The notes under the pieces were generated by a model, which had not been told where the DNA came from, did no database searches, and was given only the letters and a program-made list of their open reading frames with translations. Both the position numbers and the translations under genes were made by a program. Shown here piece by piece: positions 1-59,595 of a stretch of 59,595 nt of DNA; the stretch's first letter is position 1, and each line of letters begins with the position of its first letter. The stretch is from sequence record DRR723986_2326. One strand, given 5' to 3'.

Positions 1-577
1 CTCGATGAACAAGTTCTCCAAGGACCGGTTCCTCAATGTGGGTCCGCTCAAGCCTGAGAACGAACAGCTGATCGATATTTCGGGCGATAAGATGAAGGTG
101 GTCCATGATGGCCCAACCTTTGCCGAACCGCATGACAGTATCATCGTGCGTCGGGATATCGTGAACCCGGTCAACGTCTGGGACCGCAACGACCCAATGT
201 GGGAAGAGGCGCGCAAACAGGCCGAAGCCGACGGTGTTGATCTGGAAGACACCCCCGAGGAACCCATCCGGGACGGCAACAAAGTGCGCGTCTACATGAC
301 CTCGCAGGCGCCGACCTTCTCGATGGAGAAATTCACCGTCAAACAGGGCGACGAAGTCACCGTTTACGTGACCAACCTGGATGATGTGGATGACGTGACA
401 CACGGCTTCTGTATGGCGAACTTTGGTGTCGCAATGGAAGTCGGCCCAATGGCAACCGCCTCGGTCACCTTCATCGCAGAACGCCCCGGCGTTCATTGGT
501 TCTATTGTCAGTGGTTCTGCCACGCGCTCCACATGGAGATGCGCGGTCGGATGCTTGTCGAACCACGGGCGTCTTAA
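1..577 (+). CDS. nosZ: Nitrous oxide reductase, C-terminal part (5' truncated by the window edge)
   Basis: KFSKDRFL and FAEPHD motifs; cupredoxin CuA domain with HGF...[12 protein letters not shown]; followed by nosDFYLX. Confidence 0.97.
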
Positions 578-579
578 TC

Positions 580-1836
580 ATGCGCTGGCTCCTGACCATA
601 GCACTCTTGCTCGGTTCGCCCGTAGGGGCGGCAGATTGGGACGTGCCCAATCTGGCAGGGGCCATTGCTGAGACATTGGCACAGGCGGAGGAGGGAGACA
701 CCCTTCGCCTGTCGCCCGGTATCTATGCCGAAACCTTGGTTCTATCCCGGCCCGTCACAATCGACGGGCAGGGGCAGGCCACTTTGGACGGGCAAGGCAG
801 CGGCAGCGTGATAACCGTCACCGGCCCGGGCGTTACCGTGCAGAACCTGACCATTATCGGGTCGGGCTCTGACCACAAGGAAATCGACAGCGGAGTGCAG
901 CTGACCAAAACCGCCACCGCACCGCAGATCCTGAACAATGTGCTGATTGGCAACTTGTATGGGGTGGACATCCACGGGGCCAAAAACAGCCTTGTGCAGG
1001 GCAACCGGATCGAAGGCCGACTGGATCGCCACATGAATGCGCGCGGCAATGGCGTTTATGTCTGGAACGCGCCGGGTTCTGTTGTCGACAACAATGATAT
1101 TCAATACGGCCGCGACGGGGTCTTTGTGAACTCGTCAAAGAAAAACACCTTTACCAACAACCTGTTCCGCGACCTGCGATTTGCCGTGCATTACATGTAT
1201 GCGGATAACTCCGAGGTCTCTGGCAACGTTTCCATTGGCAATGATCTGGGCTATGCGGTGATGTTCACCAAACGGGTCAAGATCACGGACAATGTCTCGA
1301 TCAATGACCGCGAACACGGGGTCATGCTGAACTACGCCAACCAAAGCGTGATTTCTGGCAATGTAGTGATCGGCGCGCAGCAAAAATGCACGTTCCTCTA
1401 CAATGCCCACAAGAACGAATTCACCAACAACTGGTTCGAAGGTTGCGGCATTGGCATTCACTTTACTGCTGGCAGCCAACGCAATCGCATTGTCGGCAAC
1501 AGCTTTATCGGCAACCGGACGCAGGTCAAATATGTCTCGACCAAATGGGTCGAGTGGTCCGAAAACGGGCAAGGCAATTACTGGTCCGATTTCGCCGCTT
1601 TTGATGTGGACGGCAACGGCATAGCCGATGCCCCCTATCGCCCGAATGACAGCATGGACCATGTGTTGTGGACGCAGCCAGCCGCCAAAATGCTGCTGGG
1701 GTCGCCTGCCGTGCAACTTGTGCGCTGGTCCCAATCCGCCTTTCCGGCCCTGTTGCCGGGCGGTGTTATGGACAGCCATGCTATGATGAAACCCGTCGAA
1801 CCCGACGCAATGAAAAAGGTGCCTCATGATGGATAA
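580..1836 (+). CDS. nosD: N2O reductase maturation protein NosD (periplasmic beta-helix)
   Basis: ATG at 580, 2 nt after the nosZ stop; signal peptide MRWLLTIALLLG; RGNGVYVWN, LRFAVHYMY and GNYWSD motifs. Confidence 0.95.
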   Translation: MRWLLTIALLLGSPVGAADWDVPNLAGAIAETLAQAEEGDTLRLSPGIYAETLVLSRPVTIDGQGQATLDGQGSGSVITVTGPGVTVQNLTIIGSGSDHKEIDSGVQLTKTATAPQILNNVLIGNLYGVDIHGAKNSLVQGNRIEGRLDRHMNARGNGVYVWNAPGSVVDNNDIQYGRDGVFVNSSKKNTFTNNLFRDLRFAVHYMYADNSEVSGNVSIGNDLGYAVMFTKRVKITDNVSINDREHGVMLNYANQSVISGNVVIGAQQKCTFLYNAHKNEFTNNWFEGCGIGIHFTAGSQRNRIVGNSFIGNRTQVKYVSTKWVEWSENGQGNYWSDFAAFDVDGNGIADAPYRPNDSMDHVLWTQPAAKMLLGSPAVQLVRWSQSAFPALLPGGVMDSHAMMKPVEPDAMKKVPHDG

Positions 1837-2719
1837 GGCCCTGACCATCTCAAACGTGAACAAAGACCGCGGTAAAATCCGGGTGCTGAGCGATATTAAC
1901 CTGTCCCTTTCCCCAGGTGAACGCGTGGCCCTGTTGGGGCACAACGGCGCCGGAAAATCCACGCTGATAAAATCCATTCTGGGTCTGACCACGTTTCAAT
2001 CCGGTGAGATCCTGATTGGAGCGGCCAAACCCGGCAGCGCCCGCGCGCGCGCCGCGACGACCTTTCTGCCCGAGGCGGTTTCGTTCCACCCCGCCTTGAC
2101 CGGGCGTGAACAGTTGACGCTGTTTGCGCGTCTGGCGGGGGAAAAAGCCGATGTCGCCGGGTTGCTGGACCGCGTTGGGCTGCCCGAAGCGATGGATCGC
2201 CGCATTGGCACCTATTCCAAGGGCATGCGTCAACGGCTGGGTCTGGCGCAGGTTCTGCTGGGCAAACCCGAGGTGGCGCTGCTCGATGAGCCCACCAGTG
2301 GTCTCGACCCGATTTCGCGCCAAGATCTATATGCCATCATTGATGAACTGGCGGCGCAAGGCACTGCTGTTCTGATCGCCAGCCACGCCCTGACCGAGGT
2401 CGAAGCCCGCACCGACCGCATCGCCATTCTGCGCAAGGGCGCAAAGGTGGCTGATGACACACTGTCCAATCTGGCAGATCAGGCCGGGCTGCCGATCAAG
2501 TTGCGCATCCGCGCGGCCGAAAACTCCGATGCCTTGGCGGCACAGACCGGGGGGACCCGCATAAACGGCGCGTCGGTTGAACTGCTGTGTTCCCCCGCCA
2601 CCAAGATGCAGGCGCTGCGTCAGGTCGCAGCACTTGGGGATGCTGTTGTGGATGTGGACGTGACGCCGCCGCGTCTCGAAGATCTGTATCGTCACTATTC
2701 AGGGGAGGCCGTGCAATGA
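1826..2719 (+). CDS. nosF: ABC ATPase NosF
   Basis: Walker A GHNGAGKST, YSKGMRQR signature, LLDEPTSGLD; position in the nos operon. Confidence 0.95.
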   Translation: MMDKALTISNVNKDRGKIRVLSDINLSLSPGERVALLGHNGAGKSTLIKSILGLTTFQSGEILIGAAKPGSARARAATTFLPEAVSFHPALTGREQLTLFARLAGEKADVAGLLDRVGLPEAMDRRIGTYSKGMRQRLGLAQVLLGKPEVALLDEPTSGLDPISRQDLYAIIDELAAQGTAVLIASHALTEVEARTDRIAILRKGAKVADDTLSNLADQAGLPIKLRIRAAENSDALAAQTGGTRINGASVELLCSPATKMQALRQVAALGDAVVDVDVTPPRLEDLYRHYSGEAVQ

Positions 2720-3537
2720 CCCGTTTTCTCGCTATTGCGGTTGCTGAAATGCACATCCTGCGTCGCAATCGCTGGCTGTTCATGGCGACGTTTATCATGG
2801 TGCTGTTTGCCTTGGCTCTGACATTCGCCGGTAGCGCCCCCACGGGGGCGTTGGGGGTGGATATGTTAACCGTGTCTGTGGCGTCGATGACCACCTTGTC
2901 GGTCTATCTGGCTCCGTTATTGGCCCTGATGATTTCGTTTGATTCCATCGCCGGTGAATCTGACCGCGGCAGTCTTGCCTTGTTGCTGGCCTATCCCGCT
3001 GGGCGCGGAGAGATCCTGCTCGGCAAGTTCACGGCCCATATCGCCGCGCTTGCCTTTGCCATGACAATTGGCTTTGGCACGGCAGGGGCTGTGGCCGCTT
3101 GGTTTGGCGGCGTCAGTGTCGACAGCCTGATTGCACTGCTCCGGTTGATCCTGACGTCAATCTTGTTGGGCGCTGTGTTTTTGGCCTTGGGTTATTGCCT
3201 GTCGGCTTTGGCCGGGGGGGCGACGGCTGCGGCTGGGATGTCGGCCGGTCTGTGGCTGATTTTTGTGGTGCTTTATGATCTTGGGCTTTTGGGAGCTGTC
3301 GTTCTGGACCAAGGCGGCGTCTTTACCCAATCGGTTTTTCCGTGGGTGATGGTCGCCAACCCCGCAGATGCGTTCCGTGTCTGGAACATTGCCGCCTCTG
3401 ACAGTGTCGCGTTGACTTCTGGCATGACCGGCGCGGCACAGGCGTTGCCGATGTGGGCCGCCCCTGTCTCGCTGCTGATCTGGCCGGTGATTGGCTTTGT
3501 CTTGGCCCGGGCCGCGTTTCAAAGGGTAGAGCCATGA
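2716..3537 (+). CDS. nosY: ABC permease NosY
   Basis: ATGA overlap with nosF; multiple hydrophobic segments; GESDRGSLALLLAYP and NPADAFR motifs. Confidence 0.93.
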   Translation: MTRFLAIAVAEMHILRRNRWLFMATFIMVLFALALTFAGSAPTGALGVDMLTVSVASMTTLSVYLAPLLALMISFDSIAGESDRGSLALLLAYPAGRGEILLGKFTAHIAALAFAMTIGFGTAGAVAAWFGGVSVDSLIALLRLILTSILLGAVFLALGYCLSALAGGATAAAGMSAGLWLIFVVLYDLGLLGAVVLDQGGVFTQSVFPWVMVANPADAFRVWNIAASDSVALTSGMTGAAQALPMWAAPVSLLIWPVIGFVLARAAFQRVEP

Positions 3538-4052
3538 AGCGTCTGATCCTGATCGCGGCACTGGCCTTAACTGCTTGCAAAGAAGACGTGGCGCAAGCTC
3601 CGCCCGAACCAATTGAAATGACCGAACTGGCGCTCAGCTATTTCTGTCAGATGAATATATCCGAACATGGTGGTCCCAAGGCGCAGATCCATCTCAAAGG
3701 GTACCCTCAACCGCTGTTTTTTGCGCAGGTCCGGGATATGGTCGCCTATGTCAAAAGCCCCGAACGGGACGCCGAGATTACCGCAATCTACGTGACCGAT
3801 ATGTCTGTTGCCCCCAGTTGGGCAAACCCCGGAGCAGCAAACTGGATCGCGGCAGATGCTGCCAATTTTGTTGTTGGATCAAACGTTGCCGGGGGCATGG
3901 GCGCCCCGGAAATTGTGCCGTTTGGCACCCTTGATGGGGCGGGCGCGTTTATATCGACCTATGGTGGCCGCGCGCTGCCGCTGACTGAAATTCCAGACGA
4001 TGCCGCGCTTGGGCCGGTTGATCTGGACCTTGCTCTGGAGACACCGGCATGA
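3534..4052 (+). CDS. nosL: Copper chaperone lipoprotein NosL
   Basis: ATGA overlap; lipobox LTAC; CQM...HGGPKAQI and GGMGAPE motifs. Confidence 0.93.
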   Translation: MKRLILIAALALTACKEDVAQAPPEPIEMTELALSYFCQMNISEHGGPKAQIHLKGYPQPLFFAQVRDMVAYVKSPERDAEITAIYVTDMSVAPSWANPGAANWIAADAANFVVGSNVAGGMGAPEIVPFGTLDGAGAFISTYGGRALPLTEIPDDAALGPVDLDLALETPA

Positions 4053-4957
4053 CGACCCTTTCCCGTCGCCGTTTTTTGACAATCTCAGCTTCGACCTTGG
4101 CAGTGCCTGCTTTTGCGATGGACGCGCCTATCGCGTCTTGGCGCGGGACGGCCATGGGGGCGTCCGCGTCCATGCAGTTGCAGGGGATAACACCCGAGGT
4201 TGCAGCCCCCATTTTTGCGGCAGTTGAACAAGAATTGGGGCGGTTGGAGAATATTTTCAGCCTGTATCGCTCTCACTCACAACTGAGCCGCTTAAATCAA
4301 ACTGGTCACTTGGAAAACCCGGCGCCTGAATTGCTGGAGGTGCTGAGCCTGTGTGACACGTTGCACCAGAGCAGTGGCGGCGCGTTTGATCCAACGATCC
4401 AACCCTATTGGCAGGCACTGGCGCGGCGTGCGCCAGAACCTGAGCTGGACCAGGCGCGGGGCTTGATCGGGTGGGAAAACGTACGATTTGACCCGGTTTC
4501 TGTACGATTTGAAATTGGTCCCGGCATGGCGCTGACCCTCAACGGTGTCGCACAGGGGGCCGTTACGGATCGGATTGCGGCTCTGCTCAGGGCGCAGGGG
4601 CTGCGGGATGTCATGGTCAACATGGGTGAAATCTCGGCGCGCGGGAACCGGCGGGGCGCAGGCGGGTGGTCCGCTGGCATTGCAACACCCGAAGGACGTG
4701 TCGTGCATCGCGTGACATTACAGGATCGTGCGATTGCGACCTCGTCCCCACGGGGCATGATGATCAACCCGGATTTGGGGGTCGGGCACATCCTGGATGC
4801 CTCGGGGCAAACCCCACAGCGCGGATTGGTTTCGGTCACGGCCCCCACGGCTGCATTGGCGGATGGATTGTCCACGGCGCTGTGTTTGCTGGATGACCAA
4901 GCGGCGGAATTGGCGCTGCGCGCGCATCCCACGGCAGAATTGGTTTACAGCGCCTAG
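4049..4957 (+). CDS. nosX: ApbE-family FAD:protein FMN transferase NosX
   Basis: Tat signal SRRRFL; AMG, FDPTIQP, LNGVAQG, ATS, HILD and ADGLSTAL ApbE motifs. Confidence 0.92.
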   Translation: MTTLSRRRFLTISASTLAVPAFAMDAPIASWRGTAMGASASMQLQGITPEVAAPIFAAVEQELGRLENIFSLYRSHSQLSRLNQTGHLENPAPELLEVLSLCDTLHQSSGGAFDPTIQPYWQALARRAPEPELDQARGLIGWENVRFDPVSVRFEIGPGMALTLNGVAQGAVTDRIAALLRAQGLRDVMVNMGEISARGNRRGAGGWSAGIATPEGRVVHRVTLQDRAIATSSPRGMMINPDLGVGHILDASGQTPQRGLVSVTAPTAALADGLSTALCLLDDQAAELALRAHPTAELVYSA

Positions 4958-4975
4958 GCGCTGCGTCCACCGGGT

Positions 4976-5437
4976 TTACGGAACGCGTGCGCGATCTATG
5001 AACTTGCGCAGCGCGAACCGGGATCGAACAACGCGAATGCCTTTGATTTTCATCAGTTTGGATTGCAGGAAGGTTTCGAATTCTTCCAAACCTTCCACCG
5101 CGACTTCGAGCAGGAAATCCTGTGTTCCGGTCATCAGGGTCCCCATGACCACTTCTTCGAACAGGGCCACCTGATTTTGGAAGTTCTGGATCTCGGCGCT
5201 GTCTTGTCGTTCCAGCTCGATTGAAACAAAGGCAGTGATGCCAAATCCTGCAACTTTGCGGTCGATCTGCGCGCCATAGCCAGAGATCAGACCCTTTTCT
5301 TCGAGACGTTGCAGGCGGCGTTTGCAGGGGGTGGCGGACAAGCCAACCCTGTCGGCCAGTTGAACAACGGACATGCGGCCATCTTCGCCCAAAGCGCGGA
5401 GTATCTTTCGATCTATGTCATCCGTAGTGAATTTCAC
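4976..5437 (-). CDS. Lrp/AsnC family transcriptional regulator
   Basis: DDIDRKIL...LADRVGLSATPCKRRLQRLEEKGLI HTH; probable GTG start at 5437; divergent from the amino acid dehydrogenase. Confidence 0.9.
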   Translation of the reverse strand: MKFTTDDIDRKILRALGEDGRMSVVQLADRVGLSATPCKRRLQRLEEKGLISGYGAQIDRKVAGFGITAFVSIELERQDSAEIQNFQNQVALFEEVVMGTLMTGTQDFLLEVAVEGLEEFETFLQSKLMKIKGIRVVRSRFALRKFIDRARVP

Positions 5438-5567
5438 TATACATTTCCCAATGCGTAGATGTTTCCTGCTGTCTTCTTTCGGATACTCTAGGATGCGAGA
5501 TTTTTCAACCAAACAGATCTGATAGATTGGCCCCCGATCAGCACATCAAAGACATCACGAGGGCCTC

Positions 5568-6638
5568 ATGCAGCTTGACCTGACAGACGAAACACCCCCC
5601 GCCGGATACGAGCGCCTGCTTTTTGTTCAGGATCAGGCGAGCGGGTTGCGCGCCTATATCTGCATTCATTCCACGGCCTGTGGCCCTGCTGCGGGCGGGT
5701 GTCGGATGTGGAACTATGCCTCGCAAGCTGAGGCCCGCGCGGACGTGTTGCGGTTGGCCGAGGGGATGACCAGCAAGAACGCGGTTGCAGGGCTTGGGTT
5801 AGGGGGCGGAAAGTCGGTGATTATCGGCAACGCGGCGACGGATAAATCCGAGGCGTTGTTCCAAGCGTTTGGCAAAGCGGTCAACAGCTTGCAGGGGCAG
5901 TATTACACCGCCGAAGATGTTGGGATATCGCCCAGCGACATGGCCATGATTGCGCAGATGACGCCGTTTGCGGTGGGTTTGGATCATGGCGATCATGGCA
6001 GCGGAGATCCCTCGCCGTTTACTGCCGAAGGGGTGTTTCAGTGTCTGAAAGTGGGCGCGGCAGAGGTTTTCAGCTCGGGCGATTTAACCGGGCGCAAGGT
6101 GCTTGTTCAGGGGTTGGGGCATGTGGGCATGTCCTTGGCCGAAAAACTGCATCAAGCGGGCGCTGAACTGATTGTGTCAGACATCAACGCGGATGCGATT
6201 GCGCAAGCCCAGTCGCGATTTGGGGCCACCGATTGCGCGCCAGAGGCGGTGTTTGAGACGGACATGGACATTTTCGCGCCCTGTGCTTTGGGCGGGGTGC
6301 TGACGCACGAAACCGCCGGGCGTTTGACAGCGCGGTTGGTGTGTGGCGCGGCCAACAACCAGTTGGCGACGCCTGACGTTGCAGAAACTTTGCGCGCACG
6401 CAACATCCACTATCTGCCGGACTATGTGGTCAATGCGGGCGGTATCATCAGCGTTGCGGGCGAAATTCATCAAGCAGGACCAGAATACCGGTTGGCACGG
6501 TTGGCGGGCGTGGCCGAGCGCATTCAACAGATCCTGAGTGTGAGCCGCAAAACTGGAAAGACCACAACAGGTGTTGCGGATGACATGGTTGCCAGCATCA
6601 TCGCCGATGCCCGCGCCCAACAGGCGGGCGCGGCCTGA
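5568..6638 (+). CDS. Leu/Phe/Val dehydrogenase
   Basis: GPAAGGCR, GGGKSVI, YTAEDVG, GDPSPFTA, QGLGHVG, GAANNQL and PDYVVNAGG motifs. Confidence 0.92.
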   Translation: MQLDLTDETPPAGYERLLFVQDQASGLRAYICIHSTACGPAAGGCRMWNYASQAEARADVLRLAEGMTSKNAVAGLGLGGGKSVIIGNAATDKSEALFQAFGKAVNSLQGQYYTAEDVGISPSDMAMIAQMTPFAVGLDHGDHGSGDPSPFTAEGVFQCLKVGAAEVFSSGDLTGRKVLVQGLGHVGMSLAEKLHQAGAELIVSDINADAIAQAQSRFGATDCAPEAVFETDMDIFAPCALGGVLTHETAGRLTARLVCGAANNQLATPDVAETLRARNIHYLPDYVVNAGGIISVAGEIHQAGPEYRLARLAGVAERIQQILSVSRKTGKTTTGVADDMVASIIADARAQQAGAA

Positions 6639-6738
6639 AGATATTCCGATGTGTGAAGGTGACTTACGTGGCGTCTGAGTAGATTTTTACCAGAGGCCAC
6701 GTCACCTTTGCGCCAACGGATTGATCAGGGGGCGTGAC

Positions 6739-8181
6739 ATGCGCAGGATTTTTGGGTGGCTTTTTGGGGCCCTGTTTGTGCTTATCGCGGTGCTGGCCTT
6801 TAACACTTGGCAATACACGCCAGAGGGTCAAGGCGACGCGACCACCTTTGATCTGGGAGCTGATTTGGACACCGCGACCGAGGCGCTGTCGCAGGCGATC
6901 CGGTTTGAGACGATTTCTGATGGGGATCATCAGGTTGCGTTTGATGGGTTCCTTGCCTTTTTGCAGTCCCGGTTCCCACAGTTTCACGCCACGACAGAGC
7001 GGACCGAGCTTGCCAGCAACACCGTGCTGTACAAATGGCAGGGCGCTGATCCGACCTTGGCCCCGGTGTTGCTTGCGGCGCATTCGGATGTTGTGCCGAT
7101 TGCAAGTGGATCTGTGGATCGCTGGAGCTATACGCCGTTTTCGGGTGAAGTTGCGGATGGCTATATCTGGGGTCGTGGCACGCTGGACAACAAGGGCGCG
7201 TTGATTGCCATTTTGGCCGCGGCTGAGCATGTGGCAGCGACCGGGTTCACGCCCAAGCGGACGGTCTATTTCAGTTTTGGTGGTGACGAAGAAGTCGGCG
7301 GCGAAGGGGCCAAGGCGGTCGCCGATCACTTGGTCAAATCAGGGGTGCGTCTGGCTTGGTCGTTGGACGAGGGGTCCTTTGTTCTGGATGATGTTATTCC
7401 CGGTCTTGATGTGCCTGTGGCCAGTATCAACTTGTCGGAAAAAGGATATCTGACCGTCACATTGATTGCCGAAGCCGCGGGCGGGCATTCTGCTTTACCG
7501 CCCAAGATTACCGCTGTTGGACGAATTGCCCGCGCGGTAGATCGGTTGCAATCGACACTCATGCCCGGTGGATTGGACGGTGTATCGGCCGATTTCTTTG
7601 ACAAGCTGGGGCGGTATTTCTCGCTTGAAAAGCGGGTTTTGTTCGCAAACCAATGGCTGTTTTCGCCTGTGTTGGAAGAGGTTCTTTCGGGCGCCGCAAC
7701 AACCAACGCCATGCTGCGCACAACAACCGCGCCGACCATGTTGTCGGGGTCGAACAAAGAAAACGTATTGGCAGCACGGGCTACGGCCAAGATCAATTTC
7801 AGGCTGCACCCGCGCGATAGCATTGATGATGTGATCGCCCATGTCCGGGACACGATTGACGACGATCAGGTCATAATCGAAGTGAACCGGGATTTCGCGA
7901 GCGAAGCCTCGCCGGTTGCGCCCACCGACACCGAAGGGTTCAGACAGATCGAACAGGCCATCTATTCAACATTTGGCCCGCTTGCCTCTGTGCCGGGGCT
8001 GACGATTGCGGCGACGGATTCGCGGCACTATGCGTTAGTTGCTGATGCTGCCTATCGGATCAATCCGTTCATCGTGAAGAATGATGATATCGCGCGGTTC
8101 CACGGGATTGATGAGCGGTTGTCGATTGAGAACCTGAACCACGGCATCAACTTTTTTGGCAAGCTGTTGCTGGATCAGTAA
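6739..8181 (+). CDS. M20 family metallopeptidase / amidohydrolase (CPS1/PM20D1-like) with N-terminal membrane anchor
   Basis: AHSDVVP, GRGTLDNKG, DEEVGG, DEG and FHGIDER metal-ligand motifs; hydrophobic N-terminus; ATG at 6739. Confidence 0.88.
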   Translation: MRRIFGWLFGALFVLIAVLAFNTWQYTPEGQGDATTFDLGADLDTATEALSQAIRFETISDGDHQVAFDGFLAFLQSRFPQFHATTERTELASNTVLYKWQGADPTLAPVLLAAHSDVVPIASGSVDRWSYTPFSGEVADGYIWGRGTLDNKGALIAILAAAEHVAATGFTPKRTVYFSFGGDEEVGGEGAKAVADHLVKSGVRLAWSLDEGSFVLDDVIPGLDVPVASINLSEKGYLTVTLIAEAAGGHSALPPKITAVGRIARAVDRLQSTLMPGGLDGVSADFFDKLGRYFSLEKRVLFANQWLFSPVLEEVLSGAATTNAMLRTTTAPTMLSGSNKENVLAARATAKINFRLHPRDSIDDVIAHVRDTIDDDQVIIEVNRDFASEASPVAPTDTEGFRQIEQAIYSTFGPLASVPGLTIAATDSRHYALVADAAYRINPFIVKNDDIARFHGIDERLSIENLNHGINFFGKLLLDQ

Positions 8182-8184
8182 GGG

Positions 8185-9129
8185 TTACAGGCTTTCGGCG
8201 GCAAGGCGCAGCGCGTCGAGGAATGCCGCCCCGGTTGGGGACAGCGTGCTGTCTTGGCGATAGGACACGCCAACGGGGCCATCGCCAAAGGGGACGTTCC
8301 AATTCAGCCGCCGGAGCGTTCCGTTTTCCACATCCTGCGTGATGACATGCGCGGGCATCAGGCCGATGAAATCACGCGCTTGTAGCAGTGCCCGGTTGGT
8401 GAGGTACGAGACGGACTCTAACGCCAGTGGTGGGAGGTATTGATCCTGATTGACGAAAAACTGGTCGATCTGGCGCCGCAGGCTGGTTTCGACCGGGGGT
8501 AAGATCCATCCATAGGGCTTTAGGTCTTCGAAATTGTGGGTCATTTTTTGGGTCAGGGGGTGGCCCTTGCCCACAATCGCCACGATCCGATCATCAAACA
8601 GTTTTTCCTGAGCCAAATCAAAGCGATGGCGGTGGGTGGGCAAACGCCCCACGACCAGATCAATTTCCCCGGATCGAAGGGCGGGCATCAGGACTTCGTT
8701 GGTGCCTTCGACCACTTTGATGGCGACGTTTGGGCGGGCTTTTAGGACCGTATCAATCGCGCGAGGCAGCAAGTGAGAGGACGCCGCAAGGAGCGTTCCG
8801 ATCACGACCCGACCACTGTTGCCTTCGTTCAAATCATCGAGTTCCTGCGCGGCGTTCGACACTTGTGCAAAGATCAGTTTCCCGTGCCGGATCAGCGCCT
8901 CGCCATAGGGCGTTGGGACTACGCCGCGGTTGGTGCGTTCGAACAGCAGAACCTCAAAATCCAGCTCAAGGTCTTTAATCATTTTGGTGGCTGCAGGTTG
9001 CGATACGTTCAACTCGCGCGCGGCGTTCAGGATATTGCGGTGCTTGCCCACGGCCACCAACAGGCGCAGCTGTTTCAGCTTGAGGCGTGTCAGGACGCGT
9101 TCGACGATGCGGGAGTGGCTGGCGGGCAA
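8185..9129 (-). CDS. LysR family regulator (GbpR/PcaQ/GalR-like)
   Basis: RLKLKQLRLLVA...AARELNVSQPAATKMIKDLE HTH; LFERTNRGV; TTG start. Confidence 0.92.
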   Translation of the reverse strand: MPASHSRIVERVLTRLKLKQLRLLVAVGKHRNILNAARELNVSQPAATKMIKDLELDFEVLLFERTNRGVVPTPYGEALIRHGKLIFAQVSNAAQELDDLNEGNSGRVVIGTLLAASSHLLPRAIDTVLKARPNVAIKVVEGTNEVLMPALRSGEIDLVVGRLPTHRHRFDLAQEKLFDDRIVAIVGKGHPLTQKMTHNFEDLKPYGWILPPVETSLRRQIDQFFVNQDQYLPPLALESVSYLTNRALLQARDFIGLMPAHVITQDVENGTLRRLNWNVPFGDGPVGVSYRQDSTLSPTGAAFLDALRLAAESL

Positions 9130-9140
9130 GGGGGACCTCT

Positions 9141-9926
9141 TTAAAACCGGATGGCCAAGGCGTGTTGCTGGATGGTGCTGACGACGCTCATCGCGGCAAG
9201 GGCCGAGCTGCGGGGATTGTCTGGCAGGGCTTGTCCTTCGATGCGGAAGTTGAAGGACCCAAAATCACCTTGGGCGTGGATTTCGTGGATGTTCCGGTCG
9301 ATGGTTGCATCGGCGATGAGTTCGACCTCGGTGGCGTCAAACCCAACCCCGGCCAGCGCCACGGCTGCGGCGACGTTGGCGTTTTTGGGGTATTCTAGTG
9401 CGGCTTGGCGGGCGGTCCCTTGGAAGTGGGTTTGAGCCCCGTCTGTCAAATCAGACAGGTCCAATTTGGTTTCCGCCGCTGAGCCGCGCCACCCTTGCGG
9501 GGGTTTGCGTCCGACATAGCGCACCGATTTTAGCGTGCCGACTTGCGCACTGCGCAACGTGTCGAGCGCGCCGATGGCACCGGTGGCCAGTACGAGGGCT
9601 CCGTTCCCTTTGGTGGCGGCTTGTTGCAGTGTCTGGTGCAACTTTTGGTCCGCCAACGCACCGATGGAAACGGTGACCAAAGTATGCCCGGCCCGCAGGA
9701 GGTCCGGGCCATATTGCGCAAGGGCCTGATGACCGGCGCAGTCTGCGATCAGGTCGAGGGTGGCTGGGAACTGCGCGGGGTCAGCAATGAAGGTTGGGCC
9801 GGCACTGGTGGTATGGGGCACGCGATCTGGGCGCACAAGAATGGTGTCAATCTGATGCCTGGAAGACATCAGGTGGTGCTGTGCATATCGCGAGATTGAG
9901 CCGTTGCCGATCAGACCGATTTTCAT
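9141..9926 (-). CDS. L-aspartate dehydrogenase family protein (NadX-like)
   Basis: IGNGSI Rossmann motif; CAGH, SIGAL, GAIGALD, RKPP, YPKNANVAA, NIHEI and NPRSSALAA motifs. Confidence 0.88.
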   Translation of the reverse strand: MKIGLIGNGSISRYAQHHLMSSRHQIDTILVRPDRVPHTTSAGPTFIADPAQFPATLDLIADCAGHQALAQYGPDLLRAGHTLVTVSIGALADQKLHQTLQQAATKGNGALVLATGAIGALDTLRSAQVGTLKSVRYVGRKPPQGWRGSAAETKLDLSDLTDGAQTHFQGTARQAALEYPKNANVAAAVALAGVGFDATEVELIADATIDRNIHEIHAQGDFGSFNFRIEGQALPDNPRSSALAAMSVVSTIQQHALAIRF

Positions 9927-9974
9927 GCGTTCCTCCGAAAGTTGGGTGTAGTATACTTTGGCTCTGGCGCGATA

Positions 9975-9995
9975 GGTATTATTTTTGGTTATACC
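9975..9995. promoter_or_regulatory. Putative LysR binding site (T-N11-A with dyad)
   Basis: GGTAT-N11-ATACC in the AT-rich divergent intergenic region; contains a GGTTAT half-site resembling PcaQ/GalR boxes. Confidence 0.6.
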
Positions 9996-10072
9996 GGGAT
10001 CGGATAATTGGATTTGGATTCTGGCTGTGTTTTTGCCCTAGTGGGCCTGACAGCAGAAATTGCGAGTGGCGC

Positions 10073-12190
10073 ATGACGGTTCAGCAACATCCCTATATTG
10101 GCGCGTCCCCGGACAAGCGCGAGGACCGCGTGTTTCTGACCGGACAGGGGTGTTATACGGACGATGTGGCGCTTAGCGATCCGCTGCATGTGCATTTTGT
10201 GCGCAGTGATGTTCAGGCTGGCGAGATCACTGAGATCGAGATTGACGACGCATCACAGGCGGATGGGGTCGTCGCGGTCTATGTGGGCGCAGATTTGGGG
10301 GATTTGGGAAAGCTGGCGATCAATCCGGTGCTTCCGATGATGTTCACTCCGGATTATCCGATCCTTGCACCCCAAACCGTTGGGGCGGTGGGACAACCCA
10401 TTGCGGCTGTGCTGGCGGGGACAAAATCGCAGGCCGTTGATGCGGCAGAGCTGGTTTATGCCGATATCGCAGATGAACCCGCACAGAGCTGTGATCTGGC
10501 GGCGCAGAACTGGGCTTGGGGGGATGTGGATGCGGAATTTGCGCGCGCGGCGCATGTGGTGGGCTGCACAGTTCAGCACCCCCGGCTTGCGCCGTCGCCA
10601 ATGGAGCCGCGCGCCATTGCGGTTGCGTATGACGATGTGACTCAATCGGTCACAGTTTGGCATTCAACCCAAACCCCCCATCGGACCCGATCTGAATTGG
10701 CTGCGATTTTGGGGCTGGATGCGGGGCGTATCCGGGTGATTGCCTCCCATGTTGGCGGGGCATTTGGGATGAAAGCCTCGCTCTATCCAGAGGATGTTTT
10801 TGTGGTTTGGGCGGCCTTTCATCACAAACGGGACGTGAAATGGACCGCGACCCGATCCGAAGAGTTCCTGTCCGCGACCCACGGCCGGGGCGTCACCAGT
10901 CATGGGCAACTCGCGTTTGATGAGGGTGGGACATTTCTGGCGATGCGCGCGGATGTGTCAGCGCCGCTTGGGGCGTGGGTGCCAAACAGCGGATTGATAA
11001 CAGGGTGGAATGCTGCGCGGGTCTTGCCCTCGGGATATCGTATGCCAGCTTTGGACATTTCAACCAAAGCGGTGATGACGAACCTTGCCCCGACGGGCAT
11101 TTATCGCGGGGCGGGACGTCCTGAGGCAAATGTGCTGATGGAACGTCTGATCGACAAAGCGGCCCGTGTTTTAGGGTGTGATCCATTTGAGATCCGCGAA
11201 CGGAACCTCTTGGATGCGGCGGCGTTGCCGCATGAAACGGCAACTGGGAATGTGCTGGATTCAGGGAGTTATGCGCAGGCGCTGTCGATGCTGAAGGAAA
11301 AAGCAGGTTACGACGCGTGTCTTTCAGCTCGCGATGAGCGGCGCGCGCAGGGGGAGATGGTTGGGGTCGGGGTTGCGTTTTACGTCGAACCCTCGGGCAA
11401 CGGGTGGGAAAGCGCGCGTGTGACGTGGGATGGTGATGGGCGCGTTCAAGTGGCCAGCGGCAGTTCCTCGCAAGGGCATGGGCGTGAAACGAGCTTTGCG
11501 CAGATTGCGGCAGATGTTTTAGCTGTTTCGATGGATTTGGTTGATGTCACGATGGCGGATACCGATACGGCCCCCGCTGGCATTGGCGCGCTTGCCAGCC
11601 GATCGACCGCGATTGGCGGCAGTGCGGTTCTGAAAGCCTGTGAAGAGATCAAAGCGCGCCACGCCTCTGGCGAGGCCTTACCGTTGAGAGCGGACATCCG
11701 GTATGAGAACAAAGGGCAGGCGTGGGGGTATGGCGCGTATCTGGTTGTGCTTTCGGTGGACCGGGAAACTGGAACGCCGCAGCTAGAGCGCGTGACATGC
11801 GTGGATGATGCGGGGCGTATTATCAACCCAGGTCTGGTCGATGGGCAGATCCGCGGGGGATTTGCCCAGGGGTTGGGCGAGGCGCTGATGGAGCGTGTCG
11901 TTTATGACGAAGACGGGCAGCTGTTGACCGGCTCGTTCATGGATTACGCGCTGCCGCGGGCGCAGGATGTGCCTACGCTTGAGATCCACAAATTTGAAAC
12001 GCCAAGCCCAATGAATGCTCTGGGGGCCAAGGGGGTTGGCGAAGCCGGAACCATTGGGGCGCCTGCGGCCATTCTAAATGCGGCTGTTGATGCGCTCAGC
12101 CCTTTGGGGGTGCGTGATCTGACGATGCCCCTGACCAGTCAAACGCTATGGCAGGCCATTTGGGCCGCCGAACAAGGAAACGCGATATGA
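10073..12190 (+). CDS. Xanthine dehydrogenase family molybdopterin-binding large subunit (CoxL/CutL-like)
   Basis: KREDRVFLTGQGCYTDD, VGGAFGMK, IYRGAGRPEA, QGHGRET, GQIRGGFAQGLG and AKGVGEAG motifs; ATG at 10073 (the longer ORF would overlap nadX). Confidence 0.9.
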   Translation: MTVQQHPYIGASPDKREDRVFLTGQGCYTDDVALSDPLHVHFVRSDVQAGEITEIEIDDASQADGVVAVYVGADLGDLGKLAINPVLPMMFTPDYPILAPQTVGAVGQPIAAVLAGTKSQAVDAAELVYADIADEPAQSCDLAAQNWAWGDVDAEFARAAHVVGCTVQHPRLAPSPMEPRAIAVAYDDVTQSVTVWHSTQTPHRTRSELAAILGLDAGRIRVIASHVGGAFGMKASLYPEDVFVVWAAFHHKRDVKWTATRSEEFLSATHGRGVTSHGQLAFDEGGTFLAMRADVSAPLGAWVPNSGLITGWNAARVLPSGYRMPALDISTKAVMTNLAPTGIYRGAGRPEANVLMERLIDKAARVLGCDPFEIRERNLLDAAALPHETATGNVLDSGSYAQALSMLKEKAGYDACLSARDERRAQGEMVGVGVAFYVEPSGNGWESARVTWDGDGRVQVASGSSSQGHGRETSFAQIAADVLAVSMDLVDVTMADTDTAPAGIGALASRSTAIGGSAVLKACEEIKARHASGEALPLRADIRYENKGQAWGYGAYLVVLSVDRETGTPQLERVTCVDDAGRIINPGLVDGQIRGGFAQGLGEALMERVVYDEDGQLLTGSFMDYALPRAQDVPTLEIHKFETPSPMNALGAKGVGEAGTIGAPAAILNAAVDALSPLGVRDLTMPLTSQTLWQAIWAAEQGNAI

Positions 12191-13140
12191 AATACACCAA
12201 ATTTGAGGCCAAGGATTATGCGCGCGAGAGCATGCGCGGCATTTGGGCGGCTGCTTTGAACCCGTTTCACGCGGATGGGTCGTTTAACGAAGCGGGCCTG
12301 CGTCAGAACATTCGCCATTGGATTGATGATCTGGACATTCAGGGCCTGTTTATTGCGGGCAAGCAGGGCGAATTTTTCTCGATGAGCTTGGAAGAGCGCA
12401 AGCGCAACATGACGGTCGCGGTCGAGGAATGCGGCGATGCGGCGGGCACCATCATGTCGATTTCCGATCAGAACGTGAATACGGTTCTGGAGCTGGGCCT
12501 GCATGCGCAAAGCTGTGGAGCGGATTATGTTGTGGTTCACGCGCCAGTGTTGAGCTTTTGCCATGATCGTGACGAGGTTTTATATAATTATTACAAGTAC
12601 CTGTGTGATCGTCTGGACATCGGGATCGCAATGTGGAGCCACCCGGATTCTGGCTATTTGATGGAGCCTGAAACCTGCGCTCGTATTGCTGAATTGCCCA
12701 ATATTGTTGCCATCAAATATTCAGTCCCGCGCGACATGTATGTGCGTCTGAGCCATATGATTGGGGACAAAATCCATGTTTCAACGTCGTTGGAAGATGA
12801 TTGGTTGGACAACATCCAAGAGCTGAATTGGAAGCTCTATCTGTGTTCATCGCCCCCCTATCAGCTGCAAACGAAGACCGACAAACGCATGCATGAATAC
12901 ACCGAGTTGGCGTTTGCGGGGAAGATGGATCAGGCCCGCAAGGTGCGTGACAGTCTGGACCCGGTGAGAGCCGCGATTAAACGGACCAAGCCCGGTGGAA
13001 AGCCTACGGCGCATGGCAAATACTGGCAGGAACTGCTGGGTCAAGTTGGGGGATCTGTGCGACACCCCATGCTAGAGCTGACCCAAGCCGAAAAAGATGC
13101 GACACGCGCGGCGTTTGAGGGGTGTGGTCTGCAGCTCTGA
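12187..13140 (+). CDS. DapA/NAL-superfamily class I aldolase/lyase (probably not true DHDPS)
   Basis: ATGA overlap; GKQGEF in place of GTTGE; Schiff-base Lys in VAIKYS. Confidence 0.85.
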   Translation: MKYTKFEAKDYARESMRGIWAAALNPFHADGSFNEAGLRQNIRHWIDDLDIQGLFIAGKQGEFFSMSLEERKRNMTVAVEECGDAAGTIMSISDQNVNTVLELGLHAQSCGADYVVVHAPVLSFCHDRDEVLYNYYKYLCDRLDIGIAMWSHPDSGYLMEPETCARIAELPNIVAIKYSVPRDMYVRLSHMIGDKIHVSTSLEDDWLDNIQELNWKLYLCSSPPYQLQTKTDKRMHEYTELAFAGKMDQARKVRDSLDPVRAAIKRTKPGGKPTAHGKYWQELLGQVGGSVRHPMLELTQAEKDATRAAFEGCGLQL

Positions 13141-13148
13141 GCGGGGTG

Positions 13149-13176
13149 CGTGCCCCGGCGTTTCTGCCGGGGCGTG
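13149..13176 (+). terminator. GC-rich stem-loop after the aldolase gene
   Basis: GCCCCGGC-gtttct-GCCGGGGC perfect 8-bp stem, extendable by G-U pairs; weak U-tract. Confidence 0.5.
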
Positions 13177-13376
13177 TTGAGCACGTGCCATGTCAGAGCC
13201 TGTATTCAGTGCAACAGTCTCTTTCTGCTTTTTTCGTCCCAACCCAAGGCGCTTGCAGGCGGCCAAGGCCGCTGCTTAAGTAAACTTGGATTGAGGAGAT
13301 CAAGAGGCGTGTAGATGCCCGACTGTCTCGATCCATTCGAAAACAGGCAAAATCGGGCGACGGGCAGTATTCTGAT

Positions 13377-14669
13377 ATGGCAAACATGGTCACCAAGGGC
13401 AGAACGTCGATCGTAACGCAGCAAACACGCGATGGATCGACCACCATGCTTGAACGGTTGAAGTTTTTCGCGTCCCCCGAACAGGGGTGTTTGACGTTGT
13501 CTGGTGTTGTCGTTTTTGCGAATGATTATGGCACTAATCCCAAAGTAGAGCTGCGGTACGGTGGAAATGTTATTCCCATAACGCTGTCCCCAAGTTTGGG
13601 GGTCAGCCGAATGCTGGATGGGGAATCCAATTCTGCGGCCAGCCGGATTGATACGATTACGATACCAGAAGGTCCGCCGAGGATTGATTTGGTGGTGCAT
13701 CGGGACAAAGGCGGTGAACCAGATACGGTCTTGCAGTTGCATGACAAAAAATATGCCCGGCCATCTGAGGGATTGCGCCAAATACATCAAACAGCGATGG
13801 CGATGACGCCTGACAGTTCGATGCAAGAGGCGCGGCGATTGAATCGTAGTCTCAAAGGCATTCCAGATGTCTATTCGAACCTGCCTGAATATTTGGAGGC
13901 GAGAGTTCTGATCTCTTCCAAACTCAAGATCATGCCGACAAGAACCGTCAAAATGATGATCAAGCTGAGAGGTTTGCGCGCGGTGAATGATGACAGTGCA
14001 AAATTTCAGGCGTTCGAACGGAAACTTTCCGGCCTGCTTAATGGGGTGAACCTATCGCATCATGGGTTTGCCTCGGGCTTTGGCGCGATAGAGGATCAGG
14101 GCACCGTTTGGGATCACATTCGCCAGCTGTCCGTCGATTTGGAAAAGGAAGGTTTGTCTATTTTCATCAACTCGGGAACTTTGCTGGGGTATGTGCGCAG
14201 CAAAGAGCTGATTGAATACGATGATGACATCGATCTGGCTGTGGTGCTGAGCGCGCAAAGCCTGCCCGAGGCGGTGGCTGAGTGGGTTCGCTTAGAAGCG
14301 ATACTGGAAAAGCTGAACCTGATTGACCACGACAACAACGAGATTGTGAAGGCCAAGGGCATTTATAAACTCAAGGCTTTGGGGAATTTCCAAGTTGATT
14401 TGTTTCCGGCCTGGCAGGTTGATGGAAAGTTTTTTGTCTGGCCACATACGTTTGGCGAACTCGACAAAGCAGACGTTTTGCCCTTGCAGGACACCAATAT
14501 CGCGGGTGTGAAAATGCCCGCGATGCCCGAAAGAATGCTTGAGCTGAATTATGGTGAGGATTGGAGGACGCCAAATAGATTTTGGTCGTTCAACTGGTCT
14601 AAGGCGAAGAAGCGGTTTTCGAAATTTAGGGCGCTATTGGAAACTGCTCGGGCTGTGGACCATAATTAG
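13377..14669 (+). CDS. LicD-family nucleotidyltransferase-fold protein with an uncharacterised N-terminal half
   Basis: SGTLLGYVR...IEYDDDIDL, VDLFP and YGEDWRTP motifs; start uncertain (13377, 13386 or 13446). Confidence 0.8.
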   Translation: MANMVTKGRTSIVTQQTRDGSTTMLERLKFFASPEQGCLTLSGVVVFANDYGTNPKVELRYGGNVIPITLSPSLGVSRMLDGESNSAASRIDTITIPEGPPRIDLVVHRDKGGEPDTVLQLHDKKYARPSEGLRQIHQTAMAMTPDSSMQEARRLNRSLKGIPDVYSNLPEYLEARVLISSKLKIMPTRTVKMMIKLRGLRAVNDDSAKFQAFERKLSGLLNGVNLSHHGFASGFGAIEDQGTVWDHIRQLSVDLEKEGLSIFINSGTLLGYVRSKELIEYDDDIDLAVVLSAQSLPEAVAEWVRLEAILEKLNLIDHDNNEIVKAKGIYKLKALGNFQVDLFPAWQVDGKFFVWPHTFGELDKADVLPLQDTNIAGVKMPAMPERMLELNYGEDWRTPNRFWSFNWSKAKKRFSKFRALLETARAVDHN

Positions 14670-14718
14670 CCCCCTTTACTTATGGCTTAGACATCTGAAT
14701 GACTGAAGCAGTGACGAT

Positions 14719-15636
14719 TTAATTGCCTTTGATGTCGAAAGCGTAGTTTCGATTCACCCCTGCAGGTGGGTGAGGAAAGGGGGCCGCTGAACGTACTTGT
14801 GACAGGGCAACCTTGTCTAATCGTGCGGATCCGGAACTCCGGGAAATCGAGATATGTGCCAGTGATCCATCATCGGCTATGCGAATTGAAACGCGCGCAG
14901 TACCACGTATCTTGACCGATTTTCGCTTGGCGCGATGCACTTTGCGCGTGACAAGGCCTTTGTAGTTACTTGCCGTGGCGTTGCCGTTTTGCGCTGCCTT
15001 GCGACCCGACGCACTTGCGGTTGATTTCTTCTTTTTGGACTTTCCCGATGCCTGCCCAACGCGTTCGTTTTTTGCGCTGTTTCCCTTGGGGGCAGCGGCT
15101 TGTTTTTTCATGGTTTTCTTAGGTTTGGGTTTGTCTTTTATTGGTTTAACCGGGGTCTTTTTCTGGTCGATGGGTTTGAGTTTTGGTGGTGCAACACTGG
15201 CTTTTTGTTGCGGTTTGGGTGGCTGGGATTTGAGCTTTGGGGGCGTTGGCGCCTGAGGTGATGTAGCCGGGGTAAGGGTTGCCATGTGGGCCGGTGCAAG
15301 AGCAGCCATTTGCTGCTGTGGCGGCGCGGATTGCGCGGGCTCGGCTTGTTCAGGGGCGCGCGCCGTGGACGGGGCAGGCAGGGCTGTCTGCGGTGTTTGC
15401 GGTTCCGGCTGCATTAACTGCTCTGGCTTAGAGATTTCGGTGGCGTCGGAGGTTTCCGAGGGGAGTGTTCCGGCTGTCATATCGCGAAACGAGTTCCCTA
15501 GTGCGGCAACACCGACGTCGCCGCCGCCTTTGATCTTGGTCTCAGGTTTGCCGCCAAAATCCAACATTGCAGCGGCGTGGGTTGCCAAAGCGACGAGAAC
15601 CGCGAGCAGCGCTATAAGGCGAGACCGGGGGATCAT
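14719..15636 (-). CDS. tonB: TonB energy transducer
   Basis: N-terminal TM helix with His; Pro/Lys-rich linker; C-terminal SSGSARLD...AAPFPHPP. Confidence 0.9.
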   Translation of the reverse strand: MIPRSRLIALLAVLVALATHAAAMLDFGGKPETKIKGGGDVGVAALGNSFRDMTAGTLPSETSDATEISKPEQLMQPEPQTPQTALPAPSTARAPEQAEPAQSAPPQQQMAALAPAHMATLTPATSPQAPTPPKLKSQPPKPQQKASVAPPKLKPIDQKKTPVKPIKDKPKPKKTMKKQAAAPKGNSAKNERVGQASGKSKKKKSTASASGRKAAQNGNATASNYKGLVTRKVHRAKRKSVKIRGTARVSIRIADDGSLAHISISRSSGSARLDKVALSQVRSAAPFPHPPAGVNRNYAFDIKGN

Positions 15637-16028
15637 TGTAGGCTCCGTTCGGAAATGACGAAGATTTTCTGCGCGCCGAGGTCGCGCAGTTCAGCACCGA
15701 TGCTCACCAGTTTTTGCGCAGGTAGTTCCCGGTCGGGAACGATGCGAATGTCTGCGAGCGGGGTTTCATCATCGACCAAACGATCCACAAAGGCCGACAG
15801 GGACGTGATTTCGATACCCCGTAAGCTGAGCGTTCCATCCGCATGCACCACAAGCGTATCGGGGGGTTCGCGCCCCTCGAGGCTTGTGGTTTTGATCAGG
15901 CTCAGACCCGTATCCAATGGCGGCGCGAGCGTCCCGGCAATCATGAAAAAGATGAGCATCAGAAAGACGATGTTGATCAGCGCAATTGTCGGCTCTTTTG
16001 CGGCGCGTGGTGATTTTTTGAGTTGCAT
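15633..16028 (-). CDS. exbD: ExbD/TolR family protein
   Basis: PTIALINIVFLMLIFFMIAG TM motif, with Asn where Asp is canonical. Confidence 0.88.
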   Translation of the reverse strand: MQLKKSPRAAKEPTIALINIVFLMLIFFMIAGTLAPPLDTGLSLIKTTSLEGREPPDTLVVHADGTLSLRGIEITSLSAFVDRLVDDETPLADIRIVPDRELPAQKLVSIGAELRDLGAQKIFVISERSLQ

Positions 16029-16399
16029 CAGCCCAATACCACGGCACGGGTTTTGGGCAGGGGACGCAACGTGCCCAAGAGATCGATCAGCTGCTGCGAC
16101 GTCGTCTGATCGCTGAGGCTGATCAGAACGGTTTGGTCTTCTTCTGTACTCAGCGCTTGGGCCAGTTGATCGAGCGGGGTGTCTTGTCCGTTAAGCAAAA
16201 TGCGCAGGCCGTCGAGTTTCAGGAACTTAACCGGGCCTTGTTCCTGCGCGCTACCTGCAGAACCTGCCGTCAGTTCAACCTCGCCATATTTTGAGAAGGT
16301 CGAGGTCAGCATAAAGAACAACAACAACAGAAAGATCACGTCGATGAGGGACGTCATCGAGAGGCGCGCGCGCGTCTGTTTTTGGGTTTTAAGCGCCAT
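16028..16399 (-). CDS. exbD: ExbD/TolR family protein
   Basis: SMTSLIDVIFLLLLFFML motif; ATG at 16399 overlapping the exbB end. Confidence 0.88.
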   Translation of the reverse strand: MALKTQKQTRARLSMTSLIDVIFLLLLFFMLTSTFSKYGEVELTAGSAGSAQEQGPVKFLKLDGLRILLNGQDTPLDQLAQALSTEEDQTVLISLSDQTTSQQLIDLLGTLRPLPKTRAVVLG

Positions 16400-17057
16400 G
16401 AGGGGCCAGTCCCGTTGGCTGTACGCCCTGAGGCGCGGTTTCAGCGGCGTGGCCGGGGGCAAACACAGTGCGCAGAGCACGGTTGGCAAAGATGCGTTCG
16501 CGATGCATGCGGGATTCAAGCCAAGATAGGATCAGCGAGGTTGGCATAGCCACCGCAAGACCGGCGGCGGTGGTCAGCAAGGCGACCCAAATCCCCCCGG
16601 CGAGGAGGGACGGATCGACCGAGCTGCCAGCGCCTTGCAGTTTCTGGAAGGCTTCGATCATGCCCAGAACGGTGCCGAACAAGCCCAGCAGGGGGGCGAG
16701 TTGTGCCACCATGTCCAAGGCGCCCAGACCGCGTTCGAGACGGGAAAAGCGATCCTCGGCTTCGGCGTCGGTGCGATCGGACAGGGCAGGATTGGTGCTC
16801 GAAAGCCCCATTTCGATGACCGGGGCCAGATAGCTGCGGCTTTTGGCGAGGTGGCGCAGGGCCAGCGCCGCGTCGTTTTGATCCCAGGCCTGTACCGCCA
16901 GATTAAGCTCGATATGACGCCCGACACCGGCGGCGCGATATTGCCAGAGCTTGTAAATGACCAAGGCCGTTGTGGCGATTGAGGTCAGGATCAGCACGGC
17001 CACAACCGGGCCACCCAGATCCAGAATGCCGAGAATGGCGGTTTCAATCTTGTCCAT
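16389..17057 (-). CDS. exbB: ExbB (MotA/TolQ/ExbB proton channel)
   Basis: APLLGLFGTVLGMIEAF and GIWVALLTTAAGL motifs. Confidence 0.93.
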   Translation of the reverse strand: MDKIETAILGILDLGGPVVAVLILTSIATTALVIYKLWQYRAAGVGRHIELNLAVQAWDQNDAALALRHLAKSRSYLAPVIEMGLSSTNPALSDRTDAEAEDRFSRLERGLGALDMVAQLAPLLGLFGTVLGMIEAFQKLQGAGSSVDPSLLAGGIWVALLTTAAGLAVAMPTSLILSWLESRMHRERIFANRALRTVFAPGHAAETAPQGVQPTGLAPHGA

Positions 17058-17060
17058 GAT

Positions 17061-17504
17061 TTATCCGATCAGCTCTGTTTTGGTCATTGATTTCAATTCA
17101 AGGCCGGTGTCGCAGGCTTTGGGGTCCAGTCCGGGGGCGGTGCAATTTTCTGCGCCGTTGATCAGCACGCGGCTGATGCTGTCGCAACTTATGCCATCAA
17201 ACCGGAACTGACGGACACGGGGACGGCCCGCTGGCAGATCCTCAAAATCGAGCAAGGTCATTTGTGCGACCTGGCCCTGATCGCCGAACAAAACGGTTTC
17301 ATAAACCGCGCCTGTGATGTCTTGGGGATGTCGGTTGTGGATCAGAAAGCTCATCCGGCAGCCTGCGTTTTCGGTTGTTGCGGCGCTGAGCTCGATTGAA
17401 ATGCCGGGGGATGCCGGGTCTTGTGCATGTGATGTGCCTGCCCCCAGCGTGAGGGGCAGGGCCAAACAGGCAAACCGGATTTTTTGCAGAGTATTCATTA
17501 CCAT
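17061..17504 (-). CDS. Hypothetical exported protein with 4 Cys in the mature region
   Basis: Signal peptide ending SHA-Q; LLDFEDLPAGRPRVRQF; translationally linked to exbB. Confidence 0.75.
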   Translation of the reverse strand: MVMNTLQKIRFACLALPLTLGAGTSHAQDPASPGISIELSAATTENAGCRMSFLIHNRHPQDITGAVYETVLFGDQGQVAQMTLLDFEDLPAGRPRVRQFRFDGISCDSISRVLINGAENCTAPGLDPKACDTGLELKSMTKTELIG

Positions 17505-17527
17505 ATTTGCCTCTTTGTTCAGTGGAT

Positions 17528-19528
17528 TTAGAAGGTTTTAGCCAAAGTCAGTTTGACGTTTCTGCCCGGCGCATCGCGGGTGGACAGTTTGGTGCGGAAC
17601 TGCTTGTCAAAGATGTTTTCGATGCCTAGACGCACCTCGAACCCTTGGAACATGCCGTCTTGGGGCAGGTAAGAGACCCGCAGATTGTTCATCCCGTAGC
17701 CGGACACAGGCTCGTAAGTTGTGCCGGTGCGGGATCGGACCTGACGGTCAGATTTGCGACCTGCAACCAGTTCCCAGCTGACATCCCACGCAGGGTTGAA
17801 CCGTTTACCAACAGTCAAACGCAGGCTGTCCTCGGGGGCGTTGCGCCAGTCCTGTTCGACCCCGGCTGTTGTGGTTTCGGTGTTGTCCGTGATGTTCATG
17901 TTCAAGTCTGAATAGAACCCCGATGCATGGGCATAAGAGGCTTCGATTTCCGCGCCTTTGGTATCGACACCGGCAACGCCGCTGTACGAGGTCACATCCC
18001 ACAGGTTGGTGGTGTAGATATTGACCTTGGCGCGCAGGGTGTCGCCATCTGAGAACAGGTCATTCTTGCTGTAGGACGCGCCGATCTCGTAGGTGCGTGC
18101 CTTTTCGGGTTGTGTCATGAACGCGATCGTGCCGAAATCATCAAGGATTGGCAGGCTTTCGGTGTAGGCCCCGCTGCCGAAGATCGCGATTCCGTTGTCG
18201 AATTCGTACCGGGCCGACAGACCGCCCATCAACGCGTTGTTGGTGAACTGACGGTTCAGCGGGTCGGCGGAATTGGGGTCGCCTTTGAGGTCTTGGGTTT
18301 CGTACCGCATCGCGGGTGACAGCGTGAACTGTTCGGTCACTTCGATATCATCAACGACAAAGAACGCCACACGCCGGTCTGTACCGCCGGGGGCAGCAAA
18401 GGCTGTTTTCCGCTTGCGTTCAATGACTTCGACACCTGCGCGCAGATCATGGGCCATTGTGCCCGTCTGGAAATACGAGGTGTTCTTGGCTGTCAGTTTG
18501 GTGATCTCGTACCGCTGTTTGGTGCTGTACAGCGGCGATCCACCGGGGGTCAGCGGTGTCAGGTCGATAACCTGATCAGAGTAGGTCAGGTTGACGTCAA
18601 GATCGATCAGATCGTTGTTAACTGGACTATAGCGATAACGGATGCCGGTGACTTCGCTGTCGGTTTTACGATCCACGTTGGCAAAGCCTGTGACCCCACC
18701 CGCAAAGGTATCATACGGCACATCTTTTTCATCAGTCGAAGACTTGTTGTAAGACAGCGTTACAGAGTGGTCATCGTTGTTTCCAAAGGTGTATTTACCC
18801 TTGGCCAGGAACGAGGGCATATCGAATTTGGTGTCAGCGATGACCGCGCCATTGCCGTTGTCCTGATCGCCTTGTTCACGGTGGGTATAGTTCAGCAGGA
18901 ATTCCCAGTTCTTGCTGGGTTGCCATGCCAGAATGCTAGAGGACAAGAAGCCGTCGCCATTGGAATTGCCCCCAAAGGTCTGACGGAACTTAAAGCCGGG
19001 TTCGCCCCCGGTGAAATCTGATGCGTCTTTGGTTTCAAGCTGGACGACACCGCCGATGACACCCGATCCAAATTCAAACGACCCGACGGTGCCGCGAATG
19101 ACCGACACGCTTTTGTACAGTTCGGGGTCGGTATAGAGCTGTGTTCCGATGCGATACAGTTCTTCGGAACCCGTGGTGGCCCCGTCGATCTGGATCAGAA
19201 CTTTTTGATCGGTCCCATAGGTGCCATTGGCGCCAAAGCCGCGAATGTTGATGCCCGACCCTTGCGGGTTTGACCCGTTCACCAGCGTTACGCCGGGCAC
19301 CGAGTCGACCAGTTCAGCCACGGTGCTGGCCTGACGGTCATTGATCTCTTCTTGGTCGATGTTGGTGACGGGCACGGCGGTGTCGGTTTGCACCTCGCGC
19401 TTGCTTTCACCCAGCTCAATCGTGCCTAGGAATTCTTCGTCTTGGTCTTGGGCGGAAACGGAAGAGGCGATGAGGCTGAGGCAAGAAGCCGTGCCCAATA
19501 GGCCCATCATTAGATTACGTGTGCGCAT
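17528..19528 (-). CDS. TonB-dependent receptor, probably for heme (HmuR-like)
   Basis: Signal peptide; plug motifs INIRGFG and IQIDG; GRNVKLTLAKTF with terminal Phe; divergent from hmuSTUV. Confidence 0.9.
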   Translation of the reverse strand: MRTRNLMMGLLGTASCLSLIASSVSAQDQDEEFLGTIELGESKREVQTDTAVPVTNIDQEEINDRQASTVAELVDSVPGVTLVNGSNPQGSGINIRGFGANGTYGTDQKVLIQIDGATTGSEELYRIGTQLYTDPELYKSVSVIRGTVGSFEFGSGVIGGVVQLETKDASDFTGGEPGFKFRQTFGGNSNGDGFLSSSILAWQPSKNWEFLLNYTHREQGDQDNGNGAVIADTKFDMPSFLAKGKYTFGNNDDHSVTLSYNKSSTDEKDVPYDTFAGGVTGFANVDRKTDSEVTGIRYRYSPVNNDLIDLDVNLTYSDQVIDLTPLTPGGSPLYSTKQRYEITKLTAKNTSYFQTGTMAHDLRAGVEVIERKRKTAFAAPGGTDRRVAFFVVDDIEVTEQFTLSPAMRYETQDLKGDPNSADPLNRQFTNNALMGGLSARYEFDNGIAIFGSGAYTESLPILDDFGTIAFMTQPEKARTYEIGASYSKNDLFSDGDTLRAKVNIYTTNLWDVTSYSGVAGVDTKGAEIEASYAHASGFYSDLNMNITDNTETTTAGVEQDWRNAPEDSLRLTVGKRFNPAWDVSWELVAGRKSDRQVRSRTGTTYEPVSGYGMNNLRVSYLPQDGMFQGFEVRLGIENIFDKQFRTKLSTRDAPGRNVKLTLAKTF

Positions 19529-19643
19529 GTCTGTCCCTTTGATGCGTTCGATGACTCAAAAGGCTGGCAAGGCGCTGGCGTAGGTCTGAATTTTATTATC
19601 TTTTTCGGAATCGATGTTCCGATGACTTGAGTTCGTTAATAAA

Positions 19644-19662
19644 GCTTACTAAAACAGTCAAC
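19644..19662. promoter_or_regulatory. Putative iron-responsive operator (Iron-Rhodo-box-like)
   Basis: GCTTACTAAAACAGTCAAC, i.e. TTGAC-N7-GTAAG on the minus strand; imperfect dyad between divergent heme uptake operons. Confidence 0.55.
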
Positions 19663-19762
19663 ATATTTTGTTGTTATGTGAACAACTCTGCGAGCAACAG
19701 CGTCACATTTGTGATGGTTAGCCAGCGTTCCCCTAAAATATCAAGACAGGATGGGAATTCCT

Positions 19763-20818
19763 ATGACTAATCAGGCTGTTATGTCCCCCGACTCAATTCG
19801 TGCTGCACGTGCAGACGCCCCGAAATTGCGGGATCGCGATCTTGCTGATCAATTGGGAATCACCGAAGCGCAACTGGTTGCAGCCTATGTCGGCATTGAT
19901 GTGACACGGATCTCGGCCAATCTGGATGATGTGTTTTCGCGCCTGAATGGCTTGGGCGAAGTGATGGCGTTGACGCGCAACACATCTTGTGTGTGCGAAA
20001 AAGTTGGCCAATACGACAACTATCATTCGGGCAAACATGCCTCGATGGTGCTGACGGCGGACATTGATCTGCGCATGTTCCCATCCCATTGGGTGTCTGC
20101 TTTTGCAATCGAACGGGCCAGCGACGCGGGCATGAAACGCTCGTTGCAGTTCTTTGATGCGGCTGGCGATGCGGTTCACAAGATATTCCTGCGGGATGGG
20201 TCAGATGTTGCCCATTTTGACCAGATCATTCTGGACTTGGCGATGGTGGATCAGAGCCAATCGTTGGAGGTTGGGCCGCGCGCACCGACCGAAGTCGCCA
20301 AAGGTGATCCTGCAAAGGCAGACATTTTGCGGGCGGAATGGGCCAAGATGACGGACACGCACCAGTTCATGCGCCTGACCTCGAAATTGAAAATGAACCG
20401 TTTGGGGGCCTATCGCATGGCCGGTGAACCCTTGGCACGCGCGTTAGAGCCGGGCGAGATTGATACCATGCTTGAGGCGGTCCGGGATCAGGCCATCGAA
20501 GTGATGGTGTTTGTCGGCAACCGCGGGTGCATCGAAATCCACGGTGGCCCGATTGAAACACTGAAATCGATGGGTCCATGGCAAAACGTGTTGGATGCGC
20601 GGTTCAATCTGCACCTGCGGTCTGATCACATCGCCGAGGTTTGGGCCGTGACCAAGCCAACGCAGCGGGGCCCGGCGGTCTCGGTCGAAGCGTTTGATGC
20701 TGAGGGTGGGCTGATTTTCCAAACTTTTGGACGTCGTACCGAGGCTGGTGATTTCCGGCCACAATGGAACGAGCTGGTTGCTGGTTTGAAATCTGTTGGT
20801 GTTGAGGAGCCTGCGTAA
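19763..20818 (+). CDS. hmuS: Hemin-degrading / trafficking factor HemS/ChuS
   Basis: Duplicated domains (MALTRN, DLRMF, SLQFFD, HKIF; FVGNRGC, FNLHLR); alternative start at 19751. Confidence 0.93.
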   Translation: MTNQAVMSPDSIRAARADAPKLRDRDLADQLGITEAQLVAAYVGIDVTRISANLDDVFSRLNGLGEVMALTRNTSCVCEKVGQYDNYHSGKHASMVLTADIDLRMFPSHWVSAFAIERASDAGMKRSLQFFDAAGDAVHKIFLRDGSDVAHFDQIILDLAMVDQSQSLEVGPRAPTEVAKGDPAKADILRAEWAKMTDTHQFMRLTSKLKMNRLGAYRMAGEPLARALEPGEIDTMLEAVRDQAIEVMVFVGNRGCIEIHGGPIETLKSMGPWQNVLDARFNLHLRSDHIAEVWAVTKPTQRGPAVSVEAFDAEGGLIFQTFGRRTEAGDFRPQWNELVAGLKSVGVEEPA

Positions 20819-21699
20819 TGTCGTTTGACGGATTCCCCTCTTTAAGGCGCGGGTTGATCCTAGGCGCTGTGTTGATTTGTGCGGGGCAAGTTGCCTTTGC
20901 CCAAGAGCGCGCAAACCGGATCATCGCCATTGGCAATTCGGTGACCGAAATCGTTTACGAACTGGGACAGGACCGCCGTTTGGCGGGCCGAGACCGGACC
21001 TCGACCTATCCGGCCGAGGCAAATGGGTTGCCCGATATTGGCTATATGCGGGCTTTGTCCCCTGAAGGCGTATTGTCGGTTGATCCAGACATGATCCTGT
21101 CCGTCGAAGGCGCGGGCCCGCCCGAGGCGATTGCCGTGCTGGAGAAGGCAAATGTGCGGTACGTGCCGATCCCCGAGGTGTTCACACGAGATGGGATTGT
21201 CACCAAAATCCACATGGTCGGTGAAGCACTGAACGAGGCCGAGGCCGCTGATGCGTTGGCGCGCCGGGTTGGTGCAGAGATCGATGCGGCAGAGGCGGCG
21301 GCCATTGATGCAATTCAAGGATCGCCAAAGCGGGTGATGTTCATTCTGTCGATCCAAGGCGGGCGGATTATGGCATCCGGGACAGATACCGCGGCGGATG
21401 GGATTATCCGTATGTCAGGGGGCACAAATGCCGTCACCGGGTTTTCCGGCTATAAACCCGTGACGCCCGAGGCTGTGACCCAAGCCGCCCCGGACGTGAT
21501 CCTGATGATGGATCGCGGCGGCGATCATGGGGTTGCAACGGCCGAGCTGTTCTCGATCCCGGCCATGATGTTGACCCCAGCGGCGCGGACCAAAACCGTG
21601 GTGCGGATGGATGGGGCGCATTTGTTGGGCTTTGGCCCACGCACCGCAAGCGCCATCACGCAACTGTCTGACGCGTTGTCCGGAGGGTCAGAGTCGTGA
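20818..21699 (+). CDS. hmuT: Heme ABC transporter periplasmic binding protein
   Basis: VTEIVYELG, IGYMRALSPEG (heme-ligating Tyr) and LLGFGPR motifs. Confidence 0.92.
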   Translation: MSFDGFPSLRRGLILGAVLICAGQVAFAQERANRIIAIGNSVTEIVYELGQDRRLAGRDRTSTYPAEANGLPDIGYMRALSPEGVLSVDPDMILSVEGAGPPEAIAVLEKANVRYVPIPEVFTRDGIVTKIHMVGEALNEAEAADALARRVGAEIDAAEAAAIDAIQGSPKRVMFILSIQGGRIMASGTDTAADGIIRMSGGTNAVTGFSGYKPVTPEAVTQAAPDVILMMDRGGDHGVATAELFSIPAMMLTPAARTKTVVRMDGAHLLGFGPRTASAITQLSDALSGGSES

Positions 21700-22772
21700 C
21701 GCTTGCAACGGATCAGGCGATTCCGGCTGCGCCGTTGCTGGATCGGCGTGTGCTGGCGCGGCGCATGACGTGGATCTTGGTGGCGGTGCTTGTCATCGTC
21801 AGCCTCACCAGTCTGACAATGGGGGCCTCGGGGGCCTCGGTCACGCGCTTGATGTCCGATTTGATCGCTGGACGGGCTGTTGAACAACTGGACCAGATCG
21901 TTCTGTGGGACATTCGTCTGCCAAGATTGATGATGGGTATGCTCGTGGGTGCGGGATTGGCCGTGTCGGGTGTGGTGATGCAGGGTTTGTTTCGCAACCC
22001 CTTGGCCGATCCCGGCATTGTTGGTGTCGGGGCAGGGGCCGCGCTGGGGGCTGTATCTGCTATCGTTTTGGGGGGTCTTTTGCCGGTCGCGATCCGGGAT
22101 TGGGCCGGAAGCTGGTTGATTATCCTGTCCGCATTTCTGGGGGGCTGGGGATCAACGTTGATCTTGTACCGGGTTGCGACCCGGCGGGGTCAGACCTCGG
22201 TCGCGACGATGTTATTGGCGGGGATTGCCCTAGGTGCGTTGGCGGGTGCGGTTGGCGGTATCCTTGTCTATATGGCGGATGACCGGCAATTGCGCGACCT
22301 GACATTTTGGGGGATGGGATCGCTGGCTGGCGCCACATGGTCCAAGGTTCTGAGCCTGGCCCCGGTTGTTCTGGGCGCAATGGCCATAAGCCTGATTTTG
22401 GCGCGCAGTTTGAACGGTTTGGCCCTGGGCGAGGCTGTGGCGAACCACATTGGAATTCCCGTTCAGCGGACCAAAAACATCGCAATCCTGACGGTTGCGG
22501 CGGCAACGGGGGCGGCGGTGGCTGTGTCGGGCGGCATTGGGTTCATCGGGATTGTCGTGCCGCATGTGCTGCGCCTGTCCACAGGGCCGGACCATCATCG
22601 TTTGTTGCCAAATGCGGCCCTGTTGGGCGCGGCTTTGCTGTTGGTCGCGGATATGATCAGTCGCACGATTATAGCCCCGGCTGAGCTGCCGATTGGGATT
22701 ATTACCGCCATTCTGGGCGCTCCGGTCTTTCTTTGGATCTTGCTGCGCCGTCATGGCGTGATGGGGATGTAG
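21696..22772 (+). CDS. hmuU: Heme ABC transporter permease (FecCD family)
   Basis: IRLPR, FRNPLADPG, IGFIGIVVPH and ELPIGIITA motifs. Confidence 0.93.
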   Translation: MTLATDQAIPAAPLLDRRVLARRMTWILVAVLVIVSLTSLTMGASGASVTRLMSDLIAGRAVEQLDQIVLWDIRLPRLMMGMLVGAGLAVSGVVMQGLFRNPLADPGIVGVGAGAALGAVSAIVLGGLLPVAIRDWAGSWLIILSAFLGGWGSTLILYRVATRRGQTSVATMLLAGIALGALAGAVGGILVYMADDRQLRDLTFWGMGSLAGATWSKVLSLAPVVLGAMAISLILARSLNGLALGEAVANHIGIPVQRTKNIAILTVAAATGAAVAVSGGIGFIGIVVPHVLRLSTGPDHHRLLPNAALLGAALLLVADMISRTIIAPAELPIGIITAILGAPVFLWILLRRHGVMGM

Positions 22773-22774
22773 CT

Positions 22775-23557
22775 ATGAAAGCAACAGATATACGCGTGCG
22801 TATTGGGCGCAAAGATATCCTGCATGGTGTGGATTTTGAGGCCGCGGCGGGGGAGGTCACCGCTATCATCGGGCCAAATGGGTCGGGGAAATCCACGCTG
22901 CTCAAGGCGATGACCGGTGAGGTGCCATATGAAGGCACGGTTGAATTAAACGGTCAGGATATCCAATCCCTGCAACCTTGGGAGCTGGCCCCCGTGCGTG
23001 GGGTGCTGCCGCAATCTGCCGCTGTCGCCTTTCCCTTTACGGTGCTTGAGATTGTGCGTTTGGGGTTGATGGAGGGTTGGGCGGCACAAGAGCGCGCACT
23101 GCCGTCGCAGGCGTTGGCGCGGGTGGATTTGGCTGGGTTCGAAAACCGGTTCTTTCAGGATCTATCGGGTGGTGAACAGCAACGTGTTCAGCTGGCCCGC
23201 GTCTTGGCGCAGGTCTGGCAGCCGGTGATAGAGGGCACGCCTCGGTGGCTGTTTCTGGACGAACCTGTGGCCAGTCTGGACATTGCGCACCAATTCACGG
23301 TTCTGGATGTTGCGCGCGCCTTTGCCGATCAGGGCGGCGGGGTTGTGCTGGTGATGCATGATCTGAACCTGACTGCCATGTTTGCGGATCAAATCTCGGT
23401 CATGCATGCGGGGCGTGTTCATTGTCATGGATCCCCTCAGCAAACCTTGACCCAAGACATGCTGCGCGACGTCTATGGCTGTGAGTTGAATCTGAACGCG
23501 GTGCCGTCAGATAGCGCGCCGTTCTTGCTGCCCCAGATGCGCCAAATGCACGCTTAG
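22775..23557 (+). CDS. hmuV: Heme ABC transporter ATPase
   Basis: GPNGSGKST, LSGGEQQRVQLARVLAQ, LDEP and HDLNL motifs. Confidence 0.93.
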   Translation: MKATDIRVRIGRKDILHGVDFEAAAGEVTAIIGPNGSGKSTLLKAMTGEVPYEGTVELNGQDIQSLQPWELAPVRGVLPQSAAVAFPFTVLEIVRLGLMEGWAAQERALPSQALARVDLAGFENRFFQDLSGGEQQRVQLARVLAQVWQPVIEGTPRWLFLDEPVASLDIAHQFTVLDVARAFADQGGGVVLVMHDLNLTAMFADQISVMHAGRVHCHGSPQQTLTQDMLRDVYGCELNLNAVPSDSAPFLLPQMRQMHA

Positions 23558-23665
23558 AGAGGGCGTGGCGGTCATGGGGGGCATCGTGGTCTGGCTATCT
23601 GTCGGTATTGGTGGTTCAAAACGTAAAACACGCTAGGCTTGCACAAACCAACCAAGGAGTCCCCC

Positions 23666-24061
23666 ATGACCGTATCCCGCATCGGCACCCAACCCGTATT
23701 GCCCAATGGCGTCACTGTGCCATTGATCCCCGCAACCCGCTGTGCCGGTTTGATTTTCTGCTCAGGTGCCTTGGGTATTGATGAAAATTTCAAAGTTGTA
23801 GACGGCGGGATCGGGGCGCAAACGCGTCAGGCGATTGCCAATCTTGAACAGGTTCTGGCCGCAGCCGGGGCCAGCCTGTCGGACGTGGCCAAAACAACGG
23901 TTTGGCTGACCGATCTGGCGGACTTTGCTGAGTTCAACGCCGCCTATGCTGCTGCTTTTGGCGATGGGGTGCCTGCGCGATCCACTGTCACATCGGCTTT
24001 GGCCATCCCCGGCGCGTTGGTCGAGATCGAGGCCATTGCCGCTGATCCCAGCGCAGGCTGA
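23666..24061 (+). CDS. RidA / YjgF family enamine-imine deaminase
   Basis: AAGGAG RBS; SGALG, FNAAY, PARST (catalytic Arg) and VEIEAIA motifs. Confidence 0.9.
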   Translation: MTVSRIGTQPVLPNGVTVPLIPATRCAGLIFCSGALGIDENFKVVDGGIGAQTRQAIANLEQVLAAAGASLSDVAKTTVWLTDLADFAEFNAAYAAAFGDGVPARSTVTSALAIPGALVEIEAIAADPSAG

Positions 24062-24165
24062 TCTGCGCTAGATTGCTCAGAGGCGGTTGATTTCTTTGAT
24101 GATTCCGCCTCTGGCTGCTGTTTGGTCGGGGTCTTTTTACTCAACGTCACAGATTTGTCTTTAAA

Positions 24166-24189
24166 ATAGAATTTGAATTCTAATTCTAT
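24166..24189. promoter_or_regulatory. AT-rich nested palindrome, putative TetR operator
   Basis: ATAGAATT-N8-AATTCTAT, with inner TAGAATT-TG-AATTCTA, about 90 bp upstream of dctP. Confidence 0.55.
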
Positions 24190-24276
24190 AAATTCTTATC
24201 CTGCCCGCAGGGCGCCGGGATTCGGCGTAAGAGAGGATAAGGCGCGGCCAACTGCGTCTGTTTAGGGAGAAGACTG

Positions 24277-25278
24277 ATGATCCACGCGCTTGTAAAAGCC
24301 GCTGCTGCCGCTGTTGTTGCGGTTGCGCTGACCCCCGCCGTAAGTTTTGCCAAGACCGAGCTTAAGGCGGCCACTTTGGCGCCGGAGGGCACGCCTTGGT
24401 TTGATTTCCTCAGCAAGTGGAAACAGGCCGTTGAGGCCGCCAGCGACGGCGAAATCGACATTCAGATTTTCCCTAGCGCGCAGTTGGGCAATGAATGGGA
24501 AGTGTGGAACAAGGTCGCCAAGGGTCGGATCGAAATCGGTCTGTTCAGTGCTGCGGTGATGTCCGAAAAAGTGCCGCCTATGGCCTTGATGAGCACGCCG
24601 TTCCTGTTCGACAGCGAACAGACCGCCTATTGCGTCTACGACACTGAATTAAAGGGTGAATTCACCGAATTACTTGAGGATCGGTTCAAGGTCATTTCGT
24701 GGGGCGAAACAGGCTGGGTACAAGTTTATGCTCAGGATGATCTGTCAGATGTGGCGAACGCAGATGGCTATAAGACCCGCGTGGCCCCACAGGCGATGTC
24801 GCGGACATTGTGGGCGTCAGTCGGGGCCAACGGTGTTGAAATCCCGTTTGCTGATACGCCTGCGGCTTTGCAAACCGGGCTGGTGCGCAGTGGCGAGGCG
24901 ACAGGCATTTCTTATGTGGCCTTTGGTCTGAACAAGGTCGCGCCGCATTTGATGCTGACACGTCACATGCATCAGGCCGGGTCGATCATGATGGGCAAAA
25001 AGGTCTGGAACAAGCTGAGCGAAGACGAACAAGCCATCCTGATCGACAACATGCCTGACCTGAACGAATTGCGTCAGGGGGTTATGGGTGTCGAACAGTA
25101 TCTGATCGGCCAATACGAAGAGGCGGGCGGTCTGGTCCAACATCTGACACCGGAACAGCGCGCCGCTTGGAAAGCCAAGGTAGAACCGAATTGGCCTGCG
25201 TTTGTCGAAGATCTGGGCCCCGAGGCGGTTGCGTTGTGGCCGCGCGTTCTTGAGGCCAAGAAAGCCTGCGGCGAGTAA
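24277..25278 (+). CDS. dctP: TRAP transporter substrate-binding protein DctP
   Basis: Signal peptide; ATLAPEGTPW, FPSAQLG, GYKTR and ALQTGLV motifs. Confidence 0.9.
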   Translation: MIHALVKAAAAAVVAVALTPAVSFAKTELKAATLAPEGTPWFDFLSKWKQAVEAASDGEIDIQIFPSAQLGNEWEVWNKVAKGRIEIGLFSAAVMSEKVPPMALMSTPFLFDSEQTAYCVYDTELKGEFTELLEDRFKVISWGETGWVQVYAQDDLSDVANADGYKTRVAPQAMSRTLWASVGANGVEIPFADTPAALQTGLVRSGEATGISYVAFGLNKVAPHLMLTRHMHQAGSIMMGKKVWNKLSEDEQAILIDNMPDLNELRQGVMGVEQYLIGQYEEAGGLVQHLTPEQRAAWKAKVEPNWPAFVEDLGPEAVALWPRVLEAKKACGE

Positions 25279-25283
25279 TTGGG

Positions 25284-25778
25284 ATGCAGGTCAGCCGTCG
25301 CATTCTGTCGGGATTGTTTGCTGTCGATGTGACGGTTGCAATCTCGGCCTATGTCGCCATTGCCGTGTTGTTGCTGGGCGATGTGATCTTGCGGGAAACC
25401 GGGGGTGGTTCGTTATGGGGCGCCCAACGGATTTCTGTCTATCTGATGATTGTCATCGGGTTTTTGGGACTTGGGCTTGCGGCGGCTAAGGGGCGGCATT
25501 TGCGGCCCCAATTTCTGGATCATGTGGTGCCGGCGCGGTTTTCGGAAACTGCGGACCGGATCGGCAGCGGTTTGATGGCGTTGATCTTTGGCGGATTTGG
25601 CGTTGTTGGCGTGCAATTTGTGACTGAAGCTATCGAATACGGCGACATGGCGCGGATCATCGACATCCCGTTGTGGTACATCCAATTGGTTGTTCCTTAT
25701 GCCTTTTTCTCGACCGCGCTGCGCTATGTTCTGTTTGCTCTGCATCCTGAGTTGCGCCCGCAGGAGGTTCTGGAATGA
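25284..25778 (+). CDS. dctQ: TRAP small permease DctQ
   Basis: Four TM segments; DVILR and GRHL motifs; lies between dctP and dctM. Confidence 0.88.
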   Translation: MQVSRRILSGLFAVDVTVAISAYVAIAVLLLGDVILRETGGGSLWGAQRISVYLMIVIGFLGLGLAAAKGRHLRPQFLDHVVPARFSETADRIGSGLMALIFGGFGVVGVQFVTEAIEYGDMARIIDIPLWYIQLVVPYAFFSTALRYVLFALHPELRPQEVLE

Positions 25779-27037
25779 TCCTGTCTCTTGGACTGTTGTT
25801 TCTGGCGCTTGGGGCCTTGGTCCTGCGCGTTAACATTGCGGCTGTTTTGCTGTTGGTCGGGGCCTATGTGCATCTGGCCTGGGGCGATGGAGAGCTGACC
25901 TACATAATCGAAGACATGTGGGGCGCCATCGACAAAGAGGTGTTGCTGTCGATCCCGTTGTTTCTGCTGTGTGGTTCGGTCATGGGCAAAGGCGCGATAG
26001 CTGAGCGCCTGATCCGGGTGATGCGGTCGCTGACCGCGCCGGTACCTGGGGGCATGGCGTTGGCAACGATCCTGACCTGTGCAATTTTTGCTGCCATTTC
26101 TGGGTCCAGCGCAGTAACGCTGATCGCGGTGGGTTCCATCGCCTATCCGGCCCTGATTAAGGATGGGTATTCCAAAAGCTTCGCCCTTGGCGCGCTGGCC
26201 ACTGGCGGGACGTTGGGTGTGGTGATCCCGCCCTCGATTCCGATGATCCTGTATGGGATCGTGACCGAGACCTCGATCGTGGATCTGTTCACCGCTGGGA
26301 TTCTGCCGGGGCTGTTCCTGACGGTTTTGTTGGGCAGTTACACCGTGTTCGCCAATCGCCATGTGGCGCGTGAACAGTTTTCGATAGGGGAATTTGGGTC
26401 GGCGCTGAAATCGGGGATCTGGTCGCTGTTCATGCCGGTGATCCTTTTGGGCGGGATCTACTCCGGGTATTTCTCCCCAACCGAAAGCGCCGCTGTGGCG
26501 TTGGGGTATTCGCTGATCGTTGAGCGGTTTATTCACCGCCAACTGTCTTTGCGCGACCTCTATGATACCGCGTTGGACACGACCACCATGATGGGGGCGC
26601 TGTTCCCGCTGCTGGCGATTGCGCTGAGCATCAACCTGTTGCTGACTGCTGAACAGGTGCCATCACAACTGGCGGACTGGGTCGCTGGCTTTGTAGAAGA
26701 CCGCACCACGTTCCTGTTGCTGGTCAATGGTTTGCTGCTGATCGTGGGCTGTGTGATGGACATGGCATCTGCCATTTTGATCCTGGCCCCCCTGTTGCAG
26801 CAAATGGGCGAAGTCTATGGCATTGATCCGGTCCATCTGGGCGTGATCATGACCGTCAATCTTGAGATCGGTTTGCTGACACCCCCTGTTGGCCTGAACC
26901 TGATCATCGCCATGACAGCCTTTCGGGAACCCTTCAGCCTAATCGTACGCGGGGTGCTGCCGTTCATTGGCATCATGCTGTTCGGGCTGATCGTAATTTC
27001 TTTTGTGCCTGCGTTGTCCTTGTGGCTGGTTGAATGA
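25775..27037 (+). CDS. dctM: TRAP large permease DctM
   Basis: SIPLF, FAAISGSS, IPPSIPMI, PTESAA and TPPVGLNL motifs. Confidence 0.95.
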   Translation: MILSLGLLFLALGALVLRVNIAAVLLLVGAYVHLAWGDGELTYIIEDMWGAIDKEVLLSIPLFLLCGSVMGKGAIAERLIRVMRSLTAPVPGGMALATILTCAIFAAISGSSAVTLIAVGSIAYPALIKDGYSKSFALGALATGGTLGVVIPPSIPMILYGIVTETSIVDLFTAGILPGLFLTVLLGSYTVFANRHVAREQFSIGEFGSALKSGIWSLFMPVILLGGIYSGYFSPTESAAVALGYSLIVERFIHRQLSLRDLYDTALDTTTMMGALFPLLAIALSINLLLTAEQVPSQLADWVAGFVEDRTTFLLLVNGLLLIVGCVMDMASAILILAPLLQQMGEVYGIDPVHLGVIMTVNLEIGLLTPPVGLNLIIAMTAFREPFSLIVRGVLPFIGIMLFGLIVISFVPALSLWLVE

Positions 27038-27062
27038 ACAGGGAAGTGAGGAGAGAGAAACC

Positions 27063-28688
27063 ATGAAGCGGATTTGGCAGAAACATTACGGCGACATGAG
27101 CCCCGAAATCAGCTGGGAACAGGACGGATCGGTGGCGGATCTGATCGAGCGGGCCGCCGAGAAATTTGCGGATCTGCCGGCGGTTGCCTGTTTTGGCACC
27201 ACGCTCAGCTATCGACAGGTCGAGCGGTTGTCGCGCAATTTCGCCGCCTATTTGCAGAATGGGCTGGGGTTGGGGCAGGGCGCGCGGGTGGCGATCATGT
27301 TGCCCAACATCATCCCGTTTCACGTCGCCAGCTTTGGCATGATCCGCGCCGGGATGGTGCAGGTGAATGTCAATCCGATGTATACTCCGCACGAGCTGGC
27401 GCATCAGCTCAACGACTCTGGGGCCGAAACCATCGTGGTGGCCAGCATGGTCAGCGCCACGCTGGGTGCGGTGTTGGATCAGACGCAGATCAAGACCGTG
27501 ATTACCGTTGATTTGGCGGATCTGACCGCCGCGCCGATCCCTGCGGCCCCGGTGCACGCGGCCATAACCGGCGCGATTGCTTTGACGGATGTGTTGGCAC
27601 AGGGCGCGGAACTGGCGTTTGAACGCCCCGAAATTGCGCAGGACGATCTGATTTTCCTGCAATACACCGGCGGCACCACGGGCCTGAGCAAAGGCGCGAT
27701 GTTGAGCCATGGCAATCTGGTCTCGAACGTTGCGGTCTATGATGCGCTGGCCGGGCCAATCACCGAAGAGGGCAGAGAAATCGTGATCACGCCGATCCCG
27801 ATGTATCATATCTTTGCTTTGATGGTGAATTGCCTGTGCTATTGGCGCTATGGCGCGCTGAATGTGTTGATCGCCGATCCGCGCGACATGGCGGGGTTTG
27901 TCAAAACCCTGAGCCAGTACAAGTTCACCGCCATGACCGGGGTCAACACGCTGTACAATGGGTTGCTGCATACGCCGGGGTTTGCGGAACTGGATTTCTC
28001 CTCGCTCAAGGTGTGCTGGGGCGGCGGCGCACCAATCCAAGAGGCAGTGTCGCACAAATGGCATGACATCACTGGGGGGCAAATCCGCGAAGGCTATGGG
28101 TTATCTGAAACCTCGCCCATCGTGTCGATGAATCTGGTGGCGCGTAACGCCTATACAGGCACCATTGGTATTCCGGTGCCCTCGACCGATATCTCGTTGC
28201 GGGACGAGAACGGGGTCGAGGTTAAAATCGGGGCCGAGGGCGAGCTGTGCGTGCGCGGTCCGCAAGTGATGCAGGGCTATTGGAACCGCCCCGATGCCAC
28301 TGCTGAGGTGATGACCGAGGATGGGTATTTCTGCACCGGCGATGTGGCCGTGGCAGATGCTGACGGGTTCTTTCGCATCGTGGACCGGAAAAAGGATATG
28401 ATCCTGGTGTCCGGTTTCAACGTCTACCCAAACGAGATCGAAGGCGCGGTTGCCCTGATCCCCGGCATTGTCGAATGTGCCTGTATCGGGGTGCCGGACG
28501 ACCATACTGGTGAGGCGGTCAAAGTCTTTGCCGTGCGCAATGATGACACGCTGACTGAGGCGATGGTGCGCAGCACCTGTCGCGAAACCCTGACGGGCTA
28601 CAAGGTTCCGGCAACGGTGGAATTCATAGACGAGCTACCGAAATCCAGCGTGGGCAAGATCCTGCGGCGCGCATTGCGACAGGTGTAG
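27063..28688 (+). CDS. Long-chain-fatty-acid-CoA ligase (FadD-like)
   Basis: QYTGGTTGLSKG, EGYGLSETSP, TGD, DRKKDMILVSGFNVYPNEIE and LPKSSVGKILRR motifs. Confidence 0.93.
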   Translation: MKRIWQKHYGDMSPEISWEQDGSVADLIERAAEKFADLPAVACFGTTLSYRQVERLSRNFAAYLQNGLGLGQGARVAIMLPNIIPFHVASFGMIRAGMVQVNVNPMYTPHELAHQLNDSGAETIVVASMVSATLGAVLDQTQIKTVITVDLADLTAAPIPAAPVHAAITGAIALTDVLAQGAELAFERPEIAQDDLIFLQYTGGTTGLSKGAMLSHGNLVSNVAVYDALAGPITEEGREIVITPIPMYHIFALMVNCLCYWRYGALNVLIADPRDMAGFVKTLSQYKFTAMTGVNTLYNGLLHTPGFAELDFSSLKVCWGGGAPIQEAVSHKWHDITGGQIREGYGLSETSPIVSMNLVARNAYTGTIGIPVPSTDISLRDENGVEVKIGAEGELCVRGPQVMQGYWNRPDATAEVMTEDGYFCTGDVAVADADGFFRIVDRKKDMILVSGFNVYPNEIEGAVALIPGIVECACIGVPDDHTGEAVKVFAVRNDDTLTEAMVRSTCRETLTGYKVPATVEFIDELPKSSVGKILRRALRQV

Positions 28689-28691
28689 GCG

Positions 28692-29585
28692 ATGCAGGCA
28701 GGATCCCCTCCGGTAATGGCATATGTGGTCATGGCATTGGGCGCGACGGGCCTGACGCTGGGCGATTTCTTTATCAAGAAGTCATCTCTGGCGGGGGTGT
28801 CGCTGCCGGCGTTGATGGTATTTTCATGGCCCTTTACCATCGCTGCTTTGCTGATGCTGGCACATCTAAAGGGCGGCATTCGCCATCATCTCTACCCCCG
28901 TGCCCCGGGGCGGCTGTTGATCCGGGCGGTTCTGTTGCTGGTGATGGCGACGTTGAACATCACCTCGTTGATGATGAACCCCTATGCCCAGCACGCGATG
29001 CTGTTTCAACTGTCGCCCGTGTTTGCCCTGCTGATCAGTGTTCTGGTGTTGAACGAGCGGCTGAGCGCGCATGTGATTGTTGTGTTGGTAACGTGTCTGG
29101 CGGGCACATGGTTGATCCTTGATCCGGGGTTTCAGGGGATCTCAGCCACGTTGTTGATCGCCGTGGCGGCGGCGCTGTCGAATGCGGTGACGAATACCTT
29201 TGTTGCGGTGAACCGCACCGCAGCCACGCCGCTTGGATTTACGTTTTGGGCGGTTAACGGTGTCTCATTGGTCATTGTTCCGTGGTGGCTGCTGGCGGAT
29301 CGGTCGGTTCCGGCTTTGGATGCGCAGATGTTCATTCAGCTGAGTGCCGGATTTGCTGTTTTGGGCATCATTCTGGCCAGTCTGGCCATGCAGTTGGCGC
29401 GTGGCAACATTGGACGGATCAGCATCATGCTCTATGTGCAGATGCCAGTGGCGTTAGGGCTTGGGTGGTTGGTGTTTGGGGAATACCCGCCACAATCGGC
29501 CATTCTGGGCGGGGTTTTGATCGCGTTGGCGGGGGCCTCGGTGCCGCTGATGGCAAGACGGCAACAGCAAAGGGCACGGACATGA
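28692..29585 (+). CDS. DMT/EamA family transporter
   Basis: About 10 TM segments; SPVF...LNER and VFGEYP repeats. Confidence 0.8.
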   Translation: MQAGSPPVMAYVVMALGATGLTLGDFFIKKSSLAGVSLPALMVFSWPFTIAALLMLAHLKGGIRHHLYPRAPGRLLIRAVLLLVMATLNITSLMMNPYAQHAMLFQLSPVFALLISVLVLNERLSAHVIVVLVTCLAGTWLILDPGFQGISATLLIAVAAALSNAVTNTFVAVNRTAATPLGFTFWAVNGVSLVIVPWWLLADRSVPALDAQMFIQLSAGFAVLGIILASLAMQLARGNIGRISIMLYVQMPVALGLGWLVFGEYPPQSAILGGVLIALAGASVPLMARRQQQRART

Positions 29586-30220
29586 GCAAAAGCGGATCAG
29601 ACGGATATCGCCCCAGCAAACAGGCCCGCAGTGTTCGGTCCGAACAGTTGCTGCTAGAGGCGGGCGAGGCGTTGTTTGCCGAACATGGGTATTACAACAC
29701 CAAGGTCACGGACATTATCGAACGCTCGGGGTGTTCGACGGGCACGTTTTACCATCGGTTTGCTGACAAAGAGGGGCTGGCCCGGGTGATGATCGGGCGG
29801 TTCATCGAAGAGGGCGACGCGGTCATCCAGGCGCTGGATCTGGATCGGGGCATTCACGGTGATCTGCCCACGATGCTGAGCTATCTGGCGGGCGGTTTGC
29901 AAGACAGCATGACGGACCGGTTGGGGGTCTATCGGGCCTCACAACGGCTTAACACGCTCGGGTCGGATCGGTCTGCGGATACGGGTGTGCTGGTGCCTCC
30001 GCTTGAGGCGCATGTGATGACGTATCTGGATCAATACCGCGATCAGATCACGGCCTCTGATCCGGCGACAGCCCTGCGCCATGCGCTGCAGTTGATCATC
30101 ATGGTCTCGTTGCAAACCCGGTTGGGGGCAGGGCGGCTGTTCCCGCGCGATAAGGCGGGTCTGACGCAGATGCTGGTACAGGCGGCAATGGGCCTGTTGC
30201 AACAAGGAGAAAGATCATGA
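29582..30220 (+). CDS. TetR/AcrR family regulator
   Basis: KQARS...LFAEHGY..TKVTDII..SGCSTGTFYHRFADKEGL HTH; ATGA overlaps at both ends. Confidence 0.92.
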   Translation: MSKSGSDGYRPSKQARSVRSEQLLLEAGEALFAEHGYYNTKVTDIIERSGCSTGTFYHRFADKEGLARVMIGRFIEEGDAVIQALDLDRGIHGDLPTMLSYLAGGLQDSMTDRLGVYRASQRLNTLGSDRSADTGVLVPPLEAHVMTYLDQYRDQITASDPATALRHALQLIIMVSLQTRLGAGRLFPRDKAGLTQMLVQAAMGLLQQGERS

Positions 30221-31866
30221 GCAAGATCACGGTGTTCACGGCCAAATGTATCCACACCATGACCGAGAGCGCGCCACAGGCCACGGCGGTTGCGGTGCGC
30301 GATGGTGTGATCCTTGAGGCGGGAACGCTGGACAGTCTTGCACCGTGGTTGGAGGCGCACCCCCATGAGGTGGACGAGCGGTTCGCCGACAAGGTGATCC
30401 TGCCGGGGTTCATTGACCCGCATCTGCATCCCTTTATCGGCGCGGTGTTGCTGCCGACACGGTTCATCACGGCGTTTGAGTGGGATTTGCCGGGGCAAAG
30501 TGGTGAGGCCACGCGCGGCCATTCAGAGTATTTGGCAGCGGTAAAACAGGCGGTCGCAGAGGACGATGGCGCGCAGCCCATCTTTGTCACGTGGGGGTAT
30601 CATCAGATCTGGCATGGTCAGGTGACACGGGCGCAATTGAATGCAATTTCTGCGACGCGCCCCATTCTGGTCTGGCATCGCTCGTTTCACGAGGTGATCC
30701 TGAACGACGCCGCGATTGCCCTTTTGAACATCGATGCCGATGTGATGGAGAGCCACCCTCAGATCGACGCGGCGGCGGGGCGGTTTTCGGAAACCGGCGC
30801 GATGGTGGCCATTGAGGGGGTGAAACCGATCCTGTTTTCGCCGACGTGGTTCGGTGCCGGGCTGGCGCAGTTGCACGAGGTATTGCACGCAGGGGGCCAT
30901 ACCACGGTCGCCGATATGGCTTGGGGCATGTTTGATTATGAGCTAGAATGGGCGGCCTATACCCATGCGATGGACTCGGTTGCGCCACCCTATCGGGTGA
31001 TGATGGTGCCGCGTGGCCTGCCAGACCCGGAACTGACCGGGTCACCCGATGCGGCCTTTGAGCGGGTTGATGCCCTGACGGATCGCGGCACGGATCGGTT
31101 GTTCTTTGACGGACATGTTAAATTTTTCACCGATGGCGCGTTCTTTTCTGAACTGATGCAGTTGGGCGATCCCGGCTACATTGACGGGCATCATGGCGAA
31201 TGGCTGACAGCCCCTGAACAGTTCGAGGCGATTGCGCGCCCCTATTGGAACGCGGGATACCGAATTCACGTGCATTGCACCGGGGATTTGGGGGTCGAGT
31301 TGGCGTTGGATGTGCTGGATAAGCTACAATTTGAACGCCCCCGTCTCGATCACCGGTTTACCATCGAGCATTTCGGCGTCTCGACCGAAGATCAGGTGCG
31401 TCGGATCAAGGCTTTGGGTGCGCTGGTGTCGGCCAATGTTTATTATCTGCACGAGTTGGGCGAGGCCTATTGGCGGGAATCCATTGGCCATGAGCGAGCC
31501 AGTCAGATGGCGCGGCTGGGGTCGTTGGCCCGTGCCGATGTGCCCTTTGCGTTGCATTCCGATTTCACCATGGCCCCGGCGCATCCGTTGACCAGTGTTT
31601 GGGTCGCGGTCAATCGCTTTGCTGAATCTGGCGCGGTGCTGGGTGAAAACGAACGGATTTCGGTCCATCAGGCGTTGAAAGCGATTACGATTGATGCGGC
31701 ATGGGTGTTGGGCCAAGAGGGGCAGATTGGCTCAATCCGGTCTGGGAAAAAGGCGGACTTTACCGTGTTGGATGAGGATCCGTACGAGGTTGACCCCGCC
31801 AAGCTCAAGGATATCCGCATTGATGCCACAGTGTTTGAAGGGGCGGTTCATCCGCGCCCGAAATGA
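30217..31866 (+). CDS. Metal-dependent amidohydrolase (YtcJ/NfdA-like, Amidohydro_3)
   Basis: PGFIDPHLH, KFFTDG, HVHCTGD, TIEH, HSD and GKKADF motifs. Confidence 0.9.
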   Translation: MSKITVFTAKCIHTMTESAPQATAVAVRDGVILEAGTLDSLAPWLEAHPHEVDERFADKVILPGFIDPHLHPFIGAVLLPTRFITAFEWDLPGQSGEATRGHSEYLAAVKQAVAEDDGAQPIFVTWGYHQIWHGQVTRAQLNAISATRPILVWHRSFHEVILNDAAIALLNIDADVMESHPQIDAAAGRFSETGAMVAIEGVKPILFSPTWFGAGLAQLHEVLHAGGHTTVADMAWGMFDYELEWAAYTHAMDSVAPPYRVMMVPRGLPDPELTGSPDAAFERVDALTDRGTDRLFFDGHVKFFTDGAFFSELMQLGDPGYIDGHHGEWLTAPEQFEAIARPYWNAGYRIHVHCTGDLGVELALDVLDKLQFERPRLDHRFTIEHFGVSTEDQVRRIKALGALVSANVYYLHELGEAYWRESIGHERASQMARLGSLARADVPFALHSDFTMAPAHPLTSVWVAVNRFAESGAVLGENERISVHQALKAITIDAAWVLGQEGQIGSIRSGKKADFTVLDEDPYEVDPAKLKDIRIDATVFEGAVHPRPK

Positions 31867-32675
31867 CCCTGCCTGTCTTGATCGTGGCGGGTTATTTGGG
31901 CGCCGGGAAAACCACACTGATCAATGATTTTCTCGCCGATCCCGGCGGGCGACGGACTGTGGTTCTGGTCAATGATTTTGGGGCCATCAACATCGACGCC
32001 GCACTGATTGAAACCGCTGAGGGCGATACCATTGCGCTGACCAATGGCTGTGCATGTTGTGTGATTGGCGATGATCTACTGGGCGCCGCCAAGCGCGCCG
32101 TCGCCACCGCGCCCGATCTGCTGATTGTTGAGGCCAGCGGCGTGTCTGATCCCGCGCGGCTGGCGCTGCTGATGCGCGGGGTGGCGGGGGTAGATCCGGC
32201 GCGCATCCTGACGGTGATCAATGGCGCAGCTGCGCGGCGCAACGGACAGGACAAATTCATCGGGCGGTTGTTTGGTGCGCAAATCGCAAGCGCTGACTGT
32301 GTGGCGGTGAACCGGGAAACGGTGCATTCCACTGGGGCGATCACACGGTTTGCCCCGGATGCTGTTCTGGTGAACTCGGTTGCGGGGGCCGTGCAGGGGG
32401 GAACACGCACTGACACGCCCGCAACGGTGGAGGCCCTGCCACAGTTCAAGAGCCGCATTCTGGATCACCCAAAACCCACCTCAGCGGAGGCTTTGCGGCG
32501 TTGGACTGCCAGGCTCCCTGCGGATGTGCATCGGGCAAAAGGCGTTGTGGACAGCCCCCAAGGTCTGTTGAAATTCGACTATTGTCAGGGCCAGACCATG
32601 GTGCAGGCCCTGCCATTTGCTCCGGGATATGATGTCGGCAAAATCGTCCTGATTGGTCCCGAAAGGACGACATAA
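31863..32675 (+). CDS. CobW/COG0523 family GTPase metallochaperone
   Basis: GYLGAGKTT, VNDFG, NGCACC (CxCC), EASG and RAKG motifs. Confidence 0.9.
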   Translation: MTLPVLIVAGYLGAGKTTLINDFLADPGGRRTVVLVNDFGAINIDAALIETAEGDTIALTNGCACCVIGDDLLGAAKRAVATAPDLLIVEASGVSDPARLALLMRGVAGVDPARILTVINGAAARRNGQDKFIGRLFGAQIASADCVAVNRETVHSTGAITRFAPDAVLVNSVAGAVQGGTRTDTPATVEALPQFKSRILDHPKPTSAEALRRWTARLPADVHRAKGVVDSPQGLLKFDYCQGQTMVQALPFAPGYDVGKIVLIGPERTT

Positions 32676-32869
32676 AGCAAAGGCAAAGTGTGACCCGAGC
32701 TTGGGGTTCTGGCCCCGTTTGAGGGCGCGGAAATCCATGTCAGGCGACGCGAGGTAATCAGTTTGCTGTGTTGATGCGGTTGCGCTGTTTGCCTATCCCT
32801 GTTGCCAATTGCTGCCAGCCCGGCCTGTTCTGCGCTGCGCTTATGACGTGAACTCAGAGGATCCTGAAC

Positions 32870-33634
32870 ATGACCGACAACATTCTCATCACGACCGAGG
32901 CGCGCGTCACCACCGTGACCATCGATCGCCAAGATAAAAAGAATGCCCTCACGCAGGCGATGTACGGTGCCATGGCCGATGCCATCGAAGAGTATGGCCA
33001 AACCGATACTGCCCGCGCGCTGATCCTGACCGGGGCGGGCGACATGTTCACCGCAGGCAATGACTTGCAGGATTTCTCGATCCAAGGAAATGGACAAAGC
33101 GAAGAGATGCCACCAGTGGGTCGGTTTCTGAATGCGATCCGGGACTGCCCTAAACCGTTGATCGCGGCCGTGAATGGGCCGGGGATCGGGATCGGTCTGA
33201 CCATGCTGCTGCATTGCGATCTGGTCTACGCAGGTCAAAGCGCCACGCTCGGCGCGCCGTTTGTCAAACTGGGGCTGGTGCCCGAGGCCGGGGCCTCGAT
33301 CCTGTTGCCCGCATCCGTGGGCATGGCGGTGGCCAACGATATTCTGTTGGCTGGTCGGACCCTGACCGCTGACGAAGCTCATAGCTACGGCTTGGTCGCG
33401 CGTGTCTTTGCGGATGCCGATCTGATGACAGAGGTTCAAGCCATTGCCCAGTCAGTTGCCCAATCTGCCCCAGTTGCATTACGCCGGTCCAAGGCATTGA
33501 TCCGTAATCAGCAGAGCCAGATTGCCGACCACATGGCAGCTGAAATTGGCGTGTTTGTAGAGCAGCTCAAATCCCCGGATTTTGCCGAAAGCGTTGCGGC
33601 GCTGATGCAGAAACGCGCGCCAAATTACGGCTGA
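32870..33634 (+). CDS. Enoyl-CoA hydratase/isomerase (crotonase family)
   Basis: KKNAL, FTAGNDL, GIGLTMLLHCD and GLVPEAGAS motifs. Confidence 0.92.
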   Translation: MTDNILITTEARVTTVTIDRQDKKNALTQAMYGAMADAIEEYGQTDTARALILTGAGDMFTAGNDLQDFSIQGNGQSEEMPPVGRFLNAIRDCPKPLIAAVNGPGIGIGLTMLLHCDLVYAGQSATLGAPFVKLGLVPEAGASILLPASVGMAVANDILLAGRTLTADEAHSYGLVARVFADADLMTEVQAIAQSVAQSAPVALRRSKALIRNQQSQIADHMAAEIGVFVEQLKSPDFAESVAALMQKRAPNYG

Positions 33635-33639
33635 CACAC

Positions 33640-33669
33640 TGTTGCTTACCGTCGCTAGGGTAAGCAACA
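33640..33669 (+). terminator. Stem-loop immediately after the crotonase gene
   Basis: Perfect 11-bp inverted repeat TGTTGCTTACC-N8-GGTAAGCAACA; no immediate U-tract. Confidence 0.55.
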
Positions 33670-33791
33670 CCTGCCCATTTTCTAAGCGCAGCGGGATGTA
33701 CCAGAGTGTTTTGTGTTCATCCCGTGCCTTAGCCCGTTCAACAGCCTGCAAAAGACTGTAGGTGCCTCGGGTTTGTTCCTATGCCAAGTGG

Positions 33792-34376
33792 GTGCATACA
33801 GATCTAAAAATTCTTGTTGTTGAGCCAGAGCCCACAAAAGCGCGCGAAATTGTCGGGGCGCTGATGATTGGGGGGTGGTCAGATGTGACTGTCATTTCCG
33901 ATTTCACCGCGCTGGTCCGGGCTTTGCAAAAGCACGAACCCGACATTGTTCTGATTGATCTGGCCGATCCTGATCGGGCCACGTTGGAGCACCTGAGCCT
34001 TGTGTCCAATGCCAAGGCGCGCCCCGTTGCAATGTTTGTGGATCACACCGACGCGGCCATGACCCAAGCAGCGATTTCATCCGGGCTAAGCGCCTATGTG
34101 GTGAATGGGTTGCAAATGAATCGGATCAAGCCCGTTCTTGAAACAGCGATCGCCCGTTTTGGGATGTATCGGAAAATGCAGTCCGAGTTGGAGACCGCAC
34201 AGCGGGCTTTGACAGATCGTAAAACAATCGATCGGGCCAAGGGCCTTTTGATGCGGGCCCGGCAGATCCCCGAAGAAGAGGCGTATGGGCTGCTGCGCAA
34301 AACCGCGATGAACCAAGGGCGCAAAGTTATTGATGTCGCGACCGCCCTTGTTACCTCGGCTGAGCTGCTGAAATGA
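33792..34376 (+). CDS. nasT: ANTAR-domain antiterminator NasT
   Basis: Receiver-like domain (PDIVLIDL, RPVAMFVD, GLSAYVV) plus ANTAR RKTIDRAKGLLM...EAY..LRKTAM; probable GTG start; upstream of the nas operon. Confidence 0.93.
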   Translation: MHTDLKILVVEPEPTKAREIVGALMIGGWSDVTVISDFTALVRALQKHEPDIVLIDLADPDRATLEHLSLVSNAKARPVAMFVDHTDAAMTQAAISSGLSAYVVNGLQMNRIKPVLETAIARFGMYRKMQSELETAQRALTDRKTIDRAKGLLMRARQIPEEEAYGLLRKTAMNQGRKVIDVATALVTSAELLK

Positions 34377-34530
34377 AGACGCCCCCGGTAGAAAGTGGGG
34401 ATCTCAGACAGGCATTCTGGGCTTTGCCATGAGAGTTGGCTCAACACAGGGTCAGATGGTTCTTGGCTCTTATGTCTTTCATGATGGCACAGTTTTTGAC
34501 TTTGGACCAAGGTCGCTGCCTAAGGATTAG
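34373..34530 (+). pseudogene. nasS: Relic of the nitrate sensor nasS (large internal deletion plus frameshift)
   Basis: ATG overlaps the nasT stop (ATGA) and gives MKTPPV... then a stop after 19 codons; a second frame encodes GILGFAMRVGSTQGQMVLGSYVFHDGTVFDFGPRSLPKD*, resembling the NasS C-terminus as recalled. Confidence 0.65.
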
Positions 34531-34533
34531 GCG
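34517..34533. promoter_or_regulatory. Putative NtrC-type binding site
   Basis: TGCCTAAGGATTAGGCG, i.e. CGCC-N9-GGC on the minus strand, with dyad GCCTAA/TTAGGC; upstream of the nas leader. Confidence 0.45.
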
Positions 34534-34616
34534 ATGTGCTGCAATGCAGCAAAAATGCTGCACCTGCACGCATCTCTTCATTGTCTACCGCCCTCGGTCA
34601 CGACACACTGAACCCA

Positions 34617-34679
34617 GGGCAAAGACGCCCGCCGAGACCGGCAAAGATGTTGGTCGATGAATAAAGAGCAAAGCCGCTC
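34617..34679 (+). promoter_or_regulatory. ANTAR-binding RNA leader with three hexaloop hairpins
   Basis: GGGC-AAAGAC-GCCC (34617-34630), GACCGGC-AAAGAT-GTTGGTC (34636-34655) and GAGC-AAAGCC-GCTC (34666-34679); every loop has A1 and G4 with a C-G closing pair. Confidence 0.88.
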
Positions 34680-34732
34680 GATTGTGCATGCCCCTCCTCC
34701 TGCGTGCAGCAATCGAGCGGCTTTTTGTTTTT
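34670..34732 (+). terminator. Intrinsic terminator / attenuator of the nas leader
   Basis: AAAGCCGCTCGATTG pairs with CAATCGAGCGGCTTT; upper stem TGCATGC/GCGTGCA; U-tract TTTTTGTTTTT; overlaps the third ANTAR hairpin. Confidence 0.88.
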
Positions 34733-34747
34733 CAGAAGGGTGAAGAG

Positions 34748-36115
34748 ATGAGTTTTATCAAATGGATCAGTGCGTCAGTTGCACTGTTCGCCAGCCCCGC
34801 CATGGCGGAGCTTTTAGATCTGGAAAAAGACGAGCTGAAATTTGGGTTTATCAAATTGACCGATATGGCTCCTTTGGCAATCGCCTATGAACAGGGCTAT
34901 TTCGAAGACGAAGGTCTGTTTGTGACGCTGGAATCCCAAGCCAACTGGAAGGTTCTGCTGGATGGCGTCATCGACGGGCAACTTGATGGCGCGCATATGC
35001 TGGCCGGGCAACCGCTGGCGGCAACCATTGGATATGGCACGCAGGCCCATATCATCACGCCCTTTTCGATGGATCTGAACGGCAACGGCATTACCGTGTC
35101 CAATGAGATTTGGGAGCAGATGCTGCCCCATGTGCCAAAGATGGCGGATGGTCGTCCGCAACACCCCATCAGTGCCAGTGCTTTGGCCCCTGTTGTTGAA
35201 TCCTACAAAGACGATGGTGTGTCGTTCAACATGGGTATGGTGTTTCCTGTCTCGACCCACAATTACGAATTGCGCTATTGGCTGGCAGCCGGCGGCCTGC
35301 AACCCGGGTATTATTCACCCGAAGACGTGAGCGGACAGATCGGCGCGGATGTGTTTTTGTCCGTCACGCCACCCCCACAAATGCCATCAACGATGGAGGC
35401 GGGGACAATCTTTGGCTATTGCGTTGGCGAACCTTGGAACCAGCAGGCGGTTTTCAAAGGCATCGGTGTGCCGGTGATTACGGATTACGATCTTTGGAAA
35501 AACAACCCTGAAAAGGTATTTGGCATCACTGCTGAGTTTGCTCAGGAGCACCCGAACACCACGATTGCCCTGACCAAAGCGTTGATCCGCGCGGCGATCT
35601 GGCTGGATGAAAACGACAACGCCAACCGTGGCGAGGCGGTCGAGATACTGGCGCGATCCGAATATGTCGGGGCCGATGCAGACGTCATTGCCAATTCAAT
35701 GACCGGCACCTTTGAGTATGAAAAAGGCGACGTGCGCCCCGCGCCTGATTTTAATGTGTTCTTCCGCCACTATGCGACGTACCCGTTTTATTCGGATGCC
35801 ATTTGGTACTTGAGCCAGATGCGCCGTTGGGGGCAGATCCCAGAGCAGAAAACGGATGCTTGGTTCAAAGAAACAGCAAAATCGGTTTATCGCCCTGACA
35901 TTTATCTGACCGCCGCGCGCAGCTTGGTTGACCAAGGTCTGGCGCAAGAAGCCGATTTCCCATGGGACAGCGATGGCTTCAAAGCGCCAACGCCTGCCGC
36001 TGATATCATCGACGGTATCCCCTATGACGGGCGCAATCCCAATGCCTATCTCGACAGTCTGCCGATCGGCTTGAAAGGTGGGCAAGTCATCGTGGGCTCA
36101 GACGTTCAAGGCTAA
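34748..36115 (+). CDS. nrtA: Nitrate ABC transporter substrate-binding protein (NrtA/CmpA family)
   Basis: [34 protein letters not shown] and YCVGEPWN motifs; signal peptide from ATG 34748. Confidence 0.93.
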
Positions 36116-36122
36116 TGGCGCC

Positions 36123-36148
36123 GTCCCCTGCGGTGCGCCGTTGGGGAC
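36123..36148 (+). other. Intercistronic stem-loop after nrtA, possibly stabilising the mRNA
   Basis: GTCCCC...CGG-TGCG-CCG...GGGGAC. Confidence 0.4.
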
Positions 36149-36186
36149 CCAAACCCCCTTTAATTCCGAAGAACTGAGGTTTCCAA

Positions 36187-37260
36187 ATGACGGTCATCGA
36201 CCCAGATTCCCTTACAGCAGACGCACGTCGCGCGCGTCGGTTTACCCGGATCAACAAAGCAGATGCTTGGCTCCAAGCGGTCGGGCTGGCGTGGGTGACA
36301 CCCATTCTCAAGGCTGCCGCAGGGGACAATCCGCGCGCGCAACTGTCCGAGATTTGGCGATTGTTGGGGGTGCCCGTTCTGGCAATCCTTATTTTCCTTG
36401 CTATGTGGGCCGCATTGGCCCCCAAGGTACAAACCTCTTTGGGGGCGATCCCGGGCCCGGCGCAGGTGGTCGAGCAGGCGATCAACCTGAACACCGATGC
36501 GGTGCGTGAGCGGGCGAAAGAGGCTGCGTTTTATGACCGCCAAGACGCGCGCAATGCCAAATTGATTGCCAATGGCAAGGCCGACAAGGTCAAAAACCGC
36601 ACCTATACGGGCAAGCCGACCTATTATCAGCAGATCTGGACGTCGATCAAAACGGTGTTCTTTGGGTTTCTGTTTGCCTCGGTCATTGCCATTCCCTTGG
36701 GGATCATGGCGGGTCTGTCCGCCACGGCAAACGCTGCGATCAATCCGCTGATCCAGATCTTTAAACCGGTCAGCCCGTTGGCGTGGCTGCCGATTGTCAC
36801 CATGGTCGTATCGGCAATGTATGCCACAAACGATGGGATGTTTTCGAAGTCATTTCTTGTGTCTGCGATCACCGTCACCCTGTGTTCCTTGTGGCCAACA
36901 TTGATCAACACCGCGCTTGGCGTGTCATCAATCGACAAAGATCTGGTGAGCGTGTCCAAGGTTTTGAAAATGTCGACTTACGCCAAGATCACCAAGCTGG
37001 TTTTGCCCTCGGCCCTGCCGTTGATCTTCACCGGATTGCGCCTGTCGCTGGGGGTCGGGTGGATGGTTTTGATTGCTGCCGAAATGTTGGCGCAGAACCC
37101 AGGGCTGGGAAAATTCGTCTGGGATGAGTTCCAAAACGGATCGTCGCAGTCGTTGGCCAAGATCATGGTGGCCGTCTTTACCATCGGGATCATCGGGTTC
37201 TTGTTGGATCGTGTCATGTACGTTCTGCAATCCATGTTCACCTTTTCCGAGAACAGGTAA
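36187..37260 (+). CDS. nrtB: Nitrate ABC transporter permease
   Basis: FKPVSPLAWLP, WPTLINTALG, GLRLSLGVGWMVLIAAEML and GLGKFVWDE motifs. Confidence 0.93.
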   Translation: MTVIDPDSLTADARRARRFTRINKADAWLQAVGLAWVTPILKAAAGDNPRAQLSEIWRLLGVPVLAILIFLAMWAALAPKVQTSLGAIPGPAQVVEQAINLNTDAVRERAKEAAFYDRQDARNAKLIANGKADKVKNRTYTGKPTYYQQIWTSIKTVFFGFLFASVIAIPLGIMAGLSATANAAINPLIQIFKPVSPLAWLPIVTMVVSAMYATNDGMFSKSFLVSAITVTLCSLWPTLINTALGVSSIDKDLVSVSKVLKMSTYAKITKLVLPSALPLIFTGLRLSLGVGWMVLIAAEMLAQNPGLGKFVWDEFQNGSSQSLAKIMVAVFTIGIIGFLLDRVMYVLQSMFTFSENR

Positions 37261-37265
37261 TCGTC

Positions 37266-38942
37266 ATGAGCATTCTTCGTTTTCAAAACGTGTCCAAGGG
37301 ATTTGGGACCGGAACCGACCGGGTTGAAATCCTGAGGGATATCAACCTTGAGATCGCACAGGGGGAATTCGTTGCTATCCTTGGGTTTTCTGGGACGGGT
37401 AAATCGACCCTGATGAATCTGATTGCCGGGCTTGAAACCCCGGACACGGGCAAGGTCATGTTCAAAGGCGCGCCTGTTGTGGGGCCGGGGCCCGAACGTG
37501 GGCTTGTGTTTCAAAGCTATTCCCTGATGCCGTGGCTAACAGTGGGGGGCAATGTTGGGCTGGCGGTCGATGCGGTTTTTCCCAAACTGTCCAAAGCCGA
37601 ACGTCAGGCCAAGATCGAACATTATGTTGCAATGGTGGGTCTGTTGCATGCGATCGGCCGCCGCCCTTCGGAGTTATCGGGTGGAATGCGGCAGCGGGTG
37701 TCTGTTGCGCGGGCTTTGGCGATGAATCCTGAGATGCTGCTGCTGGACGAACCACTGTCCGCGCTTGATGCGTTGACGCGGGCGAACCTTGCGGATGAGA
37801 TTTTGGAGATCTGGGAAAAGGAAAAGAAAACCTGCATTCTTATCACCAATGATGTCGACGAGGCCATTCTGCTGGCGGACCGGATCATTCCTCTGAACCC
37901 TGACGGCACACTGGCTGACCCCGTTGAGGTGGCTATTCCGCGCCCGCGTGATCGCTCTGACATGAATGATGATGCCAGTTTCAAACGCTTGCGGGCACAG
38001 GTCACGCAATACCTGATGGATGTGGGCATCGCCACCAAAGTGGAAGACAGTCGCTTGCTGCCAGATGTGACGCCAATACACGGGGTACCAAAGGTGGTGG
38101 CCCAAGCCCAAAAGGCCGGGATCGAAGAGCGCTTTCTCACGTTTTCAGAGCTGCACAAGGTCTATCCAACGCCCAAAGGTCCGCTGACTGTGGTCGAGGA
38201 TTTTAATCTTAAGATCAACAAGGGGGAATTCATTAGCCTGATCGGGCATTCCGGATGTGGCAAATCCACGGTCCTGACGATGGCTGCGGGATTGAACGCA
38301 ATTTCCAAGGGCGCGATCCGATTGGATGGCTGGAACGTAGAGGGCGCAGACCCCGAACGTGCGGTTGTGTTCCAATCACCGAACCTGTTCCCTTGGCTGA
38401 CTGCCAAAGAGAACGTGGCGATTGGCGTCGACAAGGTTTACCCGCAGGCCTCGCAGGCTGAACGCCAGGATGTGATTGAATACTACTTGGAACGGGTTGG
38501 CCTTGCGGACAGTATGGATCAGCAAGCCTCCAGCATGTCGAACGGGATGAAGCAGCGCGTTGGCATTGCGCGCGCCTTTGCCCTGTCGCCCAAATTGCTG
38601 TTGCTGGATGAACCTTTCGGGATGCTGGACAGCCTGACCCGGTGGGAGCTGCAAGAGGTCCTGATGGAGGTTTGGTCGCGCACCAAAGTCACCGCGATCT
38701 GTGTCACCCATGATGTCGACGAGGCGATTTTGTTGGCGGACCGGGTGGTGATGATGACCAACGGCCCGCAGGCGACAATCGGTAAGATCACGGATGTGAA
38801 ACTGCCACGCCCACGCACCCGCAAGGCGTTGCTGGCGCATCCCGACTATTACACCTACCGCGCCGAGGTTCTTGATTTCTTGGAGGAATACGAACACGGC
38901 GCCAAGCCCAAACCGAAACCAACACATATTGCGGCGGAGTAA
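37266..38942 (+). CDS. Nitrate ABC transporter ATPase with two fused nucleotide-binding domains (NrtC/D-like)
   Basis: Two Walker A motifs (GFSGTGKST, GHSGCGKST) and two LLDEP Walker B motifs in one 558-aa ORF. Confidence 0.92.
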   Translation: MSILRFQNVSKGFGTGTDRVEILRDINLEIAQGEFVAILGFSGTGKSTLMNLIAGLETPDTGKVMFKGAPVVGPGPERGLVFQSYSLMPWLTVGGNVGLAVDAVFPKLSKAERQAKIEHYVAMVGLLHAIGRRPSELSGGMRQRVSVARALAMNPEMLLLDEPLSALDALTRANLADEILEIWEKEKKTCILITNDVDEAILLADRIIPLNPDGTLADPVEVAIPRPRDRSDMNDDASFKRLRAQVTQYLMDVGIATKVEDSRLLPDVTPIHGVPKVVAQAQKAGIEERFLTFSELHKVYPTPKGPLTVVEDFNLKINKGEFISLIGHSGCGKSTVLTMAAGLNAISKGAIRLDGWNVEGADPERAVVFQSPNLFPWLTAKENVAIGVDKVYPQASQAERQDVIEYYLERVGLADSMDQQASSMSNGMKQRVGIARAFALSPKLLLLDEPFGMLDSLTRWELQEVLMEVWSRTKVTAICVTHDVDEAILLADRVVMMTNGPQATIGKITDVKLPRPRTRKALLAHPDYYTYRAEVLDFLEEYEHGAKPKPKPTHIAAE

Positions 38943-38945
38943 GAC

Positions 38946-41372
38946 ATGACTCAGAAACTTGTTGTTATCGGCGCGGGCATGGCCTCGGGCCGGGTGCTGG
39001 AACACCTTTTCGAAGCCCATGCAGATTTTAATGTGACCCTGTTCAATGCCGAAGAGCGCGGCAACTATAATCGGATCATGCTGTCGCCCGTTCTGTCGGG
39101 CGAAAAAACCTATGATGACATCGTCACCCATGATGCGCGGTGGTATGCGGACCATGGGGTGACCTGCCATTTTGGCACGCATGTCACTGCAATTGACCGT
39201 CACGCAAAGACGGTCACCAGCGCGCGGGGCACGGTGGCGTATGACAAGCTGATCATTGCGACCGGCTCTGCCCCGTTTATCATTCCCGTTCAGGGCAAGG
39301 ATCTGCCCGGCGTTGTCACCTATCGCGATCTGGACGACACCAACGCGATGATCGAAGCATCGCAAACGGGAGGCAAAGCGGTTGTGATTGGTGGGGGCTT
39401 GCTGGGGCTGGAAGCCGCCGCAGGTCTGGCCGAACGCGGCATGGATGTGACCGTGTTGCACCTGATGGGCCATCTGATGGAGCGGCAACTGGACGAGGCG
39501 GCTGGGTTCCTTTTGCGGCGTGATCTGGAAAAGCGCGGGATCAAAGTGAAATGCCGCGCTTCAACTGCGGCGATCCTAGGCAGCACCCATGTCGAAGGTG
39601 TGATGCTGGAAGACAACGAAGGGCTTGAGGCCGATCTGGTCGTCATGGCGGTGGGTATTCGGCCAGAAACGCGGCTGGCAACGGATGCAGGGATTGAAGT
39701 TGCGCGGGGCATTGAGGTCAACGCCCAATTGCAGACGTCGGACCCTGACATCTATGCGGTGGGGGAATGTGTTGAGCTGGATGGTCAGTTGTTTGGCCTT
39801 GTCGCGCCCTTGTATGATCAAGCCAAAGTTCTCGCGAACGACTTGATGGACGGTGCGGGTGCATTCATCCCCAAAGAGCTTTCGACCAAGTTGAAGGTGA
39901 CGGGGTGTGATTTGTTCAGCGCGGGCGATTTTAGCGCCGGTGAGGGGCGCGAAGATATTGTGTTCCGTGATCCTGCGCGGGGTGTTTATCGGCGTCTGGT
40001 GATCGAGAATGATTGCCTTGTTGGGGCGGTCATGTACGGGGACACCACCGACAGCAATTGGTTCTTTGGCTTGATCCGCGACAAGACCGAAATCGCCGAG
40101 ATGCGCGATACGCTTATCTTTGGCCCCGCTTATCAGGGGGGATCCCCTGCGGACCCGCTCTCAGCCGTTGCAGCCTTACCGCGTGATGCGGAAATCTGTG
40201 GGTGTAACGGCATATGCAAAGGTCAGATCGAAGATGCAATCGCTGCGGGTGCCACCGATCTGGGCGCCGTGCGGGATGTTACAAAAGCCTCGGGATCGTG
40301 TGGCACTTGCACAGGGTTGGTCGAACAGGTTCTTGCCGTCACCTTGGGCGATGAGTTTGTCTTACCCACAGCGCAAAGCATGTGCGGATGCACCGACATG
40401 ACCCACGAAGACGTTCGGCGCATGATCAAGTCACAGAAACTGAAGTCCATGCCCGCAGTTTGGCAGGAATGCGGGTGGAAAACGTCGTGTGGCTGCCACA
40501 TTTGCCGGCCGGCTTTGAATTTCTATCTGCTCGCAGATTGGCCGCTAGACTATCGCGATGATCCGCAATCGCGGTTTATCAATGAACGCAAGCACGCCAA
40601 TATTCAGAAAGACGGCACCTTTAGCGTCGTTCCCAGAATGTGGGGCGGTATCACCACTCCGGACGAGTTGCGCGCAATTGCGGATGCAGCGGACAAATAC
40701 GATGTGCCAACCGTCAAAGTCACAGGCGGTCAGAGGATCGACTTGTTGGGGGTCAAAAGCGAAGATCTGCCAGCCATTTGGTTCGATCTCAATCAGGCTG
40801 GCATGGTGTCGGGTCATGCCTATTCCAAAGGTCTGAGAACAGTGAAAACCTGTGTTGGCACCGATCATTGCCGATTTGGCACACAAGACAGCACCGGGCT
40901 TGGTATCAAGTTGGAAAAGGCGCTTTGGGGATCTTGGACTCCGCATAAGTTAAAGCTGGCAGTGTCTGGCTGCCCCCGCAATTGCGCCGAAGCCACGTGT
41001 AAGGACATTGGCGTCGTGTGCGTCGACAGCGGGTTTCAGATCAGCATCGGGGGGGCCGCGGGCATGGATGTTCGCGAAACCCAATTGCTGTGTCAGGTTG
41101 CCACTGAACAAGAGGCGATGGACGTCATCAAAGCGGTCACGCAGTCTTATCGAGAGAATGCGAAATACCTTGATCGTATCTATAAATGGTTGGCTAAAGT
41201 TGGACTTGAATGGATCCAGGCTCAAGTCACTGATCCAGATGTCCGTGCCGGTTTGGTCGATCGGTTTGACCTGTCGCAATCCATTTACCGGACGGACCCT
41301 TGGGCGGAACATGTCGCCAAATCCGAGACTTATCAACCGATTGCAAACCTTACATTGGAGGCTGCGGAATGA
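38946..41372 (+). CDS. nirB: Assimilatory NADH nitrite reductase large subunit
   Basis: FAD/NAD motifs GAGMA and GGGLLGLE; BFD-like Cys clusters; siroheme/4Fe-4S ligands CVGTDHC and SGCPRNC. Confidence 0.96.
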   Translation: MTQKLVVIGAGMASGRVLEHLFEAHADFNVTLFNAEERGNYNRIMLSPVLSGEKTYDDIVTHDARWYADHGVTCHFGTHVTAIDRHAKTVTSARGTVAYDKLIIATGSAPFIIPVQGKDLPGVVTYRDLDDTNAMIEASQTGGKAVVIGGGLLGLEAAAGLAERGMDVTVLHLMGHLMERQLDEAAGFLLRRDLEKRGIKVKCRASTAAILGSTHVEGVMLEDNEGLEADLVVMAVGIRPETRLATDAGIEVARGIEVNAQLQTSDPDIYAVGECVELDGQLFGLVAPLYDQAKVLANDLMDGAGAFIPKELSTKLKVTGCDLFSAGDFSAGEGREDIVFRDPARGVYRRLVIENDCLVGAVMYGDTTDSNWFFGLIRDKTEIAEMRDTLIFGPAYQGGSPADPLSAVAALPRDAEICGCNGICKGQIEDAIAAGATDLGAVRDVTKASGSCGTCTGLVEQVLAVTLGDEFVLPTAQSMCGCTDMTHEDVRRMIKSQKLKSMPAVWQECGWKTSCGCHICRPALNFYLLADWPLDYRDDPQSRFINERKHANIQKDGTFSVVPRMWGGITTPDELRAIADAADKYDVPTVKVTGGQRIDLLGVKSEDLPAIWFDLNQAGMVSGHAYSKGLRTVKTCVGTDHCRFGTQDSTGLGIKLEKALWGSWTPHKLKLAVSGCPRNCAEATCKDIGVVCVDSGFQISIGGAAGMDVRETQLLCQVATEQEAMDVIKAVTQSYRENAKYLDRIYKWLAKVGLEWIQAQVTDPDVRAGLVDRFDLSQSIYRTDPWAEHVAKSETYQPIANLTLEAAE

Positions 41373-41704
41373 GTGACTGGATCGATATTGCTGCGCTGGA
41401 GGCCATCCCGCAGCGGGGGGCGCGGTTGGTGAAAACCGTCCACGGGTGTGTCGCTGTTTTCCGCACAGGGGCGGACGCGGTCTATGCGCTCGACAATGCA
41501 TGCCCGCATAAACAGGGGCCATTGGCGGACGGAATCGTGCATGGCGATGCCGTTACATGCCCGCTGCACAATTGGGTGATTTCGCTTGAAACCGGGGCTG
41601 TTCAGGGCACAGACGAGGGGCAGGTGAATACCTATCCGGCCAAGGTTCGGGACGGGCGCGTCTTGTTGGACGTTGATTTTCTGCACCGGCGGGGGGCCGC
41701 ATGA
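41369..41704 (+). CDS. nirD: Nitrite reductase small Rieske subunit
   Basis: CPHKQGPL and CPLHNW motifs; ATGA overlap. Confidence 0.94.
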   Translation: MSDWIDIAALEAIPQRGARLVKTVHGCVAVFRTGADAVYALDNACPHKQGPLADGIVHGDAVTCPLHNWVISLETGAVQGTDEGQVNTYPAKVRDGRVLLDVDFLHRRGAA

Positions 41705-44280
41705 ACCCGATCCGCACGACGTGCCCTTATTGCGGAGTTGGCTGCGGTATACTTGCCCAAGCGGACGGGACCATTCAGGGCGATCCTGATCATCCCGCCA
41801 ATTTCGGGCGACTGTGTTCCAAAGGCGCCGCACTTGGCGACACGCTTGATCTGGAGGGTCGATTGCTACATCCCCAAATCGGCGGGAAAGATGCCGATTG
41901 GGAAGCGGCCCTAGATCTTGTCGCCACAAAATTCCAATCCGCGATCCAAACATATGGACCGGACAGCGTGGCGTTTTATGTGTCAGGTCAATTGTTGACC
42001 GAAGACTACTATGTCGCGAACAAGCTGATGAAAGGCTTTATCGGATCTGGTAACATCGACACCAATTCGCGGTTGTGTATGGCGTCTTCGGTCGCGGGGC
42101 ATAAGCGGGCGTTTGGAACTGATACGGTGCCCGGCACCTATGCGGATCTGGAACAAGCTGATCTGATCGTTTTGGTCGGCTCCAATTTGGCATGGTGCCA
42201 TCCGGTGTTGCACCAGCGTATTCAGGCCGCCAAGGCCGCGCGGCCCAGTTTGCAGGTCATCAATATTGATCCACGAAAGACTGCGACAACAACGATGGCA
42301 GATACGCATCTGCAAATCGCACCCGATGGCGATATCGTGCTGTTCAATGGGCTTTTGGCTTACCTGGCCGAGAGCGGCTCGATTGATCACGCCTATGTTG
42401 AAAACCATGTTTCCGGGTTTCAGGATGCTGTCACAGGGGCGCGGACCTCAACCCCGACTGACAGTGGGCTGTCGCACCAAGAACTGGCACGATTTTATCA
42501 GGCGTGGGCCAGTACGCAAAAGGTCGTTACTGTTTATTCCCAAGGTGTTAACCAATCGGCTTGCGGCACCGATAAGGTCAACGCCATCCTGAATTGCCAC
42601 CTTGCAACAGGGCGCATTGGCAAGCCGGGATCTGGGCCGTTTTCCGTGACGGGTCAACCCAATGCCATGGGCGGGCGCGAGGTTGGCGGCTTGGCAAATA
42701 CCTTGGCCAGTCACCTCGAGATCGAAAACCCTGCGCATCGGGACGCGGTGCGGGGGTTTTGGGCCAGTCCCACGATGAGCCGCACACCGGGGCTAAAGGC
42801 CGTCGATCTGTTTCAGGCCTGCGCCAAGGGAAAGATCAAAGCGTTGTGGATCATGTCGACCAATCCGGCCGTCAGCATGCCGGACGTGACCCAAGTAACC
42901 CGTGCGATCAAAAACACCCCCTTTGTTGTAGTGTCCGATATCATGGCCCGCACCGATACCGGAGATCTCGCCGACGTTTTGCTGCCAGCCACAGGGTGGG
43001 GGGAAAAAGCGGGAACCGTCACAAACTCCGAACGCCGTATTTCGCGGCAACGCCCCTTTTTGCCTGCACCTATAAATGCGCGACCGGATTGGCAGATCAT
43101 ATGTGATGTTGCGTCCCGCATGGGCTGGGCTGAGGCTTTTGATTATTCGTCCCCCGCGGCGATTTTTGCCGAATATGTTGCACTGTCTGCGATTCCACGC
43201 GCGCAGGGTCTTGATCTGGACCTGAGCAGTTTTGAGGGGGTGGATTACGAGACGCTAGAGCCGACCCAGTGGCCAGAAAATGACACGCGGTTCTTTGCAA
43301 ATGGCACTTTCTATCACCCAGACGGTAAGGCGCGGATGTTAGCCATTGGTGCTCCGGCTCAACCGGAACACAGCGCGTTTCACCTGAACACCGGGCGGAA
43401 CCGGGATCAGTGGCACACCATGACCCGCACCGGCAAAGCACCGCGTTTGGGGGTGCATCTGGCCGAACCCTATGCCGAAATTCATCCCCAAGATGCGGCT
43501 GAGATCGGCGTGTCACACGGCGACATCCTGCATGTCGAAAGTGATCAGGGCAGGGCGCTGTTGCGGGCTTTGCTATCCGACAAAGTTCCCCAATCACAGC
43601 TGTTTGCCCCGATGCATTGGACCCGCCAGCAAAGCAATTCGGGTGTGGTGAATACGCTTACTGCGCCCGTTGTTGACCCGATTTCCGGTCAACCCGCGCT
43701 TAAATCCGGCAATGTGACCGCTCGCAAGTTTAACGCCAAATGGTACGCTTTCGCCGCCTCTTTGTACGAAATGCAATCTGCGGGCGACTATGGGGCGCGT
43801 GCGCGGACACACACCGGCTGGCAAGCCGAGCTCGCGGGCATTGAGCCAATCGAAGACTGGAGCGACTTTGCCAGATCCTTGTTTCAAACGCCAAAAGCAA
43901 GCGTCGCCATTTCGCAGGATTTACAAAGCGGACTCACTCGCGTTGCTCTGTCTCAGAACCGTCGGCTTGTTGGGTTGCTATTTGTGGGGCCGGAACCTGT
44001 GGCGCTTGCGCGGACACATGCTATTTCAGCAATTGGCAGCGAGACACCGGCATTACACAGCTTGGCTGGGCGGGACCCAAAGGGGCAATCCAACCCTGGA
44101 CCAACAGTCTGTGCCTGTATGAACGTGGGGACCAATACCGTGCGCGATGCCGTTTCCTCGGGGGCCTATTCAATTGATGATATAGGCAAGGTAACTGGCG
44201 CCGGTACAAGTTGTGGATCGTGCAAGCCAGAGCTAACAACAATTCTAGAGCAAGCCAAAACGCTGTCAGCAGCGGAGTAA
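41701..44280 (+). CDS. nasA: Assimilatory nitrate reductase catalytic subunit
   Basis: CPYCGVGC...LCSKG, NSRLCMAS, GQPNAMGGRE and TGRNRDQWHTMTRTG motifs; C-terminal CAC...CGSC. Confidence 0.95.
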   Translation: MNPIRTTCPYCGVGCGILAQADGTIQGDPDHPANFGRLCSKGAALGDTLDLEGRLLHPQIGGKDADWEAALDLVATKFQSAIQTYGPDSVAFYVSGQLLTEDYYVANKLMKGFIGSGNIDTNSRLCMASSVAGHKRAFGTDTVPGTYADLEQADLIVLVGSNLAWCHPVLHQRIQAAKAARPSLQVINIDPRKTATTTMADTHLQIAPDGDIVLFNGLLAYLAESGSIDHAYVENHVSGFQDAVTGARTSTPTDSGLSHQELARFYQAWASTQKVVTVYSQGVNQSACGTDKVNAILNCHLATGRIGKPGSGPFSVTGQPNAMGGREVGGLANTLASHLEIENPAHRDAVRGFWASPTMSRTPGLKAVDLFQACAKGKIKALWIMSTNPAVSMPDVTQVTRAIKNTPFVVVSDIMARTDTGDLADVLLPATGWGEKAGTVTNSERRISRQRPFLPAPINARPDWQIICDVASRMGWAEAFDYSSPAAIFAEYVALSAIPRAQGLDLDLSSFEGVDYETLEPTQWPENDTRFFANGTFYHPDGKARMLAIGAPAQPEHSAFHLNTGRNRDQWHTMTRTGKAPRLGVHLAEPYAEIHPQDAAEIGVSHGDILHVESDQGRALLRALLSDKVPQSQLFAPMHWTRQQSNSGVVNTLTAPVVDPISGQPALKSGNVTARKFNAKWYAFAASLYEMQSAGDYGARARTHTGWQAELAGIEPIEDWSDFARSLFQTPKASVAISQDLQSGLTRVALSQNRRLVGLLFVGPEPVALARTHAISAIGSETPALHSLAGRDPKGQSNPGPTVCACMNVGTNTVRDAVSSGAYSIDDIGKVTGAGTSCGSCKPELTTILEQAKTLSAAE

Positions 44281-44356
44281 GTCACGAGGGATACTCCGCT
44301 TGGTTTTATTCACATAACCCTGATTATAAGGCAATCTGCGAGGAGATGGGCACAGT

Positions 44357-45973
44357 TTAGGCCGTTCGATCTTGTAAGATCATGTCACTGGCCTTTTCGC
44401 CGATCATTATTGCTGGCGCGTTGGTGTTGCCGGAAACGATATCAGGCATGATCGAGGCATCCGCGACGCGCAGGCCAGAGATCCCGTGAACGCGCAAACG
44501 ATCATCGACCACGGCAAGCGCATCGCTGCCCATGCGGCAGGTGCTGGTCGGGTGATAGATCGTTTGGCTGATGTCACGGGCACATTGCAGCAATTCTTCG
44601 TCCGTTTCAGGATTGGTACTAGGCACATGCTCTCGGACAACAAAGGGGCTGAGCGCTTTGGTTTTTGTCATGGCGCGTGCGAATTTGATGGCGCGCACCG
44701 CGCACAATTGATCTGCGGTCGCAGACAGGTAGTTCGGCACGATTTTGGGATAGTCCGAAGCCTTTGGCGACGAAATGTGGATGGTGCCCCGGCTTTCTGG
44801 GCGCAGCTGGCACACAGAGGAGGTGATGCCAGAAAACGGGTGCATTTCGATGCCTGGTTTGTCCGCGCTGAGAGGTTGGAAATGGAATTGGATGTCGGGT
44901 GTTTCCAGCCCCTCCATCGATTTCGCAAAGATGCAGACCTGGCTGGCGCCCAAACTCATCGGGCCTTTGCGGAACAGGGCATAGTTCAACCCAATGCCCA
45001 TTCTTGGAATGAAACTGTTGATGGCATCATTCAGGGTTTGGGTGTTCACCTCGTACACCAGTCGAATTTGAAGGTGGTCCTGCAAGTTCTCACCAACGCC
45101 GGGTAACTCGTGGCGCACATCAACGCCCGCCGATTGCAGCACGTCCCCCTTACCGATCCCGGAAAGTTCCAAAATCTGGGGCGATCCGATGGCCCCGGCA
45201 GACAGAACGACCTCGCCACCCGGATTGAGCATCACGTCATGGCTCTGCCCTTTGGTGGTGTACCGCACCCCGATCACGCGCCGGGTTTCGGTGGCATCAA
45301 ACAGCAAAGTTTCGGTATGGGCGTGGGTGATGATTTCTAGATTGGGGCGCTTTTTGGCAGGGTTCAGAAAGGCGCGAGCACTTGAACAGCGGAACCCACC
45401 CCGAGCGGTTTGATGAAAGTACCCGGCCCCTTCTTGTTCTTTGCCATTGTAGTCATCGTTCTTGGGCACCCCCATTTCGACGGCTGCGTCGATAAAGGCG
45501 TCGGCGATGTCGCTGCGGGCGCGAATGAGCGAGACAGACAGCCCCCCATCAGCCCCGTGATGGTCCGTTTCGCCGAATTCATGAGATTCCGACCGTTTGA
45601 ACAAGGGCAGGACGTCGTCATGCCCCCATCCACGGTTGCCCATCTGAGCCCAGCGATCATAATCTTCTTTCTGTCCACGCACATAGAGCAAGCCATTGAT
45701 CGAGCTTGACCCCCCAAGGGTTTTGCCACGCGGCCAATCCAGCGACCGATTGTTCAGCCCCGGATCCTGTTCAGTTTTATAGCACCAGTCAGTATTTGGA
45801 TTGTGCAGAGTCTTAAAATACCCAACCGGGATGTGGATCCACGGGTTAATGTCTTTGCCACCAGCCTCAAGCAGAACAACTTTGATCGCGGGGTCGGTGC
45901 TCAGGCGGTTTGCCACCACACATCCGGCGGATCCGGCTCCAACCACGATATAGTCGGCTTTTGGGGTCTGCAT
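44357..45973 (-). CDS. GMC oxidoreductase (choline dehydrogenase-like)
   Basis: GAGSAG, RGKTLGGSSSING, GENLQDH, YHPTSTC and GNTNAP motifs. Confidence 0.92.
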   Translation of the reverse strand: MQTPKADYIVVGAGSAGCVVANRLSTDPAIKVVLLEAGGKDINPWIHIPVGYFKTLHNPNTDWCYKTEQDPGLNNRSLDWPRGKTLGGSSSINGLLYVRGQKEDYDRWAQMGNRGWGHDDVLPLFKRSESHEFGETDHHGADGGLSVSLIRARSDIADAFIDAAVEMGVPKNDDYNGKEQEGAGYFHQTARGGFRCSSARAFLNPAKKRPNLEIITHAHTETLLFDATETRRVIGVRYTTKGQSHDVMLNPGGEVVLSAGAIGSPQILELSGIGKGDVLQSAGVDVRHELPGVGENLQDHLQIRLVYEVNTQTLNDAINSFIPRMGIGLNYALFRKGPMSLGASQVCIFAKSMEGLETPDIQFHFQPLSADKPGIEMHPFSGITSSVCQLRPESRGTIHISSPKASDYPKIVPNYLSATADQLCAVRAIKFARAMTKTKALSPFVVREHVPSTNPETDEELLQCARDISQTIYHPTSTCRMGSDALAVVDDRLRVHGISGLRVADASIMPDIVSGNTNAPAIMIGEKASDMILQDRTA

Positions 45974-46036
45974 CGTGGGGCCTCCGAAGTGTGATGACTA
46001 GGTGATGGGCTTCTCTGCAGTTAAGCGTACACTCCA

Positions 46037-46063
46037 ATTATTGATACTTCAAGTCTCAATAAT
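46037..46063. promoter_or_regulatory. 27-bp near-perfect palindrome, putative IclR operator
   Basis: ATTATTGA-T-ACTT-C-AAGT-C-TCAATAAT between the divergent GMC and IclR genes. Confidence 0.7.
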
Positions 46064-46179
46064 CGAAATGGACGCTAATGCGAAAATACCGCAATCCTGA
46101 TCCCAGTTGTTTTCTGGCCTATCGACACTCGCGATCTCTTCCGGGTAGGAAGATGCACCGAATATCTAATGAGGGCGAA

Positions 46180-46974
46180 ATGGCGAAATCTGGTGGCACG
46201 GAAACCGCAATCCCAACCAACCTGCGTTTGCTGAGCGTTCTAGAAGTGATGGCACAGGCTGGGGTCCCGGTGACGCCTACGGAAGTGAACCTGAAACTTG
46301 GGTTGCCAAAGCCTACGATCCATCGGTTGTTTGCGACGCTTGAAGCCGAGGGCTTTATTCAGCGTGAAATTGACGGCCGGGGATTTTCACCGGGCCAGCG
46401 GGCGCGCAGTATGTCCAGCGGCATTCTGTCTTCGCTCAGGATCCGCGTCGGGCGGGTTGCCATCTTGACCAAGCTGGCCGAAGAGATTGGCGAAACCTGC
46501 AATATCGCCCTGCCTGACCGCGACGCCATGTTGTACATTGACCGCGTCGAAACCAAATGGCCGCTGCGTATTCAGTTGCCGGTTGGGACGCGGGTTCCGT
46601 TCAATTGCACAGCCAGCGGGAAAATGTATCTCAGCAGTTTGGATCGGCGGCATCTGCAAAGCTATGCAAAGTCGGCCTTGTTGGAGACAAAAACCGACAA
46701 CTCCATTTCAACCGCAACCGCATTGATCGAAGAGGCGCACAAGGTGCGCGAACAGGGCTATGCCACGGATGATGGGGAATTCATGGATGGCATGGTTGCG
46801 GTGGCGGTTCCGATTACGGATGCCTATGGGCGGCTGATGTCCACCTTATCCTTTCATGCGCCAGATCAGCGGTTGCCGATGGCGCTAGCGGTTCAACACG
46901 TTGAAAAACTAAAGGAGGCCGCCCAACAGCTGTCTCATTTGCTGACCCAGCAAGAAGATGCTGGCGCCGAGTAA
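46180..46974 (+). CDS. IclR family regulator
   Basis: LGLPKPTIHRL HTH; GETCNI, CTASGK and AVAVPI motifs; GAGGG RBS before ATG 46180. Confidence 0.92.
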   Translation: MAKSGGTETAIPTNLRLLSVLEVMAQAGVPVTPTEVNLKLGLPKPTIHRLFATLEAEGFIQREIDGRGFSPGQRARSMSSGILSSLRIRVGRVAILTKLAEEIGETCNIALPDRDAMLYIDRVETKWPLRIQLPVGTRVPFNCTASGKMYLSSLDRRHLQSYAKSALLETKTDNSISTATALIEEAHKVREQGYATDDGEFMDGMVAVAVPITDAYGRLMSTLSFHAPDQRLPMALAVQHVEKLKEAAQQLSHLLTQQEDAGAE

Positions 46975-47017
46975 GCTTGGACGCGCGTGCAAGTCGGGCC
47001 CATAACATTTGAGGCTA

Positions 47018-47968
47018 TCACCCCGCCCCGCCTTTGCGCAGTTGACTGGGGCTTAGTCCGAATTCAGCTTTAAAGGCGCGGGTCATCGCGCTGGCGTTGT
47101 CGTACCCGCTGCGAAATGCGATTTCGGTGACTTGCAGGTCGGTGTCTGTGACCAACTTGCGCGCCAGAGTCAGACGCAGGCGGCGATAGACCCCTTGGGG
47201 GGTTAGCCCAAATTCCAACTGCATCCGTGTTTCTAGTGTCTTTTGGGTACACCCGACTTTGCGGGCGATGCCGCCGATGGTCAGGGGCCGTTCCAGATGC
47301 TCTTGCATGACAGTGATTGCCCGGTCCACGGTTCGGCTGCTTGGGCGGGACAGAGAGGCGTGCGATCGTGCGGAATCGCGGGTCATGAACAGTTGCGCCA
47401 CCTCCATCGCCAACACAGGGCCAAGGTGGTCGCCAATCAGGTGCATCACCAGATCAAAGGCGGCCATCGCCCCGGAACATGTAATGCGGTCCCGATCAAT
47501 CACAAAGCGTTCCCGACAGGTATCCACCTCGGGAAAGGTTTCCGCGAATTCGACCAGTTCCTCCCAATGGATCGTGGCGCGATGCCCGTCCAGTAGCCCT
47601 GCCCGCGCCAGCAGCCAGCTGCCTGTGTCCAGCCCAGCAAGGCAGGCGTACCGCTTGGAAGCGCTTTGCAATTGCCGTGTGGTGTCCCATCCATCCAAGC
47701 GGCGAAAGCCGTAAGATGGCATCACCATGAGTGTGGCACCCTGCCCGGTGTTCAAAGGCCCATGTGGTTCAACCCGCATACCGCTCGAGCTTTCGACCGG
47801 GGCCCCGTCCAGTGTGTAAAACCGCCAGGAATAGTGACGATGGCGGGACAGGGTATTAACTGCGCGCAGCGGCTCAATCGTATTTGCCAAGCAATGGTTC
47901 GAGAATTGATCGAACAAAAGGATATCAAAATCATATCCATCACCTTGGTTTTTGGTCAAACTCTGCAT
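47018..47968 (-). CDS. GlxA/GATR-type AraC regulator (CdhR-like)
   Basis: EPLRAVN, DTGSWLLARAGLLDG and ATIHWE DJ-1-like domain; C-terminal AraC HTH. Confidence 0.9.
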   Translation of the reverse strand: MQSLTKNQGDGYDFDILLFDQFSNHCLANTIEPLRAVNTLSRHRHYSWRFYTLDGAPVESSSGMRVEPHGPLNTGQGATLMVMPSYGFRRLDGWDTTRQLQSASKRYACLAGLDTGSWLLARAGLLDGHRATIHWEELVEFAETFPEVDTCRERFVIDRDRITCSGAMAAFDLVMHLIGDHLGPVLAMEVAQLFMTRDSARSHASLSRPSSRTVDRAITVMQEHLERPLTIGGIARKVGCTQKTLETRMQLEFGLTPQGVYRRLRLTLARKLVTDTDLQVTEIAFRSGYDNASAMTRAFKAEFGLSPSQLRKGGAG

Positions 47969-48047
47969 GATTCACATCCAACTCTGCACATCATCAGATA
48001 ACAACCCGCGATTTGATGCGTCAACACGCCACTGAGGAGAGCGCGAC

Positions 48048-49208
48048 ATGCATTTTGGTCTGACCGACGAACAAGAGATGATCGTCTCGACGGTTCGCAG
48101 CTTTGTTGAAAACGAAATCTACCCGCACGAGGCCGAGGTAGAGCGGACGGGCCAGGTGCCTCATGAGCTGGGCCAAGAGATCAAACAGAAGTGTCTTGAT
48201 CTGGGGTTTTATGCCTGCAACTTTCCTGAAGAGGTCGGTGGCGCAGGTCTGAGCCATCAGGATTTCACCCTGGTTGAACGGGAGCTGGGCCGTGGGTCCA
48301 TGGCTTTGACGCACTTCTTTGGCCGTCCGCAAAACATCTTGATGGCGTGCAATGACGAACAGCGCGAACGCTATTTGCTGCCTGCCGTGCGTGGCGAGCG
48401 GATGGATGCGCTTGCGATGACCGAACCGGACGCCGGGTCTGATGTGCGTGGCATGAAATGTCAGGCCACACGCGATGGCGGCGATTGGGTGGTGAATGGC
48501 TCGAAACACTTTATTTCGGGCGCTGAGCACGCGGATTTCTTTATCGTATTCATTGCCACGGGTGTGGATGAGACCCCCAAAGGACCAAAGCGACGGATCA
48601 CGACCTTTTTGGTCGACCGCGGTCATCCGGGGTTTGAGGTGCGCGAAGGGTATAATTCGGTCAGCCACAAAGGCTACAAAAACTATATCCTGACCTTTGA
48701 TGATTGCCGTCTGCCAGATGCGCAGGTTCTGGGCGAGGTTGATGGTGGTTTTGCGGTCATGAATGAATGGCTGTATGCCACGCGCTTGACCGTTGCGGCC
48801 TTTTGCGTTGGCCGCGCGCGGCGCTGCTTTGACTATGCTCTGCAATATGCTGCTGAGCGGAAGCAATTTGGGCAGGCCATTGGCAAGTTTCAGGGCGTGA
48901 GTTTTCAGATTGCCGATATGATCACTGAAATCGATGCCTCTGACTTGCTCACCCTGTCTGCGGCGTGGCGGTTGGATCAGGGCCTGCCGGCAAATCGCGA
49001 AATCGCGTCGGCAAAAGTATATGCATCCGAAACTCTGGCCCGTGTCACCGATACGACATTGCAGATTTTCGGCGGTATGGGGTTGATGGATGATTTCCCA
49101 ATCGAACGGTTCTGGCGCGACGCGCGGGTGGAACGGATTTGGGATGGGACATCAGAAATTCAGCGCCACATCATTTCACGCGACTTGCTGCGCCCATTGG
49201 GGGCCTAA
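48048..49208 (+). CDS. Acyl-CoA dehydrogenase (possible gamma-butyrobetainyl-CoA dehydrogenase)
   Basis: AMTEPDAGSD, NGSKHFIS, RKQFG, QIFGGMG and IWDGTSEIQR motifs. Confidence 0.9.
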   Translation: MHFGLTDEQEMIVSTVRSFVENEIYPHEAEVERTGQVPHELGQEIKQKCLDLGFYACNFPEEVGGAGLSHQDFTLVERELGRGSMALTHFFGRPQNILMACNDEQRERYLLPAVRGERMDALAMTEPDAGSDVRGMKCQATRDGGDWVVNGSKHFISGAEHADFFIVFIATGVDETPKGPKRRITTFLVDRGHPGFEVREGYNSVSHKGYKNYILTFDDCRLPDAQVLGEVDGGFAVMNEWLYATRLTVAAFCVGRARRCFDYALQYAAERKQFGQAIGKFQGVSFQIADMITEIDASDLLTLSAAWRLDQGLPANREIASAKVYASETLARVTDTTLQIFGGMGLMDDFPIERFWRDARVERIWDGTSEIQRHIISRDLLRPLGA

Positions 49209-49279
49209 AATCACGTTTGGGATTTGAAGCGTGGGGTGTCTGATCGACGCCCGTGTTTCCATCCCGATGTCATGAAGTC

Positions 49280-49306
49280 CGCCTCCCCACCCTTGTGCGG
49301 GGGGCG
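49280..49306. repeat. Intergenic GC-rich hairpin (REP-like)
   Basis: CGCCTCCC-CAC-cctt-GTG-c-GGGGGGCG; only one copy seen in this window. Confidence 0.35.
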
Positions 49307-49337
49307 CATCCCTACCCATGCATGAAATGACTAAGAC

Positions 49338-51356
49338 ATGACCCGAGATCTTTCGCGATTACTGCGCCCAAAAACCATTGCCGTCGTGGGCGGTGGGGCG
49401 TGGTGCCAACAGGTGATTTTGCAATCTCAAAATATGGGGTTCCAAGGCGAGGTTTGGGCGGTTCACCCAAAAGCAACCGAGATTGCCGGGCTGCCCGTTT
49501 ATCCGTCGCTAGAGGCCCTGCCCGCGGCCCCTGATGCTGTGTTCATCGGGATCAATCGACACGCGACGGTCGAGACTGTTCGATTACTGTCCGCAATGGG
49601 TGCAGGGGGCGCTGTTTGCTTTGCCTCTGGGTTCGCCGAAGCGTTGGCAGAAGACGAAACCGGGGGGGATTTACAGGCCGAACTGGTTGCCGCAGCCGGG
49701 GACATGCCGATCTTGGGGCCCAATTGCTATGGCTTTGTCAATGCGCTGGATGGGGCGCTGTTGTGGCCCGATCAACACGGGTGTTCGCGGGTCGATAGCG
49801 GCGTTGCGATCCTGACGCAAAGTTCCAATATCTCGATCAATCTGACGATGCAGCAACGGGGTTTGCCAATTGCCTATATGGTAACCTGTGGAAACATGGC
49901 GCAAAGCACGCAGGCTCAGATTGCCTCGGCTTTGATTGATGACCCCCGTGTGACCGCCGTGGGGCTGCATATCGAGGGTTTCAAAGATCTGCGTGATTGG
50001 GAACTGTTGGCCGCCAAGGCCCACGTCAAAGGGGTTCCCCTTGTGGCGATCAAAGTGGGCGCATCGGAACAGGCACAACAGGCGACAATCTCGCACACGG
50101 CCTCGCTCGCGGGGAGTGATGCGGGGGCACAGGCGTTCCTGGACCGTCTTGGCATACCGCGCTTGACTGCCCTGCCCGATCTTTTGGAAACGCTGAAGCT
50201 GTTGCATTGTTACGGCCCTTTGCCGGACACGAAAATCGCATCAATCAGTTGCTCTGGCGGTGAGGCGAGTTTGATTGCAGATATGTCTGTGGGCACCGCG
50301 CTGACATTTCCCGAACTGACCACCCGGCAGCAAACGCAGCTGCGGGGCGCTTTGGGGCCGATGGTCGCCCTGAACAATCCGTTGGATTACCACACCTATG
50401 TCTGGCGAGACGAGGCTGCGATGACGCAAGCGTGGTCAGGCATGACCGGCGATGAAATCGCCATGACCTATTCCATCGTGGACTATCCAACAACAGATGC
50501 GACGGACTGGACCTGCACCACCAACGCGGCCCTGAACGTTCGCAACGAAACCGGGGCACGTTTTGGCGTTGTCGCAAGCCTGCCGGAATTGATGCCACCG
50601 GATGTTGCAGATCAATTGATGGCTGGCGGCGTTGTTCCGATGATGGGGTTGCGCGAAGCCCTTGCCGCGACTGAGGCGGCGGCGTCTGTGCGGGCCCCCA
50701 AAGGCGATCCAGTCTGCCTGCCCGGACAGGCCGACGGCGCGCCAGAAACCTTGAGCGAGGCGGATTCGAAACATGCTCTGTCAGCGCATGGCGTTCCCGT
50801 GCCGCAAAACCGGTCGGTTCAGGGGTGCGCGCAAATCAGTGCTGCGGTTGCAGACTTGCATCCACCCTTTGCCATCAAGGGCGTCGGGCTGGCGCATAAA
50901 TCTGAACATGCGGCTGTCCGACTAAAGGTACTGCCCGACGAGGTCGCACAGGTGGCGGCAGAAATCGGAACGCAAGAGATTTTGATCGAAGAGATGATCA
51001 CCGGCACGGTTGCCGAGCTGTTAATCGGGGTGATCCGCGATCCTGCACACGGGTTTGTTCTGACCTTGGGCGCCGGGGGTGTTCTGACTGAAATCCTGCG
51101 CGATACCACATCCTTGCTGATCCCAGCGCGCCCAGATGACATTCGCTCGGCCCTTAACACCTTGGGCATTGCGCCGCTTTTGGCCGGATACCGGGGTCAA
51201 CCGCCCGCAAATATGGATGCGATCCTTGCCGCGGTGCAGGGTGTTCAATCCTATGTTCTTGAAAACGCCGACACTGTCAGCGAAGTTGAAATCAACCCCC
51301 TTCTGTGCACCGCTGATCGGGCGGTTGCTGTAGATGCCCTTATTAGAAAGGCCTGA
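49338..51356 (+). CDS. ADP-forming acyl-CoA synthetase family (CoA-binding plus ATP-grasp); possible betaine-CoA ligase
   Basis: LLRPKTIAVVG, ILGPNCYG, SHTASLAG (phospho-His), NPLD, HKSE and EINPL motifs. Confidence 0.88.
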   Translation: MTRDLSRLLRPKTIAVVGGGAWCQQVILQSQNMGFQGEVWAVHPKATEIAGLPVYPSLEALPAAPDAVFIGINRHATVETVRLLSAMGAGGAVCFASGFAEALAEDETGGDLQAELVAAAGDMPILGPNCYGFVNALDGALLWPDQHGCSRVDSGVAILTQSSNISINLTMQQRGLPIAYMVTCGNMAQSTQAQIASALIDDPRVTAVGLHIEGFKDLRDWELLAAKAHVKGVPLVAIKVGASEQAQQATISHTASLAGSDAGAQAFLDRLGIPRLTALPDLLETLKLLHCYGPLPDTKIASISCSGGEASLIADMSVGTALTFPELTTRQQTQLRGALGPMVALNNPLDYHTYVWRDEAAMTQAWSGMTGDEIAMTYSIVDYPTTDATDWTCTTNAALNVRNETGARFGVVASLPELMPPDVADQLMAGGVVPMMGLREALAATEAAASVRAPKGDPVCLPGQADGAPETLSEADSKHALSAHGVPVPQNRSVQGCAQISAAVADLHPPFAIKGVGLAHKSEHAAVRLKVLPDEVAQVAAEIGTQEILIEEMITGTVAELLIGVIRDPAHGFVLTLGAGGVLTEILRDTTSLLIPARPDDIRSALNTLGIAPLLAGYRGQPPANMDAILAAVQGVQSYVLENADTVSEVEINPLLCTADRAVAVDALIRKA

Positions 51357-51359
51357 TCC

Positions 51360-52145
51360 ATGTCAGATAGTCCTGTAACAACCCGGCGCGAGGGCGCCAT
51401 TCTTGAAATCACACTGGACCGGCCAAAGGCCAACGCCATTGATCTGGTCACCAGCCGGATCATGGGCAAAGTGTTTCGCGACTTTCGTGACGATCCCGAC
51501 TTGCGTGTCGCGATCCTGACCGGGGGCGGGGACAAGTTCTTTTGCCCCGGCTGGGATCTTAAGGCGGCAGCAGATGGGGATGAAGTTGACGGCGATTATG
51601 GCGTTGGCGGATTTGGCGGTTTGCAGGAACTGCGCGATATGAACAAGCCGGTTATTGCGGCGGTAAACGGCATCGCCTGTGGTGGTGGGTTAGAGCTGAT
51701 GATTTCGGCCGACATGATCATTGCAGCCGAACACGCCACCTTTGCCCTGCCAGAAATCCGCTCTGGCACCGTGGCAGATGCGGCCAGCGTTAAGCTGCCA
51801 AAACGCATTCCCTATCACATCGCGATGGAGCTATTGCTGACAGGCCGTTGGTTTGACGTGCAAGAGGCGAACCGCTGGGGTTTGGTGAATGAGATCGTCC
51901 CTGCCGATCAGTTGATGGATCGCGCATGGGAACAGGCGCGCCTGTTGGCCAGTGGTCCACCGCTGGTGTACGCCGCGATCAAAGAGATCGTGCGCGAGGC
52001 CGAAGATGCCAAGTTTCAGGATGCGATGAACCGCATCACTAAGCGGCAATTGCGGTCTGTTGATGTGCTCTATGACAGCGAAGATCAGCTGGAAGGCGCG
52101 CGCGCATTTTCGGAAAAACGTGATCCTGTCTGGCAGGGTAAATAA
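51360..52145 (+). CDS. caiD: Carnitinyl-CoA dehydratase / crotonobetainyl-CoA hydratase
   Basis: LDRPKANAID, KFFCPGWDLKAAA and DYGVGGFGG motifs typical of CaiD. Confidence 0.85.
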   Translation: MSDSPVTTRREGAILEITLDRPKANAIDLVTSRIMGKVFRDFRDDPDLRVAILTGGGDKFFCPGWDLKAAADGDEVDGDYGVGGFGGLQELRDMNKPVIAAVNGIACGGGLELMISADMIIAAEHATFALPEIRSGTVADAASVKLPKRIPYHIAMELLLTGRWFDVQEANRWGLVNEIVPADQLMDRAWEQARLLASGPPLVYAAIKEIVREAEDAKFQDAMNRITKRQLRSVDVLYDSEDQLEGARAFSEKRDPVWQGK

Positions 52146-52155
52146 CCAAACAAAC

Positions 52156-52187
52156 ACAGGCCGGGCATGTGTATATGCCCGGCTTGT
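52156..52187. terminator. Probable bidirectional terminator between convergent operons
   Basis: ACAGGCCGGGCAT...ATGCCCGGCTTGT long stem. Confidence 0.75.
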
Positions 52188-52203
52188 ATGTTGAGGGTTC
52201 AGA

Positions 52204-53325
52204 CTAGCTCCAAATCTGCGTTGGGCTGCCTATTGCATCGCGGTTGACCTCAATCCCCAGACCCGGTGCGTTCGGGACAAGAACTCCGCCATCGACGACC
52301 GGCGCGTTGAAGCGCGCGGTTTCTAGGGTGACCATGTCACGACAATCCAGAATACACCGCAGATAGCGTTCGGGAACGGTTGCGCCCAGATGCGCGATCC
52401 CGGCAAAAGCGATGTCGGACCCGACGGTGTCCTGCACACTGATGGTCAGGCCTGCGGATCGGCAGATATCGCGATGGCGTCGCCCGCGAGTCAGGCCACC
52501 GGCTTTGGATATTTTCAGACCAATGCCATCGGCAATGTCCTGTGACACGATTTGCGTGATGTCCTGATCTTGCTGAGCCAGCTCATCAATGATGATCGGA
52601 ACGGGGCAGCGCTGACGCAGCGAGAGTGTTTCACGCCAGGACGCACACGGGGCTTCGAGCACGAAATCCAACCCATCTGGCAGCAGGCGCAACATGCGCA
52701 ACGCCGTTTCCGGAATAAGGCCACCGTTGGCATCTACTATGAAGTATTCGCCGGGTTTGCGGTCCGCCAAAGCGGCGGTGATCCGTTCGGCATCCAGTGC
52801 CGGGCCACCCTCAGAATCCAGCGCGCCTATCTTAACCGAATGGCCCATGTATCCCTTTGCCCGATGCGCGGCGACACGGGCGCGCATATCTTCGGGGTCT
52901 CCGGCATAGATGGATGAAATCGTGGGCATACGAAACCCTGTTGCCCCGCCAAGCAACTCACAGACTGGCAAATCTACGGATTTGCCAAAGATATCCCAAC
53001 AGGCAACATCCAGTGCTGTTTTTGCGTGGTTATGCCCAACCAACGCGTCATCCATTGCGTCGTTTATACGATCAACCTGACGTGGATCACGCCCCAACAA
53101 ATGCGGCGCGATTTCTTGTATGCCCGCATGTGCCCCCCGCGCGTGTGCCGCGATGTAAGTGGATCCAAAAGGGGTGCTTTCGCCCCAGCCCTGAAGGCCG
53201 GTATCCGTCGTTATGCACACAATTGCCGCGTCAAAGCTTTGGTATTCCCGCCCCCCGGACAACAGATAGGTCCCGCCGGAATACGGCAGCGCAACATCAT
53301 ACAGCTCGATTGTTTTGATTTTCAT
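52204..53325 (-). CDS. Mandelate racemase/MLE family enolase (HpbD / c3Hyp dehydratase-like paralogue)
   Basis: GWGE, HSVKIG, DANG, EAP, DE, LKISK and PGLG motifs; start at 53325. Confidence 0.88.
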   Translation of the reverse strand: MKIKTIELYDVALPYSGGTYLLSGGREYQSFDAAIVCITTDTGLQGWGESTPFGSTYIAAHARGAHAGIQEIAPHLLGRDPRQVDRINDAMDDALVGHNHAKTALDVACWDIFGKSVDLPVCELLGGATGFRMPTISSIYAGDPEDMRARVAAHRAKGYMGHSVKIGALDSEGGPALDAERITAALADRKPGEYFIVDANGGLIPETALRMLRLLPDGLDFVLEAPCASWRETLSLRQRCPVPIIIDELAQQDQDITQIVSQDIADGIGLKISKAGGLTRGRRHRDICRSAGLTISVQDTVGSDIAFAGIAHLGATVPERYLRCILDCRDMVTLETARFNAPVVDGGVLVPNAPGLGIEVNRDAIGSPTQIWS

Positions 53326-53326
53326 G

Positions 53327-54433
53327 TCACCCTCCGAATGAGGCGACGGGCGCCCCAAAGGTCGTTTCATCGGGCACAATGCCCAGGCCCGTCCCCTGTG
53401 GCACGGCGATGTGCCCGCCCTCTACTGCAACGCCGTTTTCAGGGTCGTAGTGACCGTCGATATAGGAGGCCGCGATCCAGACACCTTCTAACCGATCTGG
53501 GGCCACCGTTGCGCCAATGTGCGTGCAAGCGGCGGCGATTATGTCACCGCCCCAATTGTCATCACAGGTATGGGGCAAATGGTGCGCGGCACAGATATCG
53601 CGAAAACTGCGCATGGGGTGCAAGCCACCAATGCGAGTGACCTTCATGCCAAACCCATCGACCAAACCAGTGCCCACCGCCTGAACAACCGTCGCCAGAT
53701 CAACGGAGTTTTCGTCCATATATAGGGCGTGCCGGATCTGCGGACGGATCTGGCGCAGGTCCTCAATCGAATTGCAGGGCTGTTCCATGATAAAGGGAAT
53801 ATCCCCACATTCACGACTGACCCGCAACGCATCGCGCGTGTTCCATCCACGATTGCCATCCACGGCAAGGCGCGTTGTGGTCCCAACCGTTTCCCACACC
53901 TTGCGGATGGTTTCTATGTCGACCTCTACCGGGCGCCCGCCAACTTTGATCTGAAGGCGCGGATATCCTTCGTCACGTTTTTCGCGGGCCAGTTTGGCAA
54001 TGTCATCGGGCGCACCGACACCTGTTGCATAATAGGATGGCACCCGGTCAGTCAGTGCCCCGCCAAGCAGATCAGCCACCGAAAGCCCCAGATGTTTGCC
54101 AAGCGCATCATGCACCGCAATGTCCAACGCAGCCTTGGCATAGGCGTGGCCGTTCAACAGGGCATCCATCCGCCGATGCAGGATCAGCGGCAAGCAATCC
54201 GTCCCGATCAAATCTGGGGCCATCTGGATCAAAGCCGCCCGTGCGCCGCCTGCAAAAGCTTCGGCATAAGTTGGGCCAACGGGGCAGATCTCACCCCATC
54301 CCACGGTGCCGTTGTCGGTTACAATCTTGACCAATGTCGTGTCCAGCGCCCAAACCTCGGCGTTTGCCATCGTATAGGGGCCGTTCTTGACCGGCAGATC
54401 ATGCTGATAAATATGGATTTCTGCTATTTTCAT
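53327..54433 (-). CDS. hpbD: 4-hydroxyproline betaine 2-epimerase / proline betaine racemase
   Basis: [50 protein letters not shown] and [10 protein letters not shown] closely match HpbD as recalled. Confidence 0.8.
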
Positions 54434-55521
54434 GGCGCGACCTCTGGGGGAAGCAAGACAAGCTTTCCTGTGTGTTTCTTGGCTAAAAAATCCTCTTGCG
54501 CGCGGGCGATGTCTTTGAGCGGATAGGTCGCTGACAACGTTGGGCGAATTTCCCCGCGTTCAATGTAGGACACTAAATCTGGAAACACCTCATCCGCTTG
54601 GTAAGTCGAGCCGAACAACGACAGATCCTTGAGGTAAAGCGTACGCACGTCCAGTTCCGTTATCGGGCCAGCAATTGCCCCGGCGGTGGCGTAGCGTCCA
54701 CCCCGGCGCAGGACCTCTAGGAAACTGGGCCATTGTGGGCCTGCCACCAGATCGATCACCACATCCACAGACATGGCCCCAAGGCGAGACACCAGATCCG
54801 CGTTCCGGTCGATCACTTGGTCCGCCCCCAACGCGCGCACGTCGTCAGCTTTAGCAGCCGATGAAATGGCAATGACATGAGCCCCGCGCCGTTTGCACAA
54901 TTGCACCGCAGCCGAGCCCACTCCGCCGGATGCCCCAGAAATCAGCACCCGTTCTGCCCCAACTGATGCACGATGCAGCATGTTTTCCGCTGTGGAATAG
55001 GCACAAGGAACTGATGCCAGCTCAGCATCCGTCCAATCGCAATTGATGGCATGCGTGAATTCTGATCGCGCCACGGTGAACTGGGCAAATCCACCGTCGC
55101 ATTCTGAACCAAAGGTAATGCAGGTAAAGGGATCGCCATCACGCACGGGTTGCAGAGCTTGCACAAGCACCCGTTCCCCTATTCGTGCTGGATCAACATG
55201 TGCCCCAACCGCCGTGATATAGCCGCACACATCCGCGCCCTGAATACGCGGAAAGGTAAGCGGCACTCCGGACCAACTGGCATCGTCGTTATCAACGTTA
55301 TCAAACCCTTCGGCGCCGCCCGTTTCTGTGTCTGCGGTCACCGCCTTGGAATACCAACCGATGCGCGTGTTGATATCTGTGTTGTTGATGCCCGCCGCAG
55401 TTACGCGAATCTGAACCTCTTCCGGACCCGGAGTGGGAACCGGCAGGTCCGAACGGTATTCCAACTTTTCGATACCGCCGTGACCAATCAATTGGACACC
55501 ATGCATTTCAATCGGGGTCAT
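54430..55521 (-). CDS. MDR / zinc-binding alcohol dehydrogenase family oxidoreductase
   Basis: [15 protein letters not shown] and GASGGVG motifs; lacks the canonical catalytic Zn Cys/His (GHE), so QOR-like. Confidence 0.88.
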
Positions 55522-55640
55522 GTCTGCAAGTCCTTGTTTAAAGGGTCTAAATTGTAGGAAAAGTCATTCGGATCACCTGCCGCCGGGTGACCACCACCTT
55601 GGATCGTTTTGGCGCCAAGTCGGGGGGCTTAAGCCAAGGG

Positions 55641-55653
55641 TTAGCAATGGTAA
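55641..55653. promoter_or_regulatory. Putative LysR box
   Basis: TTA-N7-TAA (T-N11-A), overlapping the right arm of a GGGGGCTTA...TAAGCCCCC inverted repeat, upstream of the MDR-hpbD operon. Confidence 0.4.
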
Positions 55654-55661
55654 GCCCCCTG

Positions 55662-56567
55662 TCAAAGGTCATTCTGTTGCACCTCTTTCATGATCCAGTC
55701 TTTGAGGGCGCGCACGCCATCGGCAAGATCTTTGTCGGGATGTCCAACAAGATAGAATTGATGCGGGGCAGGCAACACATGCGGTTGGATCGGGGTCAAC
55801 TTACCTGCATCTATCAATGGGGTGATCAAACGCTGCCACCCCAAAATGAGCCCTGCCCCGTCCTGTGCTGCTTGGAGCGCGACAGAGTATCGATTGACCC
55901 GCGCCCCGGTTGAGATCGGCCCAAGATACCCAAGTTCGCCAAACCATTCGTGCCAGCCCGTCCAATTGGTATCTTCGGATTCGAGATGAATGAGCCGCTG
56001 TCGGGCGATATCCTGCAATGCGCAGCCATCCAGGTCCTGTGCCAACTCGGGACTGGCCACCGGAACCAGTTGGTCGCGATACAGCGGGGTTTGTTCCAGT
56101 GCTGAATGTGGATCACGCCCATAGCGGATAAACAGATCAATGTCTGGGCGTGCATAAAATACACGGTCCTGCGCGACCTGAAACACTTCTTGATCTGGAA
56201 ACTGTCGCCAAAACCGGGTCAAAGTTGGGGATAGCCATTGCGCCGCAACCGCCGTTGTGGACCCAATCGTTACCTCATTCGAAATATTGTGATCGCGGAT
56301 CAAATTCAGGCTTTGTGACACCTTCAGAAACGAGGTCGACAAGGTATCAAACAGGGCCGCGCCATCTGGGGTCAAAACAACTCCACGGTGACCGCGTAGG
56401 AACAGGGGCGTGTTCAGCTCACTTTCCAATGCTTTGATCTGGTGACTGACCGCGCCCGGTGTGACCGACAACTCTTGCGCCGCATCCTTAAAGCTCAGGT
56501 GGCGTGCAGCGGCTTCAAAGGCGCTGAGCGTCGTAAGCGGAGGGAGATTGTAGTATCGTCGCGACAT
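55662..56567 (-). CDS. LysR family regulator (GcvA-like)
   Basis: LPPLTTLSAFEAAARHLSFKDAAQELSVTPGAVSHQIKALE. Confidence 0.93.
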   Translation of the reverse strand: MSRRYYNLPPLTTLSAFEAAARHLSFKDAAQELSVTPGAVSHQIKALESELNTPLFLRGHRGVVLTPDGAALFDTLSTSFLKVSQSLNLIRDHNISNEVTIGSTTAVAAQWLSPTLTRFWRQFPDQEVFQVAQDRVFYARPDIDLFIRYGRDPHSALEQTPLYRDQLVPVASPELAQDLDGCALQDIARQRLIHLESEDTNWTGWHEWFGELGYLGPISTGARVNRYSVALQAAQDGAGLILGWQRLITPLIDAGKLTPIQPHVLPAPHQFYLVGHPDKDLADGVRALKDWIMKEVQQNDL

Positions 56568-56670
56568 GATCAGCTTTGGGTTTTGCCAAATGGGTCGGCA
56601 GAGTTTCTTTGAGACTGAGAATCCTAGTCGCTGTGATCAATCCCGTTAGGACATCGCCGTAGTTTTTCGG

Positions 56671-57132
56671 TCAAAAGGCGACATCTTTCACCGATTGCAT
56701 CGAAACATGTGTCGACGTGCTGCCGACATAAGGCAGCGAAGACACCACGCGCCCCAACACCTCGCGGTAGCTTTTCATGTCTTTGGTGCGCACTTTGATC
56801 AGGTAATCAAACGCCCCCGCGATCATATGGCATTGTTCAATCTCTGGAACCGACTGAACCGCAGCGTTGAAATCAGACAAAGCTGTTTCCGTTGTGTCCG
56901 TCAGCTTGATTTCCACAAATACCACCTGTTCCAGACCCAGCTTTTGCGGGTCAAGGATCGCCTTGAAGCCACGGATATACCCCTCGGCGACCAGACGTTT
57001 TAACCGTGCCTGACAGGGTGATTTCGACAACCCAACCCGATCTGACAATTCAGTGACCGGCAAACGCCCCTCGACGTTGAGAATCTTGAGGATTTCGATG
57101 TCATGCCGGTCAAGTTTCCCGCCTTCCTTCAT
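56671..57132 (-). CDS. putR: Lrp-family proline utilisation regulator
   Basis: LDRHD.EIL, LSDRVGLSKSPCQARLKRL and CHMIAGAFDYL motifs; divergent from putA. Confidence 0.85.
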   Translation of the reverse strand: MKEGGKLDRHDIEILKILNVEGRLPVTELSDRVGLSKSPCQARLKRLVAEGYIRGFKAILDPQKLGLEQVVFVEIKLTDTTETALSDFNAAVQSVPEIEQCHMIAGAFDYLIKVRTKDMKSYREVLGRVVSSLPYVGSTSTHVSMQSVKDVAF

Positions 57133-57261
57133 TTTGGTATCCTTTCCGACTAATTCACTGCTCAATTTAAGTGATTTTGAGTAGAAAATGTAAAGTGATA
57201 AGTCAGTATGACTTTGCGAAATTTGATACCCTTTGGGCACATCTCGGAGTCAGGAAGAAAC

Positions 57262-59595
57262 ATGACCACTTTGCTCACACACCGTGCCGCGCTGCGCAAA
57301 AACCACCTCCGCCCCGAAGCTGAGGTTCTTAGGGATCTTATGAGCGCCCACGCGTTGAACGCGGTGGAACGCGCCATGTCGCACAATCGTGCATCTAGCT
57401 TGGTCAAAGCAATCCGCAACGATAGCAATCCCGGTCTGATGGAGGTGTTTCTGGCTGAATACGGTCTTTCCACCAGCGAAGGCGTCGCGCTGATGTGTCT
57501 GGCCGAGGCCCTTTTGCGGGTGCCGGACGCGGACACCATTGATGCGTTGATCGAAGATAAGATTGCGCCATCCGCTTGGGGGCAGCATCTGGGGCAATCC
57601 TCATCCTCGTTGGTCAATGCCTCCACTTGGGGGTTGATGTTGACGGGCAAGGTTCTGCAAGAGGGCACTGGCCTTGTTGCGACCTTGAAAGGGGCGGTCA
57701 AACGCTTGGGCGAACCCGTCATCCGCGCCGCCGTTGGCCGCGCAATGAAAGAAATGGGCGCGCAATTTGTTCTGGGCCAAACCATTCAAGAGGCGGTCAC
57801 CCGGGGAAAAGGCAAAGAAAAACAAGGGTACACCTATTCCTATGACATGCTGGGCGAGGCGGCGTTAACGGCACAGGATGCGCAATCGTTTCAAACGGCC
57901 TACTCTGATGCGATCCGCAATCTGGCAGGCGAATGCAATTCTGATGACATTCGCAGCAATCCCGGTATCTCCATCAAACTGTCCGCCCTGCACCCCCGGT
58001 ACGAGGTTGGCCAGAAAGCCCGCGTGATGCAGGAGTTGGTTCCAATCACGTTGAAATTGGCGCAACAAGCCAAGGCGGCGGGCATGGGTTTCAACATTGA
58101 TGCCGAAGAAGCTGATCGGCTGGATCTGTCGCTGGATGTGATCGAAGCTGTTCTGCGCGACCCGTCGTTGTCTGGCTGGGACGGGTTTGGAGTTGTGGTT
58201 CAGGCTTATGGCAAACGCGCGGTCCCTGTTTTGGATTGGCTGAATGCCCTCGCGACCGAACTTGACCGTAAAATCATGGTGCGTCTGGTCAAAGGTGCCT
58301 ATTGGGATACCGAGGTGAAGCGAGCACAGGTTGAAGGGTTAAAAGACTTCCCCGTGTTTACGCGCAAGGTGGCCACGGACATTTCATATATCTGCTGCGC
58401 CCGGAAATTATTGGGGATGACGGACCGAATTTACCCGCAATTTGCCACGCACAACGCCCACACCGTGGCCAGCATTCTGGAAATGGCAACCGACAAGGAC
58501 ACATTTGAATTTCAGCGCCTGCACGGCATGGGCGACAGCCTGCATGATCTTGTGCTTAAGGAAAATGGCACGCGCTGTCGGATCTATGCCCCGGTCGGGG
58601 CACATCGCGATCTGCTGGCTTACTTGGTGCGACGTTTGCTAGAAAACGGGGCGAATTCGTCTTTTGTGAACCAGATCGTCGATGAAACGGTCCCGGCCGA
58701 GACGGTGGCTGCGGACCCCTTTGAAGTGCATGGAGCGGGCGGTTTGAATGCGGCGGTGCAGATGCCATCAGATCTGTATGGGGCAGAGCGTCCGAACTCC
58801 ATCGGGTGGGATTTGCACGATGACGATGATTTGGACGCTATCGCTGCCGCGCGCATGCCATTTCACACCCATCAATGGCAAATGCAGCCGCTGATCGCGG
58901 GAGAGGTCCATGGAACCCAGGCGCGCGAAGGGCGAAACCCTGCGGATCATAGCGATCTGGTTGGCACGGTTGTTCAATCCACGCCTCAGGATGTGGAAAC
59001 AGCTCTTGCAGCAGCAACCCCATGGGACGAGGATGCGGAAACCCGCGCGCATGTTCTAAACACAGCCGCGGATTTGTATGAGGCCAATTTTGGCGAATTG
59101 TTTGCCGCCCTCACTCGTGAAGCCGGGAAAACCCCATTGGACGCAATTTCTGAATTGCGCGAAGCGGTTGATTTCTTGCGGTATTATGCAGCGCGCGGAA
59201 CAGAGTTGAACAACCCTGCCCGTGGGGTCATGGCCTGTGTGTCGCCTTGGAATTTCCCGCTGGCGATCTTTACTGGGCAAATCGCCGCAGCTTTGGCGGC
59301 AGGAAACGGGGTTGTTGCCAAACCCGCTGACCCAACCGCAATCGTGGCCAGCATTGCCGTGCGGTTGATGCATGACGCAGGCGTTCCCCTCGCGGCCTTG
59401 CAGCTGCTACCCGGACGGGGGTCTGTTGTTGGCGCGCGTGTGACATCGGATCCGCGCATCAAGGGGATCTGCTTTACCGGGTCGACACAGACGGCGCAGA
59501 CCATCAACCGTGCCATGGCGCAAGAGATCACCCCCAGCGCGCCGTTGATTGCAGAAACCGGGGGCCTGAATGCGATGATCGTGGACAGCACCGCC
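57262..59595 (+). CDS. putA: Bifunctional proline dehydrogenase / P5C dehydrogenase (3' truncated by the window edge; absent from the ORF track)
   Basis: Read manually from ATG 57262: SYDMLGEAA, SIKLSALHP, RLVKGAYWD, FATHNAHT, EFQRLHGMG, YLVRRLLENGANSSF, SPWNFPLAIF and ETGGLNAMIVDSTA. Confidence 0.96.
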   Translation, partial: MTTLLTHRAALRKNHLRPEAEVLRDLMSAHALNAVERAMSHNRASSLVKAIRNDSNPGLMEVFLAEYGLSTSEGVALMCLAEALLRVPDADTIDALIEDKIAPSAWGQHLGQSSSSLVNASTWGLMLTGKVLQEGTGLVATLKGAVKRLGEPVIRAAVGRAMKEMGAQFVLGQTIQEAVTRGKGKEKQGYTYSYDMLGEAALTAQDAQSFQTAYSDAIRNLAGECNSDDIRSNPGISIKLSALHPRYEVGQKARVMQELVPITLKLAQQAKAAGMGFNIDAEEADRLDLSLDVIEAVLRDPSLSGWDGFGVVVQAYGKRAVPVLDWLNALATELDRKIMVRLVKGAYWDTEVKRAQVEGLKDFPVFTRKVATDISYICCARKLLGMTDRIYPQFATHNAHTVASILEMATDKDTFEFQRLHGMGDSLHDLVLKENGTRCRIYAPVGAHRDLLAYLVRRLLENGANSSFVNQIVDETVPAETVAADPFEVHGAGGLNAAVQMPSDLYGAERPNSIGWDLHDDDDLDAIAAARMPFHTHQWQMQPLIAGEVHGTQAREGRNPADHSDLVGTVVQSTPQDVETALAAATPWDEDAETRAHVLNTAADLYEANFGELFAALTREAGKTPLDAISELREAVDFLRYYAARGTELNNPARGVMACVSPWNFPLAIFTGQIAAALAAGNGVVAKPADPTAIVASIAVRLMHDAGVPLAALQLLPGRGSVVGARVTSDPRIKGICFTGSTQTAQTINRAMAQEITPSAPLIAETGGLNAMIVDSTA

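What the first reader, a model, noticed from the sequence alone, without database searches (positions are those of the whole stretch)
34373..34530. nasS collapsed to a 158-bp relic: a natural 'nitrate-blind' assimilation switch
Seen: where nasS normally follows nasT, an ATG overlaps the nasT stop (MKTPPV..., stop after 19 codons). A different frame encodes ...VGSTQGQMVLGSYVFHDGTVFD...*, which resembles the NasS C-terminus as I recall it, so roughly 1 kb seems deleted. nasT, the leader and all structural genes are intact. Known: in Paracoccus denitrificans and Azotobacter vinelandii, NasS holds NasT inactive until nitrate or nitrite binds, and nasS mutants express nas without inducer. Inference: this strain antiterminates nas constitutively under nitrogen control only, or uses another sensor. 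The relic is too short for the ORF track and would be missed by annotation.
Basis: partly seen in the sequence, partly recalled or inferred. Interest (0 to 1): 0.75.

Follow-up and report, generated by a model that had tools for sequence, protein, structure and literature searches.

The report
Nitrate sensor gene deleted, antiterminator kept
A marine bacterium has permanently lost the gene for the sensor that normally keeps its nitrate-use genes off until nitrate appears, yet keeps the activator, its RNA target and the enzymes, so the genes probably switch on whenever ammonium is short; the same loss has happened separately in a few relatives and points to the spot where sensor and activator touch.

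Summary
The relic is real. 34373-34530 holds about 11 N-terminal and 41 C-terminal codons of nasS, out of frame; about 1,033 bp are gone. One gap-free contig bridges the junction in 4 of 4 laid runs from 4 studies and in a JGI contig, so it is fixed in the species, not an artefact. The tail is decaying (D-to-Y at an invariant site), while NasT's RNA-binding residues, a three-hairpin ANTAR leader and nasB/nirD are intact. Nitrate-independent, Ntr-gated expression, as in Paracoccus nasS mutants, is the likeliest result (0.65) but is inferred: no genome and no expression data were available. Loss recurs: 3 other loci lack nasS, but it is rare (1 clean case among 162 nasT genomes). NasT Asp63 is invariant in 100 of 100 NasS-paired proteins and changed in 3 of 4 nasS-less lineages, a candidate NasS-contact residue. 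Against full function: the cluster also lacks ybiB-cysG, which 17 of 17 relatives have at least in part (cysG). 'Nitrate-blind' in print means nasT-null, the opposite phenotype. New variant of a known system; moderate interest.

The parts
33672..33688 (+). possible NtrC box upstream of nasT (weak)
   Evidence: 2 mismatches to the P. denitrificans consensus quoted in PMC5424462; 117 matches of that quality occur in the window, so weak alone; a similar motif lies at a similar place in relatives
33792..34376 (+). nasT, pseudo-receiver + ANTAR antiterminator, 194 aa; carries D63A and D174N relative to NasS-paired relatives
   Evidence: Pfam ANTAR and Response_reg; 81% to nearest intact relatives; RNA-binding residues kept
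34373..34405 (+). 5' relic of nasS, about 11 codons; start overlaps the nasT stop; the frame runs on out of register to a stop at 34430-34432
34403..34410 (+). deletion junction, about 1,033 bp removed, frame shifted; exact base not resolvable
   Evidence: comparison with L074; bridged in 4 of 4 runs and L073
34408..34530 (+). 3' relic of nasS, 41 codons to the ancestral stop; decayed; contains a 33-codon ATG-started ORF (34429-34530) whose ATG overlaps the stop of the 19-codon ORF
   Evidence: profile hit E 2.1e-5; tail score below all 29 intact tails
34518..34551 (+). two conserved palindromes over and just after the nasS stop; likely upstream regulatory sites of the nrtA promoter (inferred); may explain why deletions spare the 3' end
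   Evidence: conserved across the 11 aligned loci including nasS-less L010; no match to the NtrC consensus within 2 mismatches was found there
34617..34679 (+). three ANTAR hexaloop hairpins P1 34617-34630, P2 34636-34655, P3 34666-34679 (loops A1..G4)
   Evidence: 97.3% of cells paired, 9 of 15 pairs with double changes in 17 leaders; the only tandem ANTAR pairs found in the window
34671..34732 (+). intrinsic terminator whose 5' arm overlaps P3
   Evidence: fold of 34605-34735: -59.1 kcal/mol, z -6.4; conserved in relatives. The simple terminator scan missed it because the loop/stem exceeds its limits
34748..36115 (+). nrtA, nitrate-binding protein with an N-terminal signal-like segment
   Evidence: Pfam NMT1_2; 1 of 272 invariant sites changed
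36187..37260 (+). nrtB permease
   Evidence: TIGR01183 match, below its cut-off; 4 of 222 invariant sites changed
37266..38942 (+). nrtC/D fused double ATPase, without a nitrate-binding regulatory domain
   Evidence: TIGR01184 over cut-off; two ABC_tran stretches and no NMT1_2 among the Pfam families shown
38946..41372 (+). nasB/nirB nitrite reductase large subunit
   Evidence: TIGR02374 over cut-off; 0 of 412 invariant sites changed
41369..41704 (+). nirD small subunit
   Evidence: TIGR02378 over cut-off; 0 of 50 invariant sites changed
41701..44280 (+). nasA assimilatory nitrate reductase; last gene of the cluster here
   Evidence: molybdopterin oxidoreductase families; 15 of 357 invariant sites changed, dN/dS about 0.1

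Best explanation
nasS was inactivated by a deletion of about 1 kb that became fixed before today's strains of this marine Rhodobacteraceae species diverged; the remnant is decaying DNA, kept at its 3' end probably because that end abuts the nrtA regulatory region. With no NasS to sequester it, NasT is free whenever it is made, binds the three leader hairpins, blocks the terminator and lets nrtABC-nasB-nirD-nasA be expressed under nitrogen (Ntr) control alone, so the cell is pre-armed for nitrate or nitrite whenever ammonium is short. Shown here: the deletion, its fixation, decay of the relic, conservation of NasT's RNA-binding face, of the leader and of the core genes. Inferred: absence of any other sensor, Ntr control, and nitrate-independent expression (by analogy with lab mutants). 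Also inferred: NasT helix 3 (R62-D63-E66) is a NasS-contact surface released from constraint after the loss.
For: Relic and size. Fixed: 4 of 4 laid runs, 4 studies, each with 1-13 differing letters and no gap over the junction; L073, 17 differences in 1,732 columns, none in the relic. Decay: tail score 58.0 against 66.3-minimum, 82.7-mean for 29 distinct intact tails; 5 of 12 near-invariant tail columns changed. The excess of about 6 first/second-position changes in 44 sites over the sister (my arithmetic) suggests roughly 0.14 neutral changes per site since inactivation, well above the 1% between strains, yet nasB has no stop and 0 of 412 invariant sites changed. NasT branch dN about 0.08 against dS about 1; R143, K144, K150, E161, Y165, M173, equivalent to EutV's RNA-binding residues (PMC8934654 passages; alignment), are all kept. 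Leader; both strain differences inside the hairpins of L073 keep the motif. Recurrence: L010/G004, L079 and L093/G011 also put nrtA 330-500 bp after an intact nasT; G004 and G011 have no second NasS-like gene; starred branches of the NasT tree force at least 3 separate events. D63 is D in 73 of 73 plus 27 of 27 distinct NasS-paired NasT, but A/V here, A in L079, E in L093; chance of one invariant site being hit in 3 of 4 lineages about 0.005. Lab phenotype.
Against: No genome is held, so a second nasS or another sensor elsewhere is not excluded. No expression data. The cluster has lost ybiB-cysG, present after nasA in 16 of 17 and 17 of 17 relatives (cysG whole in 11, partial in 6); nitrite reductase needs sirohaem, so function depends on a cysG elsewhere. 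NasT (3 of 67 invariant sites), nrtB (4 of 222) and nasA (15 of 357) depart more than almost all relatives, and nasT shows 4 amino-acid to 4 silent differences against L073, which fits partial relaxation. The faster NasT branch was significant with 3 of 4 outgroups, but nrtA was also faster (1 of 4 significant). L010 keeps D63. The D63 statistic is post hoc on four lineages, and the window and L079 share other rare residues (Q158, N174), so their independence rests on one tree. The NtrC box is a weak match and no sigma-54 or sigma-70 promoter was identified.
Confidence: 0.65

Rival explanations
1. The cluster is in early decay: nasS, ybiB and cysG are already gone, nasA and nasT are drifting, and nitrate assimilation is weak, limited to nitrite, or on the way out.
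For: ybiB-cysG missing; nasA 15 of 357 and nasT 3 of 67 invariant sites changed; three family genomes show nasS loss or truncation together with broken nasT (G095, G201, G369).
Against: No stop or frameshift in about 10 kb; nasB 0 of 412, nirD 0 of 50, nrtA 1 of 272; nasA dN/dS about 0.1 in its catalytic part; the 4 strain differences in nrtA/nrtB that I classified are silent (most variant rows were not shown); leader intact.
Confidence: 0.13
2. NasT is still nitrate-gated, by a nasS copy elsewhere in the genome or by a different partner (stand-alone NIT or Cache sensor) or by phosphorylation.
For: The genome could not be searched. Earlier unchecked scan notes describe NasT-type proteins with NIT or Cache partners in other genomes. 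The receiver aspartate D56 is kept.
Against: No NIT or Cache family among the Pfam hits shown for 53 window ORFs. Two other nasS-less genomes have no second NasS-like gene and a single ANTAR protein, though they may be incomplete. A displaced nasS would be expected to keep D63. Positions 12, 84 and 106 lack the canonical phospho-receiver residues exactly as in NasS-paired relatives (canonical positions recalled), so no phospho-switch was gained.
Confidence: 0.12
3. Antitermination is constitutive but nitrate still sets the output through another layer (translation, protein stability, product feedback), so the strain remains partly inducible.
For: P. denitrificans nasS mutant activity still rose 13.5 to 24.6 units with nitrate; a translational layer is proposed in PMC5424462; c-di-GMP inhibits NasT in Pseudomonas (PMC10783516 passages).
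Against: In that mutant, protein and activity were present on all nitrogen sources except ammonium; c-di-GMP binding was reported only for Pseudomonas NasT.
Confidence: 0.07
4. The 33-residue ORF in the 3' relic is a working microprotein, or its translation is kept to carry ribosomes up to the ancestral stop.
For: Its ATG overlaps the stop of the 19-codon ORF; L079 also keeps an open 37-codon fusion ending at the ancestral stop; the relic differs at 0 sites in L073 and 1 listed site in the laid runs.
Against: Residues invariant in intact tails are changed here and differently in L079; L010 lost both start and stop and L093 has no relic; 0-1 differences in 158 bp is expected at 1% divergence.
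Confidence: 0.03

Closest known systems
NasS-NasT of Paracoccus denitrificans (PMC3795266, PMC5424462), and the engineered nasS mutant
   Same: nasT-(nasS) upstream of the nas operon, ATGA coupling, hairpin leader with terminator; the predicted state equals the lab nasS mutant.
   Different: Here the loss is natural, fixed across strains from several habitats and old enough for the relic to decay; ABC-type NrtABC uptake; ybiB-cysG absent; NasT D63 changed.
Bradyrhizobium diazoefficiens nos++ strains (nasS point mutants selected under N2O respiration; review PMC6712156, passages read)
   Same: Loss of NasS function frees NasT; this window also carries nosZDFYLX genes about 29 kb upstream.
   Different: Those are lab-evolved mutants and NasT acts on the nosR leader; the nosR leader lies outside this window, so a link could not be tested.
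AmiC-AmiR (PDB 1QO0) and EutV (6WSH/6WW6)
   Same: Receiver/coiled-coil/ANTAR fold (on a relative's NasT model); AmiC binds the pseudo-receiver of AmiR (PMC8934654 passage), the domain where D63 lies.
   Different: No NasS-NasT structure was found by sequence search of the PDB; EutV is phospho-regulated; this NasT has no known regulator left.
P. putida 'nitrate-blind' strain (PMC7261876 abstract)
   Same: The label only.
   Different: That strain lacks nasT and cannot use nitrate; the opposite of the state predicted here.

Membership tests
NasS-NasT nitrate-responsive antitermination system | NasT: receiver-like domain plus ANTAR domain with RNA-binding residues | tested here: met
NasS-NasT nitrate-responsive antitermination system | intact cytoplasmic NrtA-like sensor NasS next to nasT | tested here: not met
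   only 11 + 41 codons remain, out of frame
NasS-NasT nitrate-responsive antitermination system | NasS encoded elsewhere in the genome | not testable with these tools
   no genome held; absent from the 59.6 kb window
NasS-NasT nitrate-responsive antitermination system | leader with tandem A1/G4 hexaloop hairpins overlapping an intrinsic terminator | tested here: met
NasS-NasT nitrate-responsive antitermination system | downstream nitrate uptake and reductase genes | tested here: met
   sirohaem synthase gene not in the cluster
NasS-NasT nitrate-responsive antitermination system | NtrC-dependent nasT promoter | tested here: inconclusive
   one 2-mismatch box at 33672; 117 such matches window-wide
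NasS-NasT nitrate-responsive antitermination system | induction by nitrate/nitrite | not testable with these tools
   needs a culture; no expression data could be examined
NasS protein family (for the relic) | homology to the NasS C-terminal tail and N-terminus at the syntenic position | tested here: met
   E 2.1e-5; colinear with L074
NasS protein family (for the relic) | nitrate-binding NMT1_2 domain | tested here: not met
   no Pfam or NCBIfam hit on the relic frame; profile positions about 12-345 are missing
NasR (one-component NIT-ANTAR) | NIT sensor fused to ANTAR | tested here: not met
   194-aa protein with receiver-like domain only; matches NasR 4AKK only over the ANTAR part
Phospho-regulated REC-ANTAR (EutV type) | complete phospho-acceptor pocket | tested here: not met
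   D56 kept, but P12, D84 and G106 at the other pocket positions, as in NasS-paired relatives (canonical pocket recalled)

The most novel reading that the evidence does not exclude
Marine Rhodobacteraceae have repeatedly and adaptively converted the NasS-NasT switch into a sensor-free, Ntr-gated one; after each loss the NasS-docking patch of NasT (helix 3, R62-D63-E66) is released and the RNA face may be retuned (D174N, the position of an EutV RNA contact), so these natural losses map the unsolved NasS-NasT interface. A related set of database NasT proteins (P0017, P0018, P0032, P0049) that share P160 and N174 with the window and drift at 60-63 would then be a further nasS-less group, and free NasT might also raise N2O reductase expression as in Bradyrhizobium nos++ mutants.
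Probability: 0.3. Interest if true: 0.68.

Novelty: new variant of a known kind. Interest (0 to 1): 0.45.

Why it matters
It is a natural version of a well-studied lab mutant: nitrate-assimilation genes that no longer wait for nitrate, fixed in a species found in seawater, sediment and mat samples, and arrived at independently in other lineages. That bears on how marine heterotrophs compete for pulsed nitrate and warns that nasT in a genome does not imply nitrate induction. The comparative signal names one residue (NasT D63) to test for NasS binding, where no complex structure turned up in the PDB searches. The surprise is moderate: losing a negative regulator is a common evolutionary route and the phenotype is predictable from known mutants.

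Tried and rejected
Assembly artefact: rejected (decay pattern). Own-genome search for a second nasS: impossible, no genome held. RNA evidence: no RNA holder listed; no evidence either way. Only 4 of 19 holding runs were laid; X18 is low depth (2.8). Complex prediction of a relative's NasT dimer with NasS: no answer, score 0.27 against mark 0.32, no contacts given. AU test of window + L079 as one clade and a tree with the P proteins: not run, script machine lost. Context of P0032, P0049, P0084, P0017, P0018: could not be fetched (not sent; contig look-up closed). A second family draw returned a subset of the same genomes and added nothing. Plasmid searches gave 191 nasT and 158 nasS records at different thresholds with only 60 rows each shown; not usable for counting losses. 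Rfam: no match in the window. Sigma-70 scan: no promoter. T64R in L010 dropped as a signal, since T64 varies among intact proteins. Set aside from the D63 count: L006, L008, L055, L075, L083, L084, L090, L091, L100, L106 (nasS cut by contig end, fused, frameshifted or failing the adjacency filter). L008 (in-frame nasS-nrtA fusion) and L006 (nasS cut after about 11 codons, no nas genes behind it) were not counted as losses. Literature: searches nasS+nasT+nitrate+antitermination (16 papers), +Roseobacter (1), +lacks+pseudogene (0), +interface/AlphaFold, ANTAR+orphan+marine, AmiR/AmiC interface showed no report of natural nasS loss or of D63; most subscription papers are outside the library and no supplements were read.

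Full report
1. Observation. The ATG at 34373 overlaps the nasT stop and opens a 19-codon frame; the +2 frame carries the quoted peptide to TAG 34528-34530. Of 33 GTDB loci found with this NasT, 30 have a 379-444 aa NasS starting at or next to the same overlap. A profile of 29 of these hits the relic at positions 350-383 of 386 with E 2.1e-5 among 2,199 six-frame segments; only nrtA scores higher. Against the closest intact relative (L074, NasT 82%) the first 11 codons match the NasS start and the last 41 codons are colinear to the same stop; 1,191 minus 158 leaves about 1,033 bp deleted, out of frame.

2. Real and fixed. No genome is held for the window. Nineteen runs hold part of the stretch, from 10 studies; none is on record as RNA. 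I laid 4 of them, from 4 studies: in each a single contig spans the junction with no gap (X1 33800-34724, X2 33606-34914, X5 33716-34677, X18 34306-34512). JGI contig L073 has 17 differences in 1,732 columns and an identical relic. One of these sets could be the window's own source, but each listed contig differs from it at 1-13 letters.

3. The relic is decaying; the rest is not. The last 22 tail columns score 58.0 against a minimum of 66.3 among 29 distinct intact tails; E, T, I, D and F at near-invariant columns are changed. First- and second-position differences to seven outgroups average about 12.4 for the window and 6.4 for L074, an excess of about 6 in 44 sites (my arithmetic; wide error), i.e. 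roughly 0.14 neutral changes per site since inactivation, far more than the 1% between strains. Over that time nasB changed 0 of 412 invariant sites, nirD 0 of 50, nrtA 1 of 272, nrtC 2 of 329. NasT has branch dN about 0.08 against dS about 1 and keeps R143, K144, K150, E161, Y165 and M173, the equivalents of EutV's RNA contacts (PMC8934654 passages). The leader holds three A1/G4 hexaloop hairpins, the third overlapping a terminator (z -6.4); in 17 leaders 97.3% of cells pair and 9 of 15 pairs show double changes, beyond both controls (the structure was read from these sequences, which favours it over slid controls). Signs of relaxation exist too: nasT 3 of 67, nrtB 4 of 222 and nasA 15 of 357 invariant sites changed, at or near the top of the relatives' range, though nasA dN/dS is still about 0.1. 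The cluster ends at nasA, whereas 17 of 17 relatives have a cysG match behind it (whole in 11, partial in 6) and 16 of 17 a ybiB-like gene.

4. Recurrence. Among 401 family genomes, 162 have nasT and 157 of those a NasS hit. Of the other five, G080 has a diverged 341-aa NasS, G095, G201 and G369 have broken nasT, and only G011 (L093) has intact nasT with nrtA 353 bp behind it; G177 has a frameshift in nasS that may be an error. I did not inspect all 157 hits for frameshifts. Two more cases came from near relatives: L010 (Roseobacter MAG, G004) and metagenome contig L079, both with eroded C-terminal remnants. G004 and G011 show no other NasS-like gene and one ANTAR protein each, subject to incompleteness; G011's contig ends inside nrtA. 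Nine close relatives of G004 with NasT at 71-75% all keep nasS. On a 50-row NasT tree the window groups with intact L074, L001 and L002 (98/87); four events are needed, three forced by starred branches. An AU test could not be run.

5. A residue that tracks the loss. Asp63 of NasT, at the start of helix 3 of the pseudo-receiver (model of a relative), is Asp in 73 of 73 distinct NasS-paired proteins and 27 of 27 further ones. It is Ala here, Val in L073, Ala in L079 and Glu (with R62P, E66A) in L093; L010 keeps it. With 34 invariant sites the chance that one is hit in three lineages is about 0.005, a post hoc figure. Among 120 database homologues 114 have Asp; four exceptions are this species and two (P0032, P0084) lack context. 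AmiC binds the pseudo-receiver of AmiR, so a NasS contact is plausible; a helix-capping role is the alternative. N174 is shared by the window and L079 (1 of 73 intact) and by P0017, P0018, P0032 and P0049, which resemble the window at other sites too; shared ancestry and convergence are not separated.

6. Mechanism. Shown: sensor gone, activator and target intact. From print (passages only): in P. denitrificans the nasS mutant has 13.5 units on glutamate against under 0.5 in wild type, 24.6 with nitrate (PMC3795266), makes NasG and activity on all nitrogen sources except ammonium, and ammonium repression is Ntr-dependent (PMC5424462). The Azotobacter phenotype was seen only as cited there. Inferred: under ammonium shortage NasT is made, is free, antiterminates, and the operon is on without nitrate (0.65). 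Rivals: early decay (0.13), another sensor elsewhere (0.12), residual nitrate control at another layer (0.07), a functional microprotein (0.03). Because wild-type Paracoccus has similar nas mRNA on glutamate and nitrate, the test must be protein or activity.

7. Comparison and novelty. It works like a nasS-null NasS-NasT system but fails membership on the sensor. It is not NasR and has not gained a phospho-pocket. Six literature searches showed no report of natural nasS loss or of this residue; coverage excludes most subscription journals and no supplements were read. Earlier scan notes (unchecked) list NasT-type proteins with other partners in other genomes but nothing like this locus. 'Nitrate-blind' in print denotes nasT deletion (PMC7261876 abstract).

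8. Verdict. Observation confirmed; interpretation partly supported and untested at the expression level; new variant of a known kind; interest 0.45.

Noticed in passing
window 44280-44357: The nas cluster stops at nasA; the ybiB-like and cysG genes that follow in relatives are absent, and no cysG match lies in the window.
   Followed up: partly
window 1-4954: End of nosZ followed by nosD, an ABC permease (nosY), nosL and an ApbE (nosX) gene: an N2O reductase cluster 29 kb from nasT. In Bradyrhizobium nasS loss raises nos expression; the nosR leader is outside the window.
   Followed up: no
L008:1084-3072: In-frame nasS-nrtA fusion (NasS 3-332 joined to NrtA 160-455) in a MAG; recombination between paralogues or a chimeric assembly.
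   Followed up: no
L006:10573-14865: nasS breaks off after about 11 codons and no nas genes follow within 4.3 kb; the same N-terminal length as survives in the window.
   Followed up: no
L079:1941-2055: In-frame 37-codon fusion of the nasS start and tail, coupled to the nasT stop, in another nasS-less lineage.
   Followed up: partly
P0017, P0018, P0032, P0049: A related set of NasT proteins with E11G and drift at 60-63 that share P160 and N174 with the window; candidate further nasS-less group, context not available.
   Followed up: partly
L155, L159, L160, L164-L166: cysG behind nasA matches only over its methylase half in 6 of 17 relatives, so this gene varies in the clade.
   Followed up: no
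window 34617-34679: The leader has three ANTAR hairpins rather than the usual two; the third, invariant in 17 of 17 leaders, is the one overlapping the terminator.
   Followed up: yes
L097 (G080): A diverged 341-aa NasS that lacks the C-terminal tail altogether, suggesting the tail is dispensable in some lineages.
   Followed up: no
window 14722-23554: TonB, ExbB, TonB-dependent receptor, HemS and an iron ABC transporter: a haem uptake cluster.
   Followed up: no
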